Source of the DNA: Macrostomum lignano
Taxonomy: Eukaryota
Length of the DNA: 64,000 nt
NCBI GenBank assembly: GCA_002269645.1
Contig: NIVC01001040.1
Location: 1 to 64,000, forward strand
Reading direction: 5' to 3'
The notes beneath the pieces were generated by a model. That model did no database searches, had not been told where the DNA came from, and saw nothing but the letters and a program-made list of their open reading frames with translations. How positions within the stretch are numbered: position 1 is the stretch's first letter; the number at the start of each line of letters is the position of its first letter. The position numbers and the translations under genes were made by a program. Below, in pieces: positions 1 to 64,000 of this stretch.

Positions 1-3000
1 AATCTCAGACAAAGCAACGGTTGTTCGCGCGCTGTACATCGCCTGCCAGGATGGCTCAGTCGAATTCGTTAGGAAATTAATCAAGGCGCGGTGTCGATGT
101 GAACCTGCAAACAGAGTCTGGTGAGACACCCCTGCTTGCTGCTGTACAGTTCAATCACCGTGGAATTGTCAGACAGCTGCTGGACGCACATGCAGATGTG
201 AATTTGCCTGACGACGAGGGCTGGTCACCGATTTTCATGGCGTCACAAGAGGGTTATTTGAAAGTGCTTCAGATGCTGATTGCAGCTCAAGCTGATGTCG
301 ATCTTCTCTCTAAAGACGAGACAACAGCGCTCTTCATTGCGGCAAAAGCTGGTCAGTATCACATAGCCAAAGCACTTGTACTAGCGCGCAGCTGACGTCA
401 ATTTACAGACTCGAAATGGTAGGTCCGCGCTTTTCATTTCGGCAGAAAAGGGCAATCAAAAACTTTTGACCTTTCTGCTCAACGCGCAAGCTGATCCGGA
501 CGCACAAACTTGTGACCAAAAATCACCTTTGCATGCAGCAACTGTGAATGGTCATAGACAGGTGGTACAGATATTAATTAAGGCAATGGCAAACTTGGAT
601 TGTCGGACTGAACAGTCAATGACACCTCTCATTCTTGCCACTCAAGCTGAAAGCCGTCACATTATTGAGCTTCTTATCAATTCGCAAGCAGATCCGAATA
701 CTCCAGGATTATCAGGAGAAACTGCTCTTCATGCTGCGCTAAACAGAGCCTCTTGCGAATTGAGCAGCCTCCTAATTACAGCACGCTCAAATCTAGATAT
801 TCTGGACGATCAGGGGTTCGCTCCAATCCATTTAGTCTCTAAGCATGGTGATTGCAAGTTATTGCAAGCATTGGTTTCAGCTAACGCCGATGTAAATTTT
901 CGATCTCGGTCAGGAGCTACTGCCGCTTACATGGCAACGCAAGAAAATCATATCAACGTGCTTAATTTGCTTATTACGTCAATCTGACCTAAATCTCGGA
1001 GCTGTGGAGCAGGCAACACCACTCTACACATTGCCTCGCAGGATGGTCTCCAAGAATCTGTTAAGACACTCATAAAAGCACAAGCAAACATTAATAAACG
1101 AGTGCTTACTGGTCAGTCACCTTTATACATTGCCTGCCAAAAAGGACACGAAAAAGTTGTCAATGAGTTATTGAAGGCACAAGCCGATGTTGAACTGTAA
1201 GACGAAAGAGGCTTCTCGCCTTTATACATGGCCGCACAGTTTGGCCATAGCGAAGTCGTCAAAGCTCTGATAAAGTCGCAAGCAGATGTGAATGTCCTCT
1301 GGAAATTTTCTCTAGCACCTTTGCACATTGCAGCGCAAGAGAACCACCAGGAAACTGTTGACTTGCTTATCGGAGCCCAGGCCAATGTCGACGTCCAGAG
1401 GGATACTGGAGAGTCGCCGCTCCACTTGGCAGTGCACTGGGGTCACGTAGGAGTTGTGTCTTCCCTCCTGACAGGCCAAGCCGAAGTAGATCTTCAAGAA
1501 GTCGGAGAGGGATATTCGCCTCTTTTGATATCTAGCCAACAGGGTCACACTGACATTACCAACTTGCTTCTGAGCTCTAAAGCAGATTCGGATATTCGAA
1601 CCAAGAGTGGCAAGTCGCCGCTGCACATTGCCGCAAAGTCAGGTCATGATCGAGTAGTTGAGCTGCTGCTTGAAGCCAGATGCACGATCAGACCACACGC
1701 ACTTGATGGAAATACGCCTTTGGAGTTGTCCCTCGCTCAAAACCATCTGCCGTAGCTAGACGACTCAGAAGGGCTCAAGAAAATTTCGATTATTGCGCTG
1801 CAGACTCTGAAGTAATAAAAGACAGTACTGATATTCCACCTGTTCTTCAGCCAGAAGCGAACTTATCTAGTAAACGTTTTGAACAGTTTGAAAACCTTAC
1901 TAAGTATGGGTAAGTTTTGTTCCATTTTATGAAACAGGTATTTTAGCTGTAATTTTTATCACATGTACGAGAAGAATACTAAGGAGAAATGTCTAACTTC
2001 ACTAAACTTCAGACCACAACCCGAAGACACAGAACTCAGTCTGCAGCTACACGCAGCACTAACCAAGTCGGGATTTTCCGAAACCAGAGCCGCAATGCAG
2101 AGTGCAATGGCCGACGTACTGGAAACAATTCTAAGAAACCGACTGAATGACAATGAGGTCTTCGTAGTGGGAAGCTACTCCGAGGGCTGGGGCAACAGTC
2201 TAACACGTATGGACGGTAGAACTGATTTTGAATCCGACATTGACGTAGTTCAGCTAATGCCTGGCCGATTGTATCACGTGAGACGCTTCTGCCAATGCCG
2301 AATGCTAACAGTCGACAAACAACAAGTTACTACAACGGGCATATAGAATGTGAAGGATTTGGTGAGGGTTCAATGATTATGAGCTTAAATTTAGTATTTT
2401 GGTCATCTAGAAAGGACTTTATATTATACTCGTAATTCTGCTTCCCAACTTTAGCGTCAAACCCAGCCCGGCCAGAGAACGGTTCGACTCTCCGACCCGC
2501 CGTGGACCGCGTGAGCGCCTGTCGCCTCTGCTGCTATCCTCCAATCGGGCCGCTGCAGCCTCATCGACTGGCCAAATCCAGCATCCCACAAACGGTGCTG
2601 CAGTCTCTCACAAGCGAGCTCGAAGCCTCGCCCTGTCACGTGGTTCACGCGGCACCTGCTGGACAAGCCGGCAAGCAGCTCCGAGTGAGCACCACCTTCC
2701 TAGAGAGACGCCTGCTACGGAGTCTCACAACTCTGCAGGGCCAGCTGTTCGTCACGCTCAAGTTTCTGGTCAAGAAGGTGATCGGTCGCAGAGTTCATGG
2801 TCTGAAGGCGTATCACGCGAAGACGGTCACGTTCCGAATGCTTGAAGAGACACCAGAAGAGCAGTGGAAGCCGGAGAACCTTATGACACTCATCCGTCGA
2901 TCGGTGCAGATGCTGTTGGACAGTGTCGAGACGAGTCGTTCCGCTGACAATACAGATGGCCAAATAATGGAGCATTTCTTCTTGAGCGATGCGGCTTTGT

Positions 3001-3782
3001 ATCTGAAGGGTGCCGATCGCAGCAGTTTTGAAGAGATCGTGCAAGTTCTTCGAGACGTGATCGACCACTTGCCCCAGCTGCTGATGAGCTTCAATGAATA
3101 TCTGAAACCAGTCAGTGCTGAAGGCATGTTTTACTTTCATCCGTTCCTCATACTACCTATTCTTTTGTGGAACCCGGATCAAAAGTCGAACGAGCCTGCG
3201 TATCATAAAGTGTATAATTTAGTAAGGGAATCTTTACTTAGTCTCTTTGAAGTTAACTATGAAGGTGGCGAGGCTCATGCTACTCTGTTTGAGCAGTTAG
3301 ACAAGTTGCCAGATTGCGCTCGATCAGCCCGGCAGAGTCTCAAAGCTTTGAGCTGCCTTATGTTTGACGACCTGAGCACCGCCGTGGAGTTTCTGACGGA
3401 CTGCCGAGCTCACCAGGTTTGCCGTTGTCTTGCATGGCCCAGTGATAGGCCAGCTGCTGAGGCAACTGAAAGCATCGTGTGGAGGCATTTAGAAACCCAG
3501 GATTCGGCGTGGAAGTTTTGCTTCAAATTTGGACAGCGACATAAATTTCAGTTTCGAGTGAAAAGTGATTTTTACGACTTCATTTCTGAATGCTTCCCGT
3601 TGCCGATGGAAAACTTTGAGAACTTTTACTATATGAACTTTGAGGCCCTGTTGCAGTGCCTGCGACTGGAACTGACACCAGGCGACTACCAAGCTGTCAA
3701 CTGGCTCAAGGAAATCTCTCAACGTGACGACGCTGATGAAGTGGAGCAGAGAATTCTTTCAAGGTATCAACATTTGATTTGA
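1..3782 (+). pseudogene. Ankyrin-repeat + cGAS/Mab-21-like nucleotidyltransferase (cGLR-like) gene, multiply frameshifted; 5' end lies outside the window
   Basis: 1-1750 carries many ankyrin motifs (GETPLLAA, KSPLHAAT, GFAPIHLV, GESPLHLAV, GKSPLHIAA). 1963-2346 has the NTase signature VVGSYSEGWG...ESDIDVV. 2455-3782 has Mab-21 C-lobe motifs (TLKFLVKKVI..LKAYHAKTVTFRMLEETPEEQW, MEHFFL). Putative introns 1910-1946 and 2362-2454 join these parts in phase. Frameshifts near 30, 90, 388, 980, 1750 and 2328, plus an in-frame TAA at 1198-1200. Confidence 0.8.
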
Positions 3783-4424
3783 GAAGATTTCAATGCTGCT
3801 AACAATCACTTGTTTTATGATGATGATGATTAAACCTAAACCTACTACTGCAAGTAGGTAAATCAAGAAGGTCGACAATTTTCCACCACATTTTAGACAT
3901 CATAGATTTCGTTGACGATTTCGAAGATGATGTAATAAAAGTGAACAAAAGAAACCCAAAAGTAGTGCGCTGACGGAATTCGTCACAATTCACAGAGCTC
4001 TACCAATTTATCTACTTAAAAAATTAGGAAGTTAAAATGTTTTATTATTTTATAGACTTATTGTGTATACACACTTCTACGAGCTATTAACTATAATTTT
4101 ATTAAACTCTGTGTATTTGTTTTAATGCACTTAAGAGTTAGCTAGATATTATACAACCTGTTTAAATGAATGCGATCAATGAAGATCCTTGTTCTCTTGT
4201 TTTCTTTTTCCCTTTTGTCCTAATCTTGTAGCTTTAGATTTTTTGTACCTTCTTGATTAAGATTTTTAATCTCTTACCAAGAGCCCTAAGAGTCGCCGTA
4301 AGTATCCCACGCACTCATTGGTACTGAAAAGTCGACTTACAATAAATAATAAACGATTCATATCCAGTTGTTTTGCGACGTTGCTTTGACTTTTCTGAAC
4401 TCTCCTCAAATGTCAAGACCACCG

Positions 4425-4720
4425 CGTTATCAGTAGGAAACTAACATCACACACTACTGTCAGAGTATTTAAAGCAGAACGTTTGCGGGTGACTGTAAAT
4501 CAACATGTTTGCGATCATAAATGTGCGAGTGTAGCATAATACCGTTATCTTACAGAAGCAGTGCCCGCTATTCAACAAGTAGCAATATAGTTGACTTAAC
4601 GAAAGCATTACGATCGCTACAAGTTCTCCTGGTAAGCGCGCCTGCAAGGCTGGATTCTTAATCTAGTTCGAAAGTTTCCGAGTTAAATAGTGGCACGTTG
4701 TTTATTTAAAAACATTTATC
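4425..4720. repeat. Dispersed ~290-bp duplicate of 25860-26140 (paralogous intron sequence of the duplicated ankyrin gene)
   Basis: Shared blocks such as cacactactgt(t)cagagta, gtgactgtaaa(a)tcaacatgtttgcgatca, cgctattcaacaagtagc and tttccgagttaaatagtggca occur at both loci. Confidence 0.8.
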
Positions 4721-4746
4721 GTTTTTTCAATAATTTTTCGGCTTAC

Positions 4747-5592
4747 CTTAGATGTCAGGCCCAAAATTAGACCACCGATAGTCACCACCAAGCGCATCTC
4801 CCTACAATTTAAGACAATTTTAATGTAAACTTCTACTTTTCTGCATGATTCGGCAGGATCCGTAGGATGAAAACGTTTTTATTGGCTGCCATGCATTATG
4901 CAGCTCGATTTAAGTCAACAGATCTATATGCCATTAATAGTACAGTTTCAAGAGCCAGCTACTCAAGCTACTCACCTCTCAATGTACCCAGCCAGCTCTT
5001 CATGCCCATTGCGCGTCGCAATGTCTACAGCTGTCAGACCGTTGAGGTCCTTCAGGCCAAGCAGGCGTTTTCGTTCGTTATTCGGCTTCTCGGGTCCTTT
5101 GCCGCCATTCTGCTTAGGCGAGTCCGAACTCTCAGCTTCCTTCTTGTCGGTCTCCGTCCACTCAATGTGACTCCACTGCCGCAGCAGATGCAGCAGGTGC
5201 TTGGCGCAGATCCAGCTTCCGGTTTGAGCCGCCTCCATCAGCGGGGTCAGGCCTTGGCTGTTCTGCAGCCACTTAGCATTGAAAGGCATCAGCGCCAGAA
5301 GCCGCACGTTGTCCTGTCGGGCTGCCAAATGCGCAGCCGTGTTGCCCGACTGGTCAATCGCTTTGGTATCGGCGCCAAGTTTAATTAAGTACAAAATGCA
5401 CGTTTCAGCCTGATCTGGAATTCTTGGCGAGTCGGCTGCTAGCATGAGAACGGTACGGTTGGCTTGGTCGGTTGTCGTCACAAGCTGACTGGTTGCCAGC
5501 TGCTGCACCTGGTCAAAGTCACCTTGAATGACCAGCTGTGCGACAGTCTGGAGCGGAGCAGAGGTTGCAGGTGCACGCATTACCAATTGCAT
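4747..5592 (-). CDS. Short ankyrin-repeat gene, copy 1 (exons 5592-4976 and 4801-4747; no copy of the next exon of copy 2 found in the window)
   Basis: Ankyrin motifs NRTVLMLAA, GNTAAHLAA, GLTPLMEAA, GLTAVDIA. GT donor at 4975, AG acceptor at 4802 (phase 2), GTAAGC donor at 4746. Near-identical to 33204-32382. Confidence 0.75.
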
Positions 5593-5887
5593 CTGACATC
5601 TACAGCAGGACGAACAAAAACAGTCGGTATTAAATTATCAAATCTTAACCCAGGAAAGAGGTTTAACAAAACGGACCTACTAAACTAGACTAGGCTCTGA
5701 TAAACTACATTAAACTGCATATTATACAGAAAATGTAGAAATATTTTAAAATGTGAGTCTTTTAAGTGACAATATATTATCTATACACATGCTGCTATTA
5801 CTTAAGTTTCATCTACCACTTCAATATTATCTACCAAATTTCATAAATTGACACATGATTTAAATATGATCATGACACATGTCCATG

Positions 5888-6030
5888 ATTTACATTGCAA
5901 CTCTGCATTATCATCCATTAGTGATCTGACAGAAACATTGAAACAGCAATACTTTTATTTGAGCAATGCAGATGAAAAACTAGATTATTAATGCAGAACT
6001 GCTGAGCCAGTCTGTTGCACCGGATAAATA
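5888..6030 (+). repeat. ~140-bp direct repeat, partner at 8969-9108
   Basis: tttacattgc...attgaaacagcaat..ttttat.tgagcaatgcag...ttaatgcagaactgctg..cagtctgttgcacc.gataaataat occurs at both positions. Confidence 0.75.
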
Positions 6031-6559
6031 ATGTACATGTAACTGCACTGGCTGTGTGAGCAGTCAGCTACCTGAAGAAAGGCTGTGTGAGTCAGCACCA
6101 ACCTCACGCGCCTGTGATGGACTGTTTCTAATTTTCTAAGGTTAGTCCAACGTATTCGAAATAACAAATCGGTATTCAATTTTCACTTTCATCGCCGCTA
6201 AAAAGCTATGCATCGAAAGCAAAATCTGATTGGCTGTTGCTTCTGGACTTTTGAAGACAAAAATACAAAAAGAAAGGTGGAGCATCTGGTCAGTGGGTCA
6301 AAGCGAGGGTGAATTGCTGAATTCTGTCAGTTGACATGCGCGCAGCTGGCTAAGAGAGGCCAGTGAGCAGGACTGCTCAATCTCGCAGCTAAACGAAACC
6401 CGAGCTGAGCGAGCAGTTGCTACTCAATGCAACAGAATGCTTGAGAAGCCAGTTTTTTATAAGCCAAAGGCAGGACAGTGAAAGTGATGGTAAGGCTGAC
6501 TCGAATGTGCAATAGAATTGAATTTTTACAGATGCGCAACAAAACAACAAAAGCTGGGC

Positions 6560-6599
6560 AGAGAGAGAGAGAGAGGGAGAGAGAGAGAGAGGGAGAGAG
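6560..6599. repeat. (AG)n microsatellite
   Basis: Direct inspection. Confidence 0.95.
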
Positions 6600-6962
6600 T
6601 GTTGCAAGGTGAAGTGCACCGAAGAGACACTGGAAAATTCCAAAACTGAGTGCCCACCCCAAGAGCGCAAGGCGCATAGCGAATCTTCAGGTGCAAACGA
6701 ATTTCTGGAGAATACAATGCAGCTCTTCTCTTTAATGGAAAATGATATTCTTTTGAGTACTATGAGTAGCGTATTGTAAGCGATATTGTTTGCGGAGATT
6801 TAAAAGTACTTTTGACCTGGACGACTATATACCCAATAGGGCCAAGAAGTGATGAAAGTTATGAACTGATGAAGTGATTGGATTGATGACAGCTGTTTTA
6901 TTCGCGATTTTGGGGTATTTGGGTGTCCAATCAGTATAGATATTTGGCCCCTCCCATTGGCC

Positions 6963-8604
6963 AGCCCTGCCCCCCATCCTACATCCCAGCCTGTCTCTCT
7001 CCCTGCCCCCCATCCTACATCCCAGCCTGTCTCTCGCCCTGCCCCTCACCCTGCATCCCAGCCTGTCTCTCTCCCTGCCCCCCAGCCTGTCTCTCTCCCT
7101 GCCCCTCACCCTACATCCCAGCCTGTCTCTCTCCCTGCCCCTCACCCTACATCCCAGCCTGTCTCTCTCCCTGCCCCCCATCCTACATCCCAGCCTGTCT
7201 CTCTCCCTGCCCCCCATCCTAAATCCCAGCCTGTCTCTCTCCCTGCCCCCATCCTACATCCCAGCCTGTCTCTCTCCCTGCCCCCCATCCTACATCCCAG
7301 CCTGTCTCTCTCCCTGCCCCTCACCCTACATCCCAGCCTGTCTCTCTCCCTGCCCCTCACCCTACATCCCAGCCTGTCTCTCTCCCTGCCCCTCACCCTA
7401 CATCCCAGCCTGTCTCTCTCCCTGCCCCCCATCCTACATCCCAGCCTGTCTCTCTCCCTGCCCCTCACCCTACATCCCAGCCTGTCTCTCTCCCTGCCCC
7501 TCACCCTACATCCCAGCCTGTCTCTCTCCCTGCCCTCACCCTGCATCCCAGCCTGTCTCTCTCCCTGCCCTCACCCTACATCCCAGCCTGTCTCTCTCCC
7601 TGCCCTCACCCTGCATCCCAGCCTGTCTCTCTCCCTGCCCCTCACCCTACATCCCAGCCTGTCTCTCTCCCTGCCCCCCATCCTACATCCCAGCCTGTCT
7701 CTCTCCCTGCCCTCACCCTACATCCCAGCCTGTCTCTCTCCCTGCCCCTCACCCTACATCCCAGCCTGTCTCTCTCCCTGCCCCCATCCTACATCCCAGC
7801 CTGTCTCTCTCCCTGCCCCTCACCCTACATCCCAGCCTGTCTCTCTCCCTGCCCCTCACCCTACATCCCAGCCTGTCTCTCTCCCTGCCCCTCACCCTAC
7901 ATCCCAGCCTGTCTCTCTCCCTGCCCCTCACCCTACATCCCAGCCTGTCTCTCTCCCTGCCCCTCACCCTACATCCCAGCCTGTCTCTCTCCCTGCCCCT
8001 CACCCTACATCCCAGCCTGTCTCTCTCCCTGCCCCCCATCCTACATCCCAGCCTGTCTCTCTCCCTGCCCCTCACCCTACATCCCAGCCTGTCTCTCTCC
8101 CTGCCCCCCATCCTACATCCCAGCCTGTCTCTCTCCCTGCCCCTCACCCTACATCCCAGCCTGTCTCTCTCCCTGCCCCTCACCCTACATCCCAGCCTGT
8201 CTCTCTCCCTGCCCTCACCCTACATCCCAGCCTGTCTCTCTCCCTGCCCTCACCCTGCATCCCAGCCTGCCTCTCCCTGCCCCTCACCCTACATCCCAGC
8301 CTGTCTCTCTCCCTGCCCCTCACCCTACATCCCAGCCTGTCTCTCTCCCTGCCCCTCACCCTACATCCCAGCCTGTCTCTCTCCCTGCCCTCACCCTGCA
8401 TCCCAGCCTGTCTCTCTCCCTGCCCCTCACCCTACATCCCAGCCTGTCTCTCTCCCTGCCCTCACCCTGCATCCCAGCCTGTCTCTCTCCCTGCCCCCCA
8501 GCCTGTCTCTCTCCCTGCCCCTCACCCTACATCCCAGCCTGTCTCTCTCCCTGCCCCTCACCCTACATCCCAGCCTGTCTCTCTCCCTGCCCCCCATCCT
8601 ACAT
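6963..8604. repeat. 36-bp minisatellite, about 45 copies (cctacatcccagcctgtctctctccctgcccctcac)
   Basis: Direct tandem array; accounts for the PAPHPTSQPVSL-type ORFs. Confidence 0.97.
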
Positions 8605-8624
8605 CAAAGCCTTTCATGACATGG

Positions 8625-8966
8625 ATGAGCAATGGCTGTGTGCATGAGATGTGGGTCATGGCACATGGGCAATGGCTGTGTGCATGAGATATGGGTCATA
8701 GCACATGAGCAATGGCTGTGTGCATGAGATATGGGTCATGGCACATGAGCAATGGCTGTGTGCATGAGATGTGGGTCATGGCACATGAGCAATGGCTGTG
8801 TGCATGAGATGTGGGTCATGGCACATGGGCAATGGCTGTGTGCATGAGATATGGGTCATGGCACATGGGCAATGGCTGTGTGCATGAGATATGGGTCATG
8901 GCACATGAGCAATGGCTGCGTGCATGAGATATGGGTCATGGCACATGAGCAATGGCTGCGTGCACA
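8625..8966. repeat. 40-bp minisatellite, about 8 copies
   Basis: Unit gagcaatggctgtgtgcatgagatatgggtcatggcacat. Confidence 0.95.
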
Positions 8967-9255
8967 TACTTTACATTGCTGCACTGCAGTGCCATCCAAT
9001 ATTGATGGCAGAGAAATTGAAACAGCAATGATTTTATCTGAGCAATGCAGGTGAATAAAAATGATTAATGCAGAACTGCTGTGTCAGTCTGTTGCACCAG
9101 ATAAATAATTCCTAAGATTATCAAAGGTGGATTACAAAATGCACACCTAAACTGTGGATAAAGATTAGCAAAATAAGCCGTGAGTACAAATGCAAAATTA
9201 TTAATAAATTTATAACTAAACTGCATTTGAGCACAAAGTGCCATTGATGAGGTGC

Positions 9256-9436
9256 CACAGCAGGGTGAATTGAAGGCAGCAAAGTCAGACACAAATTCAT
9301 GCAGACTGCAGTCAAGCGAGCCATATTCAGTACTTGCAGTAGCACAGCTGGGTGAAGTGAAGGCAGCAAAGTCAGACACAAATTCATGCAGATTGCAGTC
9401 AAGCGAGCCATATTCAGTACTTGCAGTGGCACAGCT
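9256..9436. repeat. 87-bp tandem duplication (2 copies)
   Basis: cacagc.gggtgaa.tgaaggcagcaaagtcagacacaaattcatgcaga... starts at 9256 and 9343. Confidence 0.9.
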
Positions 9437-9734
9437 GGCTGCACCGGATGCAGACTTGGTCAGTGAAATGCGGGATGCTCAGGCGGTGACCTCAGCGGCT
9501 CATTCGGAAAATCCCTGACAGCTGCGGGATTAAAAATGTTGTTTAATCAGCTCAGGGGTGTCAAATGAATGTCTGCAAAGAATGGACTGCCTCATTGGAG
9601 CCTCTGAATTGACCTGAACTACAAATGACCTTAGATGAACCCACAGATCTAACCATGACATTGCATGACCCCACAGACCTAAGCATTACCTTAGATGACC
9701 CAACAGACCTGACCTTAGACGACCCACCAACTTA

Positions 9735-9978
9735 ATCATGACCTTATATGACCTCATAGACCTTATCATGAAGCTAGATGACACCACAGATGTAAGCATG
9801 ACCTTAGATGACCTCATAGACCTAATCATGAAGCTAGATGACACCACAAATGTAAGCATGACTTTAGATGACCTCATAGACCTAATCATGAAGCTAGATG
9901 ACACCACAGATGTAAGCATGACCTTAGATGACCTCATAGACCTAATCATGAAGCTAGATGACACCACAGATGTAAGCT
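9735..9978. repeat. 60-bp tandem repeat, about 4 copies, with degenerate shorter units upstream
   Basis: Unit atgaccttagatgacctcatagacctaatcatgaagctagatgacaccacagatgtaagc. Confidence 0.93.
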
Positions 9979-10152
9979 ACAGCCTAACCTTATAACCTTA
10001 TATGACCCCACAGCAATAAAACAGAAAAGGCTCTAGAGATTTTGAAAATATGCCTAAAACGAACCAATAATTATAACGTGACCCTAATTGACCCGGCTCC
10101 CTCACCCGCTCTTTAACCGTGACCTCAAATGACCCCGTCGGCCCCCGCCCTC

Positions 10153-10540
10153 ACCCGCTCGGCGCCGCCTCCGCAGGCGCTTCGACTTCGCCGCCGCCGC
10201 AGGCCGCCACGTCGCCGCCCTCCCGAGCCGCCCGAAGTCCCTGCCGGAAGTCGCCGACGCGCCTCAGCCTCAGCAGCTGCTCGGCTCTCAAAGCGTCATC
10301 AGCAAGCTGAGCATCGGCCGGTCTGGCCTCCAGAGCCGCCAGCTGCAGCCGGGCTTCATCCCGCTCGGCTGTCAGGGCGGCGATGACGGCGTCCTGCTGG
10401 TCCAGCCTCGCCGTCGCCTCGCCCAGCCTCTCGTTCAGGCGGGCGACTCTCGCCTCGCCGCGGCGTTGGCACAGCTCGAGCTGGCGACTGACTCAGTGAG
10501 GTGCTCTTCGTGCTGGTCCTGAGGGCATTGGGGCTGGGGT
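10153..10540 (-). CDS. Probable coding exon(s) of a coiled-coil protein, missed by the ORF track
   Basis: GC-rich open frame RQLELCQRRGEARVARLNERLGEATARLDQQDAVIAALTAERDEARLQLAALEARP...AAPSG ends at a GG|GTGAGG donor. Start and partner exons were not identified. Confidence 0.5.
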
Positions 10541-10547
10541 CTGCTGA

Positions 10548-10690
10548 GATCTGGTTGTGCTCAGGTGTGATCTGGGTGTGCTCAGGTGGGATCTGGGTGT
10601 GCTCAAGTGGGATCTGGGTGGCATCTGAGTGTGCTCAAGTGGGATCTGGGTGTGCTCAAGTGGGATCTGGGTGTGCTTAGGTGGGATCTG
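10548..10690. repeat. 21-bp minisatellite (gtgggatctgggtgtgctcaa)
   Basis: Period 21 (gatctgg at 10569, 10590, 10611). Confidence 0.9.
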
Positions 10691-10705
10691 GTTGGGCTTC
10701 TTATT

Positions 10706-11205
10706 CACGAAGCATTAGCAGAGTTTAAGTGCCGTCTTGGCGACCCAGACATTTTTAACGGCTCACTCGTAAAACTCTTCCTACAGCGCTGCAGCTCCGC
10801 GTCCCCGCCCACGAGCTCGACAGAGCGTCCAGCCGCCTGGGCCGACTCCGGTCGGACTGCCTGAGGAGACTCGGTGAGAAATGATGAGGCGACAGTTGGT
10901 GAACTAGTCAAAACCTGCAGTCTGAGCGCAGGCAACCAGCCAAAAGGCACCTGGAACTTCATGGCGCCCGAGGATGCTCATGGCAGAGGGATGGTGACGC
11001 AGAAGGGTGGTGACGCAGAAGGGTGGTGACGCAGAAGGGTGGTGACGCAGAAGGGTGGTGACGCAGAAGGGTGGTGACGCAGAAGGTGGTGACGCAGAAG
11101 GGTGGTGACGCAGAAGGGTGGTGACGCAGAAGGGTGGTGACGCAGAAGGGTGGTGACGCAGAAGGGTGGTGACGCAGAAGGGTGGTGACGCAGAAGGCTG
11201 GTGAC
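10706..11205 (+). repeat. Duplicated cassette (second copy 19094-19765): unique ~270 bp ending in a kinase activation-segment fragment, followed by a 16-bp minisatellite
   Basis: Near-identical sequence at both loci. 10901-10972 reads [24 protein letters not shown]. Repeat unit gcagaagggtggtgac. Confidence 0.9.
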
Positions 11206-11580
11206 ATCAAAGACAGACAGACAGGCACCCAGAATATATAGAAGACAGGGTAGATTTTACATCTTATCAGGGACGCGAGATAGACGCGGTTTCGGTCTTT
11301 GGAAGGCGCCGTGGACTGTTTCGAAGATTTATGCAATAAACTGACTCTGCGCAATAAGAGACTTTCTTTTAGACTACGAGCCAGAACGAACTAAAAAACC
11401 AAGCACACTCTCCCTGGAGAGAGACTGTTGATAACTTTATACTTATTTTGCAAAAAAGTAACCTTTTTAAATAAATAGAGTCGATGCTGAAAAAATATCG
11501 GCATGGGGGCTGGTGCTGAAACATACGTATAACAAATAAATAAATATAAATAATATCTGTACACATTCAAGAAACGTACG

Positions 11581-14500
11581 TGTGACGGTGGACTTTTCTT
11601 TGTGCCACCCCATTTTTGATAAGTCTATAAATAGACCTGGTGCGCGCCAGAGGGCGATACTTGTTTTTCTCTTTGTTGCGGCTCCGTTAGGAGCCTTTGG
11701 ACAATCATCTCATTCTTATTTATTTACAAGAATGCAACATTGGTGACAGCGGTGCGGGCTCGAAGCACCCGTACAACCTGCGTTCCCAAGACGGGGCGCT
11801 CGGAGAAGGCTCCGAAGACAATGCTGAAGAAGCCAGCGGAATCCAAGATTCAGCTACGCTGGAGGGCGCGAATCTGATGAAGACAATGAAGATGCTCCTG
11901 ACGCACCAGAGTCAGCAGCTACAAGAAATGACTCGCGCGCAAGAAAGACAGTCAGCATTCTACCTGGAGCAACTGGCTCGTCAGCAAGCGGAGTTCACGA
12001 AGCTCCTGGCCGAGTCTAAGCCACGACCACAAGCAGCGGAGCCCAAGCTGTTTAAGCTGACGGACTCTGGTGACATCGAGGCATTCCTGATGACCTTCGA
12101 AAGGGCAGCGGCATCGTGTGGATGGCAAAAGTCAGAGTGGACGATTCGGCTGGCACCGCTACTGACGGGCGTTGCGCAGAGCGCATTCCACAGTCTGACG
12201 ACAGCGGCGAGCGCGTACTACGACTTGGCAAAGGCGACCATCTTAGCGAGATACAACATCGGCGAGGAGACCTACCGACAGCGATTTCGGTCTTTGCGGA
12301 AGGCGCCTGAAGAGACCTTCCAGGTGTTCGCAACGAAGCTGGAAGACCTGTTTGTCCGATGGATGACAGCTGGGCTGGACGAGGATCAGAGAGAGGAACT
12401 GATAAGTGGCGACTCCATCGTCAGGCAGAAAGTGCTTCTGGAGCAGTTTACGGACTCTCTGACAAGAGGACTCCAGGTGTGGATGCGAGAGAGAAAACCG
12501 AAGGACATCAAAGAGGCTGCGAAACTGGCCGATGACTACGCAATGGCAAGAAACAGCGACAAGGGCGGCGGAACACCAGGACACCCGAGCCAAGAGACCG
12601 CTGAGGGGGCGACGGCGTCCAATGCTGTGGACAAACAAAGGACGATTCAGAGACCGCAAAGCCTAAAGCCTAAGATTAGCTGCTTCAACTGCGGAGGCCC
12701 CCACAAGAAGTTTCAGTGTACCAACAAGCCCGCCAATGTCCACTTGGCCTCAGAGGAAAGAGCTATGGATGCTGCTTCGGGCAGGTTCATTACCGGACAT
12801 GCGGATGGCAAAGAACTGCGGTTCCTGATGGATACTGGAGCTGATCGAACTACGATTCGGCGTAGCTGTCTGCCTGAAAACATTAATTGGACAGGACATC
12901 ATGCATTATTGCGTTGTTTTGGCGGCGACGTACACCGTCTTCCAATCGCTAAAGTGGAGCTGCACCTAAAGGGCTACAATAGAACCACTGAGGTTTGTGT
13001 GGCTGACTCACTACCCGTAAGCGCGCTGGTTGGACTGGATTTGATTAGCCAGCTCAAGTTGGAGGGTGGAGACGCCCCGAGTACAGTGCTTGGAAGAGAG
13101 ACGCGCGAGGGGGTTCACGGCCAACCCCTCTCAGCCAATGAGAGAGAAGGGGTGGGTGCGCCGCACCGCCCAATGCCCCAGTCAGAGGGGGACGAGAGGC
13201 TTTTCGCGGAGGGCATCGTGGCTAGCGGCCTTAACCAGATCGATCCGGAGCCGGCTGGCAAAAAAAATCAAGAATAACTAGAGCCCAAGCGCGTAAACAA
13301 CGGCAAGAGTACAACAAAACGAGACAAGAAACTGCAATGCGCCCTATAACATTGGATTACGAGGCGGCCCTACAAGACGACAAGGAGTTGCAAGCAGCGG
13401 TACAAACCAACGACTTGGTGAAGGAAAGCCGCGGCAGACTGTTTCGGCATCGAGCAGCTGGAGAGGACCAACTGGTGCTTCCGAAGGCTCTGCGTGCTAC
13501 GGCGCTGTCCCAGGCCCATGAGAGTGCATTCGCTGGCCACTTGGGAACAAGGAAGACTTGCAACGACTGGAACAGCGATTCTGGTGGCCAACGATGACAA
13601 AGGACGTGAAGGACTTCGTAGCAACGTGCGACAAGTGTCAGAAGACGGCTCGAGTCCCAGGCTATCACAAGGTACCACTAGTCCAAGTGCCTGGAGTGGA
13701 GGAGGCCTTCACCAAAGTTATCATCGATATCAGTGGACCGTATACGAGGACTGCGAGTGGTCACCAGTACATCCTGTCGATTATCGATGCGGCTACTCGA
13801 TTCCCCGAAGGAGTCCCGCTGCGAAAGATCGACGCTGAGTCTGTAGCGAAGGCATTGGTGGACTGCTTCGTGAGGACCGGATTCCCGAGGGAGATCCAGA
13901 GCGATAAGGGTACTAACTTTTCATCAGCACTGCTGCAGGCCCTGTACCGGTGTACCGGGGTCGAGGGCATCCAGTCGACGCCGTACCATCCGCAAAGCCA
14001 GGCGTTGGTGGAGAGGTTCCACGGCACTCTCAAGAATATGTTGAGGAGACTACCAGCTCGCGAGAAAAATAAGTGGGACCAGTACCTACCGTTTCTGCTG
14101 TTCGCCATTCGGGAGGTGCCCAACGAAACAACTGGCTTCTCCCCATTCGAACTGCTGTACGGACGCACTGTGCGGGGACCGCTAGATCTACTGTGGCAGA
14201 CCTGGGATGAGCAGCTCTCCGAAGAGAAGAAGGACATCATCTCGTTCGTGCTGGCCCAGAGAGACCGACTGCGGGCTGGCCAGGAAGCGGCACGGAACAG
14301 CGAAGAGCTAGCACGGAAGCGTCAGAAACTCTGGTACGACCGGCAGTCGCGGGAACGAGAGTTGCAGCCCGGAGATCAGGTGCTGCTGCTGCTGCCATCG
14401 TCATCCAAGAAGCTTCACGCTGAATGGCGCGGTCCCTATGAAGTACTGGAGAGGTGCAGCAATGTGAACTACCGGATCCGGATGGGCCCTGCGACAAACA

Positions 14501-16341
14501 CGTTTCATGTCAACCTGCTTAAGAAGTACAATTCACGGGAGACGGTTTTGATGCAGCTTCCAGCGGCAGCTACGAGTGCTCCTGAGTTGTCCGAACATCT
14601 GACACCGGCCGAGAGAGATCGTCTCCTGCAGCTGGTGCAGGACTTCGCGGGCGTCTTCAGCGAGATCCCGGGCAGGACTGACCTAGTGGAGCACCGTATC
14701 CGGACGACATCTGACCGCGTAGTGCGCATCCGGCCGCGACGGGAGCCGCAGGCGCATCAGCAGGTGCTCCAAGAGGAGATTCAACGCATGCTGGACCTCG
14801 GGGTGATCGAACCATCTGACAGTGACTACTGCTCCCCGGTCTGTCTGGTGGCCAAGAAAGACAGCTCAGTCCGGTTCACTGTCAACTTCAAGGCGCTGAA
14901 TGAGCTTGTGGCCTTCGACTCGTATCCGATGAAGAACATCGAGAACCTACTGGAGCGGGTCGCCAAGGCCAAGTTCATATCTAAGCTAGACTGCTGCAAG
15001 GGCTACTGGCAAATTCCACTGTACGAGGATTCAAAGCGATTGACGGCTTTCGCGGCCTGCGGCAAGCTGTATCAATTTACTGTGATGCCCATGGGCTTAA
15101 ACTGCAGCAGCGCGACGTACCAAAGGCTCATGGACAAGCTGTTCCAAGGGCTGGACAACGCGGACTCCTACATCGATGACATCGCCGTGTTTAGCGCGAC
15201 TTTCGAGCAGCACGTCGAGGACCTGAGAGAAGTGTTCGGTCGCCTTAAGGCTGCCGGTCTAACGGTGCAGCCCCGAAAGTGCTACCTGGGCGGCAACTCT
15301 GCTGACTACCTGGGTTTCAAGCTCGGCGGAGGCGAGATCGGTACAAGCGAGGACCGAGTGCCGACAATCACGGCGCTGGCTCAGCCCCGGACCAAGGCTC
15401 AGCTGCGATCTGTGCTCGGAGTGCTCAACCACTACCGTCGGTTCGTGCCCGATTACTCAGAAAAGGTGGCGGCCTGACGGACCTCACGAAGAAGTCGGCA
15501 CCCGATGACCTGACGGCGGCCTGGGGAGAGCAGCAGACACGAGCCTTCGAGGCAGTGAAATCTCTGCTGGCGAGCGAGCCGATGCTGCGCGCGCCGGACT
15601 ACAGTCGGCAGTTTATCTTGGAGACTGACAGCTCGGAGACTGGGATCGGCGCGGTGCTAACGCAAGAACTCGAGGACGGCATCCATCCCGTGCTCTTCGT
15701 ATCTCGGCGGTTGACTTCGGCGGAGTGGAGCTACGCGACGATCGAGAAGAAGTGCCTCGCCGTGCGCTGGGCGGTCAAGAAGCTGCGGCACTACCTGCTA
15801 GGCCGCCGGTTCGTCATCAAGTCCGACCATAAGCCGCTGCAGTACCTGCAGATGGACCACGCCAACCCACGACTCCAGCGGTGGGCCTTCTATCTGTCCG
15901 GCTATGACTACGAGATCCAGTACCAGCCAGGCGAAAGCAACACGGTGGCCGATGGTCTCAGCAGGATCTGGGCTAGTGACCGACCAAGTGATTTAGTGAC
16001 AGACCAAGTGATTTAGTGACTGACCAAGTGATTTAGAGACTGACTGAGCGATTTAACTTTTATTCAAGTCATTAGTGGCCAAGTTTGGATTGTTTTTTTT
16101 TGTAAGACTTATCCGAACTTTGCGTGACCCTGCGATTGATTTTGGCTTGCGATTTTTCCGGCTTCGATCTTTTAGTGGAGGGTGTGACGGTGGACTTTTC
16201 TTTGTGCCACCCCATTTTTGATAAGTCTATAAATAGACCTGGTGCGCGCCAGAGGGCGATACTTGTTTTTCTCTTTGTTGCGGCTCAGTTAGGAGCCTTT
16301 AGACAATCATCTTATTCTTATTTATTTACAAGAATGCAACA
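11581..16341 (+). mobile_element. Ty3/gypsy LTR retrotransposon of Gmr1 type (gag-PR-IN-RT-RH), three frameshifts
   Basis: 159-bp TG...CA LTRs at 11581-11739 and 16183-16341 (3 differences). PBS TGGTGACAGCGGTG at 11741. Purine tract before the 3' LTR. TSD GTACG/GTGCG. SCAN-like gag, CCHC knuckle CFNCGGPHKKFQC, protease MDTGAD, integrase HHCC and core before RT (YIDD), RNase H (ETDSS). Confidence 0.93.
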
Positions 16342-16825
16342 GTGCGATACGAAAAAACCATGCAGGCCATCTTTCGCCTAAACATGGACGACCTATTGAT
16401 TGTCGCATGCAAATATAGGGGGCGGGTGGAATTTTTGAATAAAGCTACTCTCCCGCTATCTCATTTAGAACTCCGCTTATCGTACAGCGGTGCTGCTCCA
16501 CATCGACACTGCCCTGTCATTTAACACTGCCCTTTCATTAAACGCTGCCCTCCGTCTCTATATTACAAGTGCGTCAAAGTTGAACTAACCCATACTGATC
16601 TTGAAGATAAAGAAAAGAATCGGCCTCAGTCCATTTAAACAAATTTCTCTGCACAGGGAGAGCTCAGAGATTTCAGTCCGTGACAGCGGCACTTTTGCTG
16701 CTGCTGCTGAGCTGGCAGGCAAATTCGCTTGAAGAAGAGCAAAGCACTCAGTTTGAAGCCGTGTGGAACAGCTGCGGCAGACAGCAGATCGGCAGAGAAG
16801 CGCTGCTAGGAGAAGCAGTGTAGCC

Positions 16826-19800
16826 ATGGCAACACAGATGGAGCGGAAGCTGAGAGCGGCGCTGGAGGCTGGAGACAGCGAGGAGCTGCAGCGACTGTGC
16901 GGTGAGGTCGGCAGCAACATCGAGCTGGATGTGGGCGGGTTCGACAAGCAAGACTATCCCTTTGAAGAGGTTCGCCGAATGCCGCTGGCCCATCACGTGG
17001 CCTGCAAGCCGGTGAGCTCGTCGTGCCTGGAGCTGCTGATTGACAGATTCGGAACCGGCTGTCTGACATATGGAAATGGTAGGCTTATTCGTGAGACTCC
17101 AGTGCACTTGGCTGCCCAGCATCAGGACGAATCTTGGATGAAGCTGGTTAAAGAGAAGGGAGGCAGAGGCTGCTTGAGAATTGCCAATGAAGATGGAAAG
17201 ACAGTCGCTCACTTTGCCGCTATGAACAGAAAAAGCAACTCTTGTCTGAAGTGGCTGGTGAAGGAGCTCGGCAGCGACTGTCTCACAGTTCCTGACAAAT
17301 ACGGTAACACGGCCGTCCATTTGTCCGCTGAGCATCAGGGCATCGAGTCGCTGGAGTGGATCAAGAGACAGATCGGAACTGACTGCTTTCGGCTGAACAG
17401 AGGGTTCTGGAAGAGAACGGCATTTCACTTTGCTGCTCAGAAGTCTGACAATTCAAATCTGAAGTGGCTGGTGAAGGAGGTCGGCAGCGACTGTCTCACA
17501 GTTCCTGACAAAGACGGTAACACGGCCGTCCATTTGGCTGCTTGGCATCAGGGCATCGAGTCGCTGGAGTGGATCAAGAGACAGATCGGAACTGACTGCT
17601 TTCGGCTGAAGACAAAGAGTAATAGAACAGCATTTCAATTTGCTGCTGAGAAGTCTGACAATTCAAAACTGAAGTGGCTGGTGAAGGAGCTCGGCAGCGA
17701 CTGTCTCACAGTTCCTGACGAATACGGTAACACGGCCGTCCATTTGGCCGCTCAGCATCAGGGCATCGAGTCGCTGGAGTGGATCAAGAGACAGATCGGA
17801 GCTGACTGCTTTCGGCTGAAGGGATTGTTGGATAGAACAGCATTTCAATTTGCTGCTGAGAAGTCTGACAATTCAAATCTGAAGTGGCTGGTGAAGGAGC
17901 TCGGCAGCGACTGTCTCACAGTTCCTGACTCTAGAGGTGACACGGCCGTCCATTTGGCGGCTCAGCATCAGGGCATCGAGTCGCTGGAGTGGATCAAGAG
18001 ACAGATCGGAACTGACTGCTTTCGGCTGAAAGGAAGGCTCGATAGAACAGCATTTCACTTTGCTGCTAAAAAGTCTGACAATTCAAATCTGAAGTGGCTG
18101 GTGAAGGAGCTCGGCAACGACTGTCTCACAGTTCCTGACAGTTACGGTAACACGGCCGTCCATTTGGCCGCTAAGCATCAGGGCATCGAGTCGCTGGAGT
18201 GGATCAAGAGACAGATCGGAGCTGACTGCTTTCGGCTGAAGGGATGGTTGGATAAAACGGCATTTCACTTTGCTGCTGAGAAGTCTGACAATTCAAATCT
18301 GAAGTGGCTGGTGAAGGAGCTCGGCAGCCACTGTCTCACAGTTCCTGACGAATACGGTAACACGGCCGTCCATTTGGCCGCTCGGCATCAGCCAGTCGAC
18401 TCTCTGCAGTTCATTTTTGACCAAATCGGAGCCGAAATGTTCAGCTTGAAGAACAACAGGGGCGAAACACCGGCTGATGTTGTTGCGAGTCGGTGGTGCT
18501 ACGCAGACCAGTCAGAAAAGCGGGACTGGATTTCTTCCACGCAGCGGCGGCTCGAAGCCTCTCGGCCTCCCGCTGGCAGCTCAGCGCCGACTGCCGCCTC
18601 AGCTGGGTGAGTCCTGACTGAGAGCTGCTGCCTGACACTGAAAATACTGAAAATATTGTTTGGCGAAAATTCATTGCGCTTTGATGATCGGCGCCCTGAA
18701 ATTCTCAGCAGCGCCGCAGTCAAGCGAGGGCGTCATGAATCTGTCAGTGCAGCTCCTCATGGCGCCTCCAATCTCCCCATGGCGCCCCCAACCTCCCCAA
18801 GGCCACCCCAACTTCCCCATGGCGCCTCTAATCTCCACAAAGCGCCCCCAAACTTCCCACAGCTCGATTCCAGGAGTTTTTTAACACAAAGCATCAGCGA
18901 GTTCAAGTGCCATCAAAGTCTCCGAAGTTTCAAACTCTCCGATTTTAGTCTGAATGTACTTGGTGTGATGTTCAAAATATTGGCACTTGAATGATTTGAG
19001 AGCCTCCAATCTCTTCGTGGCGCCGCAATCTCCCGATCGCGCCCCAATGTCCACATAGCGCCACCCAAAGCTCAATCTGCAAGGCTTTTTATACACGAAG
19101 CATTAGCAGAGTTTAAGTGCCGCCTTGGCGACCCAGACATGTTTAACGGGCTCACTCGTAAAACTCTTCCTACAGCGCTGCAGCTCCGCGTCCCCGCCCA
19201 CGAGCTCGACAGAGCCTCCAGCCGCCTGGGCCGACTCCGGTCGGACTGCCTGAGGAGACTCGGTGAGAAATGATGAGGCGACAGTTGGTGATGGTGAACT
19301 CGTCAAAACCTGCAGTCTGAGCGCAGGCAACCAGCCAAAAGGAACCTGGCACTTCATGGCGCCCGAGGATGCTCATGGCAGAGGGATGGTGACGCAGAAG
19401 GGTGGTGACGCAGAAGGGTGGTGACGCAGAAGGGTGGTGACGCAGAAGGGTGGTGACGCAGAAGGGTGGTGACGCAGAAGGGTGGTGATGCAGAAGGGTG
19501 GTGACGCAGAAGGGTGGTGACGCAGAAGGGTGGTGACGCAGAAGGGCGGTGACGCAGAAGGGTGGTGACGCAGAAGGGTGGTGACGCAGAAGGTTGGTGA
19601 CGCAGAAGGGTGGTGACGCAGAAGGGTGGTGACGCAGGAGGGTGGTGACGCAGAAGGGCGGTGACGATGAAGGGTGGTGACGCAGAAGGGTGGTGACGCA
19701 GAAGGCTGGTGACGCAGAAGGGTGGTGACGCAGAAGGGTGGTGACGCAGAAGGCTGGTGACGCAGTAGACTGAGTGACTCCAAAGTACTCAGAAAGCCCC

Positions 19801-20848
19801 AAGCAACACAAAATTCATCGAATTCCTTCATTTCATGTTTCAGCGCCAAGAAGCAGCTGGACCCCAGCTTCACCGACTGGGACTTCATCCTGCAGGACAA
19901 CAAGAAGCAGCTCATCGGCCGTGGCGGATTCGGTGAGGTGTACAAGGCCCTCACAGACCGCAACCAGACGGTGGCTGTCAAGGTGCTGCCCCTGAGCGGC
20001 ACCGGCCAATCGGGGAAGCTGCAGAAAGCCGTCGAGATGGAGAAGCGGGGAGTTGAGATCATCAAGCGACTCTCGCATCCCAACATTCTGCAGTTCCTCA
20101 AGTGCGAGCAGAAGTCGGACGGGCTGTACATCTTCACCGAGCTGGTCTCGGGTCACAGCCTCTTTGAGCTGATGCAGCGTCAGAACAAGCCGTTCAAGGA
20201 GTCCGGGGTCAGGGACTTCTCCAGACAGGTGCGTCTCTGAGTTCTCTGGCATTTTCTGGTAAGGGTGGGATCAGGGTGGAATCAGTGTGGGATCAGGGTG
20301 GGATCAGTGTGGAATCAGTGTGGGATGCACTTTTTGACTACTCAAAACTGCTCCACCTGCAGATCTGCTCAGGCCTAAACTTCCTGCACTGCCAGCCGGA
20401 GGGCGCCATCTTGCACCGTGATATCAAGAGCTCTAATATTATGCTCACCAACGAGGGCGTCATCAAGCTGATCGACTTCGGCCTCGCTAAGGAGATCGTC
20501 GGCACCTGCGGCCTGAGCACAGGCGTCGATCCCAAAGGCACCCCCTACTTCATGGCGCCCGAGCTGTTCATGGGCGAGGGCGATTCGATTCCGTATTCAG
20601 CCAAGACCGACGTGTGGGCCTTTGGCTGCACCGTGTATGAGCTGACGGCCATGGAGCCTCCTGACGCGAACGTTCCGCAAATCAGGATCGGCATCGTGAG
20701 GTGCGGAGGGCGGGCGATGCCTCGGATTGCGGACGGGTTCTCAGCCGGCATGAAGGACTTCTACCTCAGGTGCGTAGACTATGACCCGAGGAAGCGAGCG
20801 GACACCACGGAGCTGCTGCGGCACAGCTTCCTGAGTGCCTCATCGTGA
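16826..20848 (+). CDS. Ankyrin-repeat / STE(MAP3K)-like Ser/Thr kinase fusion, 883 aa (exons 16826-18606, 19844-20228, 20363-20848)
   Basis: GCCATGG start. Phase-2 GG|GTGAGT donor at 18607 matches the phase-2 tttcag|C acceptor at 19843. Phase-0 intron 20229-20362. Kinase motifs [40 protein letters not shown]. Spliced length 2652 nt with no stop. Confidence 0.85.
17260..18400 (+). repeat. Coding tandem repeat of 210 bp (70 aa, two ankyrin units), about 5.5 copies
   Basis: gttcctgac recurs at a 210-nt period (first unit 213). Confidence 0.95.
19385..19765. repeat. 16-bp minisatellite in intron 1 of the ankyrin-kinase gene
   Basis: Unit gcagaagggtggtgac, same as 10990-11205. Confidence 0.95.
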
Positions 20849-20914
20849 CTGCGAGAGCGATGGGCTGTGAGGGAGCGGAGCGGCTCTTGGAGCGGGCGGT
20901 TTTGATTGCTGACG

Positions 20915-21105
20915 TTGTCTGCTTTTGTTTATCCGATTGACCTTTTTGTTTATCCGATTCCTCTTTTTGTTTATTCGATTTCCCTTTTTGTTTATCCGAT
21001 TGACCTTTTTGTTTATTCGATTGCCCTTTTTGTTTATCTGATTGCCCTTTTTGTTTATCCGATTGACCTTTTTGTTTATCTGATTGCCCTTTATGTTTAT
21101 CCGGC
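20915..21105. repeat. 21-bp minisatellite (ccctttttgtttatccgattg)
   Basis: Direct tandem array downstream of the kinase stop. Confidence 0.9.
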
Positions 21106-21599
21106 TGCTTTGTTTGTTCGAACTGCTCATTCTGCTCATTCAGATTTTGAATTTTGAATTATCGTTTTGTCTATCGATCACCCTGCTGCTTCCCGATGCC
21201 CGGATCAGTTATCCAATCACAGTTTCGCTTATTCGGCTGCGATTCGGAATTCAAATTTTATTTATTTGACTGCCGGGTTTGTTTTACCGGTTGCTCCTTT
21301 CAATTAATGAGACATTTTTGTGCTGACTCGAGTGCCCTTTCAGTTTCAAGCTGATCAATGTTGATTTTGAAACTCTGGCACAAAGCCAATCACAATTTCC
21401 CCAATCTGCTCAGACTGCTCAATACCTACTCCAGATTTTGTGTTGCCGAGAATTTTTCACATTTTTCAGCCACCGGTTTGGCGCTTTTTCCGGCACTGAT
21501 TTTTTTATTTATTTTTGGACTGACTTTTTATTAGCAACTGTTGGAGCAGGAAGTCCAGCGCTTACTCAAGACTTCTCAGTTAAATATACAGGCACCGCT

Positions 21600-21917
21600 T
21601 GGCTTGCCGTGACCCGCTGTGTCCTGACTTGCCGTGACCCGCTGTGTCCTGACTTGCCGTGACCCGCTGTGTCCTGACTTGCCGTGACCCGCTGTGTCCT
21701 GACTTGCCGTGACCCGCTGTGTCCTGACTTTCCGTGACCCGCTGTGTCCTGACTTGCCGTGACCCGCTGTGTCCTGACTTGCCGTGACCCGCTGTGTCCT
21801 GACTTGGCGTGACCCGCTGTGTCCTAACTTGGCGTGACCCGCTGTGTCCTGACTTGCCGTGACCCGCTGTGTCCTGACTTGGCGTGACCCGCTGTGTCCT
21901 GACTTGCCGTGACCCGC
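21600..21917. repeat. 25-bp minisatellite, about 13 copies (gccgtgacccgctgtgtcctgactt); further units at 22324-22364 and 25405-25417
   Basis: Direct tandem array. Confidence 0.95.
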
Positions 21918-22731
21918 TCATAACGCCTTTGCAGCCTACTCAATTCTGTACAGATTATCTGCTTTATAAAGCTTCTAAACTGGAGGATATAAAGTATTGT
22001 CTGCTACTTTATAGAGACTAGGAGGCAATGATTGAAATAACAGAAACTTTATTCATTTTGACTGCAATGAAATATTGCGTATTGACGTTACTTTACTGTA
22101 CGCCCGCCGCTCCTACATGTAAATATAGCGCCAAACTGTGCTTCATGTTAAAGAAAACAAAATTTCGAGCAACCTGGCGAAAAAATTATCTTTCAAGTGC
22201 AACCAGTCCGGAGTTAATAGCATTTAAAGTTTAGCTGCAATGCAAACAAGCGGGCCTTCAAATAATTTTGCAATATTTACGAGTGTTGCGTCCTGATACA
22301 ACGGTAACTTCTAGTGGTCCTTGGACCCGCTGTGTCCTGACTTGCCGTGACCCGCTGTGTCCTGAGTAGTATATACGGTACAAAATCACCAGCAAACCCT
22401 TCTCATAATTCAAACGATTTAACCCTTTATCAGTGTGAAATGACTCGTTTTCCCTTCATTATCGCTCGTCTTTACTTCGCTCAACTCGTTTCGTTCATCC
22501 TCGCTTCATTTCGGTCAATCTCCTCATTTCACACTTACAACGATTAATTCCCATTGAATTATGAGAATACGCTCTCGTCGTTCGCTTTGGTTTGCTAGTG
22601 ATTTTGTACCGTACCCAACTCATCCAACTCTTCTAACTCTTCTAACACTTCCAACTCTCCCCAACACACACAAACACTCTATAACCCGCTGCCGCGCCGC
22701 AGGCGCGAAGGGTCTTTTTCTGTTACTAAAA

Positions 22732-23052
22732 ATGAACCGAGTTTACACCTTTTCTGTTAGTGATACTTTTGAGACCGTTGCTAAAAATGCAGAGATAATA
22801 AAACAGCATATTTTGAATGGAATAATTGATGAAGTTTATTTAAAATATGATGATAAGCACGATCTAAAACTTTATCCGTTAGAGTTGGATGGGATGTATG
22901 ATCTAGAACAAGAGGGTGAGTTAATATTTCAACTTGGAGATTATTTAAATTCTGATGATTGGGAGACTCGTTCAGATGATTCCAACTCAACAAATAGCTC
23001 ATATGAAACTAGCGATTCGGATAATTATTATGAAAAATATTTTAAAAAATGA
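22732..23052 (+). CDS. Polinton-derivative ORF, 106 aa acidic hypothetical protein
   Basis: ATG sits at the inner edge of the left TIR; MNRVYTFSVSDTFETVAKN...YYEKYFKK. Confidence 0.6.
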   Translation: MNRVYTFSVSDTFETVAKNAEIIKQHILNGIIDEVYLKYDDKHDLKLYPLELDGMYDLEQEGELIFQLGDYLNSDDWETRSDDSNSTNSSYETSDSDNYYEKYFKK

Positions 23053-23216
23053 AGGTAAATTATTCGTACATCGGAAACGTACCGATTGATGAACTTAATG
23101 AAAATTTAAGTCTAATTACTGTTGAACAAATGTCAATAATAATATTAGTAACAATAATAGTAATAATATTGTTTTTGTTTGTTATAAAAAATTTACTACC
23201 ATGTCAACTGCCTTAA
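23049..23216 (+). CDS. Polinton-derivative small membrane protein, 55 aa (not in ORF track)
   Basis: ATGA overlap with the previous stop. MKVNYSYIGNVPIDELNENLSLITVEQMSIIILVTIIVIILFLFVIKNLLPCQLP contains one hydrophobic stretch. Confidence 0.5.
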   Translation: MKVNYSYIGNVPIDELNENLSLITVEQMSIIILVTIIVIILFLFVIKNLLPCQLP

Positions 23217-23230
23217 GTAACTGTTCGAAC

Positions 23231-23563
23231 TTAGTTCGCAGACATTATTTGGTTCTCATAAAAAGAACCCAATATTTCTTCACCATCCTTATCAGCAATT
23301 ATATAGGTTGTAGGATTTTCAGCCTTTTCTATTAAACGCTTCATTTCATATTCTGCCCTTATATTATTTGCTAATGCGTTTATTTCCTGTTCTTGTATTT
23401 CTCTTTCTCTTTGTCTTTCTCTCTGTCTTTGTCTTGCTCTTTGGCGACGTTGTTGTCTTTGGCGCTGTTCAATTTGTTCAATCTGTCTTTGTAATCGATT
23501 GAACTGTTGGCGCTCATTTGCAAGCAGTTGTCGAATCTGATCTGGGGTCAATCTTTGTTCCAT
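23231..23563 (-). CDS. Chimeric ORF: R/Q-rich coiled coil fused to a Polinton integrase-like C-terminal tail
   Basis: C-terminus NPTTYIIADKDGEEILGSFYENQI resembles the P.TY...D..GE.I.G.FYE.EL tail recalled for Maverick integrases. Confidence 0.55.
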   Translation of the reverse strand: MEQRLTPDQIRQLLANERQQFNRLQRQIEQIEQRQRQQRRQRARQRQRERQREREIQEQEINALANNIRAEYEMKRLIEKAENPTTYIIADKDGEEILGSFYENQIMSAN

Positions 23564-23647
23564 TTTATAGAATATAATTTATACAATATTTGAATTATTG
23601 GTTTTTTAATTTTAGGTTTTAGACGTCCTGACCCTCCCCACAGGAGC

Positions 23648-24604
23648 TTATTCGAGTTCCGCTTTAGGTAACAGTAGTCCACTACCCATAACATTTGCAT
23701 TTAAGAAAATTCCAGATCCGGCTTTGGGTCTCATTTCAAGATATAATCCGCTTCCGTCGTGTTTTTCAATGATGTTAAAATCTTTACCCAATTTATTAAA
23801 AATCTTCTGAACTGCTGGCCTAAAATTAGCTCTAATATTGTCAAAAAATCCTTTAGCTTTCTCGCCCGTTTTTTCTAGAGTTTGTCCAAATTCATGTAAT
23901 TTATCTGCTACAACCCCACTTCCTTGGGTTGATCCTTGTAGGAGTAAACCCTTCCCAGCTGCTAACCTAGCTTCTGCATTTCTTTTTTGTTCTGCTGTTG
24001 CTGAACTACTATTAATTGTATCTATAAGTTTTTGTTTGAATTGAGCATCCTGTGTTATTTGCTGTCTTTGAAATTCAGCATCTCGTTTAGTTTTTTCATC
24101 CGCAGCTTTTTTATCGTTTACTGCTTTTGTGATTCCTGCTGCGCCACCTGCTATTCCACCAGCTGCTCCTATTCCTGCAAAAATTATTGGTAATAAAGTT
24201 GCAAGTGGAAGTATACCTCCTTGTTTTGCTTTTAATTCTGCTAACTGTTTTCGGTTATCATGAATTCTTTTGCCTGCTAAACCGGCTGCTCCAGCCGCTC
24301 CGAGGCCTAAAAGAATTGGTAAAATGGGTAACAACCCACCGTCCTTTTTAGTGTGAGTTTCTATTAAAAATTTTACATCGGAGTCTGTCAGCCTATAATT
24401 TCTACCATGATTCTTAAAGGATATTGGCCTTCCTCCTTGTGCATATTTTGCAGCAAGTTTAAATGTATCAATATCATAGTCAAGTTTTTTACTTAAACGA
24501 TCCAATCTTTTTAACATTGTATGGCTTTGTTTGTTATAATCTAAACCTAGAGTGTCTACGATTTCTCCTATAAAAGATAGCCGACTGTCATTAACTGAGT
24601 CCAT
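23648..24604 (-). CDS. Polinton virion-associated polyprotein-like ORF, 318 aa, with two adenovirus protein X-like motifs
   Basis: KDGGLLPILPILLGLGAAGAAG and KQGGILPLATLLPIIFAGIGAAGGIAGG; several G(S/K)G-hydrophobic motifs near the C-terminus. Confidence 0.7.
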   Translation of the reverse strand: MDSVNDSRLSFIGEIVDTLGLDYNKQSHTMLKRLDRLSKKLDYDIDTFKLAAKYAQGGRPISFKNHGRNYRLTDSDVKFLIETHTKKDGGLLPILPILLGLGAAGAAGLAGKRIHDNRKQLAELKAKQGGILPLATLLPIIFAGIGAAGGIAGGAAGITKAVNDKKAADEKTKRDAEFQRQQITQDAQFKQKLIDTINSSSATAEQKRNAEARLAAGKGLLLQGSTQGSGVVADKLHEFGQTLEKTGEKAKGFFDNIRANFRPAVQKIFNKLGKDFNIIEKHDGSGLYLEMRPKAGSGIFLNANVMGSGLLLPKAELE

Positions 24605-24614
24605 TTTTATATTG

Positions 24615-25025
24615 CTAAAATTTCTTTAATCCTTTTCCACTTTTAATTGTAGTTAACATTTTATTAAAATCCTGAATATCCTTATTACTTATTGGTGTGC
24701 TTTTTGTGGGGGTTTCTGTTGGTTGTGCGGCTTGAGTTGCTTCCTGCGCTAGTTTCAAATCTTTTATTGCTTTTATTTGTGAGAGGGTGTCGTTAAATTC
24801 TCTCAATTTCTTTAGTTCTTCTACTGCCCTCGCTGCTTCGATTCCGCCCTTTACAGCGTTTGTTATAGAACCTGCTGCGGAGCCTGCTTGCCCTATAAGA
24901 CCCATATTGTCTTTAACAAAATTTGCTGCTGTTCCAACCACATCAAAAAGACCCTCACCTCGGTATTCAACTGGGTCTCCTACCTGAAATTCATTCAGAT
25001 TTTGCACATGTGTAACGTGTGTCAT
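24615..25025 (-). CDS. Polinton-derivative ORF, 136 aa, putative protease-matured amphipathic protein
   Basis: ATG just inside the right TIR. YRGEG-LFDVVGTAANFVK amphipathic segment; ends KSGKGLKKF. Confidence 0.6.
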   Translation of the reverse strand: MTHVTHVQNLNEFQVGDPVEYRGEGLFDVVGTAANFVKDNMGLIGQAGSAAGSITNAVKGGIEAARAVEELKKLREFNDTLSQIKAIKDLKLAQEATQAAQPTETPTKSTPISNKDIQDFNKMLTTIKSGKGLKKF

Positions 25026-26536
25026 TTTTTGTTCTATTTTTAGTAACAGAAAAAGACCCTTCGCGCCTGCGGCGCGGCAGCGGGTTATAGAGTGTTTGTG
25101 TGTGTTGGGGAGAGTTGGAAGTGTTAGAAGAGTTAGAAGAGTTGGATGAGTTGGGTACGGTACAAAATCACCAGCAAACCAAAGCGAACGACGAGAGCGT
25201 ATTCTCATAATTCAATGGGAATTAATCGTTGTAAGTGTGAAATGAGGAGATTGACCGAAATGAAGCGAGGATGAACGAAACGAGTTGAGCGAAGTAAAGA
25301 CGAGCGATAATGAAGGGAAAACGAGTCATTTCACACTGATAAAGGGTTAAATCGTTTGAATTATGAGAAGGGTTTGCTGGTGATTTTGTACCGTATATAC
25401 TACTGTCCTGACTTGCCAAGTCAGGGCCTGGGATGAGATGTCTCGGCGATTCTAGTCGTCTGGGCCGACAAGTTATCGATTGCAGTCGGTTTGGTCCTGA
25501 GCTGAACTTCGGGCTCCATTCTGGTGCTTAAGTTGACATCTCCTTTCTCATCAACTCGATTTTTATTTCACAGTATACTCATCAAAATCGAAAGGTCGCC
25601 ATCACAGAAGATTCCGTCTGTGCATGGTCGCCACTTTGGAGAGTGCAGGTAAAGTCTCTCAATCTTGCGAGTGACGCAACGTAGCTACGCCACGGTCGGC
25701 AGCCTTGAGTTGAGGAATGAAGTGGGGGGAGAGGTGTGCGAGGGTTGGACGGATTTAAGCTACCCCGATCAGTTTTCTCGCATCTTTTATTTCAGAATAG
25801 TCCAAGAGAAATTGCTCACTGGCGCATAGAGTGGCGACTTTTCAATGTTGCTGAGTATATATTACCAATAGTAAACTATCATTACACACTACTGTTCAGA
25901 GTAGTTAAACCAGCCAAGTTAATGTTTTACAGTGACTGTAAAATCAACATGTTTGCGATCAAAACGTAGTGCCGTTATCTTGCAAAGCAGTGCCCCGCTA
26001 TTCAACAAGTAGCTATATATATAGTTAGCTTAAAGAAAACATTACGATCGCTTCAATTTCTTCTGATAAGCGCTCCTGCAAGGCTGGTTCGTAGGTTTCC
26101 GAGTTAAATAGTGGCAACGTTTTTATTATTTAAAAATGTATAAATTTCTTCTCGTGAAATTTCTGCCGACATTGTGAGTTATTGATAGGATAAATGGGGC
26201 TCTGGGAGGACGTCAGGTCAAAGCAATGGAGGAACAAGCGAAAAATTTACAATTTAAAAATTGCTAAACAAGAGTTATTCAAACATCCGGGAGGTACCAA
26301 GGAGGTATATAGTTATATTGTTTTGATATTGTTTCTGGGTTTGCAAAAGTAATAATGAAGCAATTCACTCATGGACTACTAAAGTAGAAGGATGCGACAC
26401 TCAAAATCGATGTAGAATGTTTTGATGACCACTTTTGCCGAAAAATACACTGACGAGATAGGAAGTTTTCATTTTTTAGCACAAAAATTGTTATTGCTTT
26501 CGATAGGAGGCAGACCCAGAGTTCATCTTTTGATAT

Positions 26537-29500
26537 TGTAGTGACTGTGCATCGGGCCTAGGTGTTGTAACTAACTAACTTTGAGGCTAGAATTGTTCAA
26601 TTACCTTATATGCATCGTGCGTTCAATCATGGTATCGTTGTTTCGATTGCGTAACACTGTTTTCAACGTGCACATGAGTATAAATATATTGAGCGAGACT
26701 CAAGTGTCTCCAACTGAATTGAATTTAATCAATCAACTAGAACACAACAAATGGCGACGAGCGGACTCCCGTACCCAGCGGAGTTTCAACCAGTACCAGG
26801 CGAACCTCCTGTGCCATGGGCAAGGTGGATAAAGTCATTTGAGAACTTCCTGGTAGCTGGAGCTCTCGAAGAGGCATCAGAGAGTCGGAAGAAGGCGATC
26901 CTCCTGCATCTGCTTGGTGAGGAAGGACGCCGCCGAGCTGCAAACGTCGATGCAAGCAAGTCGCTTCAGGAGACCAAAAAGGCACTGAAGGCGATTTTCA
27001 GCTCGTCGAGAAGCGTCATAGCAGAGCGCTTCGCCTTTCGGCAGCGAGCCCAGCACGACGGCGAGAGCATCGGAGACTACGTGATGGCCCTGAGAGAACT
27101 GGCAACAAACTGCAAATTTGACACCTTTCACGACGAAATGATTCGAGACCAACTTGTGGAGAAAACCTGCGTACCTCGCATTAGGGAAAGACTCCTGATG
27201 GAGGAGGACGATCTGACGCTAGATGACGCCATCAAGAAGGCTGAGCGAATCGAAGCAGCCATCAAAGATGCCAAGCAGGTCAGCGGCCCAGAGCTCCACG
27301 TGAAGGCGCTGAGCAAGAAGCCGAAGCCAGCTGCTCGCCATGAGAAGACCGCAGCAGCAGGTCCAAAGTGCACTCGATGCGGAGGCAACCACGGACACAA
27401 GGGCGAATGCAAGGCGATGGGCCAGAAATGCAGACGATGCGGCAAGACGAACCATTTCGCGAAAATGTGCCGCATGAAAGCGGTCTCTGCGATCGACACC
27501 AAAGAGCCTGCAGAGTCCAGTCTGACGGTCCTGGCCGTGAACAACAAGAGCACAGACAGCTTATTCTGCGAATGCCGTCTGGGCGGACAGCTGATTCGAC
27601 TGCAAATCGACTGCGGTGCTGCCGTTTCGTTGCTCAACATGGAGACGTTCAAGAAGTCCTTCGCTAGGCACCCGCTGCTTCCGACGAGCACAAAACTGGA
27701 GGCATACGGCGGATCTGCGATCAAGACCATCGGCAAGGTCGAGCTTCCAGTGACGTTCAACGGCATCAGGACAGAAGCCACATTCTACGTCGCCGACAAA
27801 GGAGCGAACATCCTGGGCCGCGACCTGTTTCAGGCCCTCGGATTCAAAATCTTCCAAGGTGACAACAGAGTGATGAGCATCAGCGAGACTACGATCGAGC
27901 GCGACTTCCCCGGAATCTTCGACGGTCTGGGCCGGTCCAAGAGCTTCATTCACCGGACAAAGATCGACGCCTCGGTCAAGCCAGTGTCTCAGCCAATGCG
28001 GAAGCTGCCGATCGGCCTGAAGGACGAAGTGACGTCAGAGATCAGCCGGATGGAGCAACAGGGCATCATTGAGAAGGTCGACGCGTCCGAGTGGGTTAGC
28101 AACGTTGTCGTGACGCGCAAGAAGGAGTCCAACAAGGTTCGTCTCTGCGTGGATCTGCGGCAGGTCAACAAGGCGGTGATCGCGGACCGCTATCCGGTAC
28201 CGTCAATCGAGGACCTATCGGCCAGCATCAACGGCTCGAAGTGCTTCAGCAAGCTGGACCTGCGTCAAGGCTACCAGCAGATTCCGCTGCATCCAGACTC
28301 TCGAGGACTGACGTGCTTCATCACCGATGCCGGCCTGTACCAGTTCACCGTGGTGCCATTCGGGCTATCTAGCTCCGGAGCTGCCTTCCAGCGAGCCCTG
28401 CAGACGGTGCTTCGAGGAGCTCCTGGCGCCATCAACATCGTGGACGACATCCTGGTGCACGGCAAGGACGAGACTGAGCACGACAAGAACCTCCGAGAAG
28501 TCCTAGGGCGGATTCATCGCGAAGGCTTCACACTCAATCGAGAGAAGTGCAAATTCCGGCAGGCGAGCGTGGATTTCTTCGGATTGGTCATCTCTGCAGA
28601 CGGCATCAAACCGACCAAGTGCAACGTCGACGCAATTCTAAGAATTCCTGAGCCATCAACGGTCGCGCAAATTCAATCGTTTCTCGGAGCAGTGAACTTT
28701 TTGCACAAGTTCATACCGCATTACTCAGCAATTGCCGAGCCTCTGAGACAACTGCTCAAAAAGGACGCGGACTGGCACTGGGGTGAGCGGGAACGTACAG
28801 CCTTCCGTACACTCAAGTCAGCCGTAACCAGCAGCCCAGTGTTAGCTCATTTTGACTGCCAAGCTGAGACGTACGTCACCTGCGATGCAAGTCTAGACGG
28901 ACTGGGGGCAGTGCTCAGCCAAGTACAAAACGAAAAAGAGGTGCCAATCGCGTTCGCATCGAGAGCACTCAGCCCAGCGGAAAAGCGATACTCAGCCGGA
29001 GAGCGAGAAGCCCTGGCCTGTGTATGGAGCATCGAACGCTGGCACTACTATCTATACGGCAGACGAGTAACGCTGCGCACCGACCACAAGGCCCTGACAA
29101 CTCTGCTCGACTCGAAAGGCATGGGGCACAGGCCTCTTCGCATTCATCGATGGGTCGAGAGACTTCGCGGCTACGACGTCCGGTTTGAGCACATCCCTGG
29201 CGCTGACAACAAGTGCGCGGACATGCTGTCCAGATGGGCCACGACGGAGCGCGTTCCAGCCGAGGAGACCGACGAGGAGGGCTACGTCTACGCAGTCGTC
29301 GACTCGAAGACAACGCTGACGGCAGACGCACTGGCAACGGCGACCAAGGAGGACGAAGTGCTGCAGGCGGTTTTGCAGTACATCTCGGGCGGCTGGCCAT
29401 CGAAGGTGGACAGCTCTCTAAAGCCGTACTTCAACGTCCGGGACGAGCTGTTCTGCTGGAACAACGGTCAGTGCCTCGGTCGTGGTGAACGCGCGATCAT

Positions 29501-30860
29501 CCCGACGAGCCTGCGACTTCAAGTCATCGAGGAGGCCCACGAAGGGCATCCGGGCGTCGTTCGGTCAAAGCAGCGGTGCCGCGACACGGTCTGGTTTCCT
29601 GGAATTGACCGGCAGGTGGAGGACTACGTCAAGAACTGCACGGCCTGCACTCTGGCGGAGAAGTCCGGCAAGCCTCAACAGACGATCGTGACACCAATCG
29701 AGTGGCCAGATGGACCGTGGGACAAGGTCGAGATCGACATCTTCGGCGAGGTCGCCGCGGCTCCTCGACACCAGCGGTTTCTACTGGTGATCCACGACCT
29801 GTACAGCAAGTGGCCGGAGATTGCAGCCATGGAAACCGTCACCTCTGCCAACATCATCAAGACGCTTCGGAAGCTATTCGGCCGGTGGGGAGTCCCGAAG
29901 ATGCTGATCAGCGACAACGGACCCCAGTTCGTCAGCGACGAGTTCGAAGAGTTCCTGCGAGCCGAGGGCATCAAGCACAGCCGAGTGAGCCGGTACTACC
30001 CGCAAGGCAACGGCGGAGTCGAGCGATTCAACCGGAGTCTGAAGGAGGGCCTGGCAGCGAACCTGAGGGCGGGAGCGAAGTTCGAGGACGCCATCGACCT
30101 GGTGCTCAAGACCTACAGGACCAGCCAGCACGCTCTCACCGGGCTGACTCCAGCCGAGCTGATGATCGGGCGCAAGCTGCGGTCCGGACTGCAGCTGCTC
30201 AGGCCAACTCCAGTGCAACAGCGGGACGACAGCGACCTGCGAGACAGTATCGCACAGAGGCAAGCCAAGAATGCCGATTACACCAACAAGCGAAGGCGAG
30301 CTCGTGACTCTATGCTCCAGGCCGGAGACTGGGTCTGGCGACAGACGCCGCACCGAGCGCACAAGCTGGCGACCCGACTGAAGGAACCGCTAAAGATCGC
30401 CTCCAAAGCAGGGCGCAACACCTTCGTGCTGTCCGACGGTACAAAGTGGCAAGCGAGTCGGCTGGTTAAGTGCAACAGCCCACCGGCTGACAACGGCGCG
30501 GCCGACCAAGAGGACGACTGGTTCGATTTGCCGCTGCCGCCGGCTCCGCCCCACGGACGGGCGAGCCGCCACCTCCACCTGAGCTTCGAAGGTCAACTCG
30601 AGCTCGACGGCAACCGGCGCGTTATCCTCTTCCGGAAGGGGGGAGAATGTAGTGACTGTGCATCGGGCCTAGGTGTTGTAACTAACTAACTTTGAGGCTA
30701 GAATTGTTCAATTACCTTATATGCATCGTGCGTTCAATCATGGTATCGTTGTTTCGATTGCGTAAAACTGTTTTCAACGTGCACATGAGTATAAATATAT
30801 TGAGCGAGACTCAAGTGTCTCCAACTGAATTGAATTTAATCAATCAACTAGAACACAACA
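26537..30860 (+). mobile_element. Ty3/gypsy (Mag-like) LTR retrotransposon, apparently intact and young
   Basis: 213-bp TG...CA LTRs at 26537-26749 and 30648-30860 (1 difference). Perfect 5-bp TSD GATAT. PBS TGGCGACGAG at 26752. PPT ggaaggggggagaa. Confidence 0.96.
26751..30689 (+). CDS. Single-frame Gag-Pol polyprotein, 1312 aa (two Zn knuckles, PR, RT, RNase H, IN)
   Basis: CTRCGGNH..C and CRRCGKTNHFAKMC; IDCGA; RT with IVDD; RNase H TCDAS; integrase HHCC and SDNGPQF...ERFN. Confidence 0.95.
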   Translation: MATSGLPYPAEFQPVPGEPPVPWARWIKSFENFLVAGALEEASESRKKAILLHLLGEEGRRRAANVDASKSLQETKKALKAIFSSSRSVIAERFAFRQRAQHDGESIGDYVMALRELATNCKFDTFHDEMIRDQLVEKTCVPRIRERLLMEEDDLTLDDAIKKAERIEAAIKDAKQVSGPELHVKALSKKPKPAARHEKTAAAGPKCTRCGGNHGHKGECKAMGQKCRRCGKTNHFAKMCRMKAVSAIDTKEPAESSLTVLAVNNKSTDSLFCECRLGGQLIRLQIDCGAAVSLLNMETFKKSFARHPLLPTSTKLEAYGGSAIKTIGKVELPVTFNGIRTEATFYVADKGANILGRDLFQALGFKIFQGDNRVMSISETTIERDFPGIFDGLGRSKSFIHRTKIDASVKPVSQPMRKLPIGLKDEVTSEISRMEQQGIIEKVDASEWVSNVVVTRKKESNKVRLCVDLRQVNKAVIADRYPVPSIEDLSASINGSKCFSKLDLRQGYQQIPLHPDSRGLTCFITDAGLYQFTVVPFGLSSSGAAFQRALQTVLRGAPGAINIVDDILVHGKDETEHDKNLREVLGRIHREGFTLNREKCKFRQASVDFFGLVISADGIKPTKCNVDAILRIPEPSTVAQIQSFLGAVNFLHKFIPHYSAIAEPLRQLLKKDADWHWGERERTAFRTLKSAVTSSPVLAHFDCQAETYVTCDASLDGLGAVLSQVQNEKEVPIAFASRALSPAEKRYSAGEREALACVWSIERWHYYLYGRRVTLRTDHKALTTLLDSKGMGHRPLRIHRWVERLRGYDVRFEHIPGADNKCADMLSRWATTERVPAEETDEEGYVYAVVDSKTTLTADALATATKEDEVLQAVLQYISGGWPSKVDSSLKPYFNVRDELFCWNNGQCLGRGERAIIPTSLRLQVIEEAHEGHPGVVRSKQRCRDTVWFPGIDRQVEDYVKNCTACTLAEKSGKPQQTIVTPIEWPDGPWDKVEIDIFGEVAAAPRHQRFLLVIHDLYSKWPEIAAMETVTSANIIKTLRKLFGRWGVPKMLISDNGPQFVSDEFEEFLRAEGIKHSRVSRYYPQGNGGVERFNRSLKEGLAANLRAGAKFEDAIDLVLKTYRTSQHALTGLTPAELMIGRKLRSGLQLLRPTPVQQRDDSDLRDSIAQRQAKNADYTNKRRRARDSMLQAGDWVWRQTPHRAHKLATRLKEPLKIASKAGRNTFVLSDGTKWQASRLVKCNSPPADNGAADQEDDWFDLPLPPAPPHGRASRHLHLSFEGQLELDGNRRVILFRKGGECSDCASGLGVVTN

Positions 30861-31631
30861 GATATGTTGTGCCTTTCTTATTGCTCTATCGATATTCATA
30901 AAGCTTTTCGTTCAGAAAATAAGAATTATATGTTAAGTTTTAATTCTACGTACACTTCCTGTACCTAAAAATCATTAAAGTGGATGGCACAGCTCCAATC
31001 TTTGATTTTATGAATCTATTTCATCATCTCTGTTACACATTTTGCTACACAGTCGGCTAAGAATGACAATAGACTCATAAAACCAATGAGCTGAGCTGTG
31101 CCATTTTAATGGTTTTTAGGCACAAAAAATATACAATTTTACGTAGAATAAAAAAGTATGAAAATTTATGAATACCAATAGAGCTATAAGAAAGGCACAG
31201 CACATCAAAAAGATGAACATTAGGTCTGCCTCCTATCGATAAAGAAAGCCATAACAATTTGTGTGCTGCAAAAATGAAAACTTCCTATCCCCAGTGTATT
31301 TTTCTGCTAAAAGTGGCCTTCAAAACATTTTCCATAGATTTCGGGTCACAATCGGGTGTCGCGTCCTGTATATGTTGCTTTAGTTGTCCTTGCAATTAAC
31401 CATGCTAACAAAGGTGAAAAAAATTATTCAAAGCAAAGATAATTAAGTGTCGATTCTTGCACAGGAAGCTGAGTCACTCTGCGCCACACGGCAGTTTTGA
31501 TCAGTGTGTGTACCTTTGCAGCTGCTTTGAACATTCAAAAGTAGCTGCGACCTTCGTACCTGAAATTCATCAAGTGCTCAATGATTTTCGTGCAGCAGAA
31601 CTGGACTCATCAATTTTCAATGTTAACTCAC

Positions 31632-32144
31632 CGCCGTAGCAGCTCAGCCAGTTCGCTTTTTCCCTTCTCAACAGCCAGCTCAAGTGCGGTTTTGCCGTCT
31701 CTGTCTTTCAGACTCCAGTCCGAACCCGCGTCCAGCAGAACCCGACCGACCGAGGCAGCGGTGGCAGCTGGAGCGTACTTCGCCGCCAGCATGAGCGGCG
31801 TGTAAGACGAATGATCCCTGGCATTCGCCAGGGCCCCGGCGTCCAGCAGAGCGGAGGCTGCGACCGAGTTGCCACCACGGGCAGCGTAGTGCAGGCTGTT
31901 GTCAGCTCCGACGTAAGCGCAGGTGGGGTCAGCCAGCTGCAGCAGCTGCTTCCACAGTTCCTCATCGTTGCACTTGCTATTGCCAGCTGCCCACATCGCG
32001 GCGGTCCGACCCCATTTGTCAGGCAGGTCGCAGTTGTCGCGTGTCGCCATTCGCTGCAGTCGCTTGAAGTCGCCCGATTCGGCAAATCGCTGCAGCTCCT
32101 CGCGAACGGATAACTCCTGCAAGTGGGGGAGACAACTACTACTA

Positions 32145-32208
<64 letters not shown>

Positions 32209-32225
32209 TACTACTACTACTACTT

Positions 32226-32270
<45 letters not shown>

Positions 32271-32276
32271 ATACTT

Positions 32277-32344
<68 letters not shown>

Positions 32345-33204
32345 GCTACTACTACCGTGAGCTTGTACTATGGCTAATTACCTTAGGTGTCAGGCCCGAA
32401 ATTAGACCACCGATAGTCACCACCAAGCGCATTTCCCTAAAAATCAAAACAAGGTTTAGACGCTATAAGTTAAATAATGTAGGCTTCTACGTTTCTGTAT
32501 GATTCTGCAGGATCTGTAGGATAAAAGTCAATCATTTTTCAACGTTTTTATTGACTACCATTCATTTCAAAGCTCTCAACCCACCTCTCAATGTACCCAG
32601 CCAGCTCTTCATGCCCATTGCGCGTCGCAATGTCTACAGCTGTCAGACCGTTGAGGTCCTTCAGGCCAAGCAAGCGTTTTCGTTCGTTCTTCGGCTTCTC
32701 GGGTCCTTTGCCGCCGCCGTTCTGCTTAGGCGATTCCGAACTCTCAGCTTCCTTCTTGTCGGTCTCTGTCCACTCAATGTGACTCCACTGCCGCAGCAGA
32801 TGCAGCAGGTGCTTGGCGCAGCTCCAGCTTCCGGTTTGAGCCGCCTCCATCAGCGGGGTCAGGCCTTGGCTGTTCTGCAGCCACTTAGCATTGAAAGGCA
32901 TCAGCGCCAGAAGCCGCACGTTGTCCTGTCGGGCTGCCAAATGCGCAGCCGTGTTGCCCGACTCGTCAATCGCTTTGGTATCGGCGCCAAGTTTAATTAA
33001 GTACAAAATGCACTTTTCAGCCTGAGCTGGAATTCTCGGCGAGTCGGCTGCTAGCATGAGAACGGTACGGTTGGCCTGATCGGTTGTCGTCACGAGCTGA
33101 CTGGTTGCCAGCCGCTGCACCTGGTCAAAGTCACCTTGAATGACCAGCTGTGCGACAGTCTGGAGCCGAGCAGTGGTTGCAGGTGCATGCATTACCAATT
33201 GCAT
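31632..33204 (-). CDS. Short ankyrin-repeat gene, copy 2 (exons 33204-32585, 32436-32382, 32116-31632; continues downstream, 3' exons not found)
   Basis: Splice phases match (2, 0, 2). Third exon has ankyrin motifs GRTAAMWAA, DNSLHYAA, YTPLMLAA, GKTALELA. GTGAGT donor at 31631. Confidence 0.78.
32136..32355. repeat. (CTA)n microsatellite, about 220 bp, intronic
   Basis: Direct inspection. Confidence 0.98.
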
Positions 33205-34174
33205 CTGACATCTGACTCGCTTACAGAATAATAAATCTTACCTGAACATCAGTTGTCATGCTTTATGATTTATGATACTTCTCAGTTTGTGTCTGTCTAA
33301 CGAATGCTCCAAAGAACTCTCTAGAACTGCGCCAATTTGGTTCTCTTGTCTTGACAAAACAGCAATTTTAGCACACATATAGCTAGTACGTAGCCTGTCT
33401 TGCAAAGGTTTATGAAGTCGTCATTTTACAGGGCCTTCCAATACCCTTCTTGTCTCTGCCTGTCTCTCTGTCTCACCCTCCTGTCTGTGTGAGGCCGTGC
33501 GGTGTGCCTGTCTGGAGGCTAAAACTGTGTTTTCGTAAATAGATTCGTGGCCGCACAAGTGCTTGCTCTGTGTGCAGATAAGATTATTATTGTACGATGC
33601 AAACGAATCTTTAACCGAAAGGAGTCGGCAGTATGTGTAAATGACAGACCCCGCGGCTTTTCTATTCATTACTACTTGGCTACACAGAGATCCATACTAA
33701 CTTTCTACGCATTTTCATGCAAAGCAGTCCTAGCATGCGTGATTATTTGGACGCGTTGTAAAATTAGAAAACTCATGGGAAGTATATATCAGAATTAACA
33801 TCTACACTACAGAGGGGGTAAACAAGCCGATATTCGTGTGCATCTGTCGCCAAAATTTGCTTTGCTGGAACTATATGAGTTTACTTTAGTAGTTTAATTT
33901 GGAATCATATGGCCGCCAAAACTTGCGGGCAGGCAACTAAATTATCTTTGGGTAGAGCCGTAACTCGACAGAATTTACTTCAAAAACAGCCTGAAAAATT
34001 TTCTTTACCCCTAAACTTGGACCTGCCGAGCATTCTAATCTCCATCATGCACCACAATGCAAAATCTGCCTAAAAAGCGTCATTTGAGTGCGTTTCGGCC
34101 GACCAACAATGAGTCTTGCTACCGGCGCCCCCACAGCGGTGCACCGACAGAGCCGAGGCCAGTGGGTCTGGACT

Positions 34175-34465
34175 CTGGATGAAGCTGCGAGGCTGAGTAG
34201 TTCTGGATGAAGCGGTGTGGCCAAGTGAGTCTGGATGAAGCCGTGAGGCTGAGTGGGTCTGGATGAGGATGTGAGGCTGAGTGGGTCTAGATGAAGCTGT
34301 GAGGCTGAGTGGGTCTGGATGAAGCTGCGAGGCTGAGTGGGTCTGGATGAAGCTGTGAGACTGAGTGAGTCTGAATGAAGCTGCGAGGCTGAGTGAGTCT
34401 GGATGAAGCTGCGAGGCTGAGTAGGTCTGGATGAAGCTGCGAGGCTGAGTGTGTCTGGATGAAGC
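34175..34465. repeat. 28-bp minisatellite (gctgcgaggctgagtgggtctggatgaa)
   Basis: Period 28. Confidence 0.9.
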
Positions 34466-34917
34466 TACAGTGTATGTGGCTGAGTGAAACTCCTTGAAGC
34501 TGAACTCCATGTCTGAAGTCCTCTGAGTTCTAGAGGCCCCCTCAACAAGCACCTGAGAATGTTGGGACCTCTTTCGAACGACTCAAAAAGTTGACGAACG
34601 AACGGAAACACTTGTTTGGCTTTGAAGGAGGTTTAGGATAGGTCTTCACGAGAAACGTTTCTAAGGTCTGAGCCATAGATTTTTTGCTTATTCTGTTAGG
34701 ATAGTTACTTTTCTAATTAATAATATGTATATTAAAAATCAGCACAGCATTAATATAATTTAGAATTGCAAATTCAACTTGAATCTTTTTATTCTGATCA
34801 ACAATGATCACTGCAATCAGTTCAGCATAAAGTTCAATGTCGCATTCTTCTTAAAACCAAAGTCGAGGACTTGATTAAAGCTTGCTTCGAGCTGTCTGGC
34901 AGGCCATGGCTATAACC

Positions 34918-37900
34918 TCAGTTCGAATTCTTCCAATAGGTACATTTGTTTTTGCGATTCAAAGTACTCGATTCACTGCAGCCGAATGCTCTGGCGAACT
35001 CCTTGTTGTTGGACATAGCGCTGTCAAACTTGACTTGGAAGGCGTTGTGCGGTTTGAAGGGCCGGCTAATCTGGTTTGTGATCATGGTGCTGTAAAAGAG
35101 TTGAGCAATCAGTGTAAAAAAACACCTGATTGAGTTGATTTTGGTCGGCGGATTCAGCTGTACAGAGTTCATCTGCAGCTTGGCTGGAGTTAATCAGCTC
35201 AATGAATGCTTTTGTAGCCAGCTCGATGATTTGCAGATCCATAGTGGCGTGCTCAGATGATGGCAGCGCTGACTCAGTATCTGCAAGTTGCTGATCCGTT
35301 GCGTTGTCTACCGAACGGTTGGTTCGAATATTCGCTACATTATTCCTAGCTTTACCGTCCATAGCACGACGGTCTTCTGCGTGTTGACAACCAGGCCGAC
35401 GCTCGCCGCAACGGCAACCAGCCTATCCAGCTGTCGTTGGGCGCCCTCGACGGTCGAGGACAGCAGGGCGAGGTCATCGGCGTAGCCAAGCACCCTGAGC
35501 CGTCTCTCCGGTTGGCGTCGACCCACGCGTCGCCGCAGCAGGAAGCCGTCGTCGTTGGAAGGCAGAGCAGTCCGTAGCACCCAGTCAAGCATCAGAATAA
35601 ATAGGAACGGCGCTAGCGTATCTCCATGGAGCACCCCGGAGGATGTCTCGTAGAAATCCGATAGGCCGTCCGGTGTTGAGACAGCAGCCGTCGTGCCGTG
35701 GTACAGCGCCATGACAGCAGAAATCAGCAGCACTGGCACGTTGTACGCACGGAGCACCTCTGGGAGCGCGTCCCTCACGACCGAGTCGAAGGCCTTCCTG
35801 AAATCGACGAAGATCAGGATCAGGGTCAACTGGCGGATGCGCGCCTCCTCGATGACTCGCCGAAGAGCCAGGATCTGCGTCACTGTGCCGCGATGGGGCC
35901 GGAATCCGTTCTGCTCAGGCCGCAGGTACGGGTCCAGCACAGGCTGTAGCCGCGATAGCAGAATGCGGTTGAACAGCTTCGCGGCGCAGGACTGTAGGCA
36001 GATGCCTCGATGCTCCTCGAGCTTGGTGGTGCCCGGCTTCTTTGGAATGGCGACGATGTGCGCCGTGGTCCATTCGTTTGGCGCCACCTCACCGGAAAGC
36101 ACGCGGTTCATCAATCTGGCGACCTCAGTGGCCACGCAGCGGATCCGCAGCGCCTCGGTGGGCACCTCGTCCGGATCAAGCGCTTTGCCACCCGGCGACT
36201 GCCGAGCGAACTTCACAACGTCGGCTGTGCTGACTGGGGCAACGTTGAAGCTCTTATGTTTACACGCAGAAGACCGTCGTGCTATGCGTGCCGGACGACA
36301 CCGAGGCTGCAATCTTCTGCCGAGGCGCTGACGGACAGGCGAGTGAGCTTCCAAGATGTCAGCAGTTCGTCCACCTCGGCGGTCTGGTTCCCGACGTCCG
36401 CGAGGATCTGCGGCGTCGCCGAGGACTTGCCTGGGCTGCCTTTCGTTCTATAAGGTCAGTCCTGCAGTCCGAGGCCCTACCGGACCGCCAGAGGGCGGCG
36501 CTGTTCCAGGCGGTGATCGAGACCGTCCTGTTATACAACGCCGAGACCTGGACGCTGACAGACTCGCTCGAGGCTCAAGTCGATGCGGCGCACGCTGGGC
36601 TGCTGCGCGCCGCCTTCAAGATTGGCAACGAGCGAGTCACCAACACGGCGCTCTATCATCGCGCCGGCCTGGCCCGTCCTAGCGATCTGCTGCGCCGTCG
36701 GCGACTCCAGCTGGCAGGCCACGTCATCCGCGCCGAGGCCTACTGTCCGGAGCCGGTGCAGGAGGTGCTGCTACTTACGTTGCAGGCACCCTACCGGCGG
36801 GGACAGGTGAGGACTCAGCGCTATGCCGACTGTCTGCTGGCTGACGCCGGCGCCCCGGACTCTGCCGGCGGTGCGGCCTTTGTTCGCGCCCAAGCTTCGA
36901 AGCGCGCCATCTGACGCTGCTTTTGCGAACTGGCAGCGTACTCTGTTGTTGTTGTTGTTTACTGTCCATTCCTACATTGCTATGAGTAGTGGTATTTGAA
37001 AAAATGGAATCCAGCCTGCTGATGAACCGAAACCAAACATTATCATTTCTCCTAGCAAGAGCATCAGCAGCAGAAAAAAATGTCTGAGCTGTTCAGCACA
37101 CATTTAACAATTTGTTTCTGCTGCTCTGCAATAGATGATCTGTTTTCACTTATTTGGGTGATTTCTTCCACAACTCTTTCAGCGTAGGTTTGAACAAGAG
37201 GTGCGTAGATATTCTTTAAAGCTGGAAGAAAAACCGAGCTTCCTTGATACGAAAGTTCGAAAAAGTCGCTAGTGTACCCCAGCTGTCTAAGTTGATCAAT
37301 ATCGCTATCAGCCCACCAATTCTGAGACTCAAAACTCTGGATAGCAACTTTTTTGACAATTTCAAACACAGTCTCTGCATTGGCTGCATCAGTTAAGTTA
37401 TAGTATGCCGCAGTGTACATGGTGGATACCACTGGTTGGAGCAGTGATTTTGTAGTGTCAAGACAATAATGATTATTAGTCTCCCTTAACAAGCTCGGAA
37501 TCATTTTTGAGAGTTCGAAAAGCCAGTCAAACAAAATTATCTGAGTGCTTGATTTGTCCAGTATTGATTTAAAGTTCCCATCAAGTGGCATACTATCGGA
37601 TGTTAAATTAATGAATGCACCTAAATAGGCAAACTGATCAGGGTACGCAAGTAACAAACGGCCACAGTGTACGAGTGGCCAAAGCCTCGTGTAGCTCTCT
37701 GCAAGCAAAGCTGCAAGGAATCCAACTTTGATAGCTCATCCAGAGAGGCCAGCTTTTGCACAATATTCGTCGCCTTCATCTCAATAGAATTCGTTACGTT
37801 CCATTTCCTTAGGAATTGCAGAAATTTATTTATCTCCAACGACTTGTTGACTTGGCTGCGAAATGAAGCATATGGCGTGATTGAACCTTTGGGTCTCGGA

Positions 37901-38438
37901 TCCGCTGTCTCGTACAGCGCGTGTGTGACTCCATTGATAAAAGGAAATATTGGCGAACTGGCGTAAAAATACTCTGAACCTGGCTTCAAACAGATGGAAG
38001 CAGGCTCCATAAAATAGGACGTTGGCACACCGGTCATGGCAAGACTCGCTAGCAGAGACTCGAGCTTAAGAACTCGAGCCTCGAAGCCTGAACTCGGTCT
38101 CCAGATTGTTGAGCAGCTGGCTAAAGGCGGATCTGAGAAACACGCCGAGCCTCGTCTCTGCGTCAGAGCCGTTCTGCCAGCTAAGGCAGTCGCCGTACAG
38201 TCTACTAGCGATTCTGGTCAGATTAGAGACCATATCGTCCTGCTGCTGTGCAAGAACAGGTCTTTGTGGGGCAGATTTCCGGCGGCGAATTGGTACATGG
38301 ACTCGCACGGATTGGCTGACTGATTCATCCAGCTCGTAGTTGCCGGTTCGTATTGTTCCATATTGCAGACCGTTTTAGTAGCTGCACTTTGCTGTTCCTT
38401 CGAGGCTAGAGGAACGGAGTTTACCGGCTGAGTCGACT

Positions 38439-38472
<34 letters not shown>

Positions 38473-38526
38473 TAGCAGGGGCAGAATTGCAAGTTCAGTT
38501 GCCGCGTGACGCATTGTTTTGTCCAT
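34918..38526 (-). pseudogene. Neprilysin-like (peptidase M13) gene, apparently intronless, frameshifted and disrupted by a LINE
   Basis: Hydrophobic N-terminus. MNQSANPCESMYQFAAG matches the M13 N-terminal motif; CL...LQPVVSTMY...KKVAIQSFESQNWW; C-terminus SAMSNNKEFARAFGC.ESSTLNRKNKCTYW. The reading frame is continuous across the reconstructed empty LINE site. Confidence 0.78.
35363..36957 (+). mobile_element. 5'-truncated, 5'-inverted RTE-like non-LTR retrotransposon
   Basis: RT domains 0-6 on the minus strand (35363-36261: EQNGFR, FVDFRKAFDS, YADD). C-terminal part on the plus strand (36262-36914: LLYNAETWTL, RRRLQLAGHVIR). (GTT)n tail. 12-bp TSD tttaccgtccat/tttactgtccat. Confidence 0.9.
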
Positions 38527-39294
38527 CGGATTTTCTATTTCCTATATAGCGAATTAGGCAATTGTAAATCTTATTTAATGCACCAATTAATAAATATAGC
38601 AATATACTAAACCATTGATGAACTACTTCTAATAGTAAATTTAGCCACTGCTGTAGAAGTTCTGTAAAAGCGGCTTTCAAATAAAGAGACGACAACGAGA
38701 TTTACCGCGGTTGTCTGGCAACGTGAGAGAATTCAAATCTACGATACGTAGCTATTCTAAGAAGTAGATGTGTCTAATATAGTCGAAACCACACCTGTTA
38801 GTTATGCATACAGTAGGCAAGCAAGAACTGTTTTTGTATTCTGCTGATAAAATAATTGGACGCTAAGTCGCTTCGCTTACCAGAAACTTTCCGAAAACAA
38901 GTCAGACCAATTTTGTTTTTTTTCGCAAAAAACGATTGAATAGAATATTTATAGGCAACAAGCAGTTGTCGCTAAAATAATATTGTAGCAAAATATGTTT
39001 TTCTAAAGTTTCAATTTTGCAAAAACAACCAATTAATTGAATTTTCAAAAGCTAGCTAAATTGTAGGCAATTCATTTTTTCAGATTTTTGCAGAAACATT
39101 GTTCTAATCGATTGAAGATTTTCATTATTTTTTTTCCTTTATTATTCATGTTTACGAAATAAGTTCTCAATCTTCTCATTCATTGACACCTTCTGTTTGC
39201 TACTTTTACCGACGCAAAACCAACTGCTCACAGCAAGAGATCAAGTATATGCATTTTTCATGGTTTTTAAGAGACAGAGAAAGAAAATGGGGCA

Positions 39295-41085
39295 AGTTAC
39301 AAAGGGGGTGCCAGCTACAGAGGGGGGCGCCAGCTACAGAGGGGGGCGCCAGCTACAGAGGGGGGCGCCAGCTACAGAGGGGCGCCAGCTACAGAGGAGG
39401 CACCAGCTACAGAAGGGGGTGCCAGCTGCAGAAGGGGGGCGCCAGTTACAAAGGGGTCGCCAGCTACAGAGGGGGGCGCCAGCTACAGAGGGGGGCGCCA
39501 GCTACAGAAGGGGAGCGCCAGCTACAGAAGGGCGCCAGCTACAGAGGGGCGCCAGCTACAGAAGGGGAGCGCCAGCTACAGAAGAGCGCCAGCTATAGAG
39601 AGGAGGCACCAGCTACAGAAGGGAGCGCCAGCTGCAGAAGGGGGGCGCCAGTTACAAAGGGGGCGCCAGCTACAGAGGGGGGCGCCAGCTACAGAGGGGC
39701 GCCAGCTAAAGAGGAGGCACCAGCTACAGAAGGGGGCGCCAGCTGCAGAAGGGGGGCGCCAGTTACAAAGGGGGCGCCAGCTACAGAGGGGGGCGCCAGC
39801 TACAGAGGGGCGCCAGCTAAAGAGGAGGCACCAGCTACAGAAGGGGGTGCCAGCTGCAGAAGGGGGGCGCCAGTTACAAAGGGGGCGCCAGTTACAGAGG
39901 GGGCGCCAGCTACAGAGGGGGGCGCCAGCTACAGAGGGGGCGCCAGATACAGAAGGGCGCCAGCTATAGAGAGGAGGCACCAGCTACAGAAGGGGGCGCC
40001 AGCTGCAGAAGGGGGCGCCAGTTACAGAGGGGGCGCCAGCTACAGAGGGGGCGCCAGCTAAAGAAGGGGGCGCCAGCTGCAGAAGGGGGCGCCAGCTACA
40101 GAAGGGGAGCGCCAGCTACAGAGGGGCGCCAGCTAAAGAGGAGGCACCAGCTACAGAAGGGGGTGCCAGCTGCAGAAGGGGGGCGCCAGTTACAAAGGGG
40201 GCGCCAGCTACAGAGGGGGCGCCAGCTACAGAGGGGGGCGCCAGCTACAGAGGGGGCGCCAGATACAGAAGGGCGCCAGCTAAAGAGGAGGCACCAGCTA
40301 CAGAAGGGGGTGCCAGCTGCAGAAGGGGGGCGCCAGTTACAAAGGGGGCGTTAGCTACAGAGGGGCGCCAGCTACAGAGGGGGCGCCAGCTACAGAGGGG
40401 GCGCCAGATACAGAAGGGCGCCAGCTAAAGAGGAGGCACCAGCTACAGAAGGGGGTGCCAGCTGCAGAAGGGGGGCGCCAGTTACAAAGGGGGCGCCAGC
40501 TACAGAGGGGGCGCCAGCTCGGATGGGCGCCAGCTACGGATGGGCGCCAGCTACAGAAGGGCGCCAGCTGCAGAAGAGCGCCAGCTATAGAGAGGAGGCA
40601 CCAGCTACAGAAGGGGGCGCCAGCTGCAGAAGGGGGCGCCAGTTACAGAGGGGGCGCCAGCTACAGAGGGGGCGCCAGCTAAAGAAGGGGGCGCCAGCTG
40701 CAGAAGGGGGGCGCCAGCTACAGAAGGGGAGCGCCAGCTACAGAGGGACGCCAGCTACAGAAGGGCGCCAGCTATAGAGAGGAGGCTCCAGCTACAGAAG
40801 GGGGCGCCAGCTGCAGAAGGGGGGCGCCAGTTACAAAGGGGGCGCCAGCTACAGAGGGGGGCGCCAGCTACTGAGGTGCGCCAGCTATCGAAGGGTGCCA
40901 GCTATAGAGAGGGGGCACCAGCTAAAGAAGGGGGCGCCAGCTGCAGAAGGGGGCGCCAGTTACAGAGGGTCGCCAGCTACAGAGGGGGCGCCAGCTATAG
41001 AGAGGAGGCACCAGCTACAGAAGGGGGTGCCAGCTACAGAATGGGGCGCGAGCTACAGAGGGGCTACAGAGGGGCTACAGAGGGC
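39295..41085. repeat. G-rich minisatellite array, 17-21-bp units around gggggcgccagctacaga, with higher-order periodicity
   Basis: Direct tandem array. Confidence 0.95.
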
Positions 41086-41921
41086 TAGTTTTTGTGGTGG
41101 TGCCAAAAATACTTCGTATAAAGGGAAATACCATGCATGAAGAAATGTTTCTGCATAACGGATAATTAGATGAGCTTGTATAGATATTTATTTTTTTTGT
41201 TCTGCGAAATTGCTAGAAACTGGTTTTGAGAAATTATTTATTATTCTGAAATACGGTAGACTCAAATCGAAATTCGAAAAGTAACTATAAATATGTATTG
41301 TTAGAGGATTTTGTTAGTTTTTTTAGCTACAGATAAACTCTTTTAAACCTTTTAAAACACAAAAGAATAAAAAAACTGTAAACAGGAAAAATTGGGAAAA
41401 GCAACTCAAGGTTATTTTATCTACGAAAAAGTAAATTGGCATTTTACTAGTCATATAGCTTGCGTATCGTCTTTTCTATTTCATGCGCCCTCCGTCATTG
41501 TTCACTTTTTGATTGGCTTCCAGTCCCGAGAATTCTGCTCTTTCCCATGATCATATACTGCACAAAAAAACTCGTATTGAAATAATAAGTTGCCATTTTT
41601 TCCCGATTTTCGGGGCAGAGATTTCTCCTAGCTAATTGTTTGTTCTTCTCAGAGTAAAATGGCGTCTGATGGCACGCCAAAGATCTGCATTTCACCACTA
41701 ATTTAAAAAAGACTGCTTTTCTTTAGGTAAAACTTTGACAGGAGATCAAGCGTTTGCTAATAAACTACTGGGAGAAAACATAGTCTTCCCCAAACTTAAA
41801 CTTAGAGATCTCGCGAGAATTGAGCCTTTCCTCGCGAACCCAACCGTAGTTAGTAAAAAATATATAGTTTGCTTGAATAGGAGCAGTGCAGTTCGATTAT
41901 AATATGAGCTAATTTCAAATA

Positions 41922-44900
41922 TCAATCGCGGCTGCTATTCTGATTGGGCGCCAGCTGCTCTAACTTGCTAATAATTTTGCTCAAATCCTTTTTTCTCTGC
42001 TTATGACGCTCGGACCGCTGCTTTTTTCGATTGGCGCGGTTTTCCTCGATTGCTTCAACTTTGGTCTCCAGCCGCTGCAGGCATTCCTGCAATTCGCGAA
42101 CTGTAGCAGCCGAAACATTCTCCGTGTGAGCCATGAGGATGTCCGTGTCGCTTTTGTTTCGCGTCACCTCCAGCGACAGACTTGGCCGAATGCTGCGCAG
42201 TTGAGTGGCTTGGAACTTCAGAAACTCCCTATACTCATCCGGATACTCTGATGGAAACCAGTAGAAACAGGTCTGAAAAATGAGTTAAACATATGGAATT
42301 AGAGATTGAGTTAGATTGCAAAGGATAGTAGTTTACTTGTGCTACGTTAACAGACCTTGCCTGAAGCAACCTTGTTCTTTTTCTGCGCAATTCGCTTGCA
42401 GCACCAGAGGCAAATTCTGATTGGATACTCCAAAAATGAAAACGGCGGAGGCAGGAAGCTGATGTTTTTGTACTCTTGCAGCATCTCATAGTAAGTAGTT
42501 CGCCAAATTCCGAGAGCTTTGCTGTGCATCTTGATCACAGTTAGGTTGAATCGAGCGATCAGCAAGTTCAACATGACAATATTTGAAAGAATCAAAAATA
42601 TGAACAGCATTAGATTGTTAAACCAGCGATTTCCGACTGCGTGAGCGATACTTCCAACGGTCTGGCTTTTTTCGGCATCAGCAGATTCGAAGCCAGTTCT
42701 GTCGAAGTTTGTAAACATCAAGTTCAACGGCATTGTGATGATCTGCAACGCAGCGTTCAGCTGATACTCTGTTGTGTTCGTCGAGGATGGCATTGCCGTG
42801 ACAGCTGGGAACAGCAAGTTGAAGAAGAACACTCCAAATGAGTAGAAAATCACCAAGATAATCAGAAGGAAAGGAAACAGATCCTGGATGATAAGACTTC
42901 TCAGCATCGAGATCACCGGTCCGATACGCTGGAAGCGGTTGAAGAAGGAAACTGATCGGAATCCCCAGAGCAGGAACGATGAGCTCAGAATCATCTGACA
43001 CGTGTATTGTACTTGTATCGGAACCAAGGGCTCGTTAGTCAGCCCCCGTGCCGCATTTGCTTGAATGAATTTGCCGCTAGAGATAACGCAAAGGCCTGGA
43101 GTATGCGGATTACTGGGAAGGCAGCCCCACATAAGCAATTTCAGCACCAGGCCTGCCCACATGAACAGCAAAGCAAGACAATCGAAGAAGTTGAACGTAT
43201 CTCTTACGTACACCGGACAGTGCCTGATACCGCAAGCCGTGTAAACGTTAACAACTTTGCTACGTCGAAGAAACTCGGTGAACTCCTGCATAGTCAGAGA
43301 GGCGGCATACGCTACCAGAACGAGGTCAGGCGGCCAGTATTGAAACGTCTTAGGAAAATCTGTGACGTACCAAGCGAAGTAAATCATGAAGGCAATGAAA
43401 GAGGCAAAGTGAAAGCCGAAGCGCAAGTTCGCAGTAAAATTGGTGCCTCGACACCTGCGGCCACCTTTGTCCCCTCTTAGCTTACTGCTCCAGTTCTTCT
43501 GAACCAGGTGGTACACGCAGTCAGTAGCGAACAGGTCGTTAATGGCAGCGTCCTCAATCATCTCCATCACGGTGCAATATTTCACTTTGCCTTCTTTAGC
43601 GGCTGGTCGGCAAGGAAATTTTGGTCCCTGCTTTTCGCGCGGCGCATCTTCACTTGGAAGTTTCCCTCTCATGTATTTCATTAGGAGGCGTTTTCCGTTC
43701 CTGTCAGCATTGTTGTAAAGGCCGTCTAGCGCGTTCACTGTGATACCCGTGACTTTGTTGTACAGCCCCAACAGTTTCTCCTGTCCAACCTTACCCTTCG
43801 ATCGATACACCATTGTCTTAAGGCGAATGAGCAGACTGACGCAAGCTGGGATCAACTCAAACTGCCTGGTTAGAAGAAGGTCGGGCAATATTTCTTCTTT
43901 TATTTTGCGCTTCTCAAACTCAAAGACGGCCGCATCAATTATCGATAGCTCACAGTGGGCATCGCTTAGTTCCTCGCCACTGAACAGTCCTTCGTACCCT
44001 GTAGAGTTCTCGAGGTGCTTCAACAGAAGCCGTTCTTCTTTGTCAGTTATTTTATTCAAACAGAACGCACTGCGAAGTACATTCGAATTGTCCATTTCAA
44101 ACGCTTCAATCAGGAGCGCCAAACTTGATCCATGCCCGGCTAGCTTTGATTTTTCAGTAGTGTCCTTGCAAACCTGCCGGGCCGTGGAACGGTCAGGAAG
44201 CGCGAGTGCCCTCTTCGCCGGGTCAATGAGTCTCCAGAGTTCTGCGCCTTCAATTTTAATCTTCAAAGTACTTAGGTTTCGCTCGATTTGATCAATAGTG
44301 TAATTTTCTAACGCAAACCCAATGCAGGACCAGCCACTGTCCGTTTCGGCTGAGAGCTGCAGCTGCTCGTCAATGAGGTACTTGATGTTGGCTTTGTGCT
44401 CCGCCTTGCAAGCAAAGTGCAGGCAGGTGGCACCTTTGTGCATGCCGCCAGGCACCGTGAGATGCAGCAGGTCGCGGCCCGGCATTCTCAACAGCTTTTC
44501 CAGCGGGCCAATTAAGTTTTTCAGCTCTAGTTTTGCGGAAAAAATATGAATTGCGTGCAGGCCATTTGAGTTTGACAGAAGTTGCAAAAAAAGCTCTTTG
44601 TCACTGCGCGATCCTTTATCGGAGCAATGTTGTAAAATAGCTTTAATCGGTACTAAATCATTGGCTGCCATCAGGAAATTATGACCTATAATGTCCACAG
44701 CATGCGGATCTACATTACATTCTTTTAGATCCTTAATGGCTGCCAAATAGCTTGCTGCTTCACTGTCCTGAAAGCGAGTGTAGGGTTGAAACAAGGAGTG
44801 CAGCAGTGTACTTTCTTCAGAGTCAACTGCACTCAAAAGCGAGCTCAGAGCACTATTCTTGGCCAAGGTTGAAGCCTTCGCCTTTCCACTAATTTTTAAC

Positions 44901-47405
44901 GCGGTCATTAGCTTTTGAAAAATCTTGACATTCTTGATTGCGAAATGAAGTACGGATTGACCTTCGTTGTTTCGCCAGAAGAGACATTCTGCACGCTCAT
45001 TCACTAATGAAAATGCGTCAGATTCCATGTCAACACTGCCGATAGCAGCGATGTGAGCCCAGGTGTTCCCCCACGAGTCTCGGTGGGAAAAAGAGTCAAA
45101 AGAGACTAAAAATGCCGGATAAGAACGCCTTGGCCACTACTGACTTGCATACTCGGACAGCAACTTGCAGCAGAGTTATACCATCGCCGTTCTCCCAACT
45201 CAAACAGTTAGTACCAAACTTCTGAAAGGCAGAGCAAATCGCTCGTGATTTCTCCTTTTCTCCGTTTGTTTCGTTTCTTTCTTCATCTTGTGCAGTTTTG
45301 GTTTGCTCTGCATTTTTTTCTGTGTCCTCTCGCATTGAGTCCTGCATCACCTCCGAGGCCGGTTGCCGCTGCTGAATATGTTTCACACTTTCAGTCTCAT
45401 CTGCTAAAATTTTATCATAGCATTCCGACATGCGCATCAGCTTCTTTGTCGAATCGGTCAAGTCCCAACGATAGACGGTGTAGCCTTCAGAAATCCATAC
45501 AAGTCTTTCAGCTGAATTATTGGTAGACTCGGCAATGTCAAGAACAGTGCGATCCAGATTATTTTTCCACTTTAGGCATCTTGGTCCGCCGTACTTGCTT
45601 AAGGCGAAGATTTCCAAAGCAGCCGTGGCGTTTCTTGCCAGGCAGTGCATAACGGTGTCGCCATTTTTGTCCCTGAGCTCGATGCAGTCTTGACCAAACC
45701 TATCAAACAGTTGCTTCATGGTCTGCGCGCTGAAATTCTCTGCCGCCACGTGAAGTACCGTCTTCTTGTCATTGTTCGCCCAAGTCCAGAAATTCGTTTG
45801 AAATATGCTTTCACCGAGTCTCTCGTAACACTTTGCACTAAGCATTACAGATTCCGCTAGCCTATTCTTAGCCAAATAATGCCACAATGTGTTTCCATTG
45901 CTATCTACGTCTTTGCGACGGTGCTCGTAGTATTTAGGCCCAGCAATTTCCTCAAGTAGTTTCATGCTACAAGAGTTTTCCGCCAAGAAGTGTAACACCC
46001 CTTGATTCTCATTGTTCATCCAGGACATTGCAGGAACGAAATCGTCAAGTTTGCACTGTGCTCTCTTGTTCTTTGCCTGGTAGTGAATCACTGTGTTTCC
46101 ATTTTGGTCTTTAAGGCTGCCACTCGGTGCTCCCACTTGACGAGAGGCTTCCTTGAGCTTTTCAAACGTGCTCTCGCTGCAGTGCTGTGCAGCTAGGTGA
46201 AGCACAGTTTGTTTCTTCTTGTTTTCCATCAGCAAAAACTTTTGATTGCAAAACCGATTGCTACTTAATAAATTTTTAGATTTTTCATTTAAAGCCAAGC
46301 AATGCAAGGCAGTGTTGCCCTCACGGTCCTTAGACACTATAACTTCGTCCGGAGCGTGTTCGAATAGTTTCCACAGAGTTCCCTGGTCATAGCAGTTATC
46401 AGCCGCTACGTGCAGAACTGTTTCGTCTGATTGATTCCTCCAGCCAATCCAATCGTACTTATCGTTCGGCAATTGAAGCTGTTCGCTGAAAGTCTCAAAA
46501 GTGTCAAATTTGACGTTTTTATTCTTTGCCAGGCAGTGCCAGATGCCTTTGATGTCGTCGTCTGAAAGCCGAATACCCGAATTGCTCATTAGACTCTTCA
46601 AGGTGTCTGCTCTGCAGTGCTCAGCTGCAATGTCGAACACATTCTTCGAATCGTTGTTCCTATACCTCAAGCAAGCTTTCGGAGATTTACCGGCATTGCG
46701 AATGATGTCTATTGCGTCCAGCAACAATGATGAGCCTTCGACAGCAGCAGCATAGTGCAGTACTGTGTTGCGTCTCCCGTCGAGCTGGAAATCCAGTATG
46801 TACGACTTCAAGCTGTCGGCGCTCAACACTTCAGCAGCTACTTCGAAAACGGTTGCACCTGTGTTGCTATACGAACGGTCCACTATGTCTCGGTACTCTT
46901 TCCTTTGAAAGATTGAGTCAAGAATTTCGCCACCATGAGCTGCATTGCATGCAGCCCAGTGTGCTATATTAAAATTATCCTTATCTGCTTTCAACAATGG
47001 CCCAGGATGCTGCGAGGAGACAAGGTGCTGAACATTCTTATCAAACTGTTCAGAAGAGTGGTATCGAGCAGACAGATGAAACGGAGTGACACCGTCTTCA
47101 TCCTCATCTAAAAGACAGTTGGCGCCAATGCCAGTCACCAGCAGTTCAAGCAAGGCTTCTCCATCTGCACAACCTGCGGAATAGTGCACCGCCGTTCGGC
47201 CCTCAAAATCTAATCCCAGATCAACTTTCCTAAGTTGTCCGCTTCTCTTGTTGACAAACTCGATTGCTGCTGAGAACTGACGCGTCCAAGTCAGCCGCAA
47301 AAGTTCAGGGGGGTCGAGACCAAGGGGTGGCTGTGCGTCTTTAGAGCCGTACTCAAGACTGTACTCGATCAGTTTCCTCACTGAGGCATTGCTGGTCTTA
47401 GCCAT
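41922..47405 (-). CDS. Ankyrin-repeat TRP-superfamily cation channel with TRPM-like S4-S6/TRP domain, about 1790 aa (exons 47405-42361 and 42247-41922; one frameshift near 45100)
   Basis: More than 20 ankyrin-like units. Six hydrophobic segments, FNFFDCLAL, IGPVISMLRSLIIQDLFPFLLII, LSNIVMLNLLIARF, IWRTTYYEMLQEY..FLPPPF, C-terminal coiled coil. The frame after 45096 continues as ankyrin RDSWGNTWAHIAA. GC-AG intron 42248-42360. Confidence 0.82.
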
Positions 47406-47567
47406 GCTATAGGTCAGCCCCGGTGTGAAGGCTAGGAGCTCACCTGCAGGATGAAATTGTACAACACTGCGTTAAAAACTTTCATACCTTAATAATAATA
47501 ATGGATTATTCTTTATGGCAGCTATTTTCCATAATAAACAACTCATTTTCTTAACTTCTAATGATTA

Positions 47568-48261
47568 CAAGGACTTCTCAAGTAACATATATATAGGACA
47601 CGACACTCGAAATCTATATGGTAAATGTTTTGAAGGCCACTTTTCGCCGAAAAATACACTACAGAGATAGGTTTAAGTTTTTTCCGCACAAAAATTGTTA
47701 TTGCTTTCGATAGGAGAAAGACCCAATGTTCATATTTTGATATGTTGTGCCTTCCTTATAGCTTTATTGATATTCATAAAGCTTTTCGTTCAGAGAATTA
47801 GGATTATATGTTAATTTTTTATTCTAAGAACATTTCCTGCACCCAAAAACCATAAAAGTGCATGGCACAGGTTTTATGAATTTATTTTATCATCTCTGTT
47901 ACACATATTGTACACAGTCAGCTAAGAATGACAAAATATACTCATAAAACCAATGCGCTGAGCCGTGCCATTTTAATGATTTTTAGGCACAGGAGACACG
48001 CAAATTTACGTAGAATAAGAATTGAACATTTAATCCTAATTTTCCTAACAAATGCTTTATGAATATCGATAGAGGTATCAGAAAGGCACAACATATCAAA
48101 AGATGAACACTGGATCTGTCTCCTATCGAAAGCAATAACAATTTTTGTGCTGAAAAATGAAAACCTCCTATCCCTGTAGTGTATTTTTCGGCGAAAATTG
48201 GCCTTCAAAACATTTACCATAGATTTTGGAGTGTTGCGTCCTTCTAGTTAAGTTGTCCTTG
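47568..48261. mobile_element. Foldback MITE copy 2, 694 bp, nearly whole-length palindrome
   Basis: Termini caaggacttct / agttgtccttg. Perfect 8-bp TSD AATGATTA at 47560-47567 and 48262-48269. Long imperfect inverted arms. Confidence 0.88.
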
Positions 48262-48875
48262 AATGATTATTAACAGGACCGTTTGATGAGCTTTCACTCG
48301 TTGTTACGCTCGTAGCTACTCGTTATCACTGTGCAATCTTTTTGTGAAAAAATCGCTTCACATTCCTTCGATGCTACTCTTAGTGAGCGATCAGGGACAA
48401 CTCAAAACATGGAGACTTTTCCACTTTTTTTCTGTCTACTACCAGCAGTGTTGGGCACTTCCGTTACCGAGTAACTTGTAAATGGTAACGCAAGTTACTT
48501 TTTCGTAAAGCGTTCCTTACGCAAGTTACTTTCCTATTTTGGTAACGGAGTAACGGTAAGTTACTCAAATTTCGGAAGTCCGTTACAGTTACTTTGCAAC
48601 AATCGCAATATTTAAATTTAAAACTGATATGCTTAGCTATTACGCCAGTTGTCACATTTTTAGCATTTTTCATTCCTAAATTCAAAACTAAGTGAATAAT
48701 ATCATACGGTATTACGCTGTAATTAATAAAGAAATACTTGAAACATGTTTTTACTTTGTTATTTTCGGTAAAATATTTTTGCTTTTCGTTTTTAAGTTAA
48801 TAAAAATATTTTGTTTAGTTCTTAGAAACAAACAACCAAAGAAAGAAATTCATCTGTAGTCTCCACAAATCCACT

Positions 48876-49138
48876 CAGTGATCGACGTAGCCAGGAATTT
48901 TAATTGGGGGGGGCGGGTTGGCCTGGCTGGCCATGCCTCATGCCATTGCCACTTTTAGCGCCGCAAGCACTCATTTAAGCGCCGCAGGCACTCATTTAAG
49001 CGCCGCAGGCACTCAATCGCCTCATGGTTTTTGGTACCCGCCACGCCAAACCCCACCCCCCAGGTGGGGTGTCTTGCAGGTGGGGTGAAGTTGCCGCCCC
49101 AACGATTGTTAAGGCGGCCTCCCTGGCTACACCACTAA
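48876..49138. mobile_element. GC-rich ~260-bp MITE nested in the hAT element
   Basis: Termini cagtgatcgacgtagccagg / cctggctacaccact. Near-TSD aatccact/agtccact. Internal 21-bp x3 repeat. Confidence 0.6.
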
Positions 49139-49269
49139 AGTCCACTGGCACTGCACTGCACTGCACAATAATTTAATATTATGATAATAATTGAAAATAA
49201 ATAAAAAGACTAGTAAAGCAGACTGTAGAGCGGAGTAAAGCCAGGTACTTATTACGAGCGATGTATTAT

Positions 49270-49303
49270 CAAGGACAACTGAAGTTACGTTAAGTTGTCC
49301 TTG
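49270..49303. mobile_element. 34-bp TIR-TIR remnant of the foldback MITE family with perfect TSD
   Basis: caaggacaact...agttgtccttg (perfect 11-bp TIRs) flanked by TGTATTAT at 49262-49269 and 49304-49311. Confidence 0.85.
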
Positions 49304-50324
49304 TGTATTATAACTTATAATGTTATTAAAAATTAAATTGCGTTTTGCCTTTAACGTTTCTGACCTTCAGCTTCTCTTCTTTTTACGGAAAGGGCCTAAA
49401 GTGATTAAAATTTAATACAGTTACTGAAATTAATGTTGTTGTATTCTTCCTCCTGGCTTTCGCGATCATTTGTGCTGTTCCAGCGCATTTGCAATGTTAA
49501 AAAAGCAGAAAATTTTGTTAATAACATAGGTAACGGAAGTAAGTAACGGAAGTAACTTAAAAGTTACCGGGTTTTTGTTCAAAGTTACTAGGCTAACGTA
49601 AGTTACTTTTTAAAAAGTGGTAACTTAAGTTACAGTAACGCAAGTTACTTTTTTTGAGTAACTTGCCCAACACTGACTACCAGTAGCATTATACGAAGCT
49701 AATTATTAAAGTCTATCTCAATCAGTGGGCTAGCTTTATTAACCGTAACAGCACAGTGAAAGTTAAGCACTGTTGGCACCGGTTAGGACGTTGTTAATAC
49801 TTTTTGTGATCTTGCTTCTTGATTTAAAGGCAAATAAAAATTACTAGAATGAATATATGTGAATAGAAAGACATTATGAGGGGTTAGGCTTAGGGTCAGG
49901 TTATTCAAAAGTTACAAACGTTTTAACTTTATTGTAGTTTTGGTGAGGGTAGATAGCTCGTGAATAGGCACGATGCTACAACAAGCATGCAGTTAGGGAG
50001 TGAGTGAGATTATAAAAAAGCTGATGTGAACAAAGATGTACAGATTAAATAGAACTGTCTCAAGAGGGCCATAATTCTCTGATAATGAAAGGGCATCAAT
50101 GCAGGTATGAAGTCTGTTTGCTCCTTTAAGTATTGTTTATTTTCGTAGAGTCTAAAAATGCATTTCGTCTCGCTTCTAAAGCGTTTCCGTTTGAGAAAAA
50201 GCAGATATTAGAGAAATGGGCAGTGTGGTTGCGAGAGCCACGCATAATCACGCCATTGTGTCTCGCACTCGACAGCACTTGTTAGCGTATGATAAAATTA
50301 AGGTAAGGTAGCTTAAGGTAAAGA

Positions 50325-51010
50325 GTCTTAATGAAAGAGTGTGAGAGTCTTAATGGAGGAGTGTGAGAGTCTCAATGAAGGAGTGTGAGAGTCTCAATGG
50401 AGGAGTGTGAGAGTCTCAATGAAGGAGTGTGAGAGTCTCAATGGAGGAGTGTGAGAGTCTCAATGAAGGAGTGTGAGAGTCTCAATGGAGGAGTGTGAGA
50501 GTCTCAATGAAGGAGTGTGAGAGTCTCAATGGAGGAGTGTGAGAGTCTCAATGAAGGAGTGTGAGAGTCTCAATGAAGGAGTGTGAGAGTCTCAATGAAG
50601 GAGTGTGAGAGTCTCAATGGAGGAGTGTGAGAGTCTCAATGAAGGAGTGTGAGAGTCTCAATGGAGGAGTGTGAGAGTCTCAATAGAGGAGTATGAGAGT
50701 CTTAATGGAAGAGTGTGAGAGTCTCAATGAAGGAGTGGGAAAGTCTCAATGGAGGAGTGTTAGCGTCTTAATGGAGGAGTGTGAGAGTCTCAATGAAGGA
50801 GGGTGAGAGTCTCAATGCAGGAGTGTGAGATTCTCAATAAAGGAGTGTGAAAGTCTCAATGGAGGAGTATGAGAGTCTTAATGGAGGAGTGTGAGAGTCT
50901 CAATGGAGGAGAGTGATAGTCTCAATGAAAGAGTGTGAGAGTCTTAATGGATGAGTGTGAAAGTCTCAGTAAAGGGTTGTGAGAGTCTTAATAGATGAGT
51001 GTGAGAGTCT
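50325..51010. repeat. 22-bp minisatellite (gagagtctcaatg(a/g)aggagtgt), partly an alternating dimer
   Basis: Period 22. Confidence 0.95.
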
Positions 51011-51527
51011 CAGCCAGTGGAAGACTGTGAGTTCCTCAAAAGAGTTTGTATCAAAGCAGAAATTAGAAATGAAATATGCTCGTAAGTTCCAATTAGAGCT
51101 AAATATCTATAACGAGTCGTACTTACTTCTCCACAAACTTTAGTCTTTCGCGGATGCTGAAGGCTTAATTATAATTTTCAGAAAGCCTGCCAATTTACAA
51201 ACGATAGCGGCTGGTGCCGCTGTGCGCTCAGATTTATAGCTGTAGAATAGAATCTGAGCAGAGTAGGAGTACAATGAATAGAAATGAGTAAAGAACAACC
51301 AAACAAAATACTGGGACGAAGTGTACACCTGATGAACTCGTCTAAAGGCTATCCGTCTACCCGAAGATAAGTGGCTGTCTTCCAATACAACTTCAAGCGA
51401 AGACAAATAACCAGTGAACACAGGTATTCAATAAAAATTTATAAAAACCTTTGACTGCCGACAAGTTTTGTTAGGGTTTTCATTCGCATTCAATTAGGGT
51501 TAGTCAAATTGCGACAGTCGAAAATTG

Positions 51528-52125
51528 CGTCACTGAATCACAGATGCGTCACTGAATCACTAAAGATATCATTGCGTCACTGAATCACAGATGCGTCAAT
51601 GAATCACTACAGATATCATTTCGTCACTGAATCACTACAGATATCATTTTGTCACTGAATCACTACAGATGCGTCACTGAATCACTACAGATATCATTTT
51701 ATCACTTAATCACAGATGCGTCACTGAATCACTACAGATATCATTTCGCCACTGAATCACAGATGCGTCAATGAATCACTACAGATATCATTTCGCCACT
51801 GAATCACTACAGATACCATTGCGTCACTGAATCACTACAGATATCATTTCGCCACTGAATCACTACAGATACCATTGCGTCACTGAATCACTACAGATAT
51901 CATTTCGCCACTGAATCACTACAGATATCATTTCGCCACTGAATCACTACAGATATCATTTCGCCACTGAATCACTACAGATATCATTTCGCCACTGAAT
52001 CACTACAGATATCATTGCGTCACTGAATCACTGCAGATATCATTTCGCCACTGAATCATAGATGCGTCACTAAATCACAGGTGTGTCACTAAATCATAAA
52101 TATCATTTCGTCCCTGAATCACAGG
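51528..52125. repeat. Minisatellite of 28-bp units with shorter variants (gtcactgaatcactacagatatcatttc)
   Basis: Direct tandem array. Confidence 0.93.
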
Positions 52126-53399
52126 TGTAGTTCCTAAAGGAAAGGCATCGGCCCCTAAATTAAGGTTCTAGAGGGGCATGCAGCCAAGAACTCTTGGTAA
52201 ATACTAATCTGAAAAGAGGGATTTTAGTCCAGTGGGAGTGATATTATGAGTAACAACACTCACTTAACCTCAGTTTTAATGAGAAGAAACTGGCCATCGA
52301 CATAAACTCTAACTTTTCACACCGGGCTGTCGATGATTTGTATTGAAAGAATCCTTGAGATGCCTCTTAAAGCTGGTCTCCTTTTACAACAAACAGCTGA
52401 TTATCCGTAGCAATATGTACTTTTGACTGACCACACCCATCTATCGATAATATAGCTAGATATATATTCATGCACATGTAAAATGGGTCAATTTGGCAGG
52501 CGAAAAAAAGAAGCGTGACACCAACCTAAATTGACTCATGTTAGGCAGTCTGCATACCGAAAGAAAAAAATATGCAAAATATTATCTGTTAAATCTTGTA
52601 TTCCATTTGAGCTAGCAGAAATTAGCTTTGCACTGCACACAGACAAAATTTTCCTGATGGCAATCCAGCCCTGCTCAAGATTTGTGTCTCTTCTCAACTC
52701 CTCTTCTCAGTTCTTTCTCATCTCCTTTTCTCCTTCCTCTTATCTTCTCTCTCATGGGTCTATATGAATTCTTTATTTAATAGACAAGTTTCTGAAAAGT
52801 ACCACGGTAGCTTAGATCGTACTCGAAATTTGATTTCTTATTTTTTGAGCATACTCTCGGGCTGTATTAGGATAGAACAGCTTGGGATGGGTTGGGGTGT
52901 TAGGTTAGTGGAGGCGAAGTCCCCAAATGTCAACCGAGAATTTCGAGAAGTTGTTTTTACAAAAAAATTAAGAAAAAATATACAAGATCTGCTTCTGACT
53001 AATTTACAGTCTTATGGTAAAAATTGGCGACTTTTTCCATAGACTGCAAATTCCTGGCTCATAATAATAGAATTAAATAACCATTAAATAATCAATCCTA
53101 TTTATTATTGTCATTAATTTTACGGCGTCGAACACATGTCTATGGTCAAAGTCGACCAATCACAAGAGGCAATGGCCATAGACATTACAACTGCCATCTA
53201 CAAGGTAGCGAGCCTGAAAATGCCAAGACATTGATGCCCCCGGAGAATTACGAGCGTATCTTGCACTTATGACAATAATATTTATCCATGAACAGAACGC
53301 AAAATGGAACAAATAGAAGCGAGTGCAAAAATGTAAAATATTGGATTTTACATATCGAGTGATGCTTTTTCAGCTAATCTGAGATTAAATGACTAAAAA

Positions 53400-53728
53400 G
53401 TGTACCTTGGTAAGGGCTGGTACGCCCCGATTAAACCAGATGTGCAACCAACAGCTCAACCGCAGCTATTGCGCGGCGCATCTGAAGAAGGCTGCGTACG
53501 GCTGTTCAGTCTAATGACTGGGGGGGGGGGGGAAGGGGGGTCGCCACACACACACCCTCAATTACCCCAGCTAATGCTGGTACCCATTTTACAGCTGGGT
53601 GAACTGAAGCAATGCAGAGTTAAATGTCTCGCTCAAGGAAGGACAAAAATTGTTCCAGTGGGATCGGCAATCAAACCTCCGACCTTTCTCTCGTGAGTCC
53701 GACGCTCTACTTGCTAGGCTACAGCCCC
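53400..53728 (-). mobile_element. tRNA-derived SINE with a CORE-like central domain
   Basis: Minus strand: GGGGCTGTAGCCTAGCAAGTAGAGCGTCGGAC (A-box-like), GGAGGTTTGATT (B-box-like), then CCTTGAGCGAGACATTTAACTCTGCATTGCTTCAGTTCACCCAGCTGTAAAATGGG, which resembles the MIR/CORE consensus. Confidence 0.7.
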
Positions 53729-53965
53729 TACTAGGCCACAGCCCCTACTAGGCTACAATCCCTACTAGGCTACAACCCCCACTAGGCTACAGCCCCCACT
53801 AGGCTACAGCCCCCACTAGGCTACAGCCCCCACTAGGCTACAGCCCCCACTAGGCTACAGCCCCCACTAGGCTACAGCCCCCACTAGGCTACAGCCCCCA
53901 TTAGGTTACAGCCCCCACTATGCTACAGCCCCCACTAGGCTACGGCCCCACTAGGCTACAACCCT
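53714..53965. repeat. 17-bp minisatellite (ctaggctacagccccca) continuous with the SINE 5' end
   Basis: The reverse complement of the unit contains the SINE's first 15 nt. Confidence 0.9.
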
Positions 53966-54151
53966 CCTAGAGGATGCAGTGCTGAAGTTTAGTGTCCTAC
54001 TTCATTCAGTTGCGTCCATGGCTGACCATATTAAAGTTGTGTTTTTATCATTTAGTCTCAGATTGTTGGAAAAGCCTCTCTTACAGTAGAATGCAAATAA
54101 CTATTGTGCGACATCATTTTAGTTATGTATATTCATTGAATATTGAGTGTA

Positions 54152-55940
54152 TTAAGTAGGTCCACTACTCGATGAGGATTTTGATCCTCGTTGTCGCTGC
54201 TGCTGTTGTTGCTGCTGCTCAGGTCGCCTGTATTCAATTTGAGTTGGTGACGGTTGAGACGGCGGTTCAAAGCCATCCCATCCGACAATACTCGCTGGGC
54301 CTCCGCCGACCTGACCACTGGAAGATGCCGCCGCCATTCGCTGCCTTCGTTGCTGCATTCTCTGTCGACGCCAGGTGGAAAAACCGCGGCCCGGATCGGC
54401 CCAGACCTCGGCGGGTCCGGCAGCGACAGCGGCGCATTCAACTTCTTCGCAGTCGCACTCGCTGCTGTCGCTGTCGTGTCGGTTGTCAACGACTGGACGA
54501 GGCGGCGGTGGCGGCAGTGGTGGCGGCTGCTGCTGTGGCGGAGGCGGCGGTGGGGTTCGCCGAATGACAGCGCCGCTTGGAGCTCGCGATCCAGTTTGCA
54601 GGGGTGCCTCGATTCTGGCCAGCATGGCGTTGCCGTGACTACGCGACGCCGTGTCATAGTCCCGCGGCGGATGCAGCAGAGGCGCTGCTGATCCGCCGCT
54701 TTCGCCGCCGCCACCAACGCCATTGTCGCCGAAGTCGCGTAGCTTCCGTTTGAGCTCCTCGGTGACTGACTGAAGCTCCGGCGGCAGCCGGGAGGCGACG
54801 GAGGTGACCGCCGCAGCTCCGGGATTCATTGGACAATTGACGAGTAAAGGCGTCCTTCGAAGCGGCTCGGAGCCAAAAAGTCCGCTCGGCTGAACCTCCC
54901 TGGTGGCCAGCAGTTCACTTTCTCGCTGCCGCACCAACTGTAAATGGTCTTTCGTTGTGAGGCACTTGTTTAGTCTGGCAACGAACTCGGAGACAACCTC
55001 GAGAGAGCGGCCGCGCCAGGCGTGTACGTGAACTGAGTGGCTGGATTCTTCGTTGAAGCCTTATTTTTGGTTAAGGGTGGGATACGTGTGCCGAATGGCG
55101 TAATTCTGTAATCGTTCTAAATGAGATAATCAGAGAAAATACTAGTGACATGTTTGGTAGACCTACATATTACTGATAAGTATCTAGTGTATGCGCAGTA
55201 CGGAGTTAGCAGGGGACGGCCGCTCAATGACTCTTTCATACTACAGTTTGATTTAATATTAATAATCATATTCGGAGGAATGGGTTGGTTGTGGGCACCC
55301 TGGCGCAACGTTTGCTGCGACATCGCCCCACAGCCAACGGTGAGGCAGTTAATCCCACCTATTCCGCTGACTCCTCAGCACACAGAAGCGCTCAGGTACT
55401 GTACGCAAGCGGCCTCGACTTTCTAATCGTCAGGCAGGTACACTTTCTCTGTGCCTTGAGGGTTTTAGTGTGAATCACACGATAACCTCCCCTCCTAGAC
55501 ACTTTTCCTGTACGAGGTAGGAAGTACAAGGCTACAAATGAACGTGGCCGTGCAGGTATCATGTGTTACCACCCAGCCAATTTTGTCACCCAGCAGTGTT
55601 CTGTACAAGAGTAAGTATTTTTACAAGCTACCAATTTACCGAGCAGTATGAGGCTGAACACCAATGGATCGGTGCGACCGTCCTCCTGCTGCACATAGGT
55701 GATGTCCGTGATCGGAATGGACGGGTACCTCAGTGGTTTTTGAGTTCGCGGATCCGTTGGGAGCTCAGCAATCTTGAGCTTCTTCTTGTTGACAAACTCA
55801 AGGGTGTGTCGTTTTAGGCGAATGCCTTGAATCCGGCGCTTGTCCATCAGCTCCTGCACCACCGGGTCGCAGAACTGACGTCCGTACACGCCTGCGGACG
55901 GCTTCCAGCCGAGGTAATCAGCAGCCAGGCCGAAGGACAT
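54152..55940 (-). CDS. PTB/PID-domain adaptor-like protein (exons 55940-55640 and 55059-54152)
   Basis: ADYLGWKPSAGVYGRQFCDPVVQEL...SIPITDITYVQQE...VFSLILL spliced in phase 1 to GFNEESSHSVHVHAWRGRSLEVVSEFVARLNKCL, followed by a low-complexity Pro/Gly/Gln tail. Confidence 0.6.
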
Positions 55941-56376
55941 CCTTCAAATTGGCTTATGCCAAGGCTTTGCAGCCTCCTTAATTTCTGCAAGTCTTCAGCA
56001 ATGGACGCTCTATGAAGCCAGTTGGGTTTGTTTAGAAATGTGAGAACAAGTCCAGGAAGTGCAGCAGGCCTCTTCGCTCTCTCACTGTCTCTCTTTACAT
56101 TTCCCTGTCTCCCCCTGTGGCACACACGGGTGGGCAAATTGGAACTGCTGGCCTGGGGCTTTGGCTCTCTTTAGTTGGCAATATCAACCTTACCTGTGAG
56201 TTTGATTGCGAGAGGCTCTTACCCTCCCCCCACCCACCTCCAAGCCCAACGCTATTTCCTTCCCAACCAACTAAGCACTGACTATGGCTGGATCTGCAGG
56301 CCCGTTTACCGTATGCATCACTGCTCAAGCATGTCGTGTAAGCCCTCTAGGCGATCTGTGGATGAGGGGTGGGTAA

Positions 56377-56416
<40 letters not shown>
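56377..56416. repeat. (GT)n(GA)n compound microsatellite
   Basis: Direct inspection. Confidence 0.95.
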
Positions 56417-58249
56417 TCCCATGAATTTCACCGGCACGGTCGGTGCCTTGAGTTGCTCTTCTGACTGTCGGCCCCCCTATGTGCGCAGGTGAGGCGCCGC
56501 TGCATTGATTAATTCCAAAGGCAGAGGACGTACCTGTGTAATGTATAATTATGCGAGCATTTTTATGCCGTACCTTTCTGAAGGTCGCAATATTGAGATA
56601 CCTTTTACCGCAAGGTAGTTAAATTTGAACGTCAAAAGTGCGCTAAAACACCTTCAAAGATAGATAGAGTATTAAATGTGCTTAGGAAACTTCGAATACG
56701 TTTGTATTATTGTACAAATACTCCGTTTGAGATTGATTATAACCTCCTATTGAGGTCCTGGTCATGTAAACACAATTACATGAAAAATGGAAAATTCTTG
56801 CGAGAGTTTCGTCATTTTAAAAGGAACAAAGGAAAAACCAAATTTAGTATTAAAAATTATAACAAACGATGTGGTCTACTTTTAGTAACGCTCCAAGGAG
56901 CGAGTGCCGTTGAAAAATTGGCTGTTGTTGATTTCCGATTAAACGTACTTTTGACCACTTAATCAGGTAAACTTGACAGAACAGGAATTGAAGTTTCAAA
57001 ATGCGAGAAATTGTCAATAATTTCGTGCTAAAATGATTGTATTTCTCACATAAAGCTTTTCAAGCAACCATGAGCGCCACACCCAAAACATGTTTCTGGC
57101 ATGATCTCCTTCCTGCATGGACCTTTCCTCCTTGACTTCTTTGTCAGAGGAGAAGCGGTGAAGACACCCGTCGTTTCCTGGACGTGGGCGTCGACGTCCA
57201 GGATCAGTTCGCTTTCAGAAAGCGGCGATCTCAGCCTGCGAGACCTGTAAACAGCGGGAGGCCTGCTAGCCCGAGGACGGAGTCCTTTTCATGCTCTGCT
57301 CATCGATCAAATACAAAACCAAATTCAAAATCAAATTCTACTACTCCACGAAGCAAGGGACAACTGGCAACCCCGTGAAATCCACTGCTCCACTGACGGG
57401 TCCAAAATCAACTCCCGCCTCTCGAATTCGGGGGGATAACTTTGGCGACCTTCTCCCAGCGCACCGGCACCTGCTCTGCCGCCTTCCAGAACGAAGTGCT
57501 TTCGGCATCAGCTCCTGCGCCATGAAGCTGGACAATCAGCGAGTCTGGTTAAAGAAGATTACCCTCCGATCCACTCAGACAGTCAATCGGCGATCTAAAC
57601 CCATATACGGAGCACCACCTGCTCGCGCGTAGAGTCCTCATCTGAATTGCGCTACTCAAACGCTCCCGAGACGTCTAAAACTAGGTATCCCTAAAGTGGA
57701 TTCTCGGGTCTTGGATCACCCTGGCACCTAAAGTTTGGCTGATCGTCTGACTTTCTGGCCTTGGCATTCTCCTCCCCTCTCCACATGCCGTTATTGGACT
57801 CAACTGAAGAAACATCGGAACACCTGGGCCCTCTCAGGTTTTGGCGAGACGTGGCTAATTCGCGCATGGAGCATTTTATCTGTGAATTCCCCGTCCAAGG
57901 ACCACTAGAAGTTACCGTGGTAACAGTCGTAAATATTACAAAATTTTTTGAAGGCTCGCTTGTTTACGTGTATTTAGCGGTACTTGTCTTCAAAAAAGGA
58001 TTCTACTCGACTGTTGTAAAGAAGCTTGCACTACATTTAAGCCTCAGAAGCTCCAGAATAGGTGTATTTAAAATTTATTAGGGCTTTAATCTGTTGAATC
58101 TACATATTTAAAGTATTTATGCCATTATATGCAACCTTTGCAACTTGTTTAAAACTTTAAATATGTAGGTTTAAAGTTTTTGAATCTGTACTCTTGGTTC
58201 AAAAACGCTTGAGAAAATTATCAGATGGGCTTCAACTAGTTAGACTTTG

Positions 58250-58645
58250 TCAAGGACAATTGACACAGGCAGAAGCAATCCTGCCAGGTTCTCAAGGACA
58301 ATTGACACAGGCAGAAGCAATCCTGCCATGGTCTCAAGGACAATTGACACAGGCAGAAGCAATCCTGCCATGGTCTCAAGGACAATGGACACAGGCAGAA
58401 GCAATCCTGCCAGGTTCTCAAGCACAATGGACACAGGCAGAAGCAATCCTGTCATGTTCTCAAGGACAATGGACACAGGCAGAAGCAATCCTGTCATATT
58501 CTCAAGGACAATTGACACAGGCAGAAGCAATCCTGCCAGGTTCTCAAGGACAATTGACACAGGCAGAAGCAATCCTGCCAGGTTCTCAAGGACAATTGAC
58601 ACAGGCAGAAGCAATCCTGCCAGGTTCTCAAGGACAATTGACACA
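58250..58645. repeat. 42-bp minisatellite, about 9 copies
   Basis: Unit caaggacaattgacacaggcagaagcaatcctgccaggttct. Confidence 0.95.
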
Positions 58646-58664
58646 GAGCACTACACTCAGACTT

Positions 58665-59020
58665 AGCCAATGAGCAATGCAGTGAAAGTAGGCGGCCTCT
58701 GAATGTGTGCAGCAACTCCAACTGTCTCACTGGCCACAGCAGAGGCAGTCACAGCACTGAGAGGTCCAAGCACCTCCAATCATTGAACAATCGCTACGGC
58801 AATACTCGCACCACTTAGTCCAGCATCTCTCCCGTGAGATGCTGGACACCTGGGCCAGTGATGTCGGAAACGATTGCTCCAGAATCTCTGCTGGGTCCTC
58901 ATTCTGCAGCACTGAGCAGTCAGCAGCCTCTGACTGCACTCTCTTCATCAGAACAGTGCTAATGATTGATATTAGACCTGGCTGATTTTTCTTGATTTCC
59001 AGCTGCCTTGCGATTTCTAG
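58665..59020 (-). pseudogene. Internally deleted hAT transposase relic
   Basis: AAYFHCIAHWLSLSV matches the hAT HCxAHxLNL motif. ARQLEIKKN and AADCSVLQNEDP align with the relic at 59745-60800. Confidence 0.6.
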
Positions 59021-59405
59021 CAGAATGGGCGCCGTCACCAGCAGAATGGGTGCCGTAGCCAGCAGAATGGGCGCCGTCACCAGCAGAATGGGCGCCGTCA
59101 CCAGCAGAATGGGCACAATCACCAGCAGAATGGGCGCCGTCACCAGCAGAATGGGCGCCATCACGAGCAGAATGGGCGCCGTCACCAGCAGAATGGGCGC
59201 CATCACCAGCAGAATGGGCACAATCACCAGCAGACTGGGCGCCGTCACCAGCAGAATGGGCACAATCACCAGCAGACTGGGCGCCGTCACCAGCAGAATG
59301 GGCGCCGTCACCAGCAGAATGGGCGCCATCACAAGCAGAATGGGCGCCATCACCAGCAGAATGGGCGCCATCACCAGCAGAATGGGCGCCATCACCAGCA
59401 GAATG
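59020..59405. repeat. 21-bp minisatellite (gccgtcaccagcagaatgggc); second array at 60836-61180
   Basis: Direct tandem arrays with the same unit. Confidence 0.95.
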
Positions 59406-59744
59406 GGCTGGGCGCCGTCATCAGCAGAGTACAATTTGGGGCTTGTAAAATATTGTATCTCAACGCAGTAGTGGCGTAGCCATGATTTTTTTTTGGGGGG
59501 GGGGCCGCGGCTCTGGGGGGCGCCATTATTCGCGAGAGGGGCGCCATTACCAGGGGCACCAACTTTGTATGACTCTCAAAACTAGCTTGTATTTCCCGAT
59601 AGATCACATTTTTTCTGGTTTAAGGGGTACTCCACCATGGAAGCCACCGAAATTTATTTGATCAGCCTGCACTTTAAGCTCAAATAGTCGACATATCTCG
59701 CATAGAAAACTATACGAGCGAATGTTGGCCGTTCGAATCAGGTG

Positions 59745-60800
59745 CCTCTTACAGGAGCAATTTTAATCGACGAGGCGCCATCAAAGCACTGAGCCACGCA
59801 TCGCGTAAGGTCAAGTCCAATCGCCTCCAACCGACGAAAAATTGCTTCTCACCACTAAGCCGAACATCTTCCCATGAGTCGGTGCTGCCAGTAATTTCAG
59901 ACACAAGCTCTAGCTTTAAGACGGGGTCCTCATTCCGCTGCACAGAGCCGTCAGCGGCGACGGACAGGTTTATGAACTCGCAGGATGATATTCTCTGTCA
60001 GCAGCTTTAAGGCTACATCATCTTCTCTCTCAGCAGCTTCAAGGCTACATCGAGGACTTCATTCTGGATCTGTGGAGAAAGATAAGAAGCATTGGCAGCT
60101 GCTTGACTCACAAGGTTTACAAGATCAGCATCGCCACCTCAAGCTCGGTAACGCAACAGCGCGCGAAAGTTCCCATCGTTCATTTCAGGCTGGCCACCAT
60201 CTAACAGAAGTGGCTGTTTCTCCCTGCGATGACCTCGGAGTGCGATGTTCTGGCGAGCACATGTCAGGATGGAGTCAATATAAATTGGTATTAGACCTGC
60301 ACGATTTCTTCGTGATCTCCTGCTGCCTTGCGGTTATCAGCTGCGATCGGATGTCCTGGTCTTTTTCTCCATTGTGAACGCGTCTTTCAAACTGCTTCAT
60401 TTTATTCATAGTTTGCAATATGGTATGCGCTTTTTTTCATGCAGTGAGAGTACACCGTGTTTCCCTGTTAAATCATCAAACCTTTGCAGAGGCATCGAAA
60501 CAAGTGCACGGGCTTTCTGCCCACAACCGACCACCAACTCCAGTGACCAAGGAAAAAAGAACACAAGATGTACAGCACGCACCTTCTAATCAAGAAATTT
60601 TGCTTACCGACAGTCACGGAAAGCAGCTTTCTTTTACATGAATGCCCTTGAACATGGTGAATAGAAAATAAGTAATTTTTCTAATGAATGGGTCTCCAAG
60701 GCTGCAAAAAATAACTTCGTTCCTCACTTGAAAGGATACGCGATTTCTGCACCGCAAGGCCGATATCTCTCACAGCAGATGCTGAATGACAGCTTGATGA
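59745..60800 (-). pseudogene. Degenerate hAT (ZMYM1/DUF4371-like) transposase
   Basis: Across frameshifts: RFDDLTGKHGVLSLHE, CARQNIALRGH, NDGNFRALLRYR, NASYLSPQIQNEVL, GLDLTRCVAQCFDGAS. Flanked by TIR-like agtggcgtagcca (59470) and tggctacgcccctg (ends 61320), with no matching TSD. Confidence 0.78.
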
Positions 60801-60835
60801 CAAAAGTAAGCATGTAGAAGTAGAACCGCGGCTTG

Positions 60836-61180
60836 GTCACCAGCAGAATGGGCGCCGTCACCAGCAGAATGGGCGCCGTCACCAGCAGAATGGGCGCCAT
60901 CACCAGCAGAATGGGCGCCGTCACCAGCAGAATGGGCGCCGTCACCAGCAGAATGGGCGCCATCACTAGCAGAATGGGCGCCGTCACCAGCAGAATGGGC
61001 GCCGTCACCAGCAGAATGGGCGCCATCACTGGCAGAATGGGCGCCATCACTGTCAGAATGGCCACCATCACTGGCAGAATGGGGGCCGTCACTGGCAGAA
61101 TGGCCGCCATCACTGGCAGAATGGGGGCCGTCACTGGCAGAATGGGGGCCGTCACTGGCAGAATGGCTGCCGTCACTGGC
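60836..61180. repeat. 21-bp minisatellite, same family as 59020-59405
   Basis: Direct tandem array. Confidence 0.95.
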
Positions 61181-63522
61181 ACGATCTTTGTCGATTTGCG
61201 TTTCTCATCTGGCTTATAGTTCTATGGGGCGCCCCCCTCTGCCCCGACCCTTGTGCAAGGCGCTGAGCTTTTGTCAGCCGATTGGGGGGGGGCCCTTGCC
61301 CCCCTCTGGCTACGCCCCTGATAAAACTCCATAGTGCTTTTAGGCATTGTGAAAGTTAAGGTTTATGAAAAGAGCTTGTGAAAGTTTGTGTCTAGCGACA
61401 TTGTGAAAATTTAGGGTTTGTGGAAGCGACCCCTTATATTCATGCTTGGAATTGGTTACTAGTGTCAATCTATTAAATTTGGTAGATAAGGCTAAAGTGG
61501 TACATGACAGTTAAGTATTAACAGTATATATATTGACAATTGTAAGACTCACATTTTAAACTATTTTTACATTCTCTGTATAATATGTAGTTTAATGTAG
61601 TTTACCAGAGCCTAGTCTAGTTGTGGGACGATGAGCCAGTAAGTAGTATAGAAAAAAATGCGAGCGAAGCGAGAATTTTTTTCTATACTGCTTACTTTTG
61701 CGAAATCGTCCCTGATAAGATGTGCAACAGATGTGACACACTAAAAATGACGTTTTTCAACTTTGAAACGCTGCCAATAGAAAACGATACGACCGATTTA
61801 CAAACAGTTTTTGCCAGAATGTGTCAAAGACCTAGCGCTATCGGATGCACAATAGTTGGTTGCCATGGCAATGCGTTTTGGTTGCCATGGCAACCAAAAA
61901 CTGCGTTTTTTCGACATTGTCAAAAAATTTGATCTCAATTACAGCGGCAGGAAATTATGGCAGCGCTTAGTGAGTGTGCTCAATAGACGCGGGCATTTGA
62001 ACGCTACAATGATCCGAAATGGATTTTTTGATTGTACTTTCACTTTACAGGTAAAAGTACAAAAAACGTGTTTTTTGAGGTCGAAAAATTGGCATTTTTT
62101 TCAACTTTGCCTCACCGCAGCGAAAAGGACGCGCGATAGCGCGGCCTTTGAGCTGCCTCCTAGCCTTAAAAACACTTGGGGCTGTTTGATGCGCTATAGT
62201 TTTTTGGGCTAAAATGTACTTTTCACATAGCTGCCTATCTGCACTTTAAAAGTACAAACTTTTAGAACACTTTTGAAAGGCCTATCTCGTCGAGATGGAA
62301 AAGTTTATTTTTTACTTTTTCTATACCAAATCACTCAACAGGATGTCCTCTATTCGGAAATGTTGAGATCGGGCCGATTGGGCCATTAATAACTTGCCCA
62401 GGTGCCAAAGAGTGCCTAAAAACGACGTTTTCGAAAAACTGGGTCACGTTTTTAAAAAGTAGTCCCAAAAAATAAGAAAGCGTTTTAAGCTACGGTGTTG
62501 AGACTTTAACACAACGTGTCAAACATATGGAAATTTGTTTTCTTGAATTTTCTAAGCATTTGGACCTACCTGTGCTGAGCAGTGACCCGGAAACCAGGGA
62601 AAAAAGAAGCCGGGGCTCTGCAGAAAATCAGACGTTGTTAAGGAAAATTTTTTAAAATGGGGCGAATTTTTTCGAGTGTAGTGTCAAATTGTAGCCTATT
62701 GGATGCTCTTTTGAATGACATAAGACACTCATGAAAAAACCCCTGTTAACAGGTACTTTTTACCTGTTAAGTGAAAAACGGCCCATTTGGGGGTACAAAC
62801 TTTGAAGTCGAAAAATAAGAATTTTTGCGCACCGATTTTTCTGCATTTTCAATATTGTTTAGTCGAATAGCTAAAGTTACACCGGTCATACGCCAATATG
62901 GCTGGAAAATTCGTATTTTTGAGAAAATTGGCTCCGAATTTTGAGTAGGCCATTTTTGGGCAAATTTTGAGCATACTTTTGCTAATAACTCTGCATTGGC
63001 GAGACCTAGAGACTCAAGTTTGGTGTCTAAAAACAGCACTATGGATGCATTATGCAGCTAAATCAGTTTTGAAAACTGATTCTTAGGTTAACATGTCTTA
63101 ATACCTGTTTGATTACCTGTCAGAACAGGTGAAAATTCATATTTTGGCGCCTAGCAGCCGAAAAATTTGTTGACATAATTTGAAAATGCATTGGATGAAT
63201 GCGCCTTGATGTTATCTCTGTAACTACATGCGACTCGTATTTTTAGGTAGAAGCGTTGCGATGCAACGAGCAGAAATGTATGAAAAAGCAGCAAAAATGG
63301 TAGAAATGGCTGCTATTAGCGATATTCGATATAAAATACGTGTACTATGGGCCAACTTAGTAAGCAAATTGTGGCTCAGTGGCAGAGTTAGTTTCCATAC
63401 AATTGAGTGCTGCAGGGTTCGATTCCCAAGAGATCCGAAAAATTTTTTAGTTTAAAGTTCTTTTAGAGCAAACAGAATCCAGATTTTTTGTATTTTTATT
63501 TCTCTAACTATTATGTTTTTTA

Positions 63523-63545
63523 TACGAGGGGTGTCCAAAAAGTAG
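63523..63545 (+). mobile_element. Possible left terminus of a Tc1/mariner-type element
   Basis: TA-CGAGGGGTGTCCAAAAAGT resembles mariner TIR starts. No partner TIR or transposase seen in the window. Confidence 0.35.
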
Positions 63546-64000
63546 TGATACTTTTAACCGTAGCTCTCGTTATATAGCTTCCTGTGATTTAAAATTTTAT
63601 GAACTGATAGCGGCAAATCTCTTCTACAGACTGCTTTTTGAATTTTTAAAATTGATACCAGAGAACAAAAGTTATACCCACAAAAGTAACAGTACCTGTA
63701 CCATAGAGTTACACAGATTATATCAAAATTTATGATAGTCGACTTCTGCACTTATTCATTAAGAAGGCATCGATAAATGTCTTGTTTAAGCAATACCAAA
63801 GCCCAATTGCAAAATTATGCTCACTGCGACTGACTGAAATTTGTCTATGGACAGAATCATGCGCAGAAAAATAAAGCATTAAATTCATTACTTTACTTGC
63901 AAACAGAGGAGCTTGCATTTTGCAATTGATTTCATTGCCCATACTCGATAACACACATGGATGTGCACTCAGTTGTTGCTCAGCAAAGTACTATCTTCAC

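Follow-up and report, generated by a model that had tools for sequence, protein, structure and literature searches.

Ankyrin di-repeats with a homogenised framework and hypervariable candidate binding positions in a kinase gene of Macrostomum lignano

The window, by which we mean the whole stretch of 64,000 nucleotides of Macrostomum lignano DNA analysed here, contains a gene with an array of ankyrin units that are nearly identical in their framework and differ from each other at a few codons. This locus raises the question whether such differences are merely what unconstrained positions accumulate, or whether they were selected on a binding surface that is carried by a homogenised scaffold.

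Gene structure and repeat array

The array lies in an open reading frame of the + strand (16763-18610, ORF list) and belongs to an intact gene of four exons. No stop codon interrupts the spliced model, which encodes a protein of 912 aa. In it, approximately 15 ankyrin repeats are followed by a linker and then by a Ser/Thr kinase of the STE11/STE20-like type. The gene is made up as follows:

Exon 1, 16826-18606, + strand: whole ankyrin domain (~15 repeats) and Ser/Pro/Ala-rich linker (ORF, Pfam, tblastn of the annotated protein P0001)
Donor GT of exon 1, 18607, + strand
Exon 2, 19176-19262, + strand: Pro/Arg-rich linker (tblastn, splice sites read, model in frame)
Exon 3, 19844-20228, + strand: kinase N-lobe with the GRGGFGEV glycine loop and the VAVK lysine
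Exon 4, 20363-20848, + strand: kinase C-lobe ([20 protein letters not shown]) and stop codon (PDB matches STE20-like kinases and MAP3K5)
N-terminal cap and three non-repeated ankyrin repeats, 16826-17239, + strand (secondary structure of the model)

The first-pass annotation had supposed the array to be wired to a kinase, and both tblastn and the four-exon model revealed that it is spliced to the kinase exons. In the spliced model the two domains are separated by about 90 low-complexity residues. The best protein matches of the ankyrin query were M. lignano proteins that also combine ankyrin repeats with a Pkinase domain. A prokaryotic origin of the window was ruled out by the introns, the retroelements and the flatworm matches.

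Of the Pfam ankyrin profiles, Ank_2 scored 157.8 bits (cut-off 27.3; E = 1e-46), Ank_4 149.3 bits and Ank 112.8 bits. The AF2 model of the ankyrin domain (pLDDT 91.3, pTM 0.80) predicted regularly arranged paired helices, i.e. a helix-loop-helix solenoid, whose top Foldseek matches (E = 1e-22 to 1e-18) were NOMPC, ankyrin-1/AnkB, TRPA1 and DARPins. Neither a signal peptide nor a membrane segment was found in the 912-aa protein, which would therefore act as an intracellular sensor and not as a surface receptor. The kinase has kept all catalytic motifs ([23 protein letters not shown], APE). Its best PDB matches were SLK, STK25, MST4 and MAP3K5 (E = 1e-36 to 1e-34), while the nearest kinases outside Macrostomum were plant MAP3Ks of the MEKK/NPK1/ANP1 type (33-37% identity). 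By sequence similarity it is assigned to the STE group (STE11 MAP3K / STE20), with the subfamily level left broad.

Retroelements and insertion polymorphisms abound in the neighbourhood of the gene. One retroelement with a reverse transcriptase of the LTR type resides 0.8 kb upstream. The ORFs of a low-GC inverted-repeat element gave no usable match to PHROGs or Pfam.

Tandem Repeats Finder (TRF) reported 5.4 copies of a 210-bp period with 91% matches at 17245-18391. Codon alignment placed the 5.4 tandem units at 17240-18391 within exon 1, each unit comprising two ankyrin repeats, ANK-A and ANK-B:

Five full di-repeat units of 70/71 codons, each ANK-A and ANK-B, 17240-18292, + strand (TRF, codon alignment)
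U1, 17240-17452, + strand: 71 codons, with one extra loop codon
U2, 17453-17662, + strand (codon alignment)
U3, 17663-17872, + strand (codon alignment)
U4, 17873-18082, + strand (codon alignment)
U5, 18083-18292, + strand (codon alignment)
U6, 18293-18502, + strand: first half a repeat-like ANK-A, second half a diverged C-terminal capping repeat

The amino acid identity between the five 70-aa units averaged 85.0% (range 81-90%) and rose to 94.2% when the hot spots were left out. TRF and the codon alignment thus bore out the description of 210-bp units that are almost identical apart from a few positions.

Position and nature of the variation

The differences between the units are concentrated in two loops and at the end of two helices:

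ANK-A beta-turn (positions 2, 3, 5), U1, 17297-17308, + strand: KYGN
ANK-A beta-turn, U2, 17510-17521, + strand: KDGN
ANK-A beta-turn, U3, 17720-17731, + strand: EYGN
ANK-A beta-turn, U4, 17930-17941, + strand: SRGD
ANK-A beta-turn, U5, 18140-18151, + strand: SYGN
ANK-A beta-turn, U6, 18350-18361, + strand: EYGN
ANK-A helix-1 position 13, U1, 17330-17332, + strand: E
ANK-A helix-1 position 13, U2, 17543-17545, + strand: W
ANK-A helix-1 position 13, U3, 17753-17755, + strand: Q
ANK-A helix-1 position 13, U4, 17963-17965, + strand: Q
ANK-A helix-1 position 13, U5, 18173-18175, + strand: K
ANK-A helix-1 position 13, U6, 18383-18385, + strand: R
ANK-B loop (positions 33, 1-5, one extra codon), U1, 17396-17416, + strand: NRGFWKR
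ANK-B loop, U2, 17609-17626, + strand: KTKSNR
ANK-B loop, U3, 17819-17836, + strand: KGLLDR
ANK-B loop, U4, 18029-18046, + strand: KGRLDR
ANK-B loop, U5, 18239-18256, + strand: KGWLDK
ANK-B helix-1 position 13, U1, 17438-17440, + strand: Q
ANK-B helix-1 position 13, U2, 17648-17650, + strand: E
ANK-B helix-1 position 13, U3, 17858-17860, + strand: E
ANK-B helix-1 position 13, U4, 18068-18070, + strand: K
ANK-B helix-1 position 13, U5, 18278-18280, + strand: E

All residues quoted in the first-pass annotation were recovered: KY/N, KD/N, EY/N, SR/D, SY/N and EY/N in the motif D-x-x-G-x-T; E, W, Q, Q, K and R after HLAA, which reads HLSA in U1; the second loops NRGFWK, KTKSN, KGLLD, KGRLD and KGWLD; and H/Q as well as Q/E/K in FxFAAx. 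The ANK-B loop showed the highest entropy of the unit (2.85 and 2.59 bits at columns 55 and 56), and weaker variation was seen at ANK-B positions 9/10 (H/Q and F/I, which precede the AA pair by two and three codons).

In designed ankyrin repeat proteins (DARPins), beta-turn and first-helix positions are the ligand-contact residues that are randomised. The proposal that the variable sites of the array are these same residues held for positions 2, 3, 5 and 13, which an HMMER alignment to DARPin 6ar6_B matched with the variable residues and which are hypervariable in both repeat types. It did not hold for positions 14 (H/K) and 33 (P/K), which are conserved; ANK-B positions 1 and 4 vary in addition. 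In the model, the hot spots occupy the loop preceding helix 1 and the end of this helix, ANK-A position 13 lying in its last turn. In a structural survey of ankyrin repeats, positions 2, 3, 5 and 13 belong to the concave, ligand-contacting surface, which is rich in protein contacts (PMC8415598). The hot spots are thus likely to line the concave binding face, as the first-pass annotation had assumed, a placement read from the DARPin alignment, the predicted secondary structure and the published surface classes and not from measured coordinates.

Within the window, 18 of 36 nucleotide sites in the 12 DARPin-matching codons were variable, versus 15 of 174 elsewhere (Fisher p = 4.8e-8). Ten codons contained at least two variable nucleotides, where random placement would give 4.5 +/- 1.5 (p = 7.5e-4). 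When 39 units from ten paralogous loci were compared, DARPin positions made up seven of the eight columns with the highest entropy (p = 4e-6). The same hot spots emerged between paralogs in the non-repeated terminal repeats. In the aligned N-terminal repeats of ten paralogs, entropy peaked at the two loops, with a piN of 0.45 versus a piS of 0.11 in the rest, and in the C-terminal cap the loop and the helix differed as well.

Tree-based site tests were set aside, because the units recombine. We used pairwise Nei-Gojobori estimates, tree-free minimum-change (minimum-spanning) counts per codon column and bootstraps over codons instead. Nei-Gojobori gave a dN/dS of 1.46 for U1-U5 as a whole which, together with the ten multiply hit codons, agrees with the earlier remark that the changes are multi-nucleotide and mostly non-synonymous. 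At the a-priori positions of these units dN reached 0.40, versus a dS of 0.043 in the framework. Among the 39 units, piN at the a-priori sites was 4.2 times the framework piS (CI 2.2-7.2) and 1.73 times the piS of the sites themselves (CI 1.19-2.69), whereas the framework ratio was 0.60. Both intervals were derived from bootstraps over codons only, and the units are not independent samples. The excess of replacements that had been predicted for the binding codons was thus obtained against either reference. Minimum-change counts of non-synonymous and synonymous changes were 60:8, versus 62:31 in the framework contrast (Fisher p = 0.0016); measured against the synonymous sites of the a-priori codons themselves, the tree-free excess was not significant alone (p = 0.12).

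These data bear on a neutral explanation, in which the units are recent tandem duplicates whose framework is constrained by folding, while exposed loop and helix positions drift freely. Such a scenario would be in line with a framework dN/dS below 1 (0.40-0.60) and with the fact that ankyrin repeats in general show their lowest conservation at surface positions 2, 3, 5, 13 and 14 (PMC8415598). However, in duplicates this young, sites free of constraint cannot outpace the synonymous ones, as the a-priori sites do. Moreover, within genes the hypervariable codons differed at 36% of their nucleotides versus 2.4% in the framework, which is a 15-fold difference. In the hot-spot codons, the first and second nucleotides were more diverse than the third (0.48/0.39/0.25), the reverse of the order in framework codons (0.038/0.024/0.065), and the excess of multi-nucleotide codon changes points in the same direction. 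We therefore regard neutral drift as improbable, and as ruled out provided that all parts of the unit mutate at the same rate.

Paralogs, haplotypes and the source of the variation

Among the paralogs, many of which are clustered on the same contigs, a gene has between 2 and 13 units, and the units of a paralog array are 83-92% identical. Framework differences amounted to 4.3 within genes versus 8.0 between genes (permutation p = 5e-4), in agreement with the homogenised scaffold suggested by the first-pass annotation. A and B cassettes recur from gene to gene and in varied combinations, with distinct signatures in 37 of the 39 units. A sister subfamily has its own near-identical di-repeat of 71 aa with hot spots at ANK-B positions 2, 3, 10 and 13 and a piN of 0.535 versus a framework piS of 0.035. 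The partner of its arrays is a kinase in some proteins and a caspase in others, the M. lignano proteins P0022, P0024 and P0027 being ANK-caspases with the sister di-repeat. An NCBIfam scan of family members yielded only matches far below the cut-offs.

Arrays of this kind may be suspected to be artefacts of annotation or of a long-read assembly in which many paralogs were collapsed or joined to chimeras. Annotated proteins of the family indeed often lack units that are present in the DNA: P0001 is devoid of 72 aa of the window array and P0004 includes 4 of 13 units. Proteins of an older assembly contain frameshifted stretches, and P0012 resembles the window gene minus three units, which may reflect a shorter variant or an assembly collapse. 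For P0001, an allelic deletion was ruled out, since the genomic contig L001 has the full array; the missing unit is a gene-model artefact. Against an artefactual array, the independently deposited contig with the same locus (GCA_002269645.1) is 99.78% identical to the window over 6.5 kb and possesses the same 5.4 units. The exon differences between these two haplotypes are confined to two positions (17395 and 17399), one synonymous and one replacement. Large insertions outside the compared gene region set the two contigs apart, so that they are not copies of one sequence. Furthermore, the reading frames are intact at 10 loci. An artefact is thus very improbable as the source of the pattern. 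The incomplete models have another consequence: as P0001 and P0004 lack units found in the DNA, M. lignano gene models collapse such arrays, and the size and diversity of the family are underestimated in annotations.

The haplotypes also bear on a dedicated mutational mechanism, be it targeted hypermutation, templated conversion from silent cassettes or somatic rearrangement. Lamprey VLRs illustrate the last type, as there the expressed gene is somatically assembled from flanking cassettes. The variation in the M. lignano array is extremely localised, cassettes such as SRGD..Q and KGDDD..K are common to several genes, frameshifted arrays near an ANK-caspase locus (L012) are possible donors, and a reverse transcriptase is encoded close upstream. 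However, majority positions of all four kinds (A, C, G, T) vary by all substitution types, so the changes are not adenine-specific, and neither a template repeat nor a mutational signature resembling diversity-generating retroelements or RIP was found. The two haplotype sequences, taken from germline or bulk assemblies, are virtually identical over the array, which argues against high-rate or somatic change, and unequal crossing-over and gene conversion of the ordinary kind account for the sharing of cassettes. We consider a dedicated mechanism to be hardly credible.

Proposed function and comparison with known systems

The array probably serves an intracellular ANK-kinase as its recognition domain, and this kinase belongs to a large family specific to M. 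lignano. Unequal crossing-over and gene conversion would keep the 210-bp units near identical and, at the same time, change how many there are and recombine half-units, both inside a gene and among clustered paralogs. Selection would favour and preserve amino acid differences at about ten codons per unit that line the concave ankyrin groove. With a constant scaffold and selected groove residues, each gene would display a different long binding surface. We infer that this surface binds variable ligands, non-self or fast-evolving, and that binding regulates the kinase. A bound ligand might, for example by relief of autoinhibition or by clustering, switch on the STE11/STE20-like kinase or, in the sister subfamily, the caspase, and the outcome could be stress, immune or cell-death signalling. 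The variable pathogen receptor suggested by the first-pass annotation would be one possible form of this reading.

The ligands may also be endogenous, in which case the arrays would be diversified substrate- or scaffold-targeting adaptors of a MAP3K-like kinase and not driven by pathogens. Possible drivers are transposons, reproductive proteins, selfish elements of the toxin-antidote type or sub-functionalisation that followed the recent duplication of the M. lignano genome. An adaptor role is common among ankyrin domains, and the clustering of paralogs as well as the retroelement-rich neighbourhood with its insertion polymorphisms would be compatible with this possibility. So would the Pfam result for the window protein and nine relatives, among which no NOD, death-fold, TIR or other recognised immune signalling module was found. 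However, the coupling to caspases and the range of 2-13 units fit surveillance or cell death better than the targeting of housekeeping substrates, and the only well-studied precedent of this repeat regime is fungal non-self recognition (PMC4986451). Endogenous ligands therefore appear unlikely to us, though less so than the other alternatives. A literature search revealed nothing specific on this family in Macrostomum or on expansions of Macrostomum immune genes, and no ligand, expression or phenotype data on the family.

Returning to variable ligands, it is conceivable, though we put it forward only tentatively, that M. lignano possesses a germline-encoded, recombination-diversified repertoire of intracellular, NOD-less sensors for innate immunity or allorecognition, an animal counterpart of the fungal NLRs with highly internally conserved (HiC) repeats. 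The regime occurs here in a genetically tractable flatworm, in proteins where no nucleotide-binding switch stands between the variable surface and the kinase or caspase. Should this surface recognise non-self, it would represent a new architecture of animal innate sensors, an immune receptor class not described in animals, and a natural parallel to DARPin engineering that discloses which positions are randomised in nature and that an array can grow to as many as 26 repeats.

By analogy, the combination of near-identical repeats with hypervariable binding residues is known from fungal NLRs, the difference being an animal host and the lack of a NOD. HiC repeats were defined by an identity of 85% or more among repeats that span 100 aa or more, and only 0.8% of animal ANK/TPR/WD repeats are of this type (PMC4986451); the mean of the window units (85.0%) lies right at the threshold. 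In the het-e/het-d/nwd family of Podospora, which has HiC ANK/TPR/WD repeats, unit number is polymorphic (Dyrka et al. 2014, PMC4986451). The M. lignano genes share with fungal HiC-NLRs the within-gene identity of approximately 85% or more, the concerted evolution of units whose number varies between paralogs and which are reshuffled within and among them, and the few hypervariable positions per repeat with signs of positive selection, which in the ANK type reside on the concave face (inner helix, beta-hairpin/loop). They also share the swapping of effector domains between similar repeat domains. Unlike in NLRs, Pfam detected no NACHT/NB-ARC domain in the window protein or its nine relatives, and the repeats occupy the N-terminal side, with the kinase or caspase attached directly to them. 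Each unit pairs two different ankyrin repeats that alternate along the array (35+35 aa), and the two haplotypes had equal unit numbers, where Podospora exhibits allelic polymorphism.

Like DARPin libraries, the array combines a constant framework with diversity at beta-turn positions 2, 3 and 5 and helix-1 position 13. It differs from them in being natural, in its conserved positions 14 and 33 and in extra variation at ANK-B positions 1 and 4 and, weakly or in the sister subfamily, at 9/10. Its 35-aa repeats alternate between two types and may form up to 13 di-repeats (26 repeats), whereas DARPins have repeats of 33 aa, two to three of them internal.

With regard to enzymes carrying ankyrin domains, the ANK-caspases of platyhelminths likewise have an ankyrin pro-domain on a cell-death or signalling enzyme (Genome Biol Evol 2024, PMC11463336). 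P0022, P0024 and P0027 are exactly of this type, while the window gene carries a kinase. ANK-caspases were described as characteristic of parasitic flatworms; for M. lignano a caspase with a kinase prodomain alone was mentioned, and hypervariability of the repeats was not reported (PMC11463336). The vertebrate kinases RIPK4/ANKK1, the first named matches to the ankyrin query outside Macrostomum, also unite a Ser/Thr kinase with an ankyrin domain. However, the identity is 26-31% and extends over the repeats, the kinase of RIPK4 is N-terminal whereas in the window protein the ankyrin domain precedes it, and the M. lignano kinase is closest to the STE group and not to RIPK. Finally, the repeats of the window protein are internally conserved, while those of RIPK4 are not.

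The ANK-kinase gene and its repeat array

The window comes from the genome of a free-living flatworm, Macrostomum lignano. Its ankyrin repeat array resides in the first exon of a gene with four exons and canonical splice sites throughout.

Exons of the ANK-kinase gene
16826-18606, + strand: exon 1, containing the repeat array
19176-19262, + strand: exon 2
19844-20228, + strand: exon 3
20363-20848, + strand: exon 4

The joined exons encode an uninterrupted protein of 912 aa, whose N-terminal domain consists of about 15 ankyrin repeats (Pfam Ank_2, E = 1e-46). Between this domain and a C-terminal Ser/Thr kinase domain with complete catalytic motifs lies a linker of low complexity, about 90 residues long. 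The suggestion of the first-pass annotation that the array is wired to a kinase was thus borne out by the in-frame exons. Among solved structures, the kinase domain was nearest to STE20-like kinases and MAP3K5 (E about 1e-35), and outside Macrostomum to MEKK/NPK1-type MAP3Ks (at most 37% identity). The ANK-kinase protein contains no signal peptide or membrane segment, and domain searches of this protein and its relatives found no NACHT, NB-ARC, death-fold or TIR domains. The M. lignano matches to the translated ankyrin exon were annotated as 'protein kinase domain-containing' and had 72-94% identity, while the best match in other organisms reached only about 33%.

Tandem Repeats Finder gave a period of 210 with 5.4 copies and 91% matches at 17245-18391. 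In frame, a unit has 70 codons (71 in the first unit, U1) and comprises two differing ankyrin repeats, ANK-A starting with PD and ANK-B starting with K. All residue strings that had been quoted at variable positions were recovered in these units, the mean identity of which is 85.0%. Among U1-U5/6, 20 codon columns vary; in ten of these the variation affects two or three nucleotides. Random placement would give 4.5 codons with more than one variable nucleotide, about half of the 10 observed (p = 7.5e-4). Ahead of inspecting the variation, we chose a test set of 12 codons per unit (a-priori codons), matching the randomised positions 2, 3, 5, 13, 14 and 33 of designed ankyrin repeat proteins (DARPins) in each of the two repeats. 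This set held 18 variable sites on 36 nucleotides, compared with 15 on the other 174 (Fisher p = 4.8e-8). By the Nei-Gojobori method, dN/dS of U1-U5 was 1.46 overall; dN was 0.40 at the a-priori codons, while at the remaining codons dS and dN were both 0.043, dN falling to 0.024 once three further turn/helix-1 codons were taken out. The observation of hypervariable positions on near-identical units was therewith confirmed.

Variable positions across paralogs and on the ankyrin fold

The comparison was extended to DNA from nine other paralogous loci and from two that belong to a sister subfamily. The ankyrin ORF was intact at every locus, with 2 to 13 full di-repeat units per gene. In a set of 39 units, 38 of them distinct as DNA, amino-acid entropy was close to zero across most of the unit and peaked at columns 20, 21, 23 and 31 of ANK-A (positions 2, 3, 5 and 13) and at columns 54-59 and 67 of ANK-B (positions 1-5 and 13). 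Of the eight columns reaching 1.5 bits or more, seven were a-priori positions (hypergeometric p = 4e-6), the eighth being a Cys specific to first units. Non-synonymous diversity at a-priori codons was 0.32 per site versus a framework synonymous diversity of 0.077, a ratio of 4.2 (codon bootstrap 95% CI 2.2-7.2). Measured against their own synonymous sites, the a-priori codons gave a ratio of 1.73 (CI 1.19-2.69), so that dN/dS at the variable codons exceeded 1 by either standard; the framework ratio was 0.60. A tree-free count of minimum changes yielded 60 replacement and 8 silent changes at a-priori codons versus 62 and 31 elsewhere (Fisher p = 0.0016). By this count alone, the a-priori codons had no significant excess over their own silent sites (p = 0.12). 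Diversity at codon positions 1, 2 and 3 was 0.48, 0.39 and 0.25 in the hot spots, highest at the first and second, whereas the framework had the usual third-position maximum (0.038, 0.024 and 0.065). Neutral drift at unconstrained sites is quite improbable as the source of the hot spots, as replacement divergence there exceeds synonymous divergence.

The same pattern was found in two independent replicates. The sister subfamily possesses its own near-identical 71-aa di-repeat (SCLKWLVNECGTDCLSVRDQQGNTPVHLAAWKQGADSMQFFKSVLGSDCFHQPG-xx-QRTAIH-x-AA-x-NEATN), with hot spots at ANK-B positions 2, 3, 10 and 13 (piN 0.535 versus a framework piS of 0.035); its array is followed by a kinase (protein P0009) or a caspase (P0022, P0024, P0027). 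The non-repeated N- and C-terminal ankyrin repeats could be compared position by position in ten paralogs without ambiguity of repeat alignment. Their variability clustered in beta-turn loops and in the helix-1 end/cap helix, with piN of 0.45-0.50 at hot columns versus piS of 0.08-0.11 elsewhere.

HMMER alignment of three units to PDB sequences, including a direct alignment to DARPin 6ar6_B, placed K, D and N of 'DKDGNT' in ANK-A at x2, x3 and x5 and W of 'HLAAWH' at x13, and 'KTKSNRT...FAAEK' in ANK-B at x33, D1, x2, x3, G4, x5 ... x13, x14. The likeness to DARPins that had been proposed holds for positions 2, 3, 5 and 13 but not for positions 14 and 33, which are conserved across the 39 units. 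An AlphaFold2 model built with 24 relatives as input (mean pLDDT 91.3, pTM 0.80) matched best long ankyrin solenoids (NOMPC, ankyrin-1, AnkB, TRPA1, latrotoxin) and DARPins. In every unit of this model the variable residues are predicted to lie in the loop before helix 1 and at the end of that helix, within its last turn or immediately after it. A survey of 7,407 ankyrin repeats assigned positions 33, 1, 3, 11 and 12 (TPLH being 4-7) to the concave surface, which is enriched in protein contacts and by which 84% of the complexes bind (PMC8415598). As this surface includes the partly exposed His of TPLH (PMC8415598), the weak H/Q variation of the window units is covered as well. Judged by alignment, modelled secondary structure and survey together, the variable positions would be exactly those classed as the concave, contact-enriched surface.

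Gene models of the family are systematically collapsed, and annotated proteins understate the arrays: a paralog (L002 5932-9459) with 13 full units in an intact 1176-aa ankyrin ORF is represented by a protein (P0004) with 4 of the 13, and the protein annotated at the window locus (P0001) lacks 72 residues encoded by the contig DNA. At an ANK-caspase locus (L012 7051-9254, P0024), the array is divided between two reading frames that overlap; repeat copies upstream of it are frameshifted and represent either pseudogenised units or assembly indels.

Homogenisation, the second copy of the locus and the surrounding DNA

Over 177 framework nucleotides, units differed at 4.3 sites within a gene versus 8.0 between genes (permutation p = 5e-4). 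Within genes, 36% of the nucleotides of hot-spot codons differed, 15 times the 2.4% of the framework. Identical hot-spot cassettes occurred in several genes and in varied A/B combinations (SRGD..Q with KGDDD..K, KGRLD..K, KGWLDK..E and KGDGE..K), the overall signature being unique in 37 of 39 units. Unequal crossing-over and gene conversion between the 210-bp units should give such a pattern, with selection keeping the hot-spot differences.

The 'SR' cassette (window 17930-17935 and nine other paralog units) was encoded by TCTAGA in all ten units carrying it. Its Ser codon TCT differs from the majority AAA at all three nucleotides, and Ser of another unit is encoded by AGT. The uniform coding suggests that the cassette spread by copying and not by repeated origin.

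Window 13113-19601 aligned at 99.78% with contig NIVC01000558.1 (L001; assembly GCA_002269645.1); the two are different haplotypes, subgenome copies or assemblies. In the ankyrin exon, they have equal unit numbers and differ at two nucleotides only: the change at 17395 is silent, and that at 17399 replaces Arg with Gly within the U1 loop of ANK-B. At this locus, the comparison therefore gave no sign of allelic hypervariability, rapid turnover or somatic change. This stability between haplotypes, like the substitution spectrum, contradicts a dedicated mutator writing the hot-spot diversity, to which we give hardly any credence. An assembly artefact is just as implausible in view of two concordant sequences of the locus. 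P0012, a UniRef protein from an older assembly, reads as the window gene minus exactly three units (KY|GD junction) and may represent either a genuine allele with fewer units or a collapsed assembly.

Outside the array, the copies differ by insertions: 14.4 kb in ANK-kinase intron 2 of L001 (12777-27213; window equivalent 19601-19805), absent from the window, which stretches the annotated gene span to 18 kb, and 3.5 kb and 4.3 kb in the window. The L002 paralog lies about 80 kb away on L001's contig. Ankyrin genes and minisatellites are unusually abundant in the window (64 kb).

Further features of the window
466-987, 1228-1755 and 31628-32122: further ankyrin ORFs
2502-3782: Mab-21-like ORF
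4972-5592 and 32548-33204, both - strand: small ankyrin protein ORF (MQLVM.APAT...), near-identical copies about 27 kb apart
11697-16016: gypsy-like LTR retroelement (gag/protease ORF 11697-13277; ORF 13558-15477; RNase H 15555-16016)
26751-30689: second LTR retroelement, intact 1312-aa gag-pol ORF
42347-45028, - strand: 893-aa ankyrin + ion-transport (TRP-like) protein
45096-47405, - strand: 769-aa protein of diverged ankyrin di-repeats

The first retroelement is also found in L001; its ORF 13558-15477 has the integrase region ahead of the reverse transcriptase, an unusual order recalling Gmr1-like elements. For the second, the lack of 26543-30861 in L001 indicates an insertion polymorphism. 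Also missing from L001 is a 3.04-kb low-GC element (about 36-41%; 22365-25404) ending in perfect 369-nt terminal inverted repeats (22365-22733, 25036-25404). Two of its three ORFs start within these repeats and thus share 56 identical N-terminal residues; the ORFs gave only a weak Pfam match (Adeno_PX) and none in PHROGs. The element is possibly a recent mobile or virus-derived insertion. Upstream of the first retroelement, 10694-11205 is an about 95% identical duplicate of 19083-19601, comprising ANK-kinase exon 2 and a 16-bp minisatellite (GCAGAAGGGTGGTGAC), probably the remnant of another family member. The two adjacent long intronless ORFs at 42347-47405 may form a single gene for a TRP-type channel; their repeats, which lack internal conservation, are related (22-25% identity) to the di-repeat of the ANK-kinase.

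Putative function and comparison with known systems

The replacement excess at the hot spots and the likeness of frameworks within genes support the supposition of the first-pass annotation that diversifying selection acts on the canonical binding surface while the scaffold is homogenised. On these sequence data, we regard it as largely shown that selection has diversified the ankyrin solenoid as a recognition surface, its scaffold being homogenised by recombination. From the missing secretion signal, the direct join to a MAP3K-like kinase and the caspase join in the sister family, we infer an intracellular sensor as the most economical model. Ligand binding in the ankyrin groove would release the effector from autoinhibition or cluster it, and so activate it. 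Candidate ligands would be microbial, viral, transposon-derived, allogeneic or fast-evolving self proteins, and the pathogen receptor of the first-pass annotation is a hypothesis for the ANK-kinase. That the surface was diversified likewise and the ligands are endogenous seems rather unlikely to us. Literature searches found no expression, ligand or phenotype information on the family.

RIPK4/ANKK1 share only domain types with the ANK-kinase, domain order and kinase class being different. The closest described phenomenon is the highly internally conserved (HiC) ANK/TPR/WD repeats of fungal NOD-like receptors (NLRs), which are at least 85% identical to one another and polymorphic in number, evolve in concert and show positive selection (PMC4986451). 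In HiC ANK repeats, the positively selected positions are on the concave face, in its inner helix and beta-hairpin, and effector domains of these receptors are combinatorial; only 0.8% of metazoan ANK/TPR/WD repeats are HiC (PMC4986451). The M. lignano family resembles them in repeat identity (85.0% in the window), hot spots and effector swapping, but it lacks the defining NOD domain and is therefore not an NLR. Related to it are the flatworm 'ANK-caspases', viewed as typical of parasitic species in an account that does not mention repeat hypervariability (PMC11463336); the M. lignano ANK-caspases widen this picture. What is new is HiC repeat diversification of the fungal NLR type in an animal, without NOD and on kinase and caspase effectors.

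Follow-up and report, generated by a model that had tools for sequence, protein, structure and literature searches.

The 3,040-bp element at positions 22365–25404 of the window, i.e. of the whole 64-kb stretch of DNA that was analysed, is very probably a deletion derivative of a Polinton, combining Polinton ends with a Polinton-derived interior from which the transposition genes have been lost. Working genes for polymerase, integrase, ATPase, protease and capsid are all absent from it, so that it is immobile alone. We give about an even chance to the reading that this non-autonomous Polinton (Maverick, endogenous adintovirus-like element) was formed by one large internal deletion before it was inserted. 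An earlier note on this DNA had already called a Polinton/Maverick derivative; that call rested on the ends alone, and is now backed by a polymerase N-terminus in ORF C and a putative pX-like core protein, ORF D.

Both termini read AGTAGT, and a core of 2,302 nt separates the two 369-nt arms of the terminal inverted repeats (TIRs), which differ at one position (22597). The hexamer GTCCTG directly flanks the element on either side as a perfect 6-bp target-site duplication (TSD). Termini, TIRs with their single mismatch and TSD had all been described in the earlier note and were confirmed, the element coordinates given there being exact. These features agree with Polinton TIRs (about 50–1,500 bp, end motif (AG)3 or (AGT)2) and TSDs (6 bp; 5–8 bp), and the length of the element lies below the 13–25 kb of autonomous Polintons. 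Published intact vertebrate Polintons measure 12.7–24.6 kb, with a mean TIR of 402 bp (PMC8097293). The insertion site is one unit of a 25-bp minisatellite with its array at 21603–21918, in which a 23-base stretch spanning the site and carrying a single GTCCTG occurs eight times, and the doubled hexamer has no occurrence within the window. Since array units carry the hexamer singly and the doubled form is absent from the window, the duplication is genuine, neither chance nor a pre-existing repeat. The insertion is young, as follows from the perfect TSD and the near-identical TIRs; TIR identity can be maintained by conversion, by which a copy would seem younger than its true age. The GC percentage of the element is 36.9, against 48.4 in the window, which is abundant in tandem repeats and mobile elements.

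Features of the element and its flanks (positions in the 64-kb window)
Feature	Position	Strand	Remark
Left TSD, GTCCTG	22359..22364	+	belongs to 25-bp host minisatellite unit
Left TIR, 369 bp	22365..22733	+	AGTAGT end motif
Foldback in left TIR (TIR positions 10–249)	22374..22613	.	mirrored at 25156–25395
ORF A, 106 aa	22732..23052	+	acidic (pI 4.2), stop-free
ORF B, 55 aa	23049..23216	+	one strong hydrophobic segment
ORF C, codons 83–110 and stop	23231..23317	-	tail from different region
Deletion junction, ORF C codons 82/83	23317..23318	.	codon resolution
ORF C, codons 1–82	23318..23563	-	5′ remnant of protein-primed DNA polymerase B gene
ORF D, 318 aa	23648..24604	-	stop-free, doubled pX-like hydrophobic motif
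ORF E, 136 aa	24615..25025	-	stop-free, Gly/Ala-rich, amphipathic helix after G-x-G motif
Right TIR, 369 bp	25036..25404	-	
Right TSD, GTCCTG	25405..25410	+	

Five ATG-initiated ORFs (A–E, of 106, 55, 110, 318 and 136 aa) fill 94.9% of the core. All five start in the context AAAATG, although no more than 8 of the element's 80 ATGs have it (hypergeometric P about 2e-6, for a context noticed after the fact). The ORF A start codon straddles the left TIR edge (22732–22734), that of ORF E at 25025 lies 11 bp inside the right TIR edge, and both ORFs are directed inward, in agreement with the earlier observation of inward-pointing ORFs starting at the inner TIR edges. Longer forms of ORFs A and E from an ATG within the TIR (163 and 197 aa) were set aside, as they are without the AAAATG context and their start would also stand upstream of a TATA-like box. 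The earlier description of five compact ORFs holds for their number and density (95% of the core), but only four of them resemble whole genes, ORF C being chimeric. Internal stops are absent from ORFs A, B, D and E. No rve domain was found in the five ORFs (Pfam), nor was a whole integrase gene, and ATPase, protease and major or minor capsid proteins had no match among them in Pfam and PHROGs.

ORF C marks the site of the deletion. Its codons 1–82 are identical in 79 of 82 positions (96%) to the N-terminus of P0013, a Polinton-type protein-primed polymerase of 988 aa (Pfam DNA_pol_B_2, E=3.2e-16), in which we assign the motifs to be expected of it: protease-like, exonuclease and polymerase. 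The polymerase domain layout was adopted from PMC11071308. As the match breaks off abruptly at codon 82 and 28 unrelated codons follow in frame, ORF C is a deletion scar, a chimera across the junction and not a gene, and of the protein-primed polymerase gene only these 82 codons remain. The junction divides the element into a left arm of 953 bp and a right arm of 2,087 bp. A cluster-representative search with ORF C returned one match, the long polymerase, and no second 110-aa fusion.

In the parent, the order would have been TIR, ORF E, ORF D, polymerase, the lost block, integrase end, ORFs B and A on the other strand, and TIR, the ATPase, protease and capsid genes having gone with the lost block. 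The deletion most plausibly arose on an extrachromosomal copy, by template switching during protein-primed strand-displacement replication. The short molecule would have retained its sole cis needs, i.e. the AGT-repeat origins and the integrase-recognition ends in the TIRs, and the integrase of a full-length relative would have put it into the minisatellite with a 6-bp duplication. Without a helper active in the same nucleus, the element would be inert at present. The earlier note had argued for mobilisation in trans from the clean TSD and TIR identity, which does not follow, since a full-length copy losing its middle later keeps an identical TSD and TIRs. Such loss in place, by which a full-length Polinton was inserted here and the short form never moved, is a tentative alternative that we hold at well above a slight chance and short of an even one. 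One way would be excision with a gap repaired only in part from the sister chromatid or homolog, as in the origin of Ds and P-element derivatives; a large deletion of the ordinary kind is another. TSD, TIRs and the one junction would look no different in either case. The presence of a single copy in the window fits it as well, and most genomic Mavericks are incomplete or degraded. Against loss in place speaks the near absence of other decay, because a single TIR mismatch in 369 positions, a perfect TSD and four stop-free ORFs suggest a young copy with little time for an in-place loss of over 10 kb. Against deletion before insertion, no observation here separates it from deletion afterwards, the 64-kb window contains neither a further copy or full-length parent nor any other element sharing these ends, and a second fusion match was not found. 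Most Mavericks, moreover, decay in place, with 96% of vertebrate loci degraded (PMC8097293), and in the anole nonautonomous copies were apparently absent (PMC3014272).

The tail of ORF C (codons 83–110) probably stems from the SH3-like C-terminus of a Polinton integrase, a weak lead from its Atlas neighbours (IN_DBD_C 0.80, chromo-domain clusters 0.76, both below the bar of 0.9). All ten neighbours with a family were integrase C-terminal or chromo/Tudor-type with a common family or clan, a pattern that a third of shuffled proteins share. We also take the tail to resemble Polinton integrase ends. Other searches with the tail returned no scored homolog among three candidates, no Pfam family, no phage match and four PDB matches, none significant (E 0.6–1), and among 138 ORFs the Gypsy integrase ends of the window itself were not preferred. 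It could instead be the C-terminus of the polymerase itself, the deletion then lying within one gene and the parent being itself small (polymerase and core genes), without integrase or capsid, a very improbable alternative in our judgement. The fusion is in frame, which speaks for it, but an in-frame join is expected by chance in one case of three, and the integrase-like neighbours and resemblance point elsewhere. The tail has no match in P0013, a polymerase fragment that stops shortly past motif B without a DTDS motif, so that the true polymerase C-terminus lies outside the comparison. That the junction is an assembly error collapsing a full-length Polinton is very improbable: tandem repeats and mobile elements are plentiful in the window, yet no repeat was found at the junction in an element-versus-window search, the TIRs were resolved by their distinguishing mismatch, and the window contains no N.

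On the right arm, ORF D is a candidate virion core protein, by resemblance of the GasderminX/PLA2X class. Its Pfam match to Adeno_PX (E=1.3e-4, 22.2 bits) is under the 25-bit cut-off. Four near-full-length homologs were obtained (43–56% over 88–100%), together with two weak pX-bearing matches; the cut-off is passed by two of these six hits, the two weakest. Compared with the two shorter pX-bearing hits, ORF D carries the pX-like motif twice and has a longer and different N-terminus. A pX-like core gene is typical of adintoviruses. No Gasdermin-C-terminal-like or PLA2 domain was found in ORF D by Pfam, PDB profile or fold search, the fold search giving no match at all (model mean pLDDT 47), and the PDB profile matches, all of them at E≥0.015 (haemagglutinin HA2, apolipoprotein C-I), were judged to be chance helical matches. 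ORF E may be a core protein, either of the cupiennin class or pVI-like; it had no homolog among 38 candidates (E≤1) and a weak similarity to the ORF D family in a shuffle comparison. Very improbably, the element could belong to a multipartite virus of bidnavirus-like or Vesanto-like type, as a segment of 3 kb between TIRs with core-protein genes only. Vesanto segments do measure 3.3–5.8 kb with inverted terminal repeats (PMC8363768) and the four closest ORF D homologs sit on contigs of just 1.2–2.5 kb, but such contigs are common in these collections regardless of origin, a natural segment would consist of whole genes and have no need for a cut polymerase 5′ end with foreign codons, the window holds no other element sharing the termini, and Polinton integration is what a 6-bp TSD with AGT-repeat ends indicates.

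The two ORFs of the left arm are less distinctive. ORF A, probably an accessory gene, had no match in Pfam, PHROGs or Atlas, and a viral-fold search with a low-confidence model (pLDDT 52) returned nothing at E≤0.001. A CR1-like “oncoid” motif in it was rejected, as 9% of shuffles carry one. ORF B, whose start codon shares ATGA with the stop codon of ORF A, is a probable small membrane protein as judged from its hydropathy (3.47 over 19 residues), and had no significant family match in Pfam and PHROGs. A loose protease-site pattern (G-x-G or x-G-G with hydrophobic residues), picked after seeing the sequences, occurs 8 times in ORF D against 2.0 in shuffles and 3 times in ORF E against 0.5, and is enriched in all six ORF D hits too; published adenain motifs were enriched in none of eight proteins. 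GTDB gene-context scans gave 273 and 258 pattern matches, none of them confirmed. A streamlined satellite-type gene set is not what the element contains: the five ORFs are leftovers at both ends of one deletion, one of them a broken fusion, and the retained genes have probably not been selected as a set but are passengers beside the TIR promoters.

Each TIR contains a foldback composed of a 25-nt outer stem, a 44-nt imperfect inner stem and an 80-nt pyrimidine-rich loop (purine content 22.5%), with a DNA fold z of -8.9 and none of 100 shuffles equally stable. An Rfam search of 22000–25800 returned no matches. Palindromic structures within TIRs are shared by Halocafeteria endogenous virophages and PLVs, in which they occupy the very ends (with 52 nt in the subtype illustrated) and mostly accompany non-pPolB replicases (10.64898/2026.07.28.741278), whereas here a pPolB element carries a foldback of 240 nt that begins 9 nt in from its end.

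With AGT-end animal Polintons (adintoviruses) the element shares (AGT)2 ends, a 6-bp TSD, a TIR near the published mean, a protein-primed polymerase N-terminus, a putative pX-bearing core gene and a GC percentage low against the host. It differs from them in its length of 3.0 kb and in having no whole gene for polymerase, integrase, ATPase, protease or capsid. Catalogues of repeats already list reduced Polinton families, and the element is a known kind of shortened copy. In the name Polinton-1N1_DR we take the N to mark a non-autonomous family, following Repbase usage. Families of this type likewise have the ends of a Polinton but lack its means of moving; they are catalogued repeat families, whereas the element is known from one copy in 64 kb. 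The Polinton-1N1_DR family, of zebrafish, is named in PMC9341505. No description of a short Polinton that carries genes and has its junction mapped was found in the literature, which is weak evidence, the founding 2006 paper having fallen outside the coverage. Ds-type and P-element derivatives show the same pattern of a single internal deletion with ends and TSD intact, the parent here being a virus-like self-synthesising element and not a cut-and-paste transposon. Adenovirus ITR-only genomes and the kalilo plasmid deletion derivative have also kept their termini and lost their interior, and replicate in trans only; the element, too, has kept its termini and lost its interior and could replicate only in trans, but it differs in being integrated. 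As a defective genome would, it derives from a deletion, with the junction mapped, and keeps its replication origins in two intact ends, that role of the ends following from PMC8097293.

As it stands, the element is a clean case of something ordinary, a Polinton with an internal deletion. It points to a lineage of Polintons active in recent times, the putative core protein of which has database relatives at only 43–56%, and shows which cis sequences have survived, both TIRs with their unusual foldback. A bolder reading, which we regard as unlikely, is that an active Polinton virus has in the 3-kb form a defective genome that is integrated in the germ line and spreading, its junction present at many sites, copied and packaged by the virus as helper. 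The TIR promoters would then express interfering products, the intact core proteins and the peptide with polymerase head and integrase tail competing with or dampening the helper, and the 240-nt foldback would serve as a replication or packaging signal. If true, an animal Polinton would have a defective-interfering system that is inherited, and a viral cycle still under way would be indirectly attested. Should the junction recur genome-wide, it would define a minimal cis unit for the replication and integration of an animal Polinton, and would give a direct handle on whether Polintons pass through an extrachromosomal, helper-competent stage.

The element, a Polinton (Maverick) derivative, is bounded by terminal inverted repeats (TIRs) that are the longest among the 28 inverted pairs of the window and differ at 1 of 369 positions. 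Both ends read AGTAGT, the hexamer GTCCTG stands on each flank, and the GC content is 36.9% against 48.4% for the window. Sequence comparison within the window confirmed the AGTAGT termini, the 369-bp TIRs with one mismatch and the 6-bp target-site duplication (TSD) claimed in the earlier note. The host target was a unit of a 25-bp minisatellite, which is interrupted by the element. In the main array, examined as an internal empty-site control, a 23-base site-spanning stretch with a single hexamer occurred eight times and the doubled hexamer never; the duplication was therefore created by insertion of the element. Immediately to the right of the insertion point, the host target leads into an inverted repeat whose 9-bp arms match perfectly around a single-base loop. 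The same minisatellite is split 41 bp upstream of the element by a 405-bp insertion flanked by an 8-bp direct repeat (GACCCGCT), which, judged from TSD length, looks like a hAT-type non-autonomous element.

Features of the element and of its surroundings in the window
Feature	Position	Strand	Size or identity
Element	22365-25404		3,040 bp
TIRs	22365-22733, 25036-25404		369 nt
TIR mismatch	22597
TIR foldbacks	22374-22613, 25156-25395		240 nt
ORF A	22732-23052	+	106 aa
ORF B	23049-23216	+	55 aa
ORF C	23231-23563	-	110 aa
Deletion junction in ORF C	23317/23318
ORF D	23648-24604	-	318 aa
ORF E	24615-25025	-	136 aa
Minisatellite, main array	21603-21918		25-bp unit
Inverted repeat in host target	25407-25425		9-bp arms
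405-bp insertion	21919-22323		405 bp
Its direct repeats	21911-21918, 22324-22331		8 bp
Its right end, recurring	57893-57965		82% across 83 bp
Its right end, weak recurrence	48200-48242
Gypsy-like element	11691-16016
Gypsy-type LTR retrotransposon	26537-30811
Dispersed inverted-repeat family	26365-26546, 31208-31341, 47595-48266		81-85%
Ankyrin-repeat ORF pair	4849-5634, 32503-33237		near-identical
Long ankyrin-repeat ORFs	385-3782, 16757-18610, 42347-47471

Five ORFs with ATG starts take up 94.9% of the core (2,302 bp); they run inward from the two TIRs towards each other, a compact arrangement of viral type. ORF A and ORF B overlap by ATGA, the ends of ORF B and ORF C lie 14 bp apart, and all five starts have the context AAAATG (8 of 80 ATGs overall). 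The five compact ORFs described earlier are present, but ORF C is a broken fusion containing a polymerase remnant.

In a full HMMER search, ORF C had one match among 1.84 billion cluster representatives, P0013 (988 aa, E=3.7e-31). This protein is a family B polymerase of the protein-primed kind (Pfam DNA_pol_B_2, E=3.2e-16), and its sequence appears to be cut before motif C. Of the first 82 residues 79 are identical, and the alignment ends abruptly past residue 82; ORF C is therefore the 5′ remnant of a polymerase gene joined in frame to 28 unrelated codons. Given the three differences, P0013 is a close sibling and not necessarily the parent. The 28-codon tail had no significant sequence match in searches that included Pfam, PDB and phage proteins, and its leads in the Atlas protein-family neighbour search (integrase C-terminal domain, 0.80; chromo-domain clusters, 0.76) were below the 0.9 from which leads count as hits. 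The tail seems to resemble the SH3-like end of Polinton integrase, and such an origin is likely, if unproven.

Intact vertebrate Mavericks are 12.7-24.6 kb long (PMC8097293); their TIRs measure 46-1,447 bp, their ends read (AGT)2 or (AG)3, and their TSDs have 6 bp. Nematode ranges are similar (10.1101/2023.08.22.554363). Compared with the intact vertebrate copies, the element retains the ends without the machinery, and it tested as a non-autonomous derivative, not as an autonomous Polinton. The element is most simply explained by a single internal deletion that spared a 953-bp left arm and a 2,087-bp right arm. The satellite proposed in the earlier note is not sustained in the sense of a purpose-built five-gene genome: the ORFs are best read as what a single deletion left, and one of them is a broken fusion.

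The element has intact ends, is a young insertion, and carries a single mapped junction and four genes (ORF C aside) free of internal stops. We consider it an even chance that the deletion preceded insertion. The TIR ends would be both the origins of protein-primed replication and the substrates of the integrase, which would let a helper replicate the short form and insert it. With 1/369 TIR differences and no further visible damage, there was little time for a loss of >10 kb, which weakly favours deletion before insertion. It had been proposed that the clean TSD and the near-identical TIRs point to mobilisation in trans; this does not follow, because deletion in place leaves both unchanged. 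Deletion in place, after insertion, is possible at a lower probability. Against deletion before insertion, no second copy of the element was found in the 64-kb window, the ORF C fusion protein has no separate representative among the 1.84 billion, and in-place decay is the fate of most Mavericks: 96% of vertebrate loci are decayed (PMC8097293) and the majority of nematode copies are incomplete or pseudogenised (10.1101/2022.07.12.499685). Smaller rival readings take the remaining probability. The broken polymerase gene makes it unlikely that the element is a natural segment of a virus, comparable to the segments of Vesanto virus (PMC8363768).

ORF D, a core-protein candidate, matched Pfam Adeno_PX under the curated cut-off (E=1.3e-4). 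Six proteins were matched among 8,000 scored candidates, four (P0006-P0009) with 43-56% identity across 88-100% of length, and two weak and shorter, yet above the Adeno_PX cut-off. Each of the four came from a single contig; these contigs measure 1,229-2,536 bp, about as long as the core of the element or shorter, and may be ordinary short assemblies. Adintoviruses have core proteins bearing pX (GasderminX, PLA2X) and also cupiennin-like proteins (Starrett et al., PMC8502044). Placed by its pX motif, ORF D would belong to the GasderminX/PLA2X class, and PDB profile and predicted-model fold searches detected no gasdermin or PLA2 domain in it. ORF E has an amphipathic helix downstream of a G-x-G motif and no homolog among 38 candidates; it might have a cupiennin- or pVI-like role. 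The ORF A product is acidic, with no family or fold match in Pfam, PHROGs, Atlas or viral folds, and that of ORF B has a single strong hydrophobic segment.

Positions 10-249 of each TIR form a foldback (z = -8.9; 0/100 shuffles equally stable) in which a 25-nt outer stem encloses an imperfect one of 44 nt; the loop, 80 nt long, is pyrimidine-rich. The outer stem is paired at 25/25 positions in the right TIR and 24/25 in the left, where the lone mismatch disrupts it, so the left TIR is probably the mutated copy. Some protist virophages and PLVs are reported to have palindromic sequences within their TIRs (10.64898/2026.07.28.741278). The foldback is a property of the parent family, not a product of the deletion.

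The window has the look of animal DNA and holds retroelements, Gypsy-type ones among them, as well as ankyrin, TRP-like and Mab-21-like ORFs. The frameshifted Gypsy-like element has a SCAN-domain gag and integrase ahead of reverse transcriptase, an order that we take to be Gmr1-like. The Gypsy-type retrotransposon, with an open gag-pol of 1,323 aa, is very young too, as its LTRs are 99.4% identical across 164 bp. The dispersed inverted-repeat family has several copies, some of which are paired as MITE-like arms. The ankyrin-repeat ORF pair, ~27.6 kb apart, is a local duplication. Among the long ankyrin-repeat ORFs, all unbroken, one precedes a Mab-21-like domain and one has an ion-channel domain; they may form a cluster of immune or sensory genes that has expanded.

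In the literature searched, outside the founding papers and Repbase, no short gene-bearing Polinton copy with a mapped polymerase junction was described. Cut-down Polintons are already a known kind, of which the element is a well-preserved further member.

Follow-up and report, generated by a model that had tools for sequence, protein, structure and literature searches.

A gene on the minus strand of the window (the whole 64,000-nucleotide stretch of Macrostomum lignano DNA that was analysed) probably encodes a subunit of what would be a four-subunit TRP cation channel belonging to a flatworm-specific, ankyrin-bearing, SLOG-less “TRPM-like” offshoot of TRPM, in which it forms part of a Macrostomum expansion that is sister to the orthologues of the schistosome channel TRPM_MCLZ. 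The joining of a long ankyrin array and a TRPM-type channel core in one protein is supported. The combination of ankyrins with a TRPM-type pore is already known from the drug target TRPM_MCLZ, and the window gene represents a long-ankyrin variant of that group; the features not previously described are the very long ankyrin array, the threonine that replaces the filter glycine and the cysteine-containing S3-S4 loop.

Gene structure and reading frame

The encoded protein begins with two blocks of ankyrin repeats, about 24 units in all; a helical linker that is probably MHR4-like comes next, and S1-S4, the pore, the TRP helix and a heptad-patterned tail complete the order (Table 1). The first of the two exons, at 5.05 kb, bears out the original prediction that the protein is encoded almost entirely by one 5-kb exon. 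The M. lignano protein P0015 (UniRef A0A1I8HFS7) is 99% identical to the window protein, has identical termini at both ends and matches the spliced junction between the exons. The clade as a whole is intron-poor, with two exons in the window gene; an orthologue from a cestode has three to four, and the S. mansoni TRPM_MCLZ gene has three exons (PMC10788528). The window gene is surrounded by retrotransposon ORFs and a minisatellite, and at 16763-18610 there is a separate piece of a family member that consists of ankyrins only.

Table 1. Features of the window gene (coordinates are those of the window; residues are those of the 1,799-aa protein)
Feature	Coordinates	Strand	Basis and remarks
Whole coding region	41922..47405	-	ATG at 47405, stop TGA at 41924-41922; 1,799 aa once one T and the intron are removed
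Exon 1, 5,050 nt	42356..47405	-	Ankyrin array, linker, S1-S6, TRP helix
Ankyrin block 1, units 1-16	45486..47228	-	Residues ~60-640; repeat motif, Pfam, AlphaFold2 model, fold matches
Acidic and Lys-rich insert, ~95 aa	45201..45485	-	Residues 641-735; low-confidence prediction, probably disordered
Ankyrin block 2, units 17-24	44270..45200	-	Residues 736-1045; contains the frame break; motif units, Pfam
T4 homopolymer with +1 frame break	45098..45101	-	Continuous with one T removed: ...GIFSLFDSFSHRDSWGNT...
Helical linker domain, probable counterpart of TRPM MHR4/pre-S1	43445..44269	-	Residues 1046-1320; hhalign, Foldseek
RQFELIP motif	43847..43867	-	Residues 1180-1186; marker common to the ankyrin-bearing flatworm clade
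S1-S4 voltage-sensor-like domain	42941..43432	-	E, E, N, D at TRPM Ca2+-site positions; modelled helices
Extracellular S3-S4 loop, conserved Cys	43019..43126	-	Low pLDDT
S4-S5 linker, S5, pore helix, filter, S6	42515..42922	-	Sequence matches, alignment, modelled helices
Selectivity-filter triplet F1564-T1565-N1566	42707..42715	-	Thr where TRPM has Gly; alignment
TRP helix (IWRTTYYEMLQEY) and LPPPF segment	42410..42514	-	Sequence matches, alignment
Sole intron, 83 nt, phase 0	42273..42355	-	GT..AG; GTCTGT...TTTTTCAG
Exon 2, 0.35 kb	41922..42272	-	C-terminal tail, heptad-patterned putative coiled-coil segment ~41952-42104, stop codon

The coding region as given is divided between ORF1 (47405..45096, minus strand, 769 aa) and ORF2 (45028..42347, minus strand), the frame of which is open upstream to ~45125. 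The frame break noticed near 45100 in the original prediction is thus present in the sequence, and it amounts to one extra T in a run of four: deletion of a single T gives a 1,799-aa ORF with zero internal stops, and apart from this break the 5.4 kb are free of defects, with both halves open. The GT..AG introns of the right phase across the break are either only 28 nt long or would delete the conserved ANK unit. The paralogous locus L001 reads through the break junction in one continuous ORF of 1,728 aa (5.19 kb) followed by a short last exon, and it is collinear with residues 6-1671 and 1687-1779 of the window protein, which indicates that the two halves form one gene, a point on which the original prediction had been made to depend. 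That they are instead two genes, one for an ankyrin-only protein and one for a shorter channel beginning at Met793, is highly improbable; although an ATG opens ORF2 just past the break, and short paralogues that lack ankyrins and consist of linker and TM region only occur in tandem at L003, the ORF2 frame stays open ahead of its ATG, where it encodes a conserved ANK unit (RDSWGNTWAHIAAIG), and overlaps the ORF1 frame, the L001 paralogue is continuous over the junction, and in both P0015 and P0002 the channel is attached to the same N-terminus.

Most likely the assembly gives the length of the homopolymer wrongly and the break is an error. M. lignano assemblies differ by indels, as is seen when P0015 is compared with the window DNA: the string “DRFDKEADAH” in P0015 is what the window DNA after “RWDL” yields when it is read in a shifted frame. 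The P0015 gene model, an older one, also skips window residues ~651-972, so that the break could be present in another assembly too. If the extra T were genuine, the window copy would be a young pseudogene whose protein is truncated after the ankyrin block, with near-identical copies or paralogues still functional. This is rather unlikely, even though the break is found in the sequence, the independent P0015 model jumps the region that holds it, the gene has the repetitive surroundings and detached family fragment described above, and cluster listings contain many near-identical copies in M. lignano, because a second defect is absent from the 5.4 kb, the break sits within a homopolymer, and indel differences between M. 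lignano assemblies are clear.

Ankyrin array

The claim of more than 20 divergent ankyrin units holds. There are 24 units of the T-x-L-H-x-A type, spaced 29-49 aa apart with one gap of 124 aa; a repeat HMM trained on the family finds 17-18 units, compared to 0 in reversed or shuffled controls, and Pfam Ank_2 scores 73 bits over 9 stretches. In the AlphaFold2 model of ORF1, residues 30-600 have pLDDT values of 75-95 and a short helix begins at each motif anchor, while from residue 623 onwards pLDDT is below 50; the insert at residues 641-735 is probably disordered, as judged from the modelling. Modelling gives helical hairpins for the last ankyrin units. By fold, the ORF1 model best matches 24-repeat AnkB, ankyrin-1, NOMPC (E 1.6e-14 over 688 columns) and fly TRPA1.

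TRPN (NOMPC) and TRPA1 likewise have a long ankyrin solenoid N-terminal to a six-TM TRP core. The window protein differs from these channels in that its array is interrupted by the low-confidence insert and is followed by a TRPM-like linker and a putative coiled coil, and in that its core is not TRPN- or TRPA-like by best sequence and fold matches. The solenoid may work in the cytoplasm as a tether or as a module for interactions.

Linker, channel core and tail

The channel half resembles TRPM in both sequence and fold, as had been proposed from its S4-S5 linker, S5, S6 and TRP segment. Its best 60 phmmer matches in the PDB comprise 59 TRPM chains, led by nvTRPM2 (3e-15), and one algal chain (6pw4) whose deposition names it no more closely than “TRP-like ion channel”, and its top 50 Foldseek matches are all TRPM3/7/4/8 (E 4e-12 to 2e-10, 650-870 aligned columns). 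Against all 31 TRPMs that bear MHR, the segment from S6 to the TRP helix has scores of 27.8-50.5 bits, while none of 120 TRPC fragments gives more than 22.9 bits, and the TRP box of the window protein reads IWRTTY, EWKFAR being the TRPC-type box. The array fold, which resembles NOMPC and TRPA1, is what would speak for a member of TRPA, TRPN or TRPC with an only superficially TRPM-like core; such an assignment can be given almost no credence, since no TRPA1, NOMPC, TRPC or TRPV chain appears among the best 60 PDB matches or best 50 fold matches of the channel half, the S6-TRP score against every one of the TRPC fragments falls below that against any canonical TRPM, and the non-ankyrin relatives whose architecture could be identified in an exhaustive search all bear MHR and/or NUDT9H.

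The linker was compared by hhalign between G1, the 22-member Macrostomum group that contains the window protein, G2, a set of 15 TRPM_MCLZ-like sequences, and TRPM: the G1-G2 match reached 95.9% (E 6e-9), the G2-TRPM match 99.5% (E 2e-23), and the direct G1-TRPM match, over the same columns, was weak at 20% (E 1e-3). PF25508 (TRPM2-like domain, MHR3/4) is not called by Pfam in the window protein, but it lies above the Pfam threshold in G2 members. With respect to SLOG/MHR1-2, Pfam gives only Ank families in residues 1-1300, and phmmer with the MHR of Clonorchis TRPM2 (P0049) finds no match in the window protein or in any G1 or G2 member.

The prediction of a long, cysteine-containing S3-S4 loop is borne out by a loop of ~36-42 aa with three cysteines (GCLPSNPHTPGLC...QYTC), which are kept in the paralogues P0001 and P0003. 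The filter also lacks glycine, as anticipated: in the alignment the window protein has F-T-N, compared to F/Y-G-E/Q in 45 of 45 canonical TRPM relatives, and within the Macrostomum group the position is divided between T (11 members) and G (11 members). Glycine is also missing from the aligned filters of neodermatan TRPM_MCLZ proteins, and because these orthologues lack it and Sm.TRPM_MCLZ conducts Ca2+ (PMC10788528), filters without glycine can work. The pore of the window protein would be a non-selective, probably Ca2+-permeable cation pathway.

The Ca2+ site in the VSLD of hTRPM2 is formed by E843, Q846, N869, D872 and E1073 (PMC6759353). The window protein aligns with E, E, N, D and a glutamate of the TRP helix, residues that are kept in 17-19 of 20-22 group members. 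Because these Ca2+-coordinating residues of TRPM are retained, with Q changed to E, gating may engage the S1-S4 pocket. Contacts in the TM domain and in a putative C-terminal coiled coil would hold four subunits together; exon 2 carries a heptad a/d pattern, V-L-L-L-V-I, as read from the sequence, and its tail is homologous to the tails of the paralogues, while Pfam TRPM_tetra has no match in the window protein.

Canonical TRPM channels (TRPM2/4/3/7/8, nvTRPM2), which are the best sequence and fold matches to the linker and TM region, share with the window protein the succession of TRP helix and LPPPF and the VSLD Ca2+-site residues; their C-terminal coiled coil would have its counterpart in the heptad-patterned tail. 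They differ from it in that the window protein is without SLOG/MHR1-2, NUDT9H and kinase domains and has an ankyrin solenoid at the N-terminus, in the replacement of the filter glycine, and in its having two exons only.

Phylogenetic placement

In an unrooted, distance-based NJ tree of 400 columns, the 82 sequences of which come from G1, G2 and canonical TRPM-like proteins, a bootstrap of 92% separates the union of G1 and G2 from 45 canonical TRPM-like sequences, with 100% for the Macrostomum group and 94% for the TRPM_MCLZ-like group. The union of the two ankyrin groups receives only 38% in a shorter, core-only tree of 195 columns. The window protein falls within the Macrostomum clade, sister to the TRPM_MCLZ-like clade and not within the TRPM_MCLZ orthologues. 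The linker motif RQF[D/E]xxP occurs in 33 of the 37 clade members and in 0 of 45 canonical TRPMs; by another count it occurs in 17/18 G1 and 10/11 G2 members, compared to 0/39 canonical TRPMs. The Macrostomum expansion includes at least 20 paralogues, which may have taken on diversified sensory roles.

TRPS (soromelastatin, ced-11-like) is the sister family of TRPM and has a related TM region; it carries SLOG and Nudix domains but lacks detectable ankyrins (PMC7306681), the reverse of the window protein. Membership in TRPS was rejected, as SLOG and NUDT9H are both absent and ankyrin repeats are present.

All clade members whose source was looked up are flatworms, so the lineage-specific part of the predicted “unrecognised chimeric or lineage-specific TRP subfamily” stands; the unrecognised part does not, as the architecture has been published for schistosome TRPM_MCLZ. 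The accompanying premise that TRPM channels carry MHR domains and not ankyrins is likewise out of date for flatworms. A “chimeric” origin of the combination of ankyrins with TRPM is plausible. In its strongest form the predicted novelty would amount to an ancient separate TRP family that kept ancestral ankyrins and split off before SLOG joined the TRPM/TRPS stem. The position of the clade is compatible with this in the unrooted tree, the sole ground on which an ankyrin-free TRPM-TRPS ancestor was inferred is that such forms were absent (PMC7306681), ankyrin-like units persist in MHR3 of canonical TRPMs (PMC13143021), and an ANK HMM matches residues ~440-480 in several of them. Such a family is nevertheless improbable: the restriction of the clade to flatworms among the looked-up sources means that, with an ancient origin, every other phylum would have to have lost the family, G2 as the sister group has a TRPM2-like MHR3/4 domain, and the small number of introns suggests a secondary origin.

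Comparison with TRPM_MCLZ

Among described channels the window gene comes closest to schistosome TRPM_MCLZ (Smp_333650), in which ankyrin-like repeats replace MHR1/2-SLOG at the N-terminus, and which in S. mansoni forms a channel that is permeable to Ca2+ and that meclonazepam activates (PMC10788528; PMC11731825 section 3.1). The group containing TRPM_MCLZ has already been named “TRPM-like” (PMC12861061, Fig. 1 legend), and by sequence G2 is this group. Its trematode, cestode, monogenean and Macrostomum members share with the window protein the N-terminal ankyrins in place of SLOG/MHR1-2, the TRPM-type S1-S6, the TRP helix and a linker with RQF[D/E]xxP that is probably MHR4-like, as well as scarcity of introns, restriction to flatworms and the joint bootstrap given above (PMC10788528, PMC11731825, PMC12861061). 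The window gene differs in belonging to a sister clade that has members in M. lignano only, and its protein differs in having ~24 repeats where they have 4-5, a putatively coiled-coil C-terminal tail peculiar to its family and the cysteine-containing S3-S4 loop. The filters are also distinct, being F-T-N in the window protein, IFEVS in neodermatan TRPM_MCLZ and VGE/D in Macrostomum G2.

At the positions of the meclonazepam pocket the window protein has S, I, S where TRPM_MCLZ has H/Y, R, T, the equivalents being the S that precedes the GP of the S4-S5 linker by 9 residues and the I-S in front of FLPPP. This mapping was validated on P0206 and P0207: in the Heterobilharzia protein P0206, Y701, Y793, R875 and T876 correspond to H946, Y1038, R1120 and T1121 of the S. 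mansoni channel at a constant offset of 245, and the cestode protein P0207 has F and K-S at the pocket positions, as in the variants reported in PMC12861061.

One gene across the frame break

The ankyrin array and the channel are encoded by two long open reading frames, which yield a single protein of 1,799 aa with zero internal stops once one T is deleted from the T4 run where their frames meet and the intron is removed. The original prediction had pointed to a break near 45100 and had left room for the two halves being separate genes; the break is indeed present in the given sequence, but the halves are not separate genes, because a paralogue is continuous over the same junction and a public gene model already joins them. 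The paralogue (P0001, 60% identical, at locus L001 of GCA_002269645.1) has a continuous ORF of 1,728 aa and a short last exon, aligns collinearly, in single HSPs, with residues 6-1671 and 1687-1779, and reads without interruption where the break falls (...CLSWKNDFGISLFQISIRYCDSKFLRDVLTEVRKTDLEKNLSRRDSWGNSVAHIAADN...). The public model (P0015, UniRef A0A1I8HFS7, M. lignano), recovered by an exhaustive search of representative sequences, is 99% identical across the channel half and has the first residues, the last residues and the last intron of our model, so that an independent annotation already links the ankyrin N-terminus to the channel.

Features of the window, with coordinates on the forward strand
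Feature	Coordinates	Strand	Description
ORF1	47405..45096	minus	769 aa, many ankyrin motifs
T4 run	45098-45101	minus	site of the frame break
ORF2	45028..42347	minus	893 aa: further ankyrin units, helical region, six transmembrane helices
Intron	42355..42273	minus	83 nt, phase 0, GTCTGT...TTTTTCAG, directly after ...ASGK
Last exon	stop TGA at 41924-41922	minus	follows the 83-nt intron
Ankyrin ORF	16763-18610	plus	615 aa, ankyrin repeats; Ank_2 157 bits
Weak ankyrin similarity	388-1728	plus	tblastn match of about 26% with the P0043 ankyrin region
Retrotransposon ORFs	26751-30689	plus	
Retrotransposon ORFs	11697-15477	plus	
Retrotransposon ORFs	35335-36354	minus	
Minisatellite	39298-41063		unit of 19 nt repeated about 96 times, immediately 3' of the gene
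Mab-21_C-like ORF	2502-3782	plus	426 aa, borderline match (24.7 bits; cut-off 24.1)

The frame of ORF2 is open upstream of its first ATG and overlaps the end of ORF1 (...VVAKAFLSGIFSLF and stop against WPRRSYPAFLVSFDSFSHRDSWGNTW...). An intron that would reconcile the two frames was sought by enumerating every GT..AG pair of the right phase, and all the candidates were rejected, one because its length of just 28 nt is implausible and those of 91 and 109 nt because they would delete the conserved ankyrin unit RDSWGNTWAHIAAIG. Exact products of ORF1 and of ORF2, which would be independent copies of the break, were sought in public assemblies, and none is on record. The break comes down to a single nucleotide in a homopolymer, and it is probably an assembly error. 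The public model is itself faulty in the middle of the protein, since it omits residues ~651-972 (about 320 residues) and contains shifted frames, such as the stretch DRFDKEADAH, which is the DNA of the window read in a shifted frame and from which it follows that assemblies of the M. lignano genome vary by single-base indels. Shifted-frame stretches of this model lie against 45400-45480 and 46500-46600 of the window. Of practical use, the analysis points out that the homopolymer is probably in error and that the public model of the gene is mis-spliced.

The ankyrin array

The predicted array of more than 20 divergent ankyrin units is a fair description of the protein, which contains 24 units of the T-x-L-H-x-A type spaced 29-49 aa apart, plus one gap of 124 aa. 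A repeat HMM seeded from the family and trained on the paralogues recognizes 17-18 units, and 0 in reversed or shuffled controls, and the Pfam Ank_2 score is 73 bits. Two other repeat counters were abandoned: a consensus ankyrin repeat used in phmmer recovered a single unit, and an iterated generic ankyrin HMM drifted, giving 13 units; the family-seeded HMM with its controls and AlphaFold2 took the place of both. The AlphaFold2 model of ORF1 has a pLDDT of 75-95 at residues 30-600, where it forms helix-turn-helix units, many with a preceding beta-hairpin, and a short helix begins at every motif anchor; its confidence is low at residues 623-769, where unit 17, which is truncated, and an insert that is acidic and rich in Lys are located. 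The best PDB fold matches of this model are long ankyrin solenoids, namely the 24-repeat AnkB (3e-15, 695 columns) and ankyrin-1, and they also include NOMPC (1.6e-14) and fly TRPA1.

The ankyrin HMM also matches once each in the MHR3 region (~440-500) of the SLOG-bearing TRPMs P0077, P0090, P0125, P0134 and others, in agreement with the reported presence of divergent ankyrin repeats in MHR3 (PMC13143021, citing Burroughs 2015).

The channel core

The transmembrane and TRP region is TRPM-like, as had been proposed. TRPM chains account for 59 of the 60 best matches in a PDB sequence search with the segment from pre-S1 to the C-terminus, among them nvTRPM2 (3e-15) and TRPM4, 2, 1, 7, 3, 8 and 5; the sole non-TRPM chain of the 60 is 6pw4, deposited as just a “TRP-like ion channel”, which we take to be a Chlamydomonas channel, and TRPA1, NOMPC, TRPC and TRPV chains are absent from these 60. 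When residues 959-1685 were modelled with AlphaFold2 (pLDDT 69.7, pTM 0.62), the best 50 fold matches were all TRPM3, 7, 4 or 8 (E 4e-12 to 2e-10), in alignments of 650-870 columns, which therefore cover the linker as well as the transmembrane domain. For an 80-aa S6-TRP segment, scores range over 27.8-50.5 bits with all 31 of the MHR-bearing TRPMs in the set and reach at most 22.9 bits with 120 TRPC fragments, which were found with a TRPC6-like S6-TRP seed, are exon-sized (73-157 aa) and served for scores only, not for rooting. SLOG/MHR1-2, NUDT9H and kinase domains were not found in the protein by Pfam or by the MHR search, and Pfam gives no PF25508 match on the linker.

The expected Gly-less filter and long Cys-containing S3-S4 loop are both present. 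The filter reads F-T-N, with Thr at the middle position that is Gly in 45/45 canonical relatives, and the Macrostomum paralogues divide at this position into 11 with Thr and 11 with Gly; the loop is ~36-42 aa long and has three Cys, which recur in the paralogues P0001 and P0003. At the positions of the Ca2+-coordinating residues of human TRPM2 (E843, Q846, N869, D872 and E1073; PMC6759353) the aligned protein has E, E, N, D and a TRP-helix E, which are conserved across paralogues.

Relatives and placement

A word-indexed search found no relatives outside M. lignano proteins, and an exhaustive search gave 504 matches at E<=1e-3, which fall into three groups by domain content. The first (G1) consists of about 30 proteins, from M. 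lignano in every case looked up, that have the linker, transmembrane region and C-terminal tail of the protein under study; their ankyrin arrays produce lengths of up to ~2,000 aa, and a few short forms are just linker and transmembrane region. The second (G2) consists of proteins of 1,100-1,400 aa with 4-5 canonical N-terminal ankyrin repeats, PF25508 (“TRPM2-like domain”; 30.5 and 29.3 bits, cut-off 27) and Ion_trans, from M. lignano, trematodes (Opisthorchis, Dicrocoelium, Fasciolopsis, Paragonimus, Echinostoma, Heterobilharzia), cestodes (Schistocephalus, Mesocestoides, Anoplocephala, Hymenolepis) and the monogenean Protopolystoma. The third (G3) comprises the canonical TRPMs, with MHR and with or without NUDT9H.

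Two tandem short paralogues lie ~7.5 kb apart at locus L003 (M. lignano NIVC01000217.1, 582-2264 and 8106-9788), correspond approximately to residues 1148-1677, and indicate that ankyrin-less family members exist. In Opisthorchis viverrini, the gene model P0037/P0157 contains two consecutive linker-plus-transmembrane units (the core matches twice, over P0037 residues 793-1674), and it looks like a tandem duplication of the TRPM_MCLZ-like gene fused in one model.

G2 is the published TRPM_MCLZ group, for which the name “TRPM-like” has been suggested (PMC12861061). Schistosome Sm.TRPM_MCLZ has a long N-terminal domain with ankyrin-like repeats and mediates Ca2+ entry on meclonazepam (Park et al., PMC10788528), its ankyrin repeats standing in place of MHR1/2-SLOG (Sprague et al., PMC11731825, section 3.1). 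Its functionally mapped residues H946 (S4), Y1038 (pore), and R1120 and T1121 (TRP) have as counterparts Y701, Y793, R875 and T876 in Heterobilharzia P0206, at a constant offset of 245, the Tyr at the S4 site being exactly the residue given for this genus in PMC12861061; cestode P0207 has F and K-S, in agreement with Eg F952, R1120K and T1121S of the same paper. The exact product of P0206 was sought in public assemblies for schistosomatid gene structure, and none is on record.

A neighbour-joining tree of the 195-column S4-TRP core placed all ankyrin-bearing sequences in one split with a bootstrap of only 38% (G1 97%, G2 72%), and it was set aside in favour of a 400-column alignment of the linker and S1-TRP. 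The tree from this alignment (82 sequences <90% identical, Scoredist neighbour joining, 200 replicates, unrooted) separates 22 G1 and 15 G2 sequences from 45 canonical ones with 92% bootstrap (G1 100%, G2 94%). The linker motif [R/E][Q/K]F[D/E][LIVM][LIVM]P, which reads RQFELIP at residues 1180-1186 of the protein under study, occurs in 33/37 members of the ankyrin clade and 0/45 others, and is a tree-independent character for the clade. Comparison of linker profiles gives 95.9% for G1-G2 (E 6e-9) and 99.5% for G2-TRPM (E 2e-23) but just 20% for G1-TRPM over the same columns, so homology of the linker to MHR4 is supported through G2 and the fold alignments, and not directly. Since the trees are distance-based and unrooted, the choice between a position nested in TRPM and one sister to it is judged from taxon distribution and domain content.

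The gene under study and its L001 paralogue each have 2 exons, the Anoplocephala G2 gene has 3-4, with the portion from linker to C-terminus within one exon, and the Sm.TRPM_MCLZ gene (Smp_333650) has 3 (PMC10788528); an intron-poor structure is common to the whole ankyrin clade. The filter Gly is absent in the neodermatan TRPM_MCLZ orthologues P0195, P0086, P0206 and P0041 (FYSIFEVS) and kept in Macrostomum G2 members (VGE/VGD), which implies that it was lost at least 2 times in the clade.

The original prediction of an unrecognized chimeric or lineage-specific subfamily holds as to lineage specificity and as to the union of ankyrins with a TRPM core in this gene, and fails as to novelty, the design having been published for flatworm TRPM_MCLZ (PMC10788528, PMC11731825, PMC12861061). 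The new element is an expansion specific to Macrostomum and sister to that group, marked by an ankyrin array of great length, Thr in the filter and a Cys-containing S3-S4 loop.

Proposed working and significance

The protein would act as a cation channel in the form of a tetramer held together by the transmembrane domain and a heptad-patterned C-terminal helix. Gating or modulation may act through the S1-S4 pocket, in which TRPM_MCLZ, TRPM_PZQ and TRPM8 ligands bind and which retains the TRPM Ca2+ ligands; the meclonazepam-pocket positions differ, reading S, I and S, and benzodiazepine sensitivity is consequently not predicted. The pore is probably Ca2+-permeable; neodermatan TRPM_MCLZ orthologues are also without the filter Gly and Sm.TRPM_MCLZ carries Ca2+ (PMC10788528). 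The ankyrin solenoid could be a tether on the cytoplasmic side or a platform for interactions, and the size and divergence of the G1 expansion are suggestive of sensory diversification.

Two more far-reaching readings, that the ~24-repeat solenoid is a NOMPC-like tether or gating spring, or that the ankyrin clade is a relic of a pre-SLOG TRPM stem, are together considered improbable. If the former were true, the Macrostomum expansion would consist of channels derived from TRPM and gated mechanically (or by a tether in some other way), in which the TRPN design had been independently re-invented on a TRPM core; if the latter were true, the “ankyrin-free TRPM/TRPS ancestor” would be overturned. 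For the view that ankyrin repeats had already disappeared when TRPM and TRPS diverged, the clade provides a concrete test case.

There are two validated anthelmintic TRP targets, TRPM_MCLZ and TRPM_PZQ. Bearing on the origin of the ankyrin-bearing TRPM_MCLZ, a free-living, experimentally tractable flatworm carries orthologue-type TRPM_MCLZ-like genes and, as their sister group, a large expansion whose ankyrin arrays are very long, and the linker motif and intron-poor structure are common to the whole clade. Transgenesis and RNAi are established in M. lignano, which makes it a model for the role of an ankyrin module on a TRPM core, and the family offers natural variants at positions invariant in canonical TRPMs (Gly or Thr in the filter; Q to D or E at the Ca2+ site).

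Neighbourhood of the gene

The plus-strand ankyrin ORF has as its top matches the ankyrin arrays of the G1 paralogues P0027, P0024 and P0028 (1e-96 to 1e-85, ~31% identity), and no TRP transmembrane region lies downstream of it anywhere in the 64-kb window; either it has become detached from a different member of the family or it is a gene that encodes ankyrin repeats only. The weak similarity nearer the start of the window suggests another ankyrin-coding stretch. The surroundings of the TRP gene are a transposon-rich region: one of the retrotransposon ORFs is a 1,312-aa Ty3/gypsy-type pol (RVT_1, RNase H, integrase), another consists of an ORF for SCAN and an aspartyl protease with one for integrase and RT after it, and the third is a separate RT fragment. 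The minisatellite, whose printed consensus is TACAGAGGGGGCGCCAGC, gives rise to spurious “GASYRGG” ORFs.
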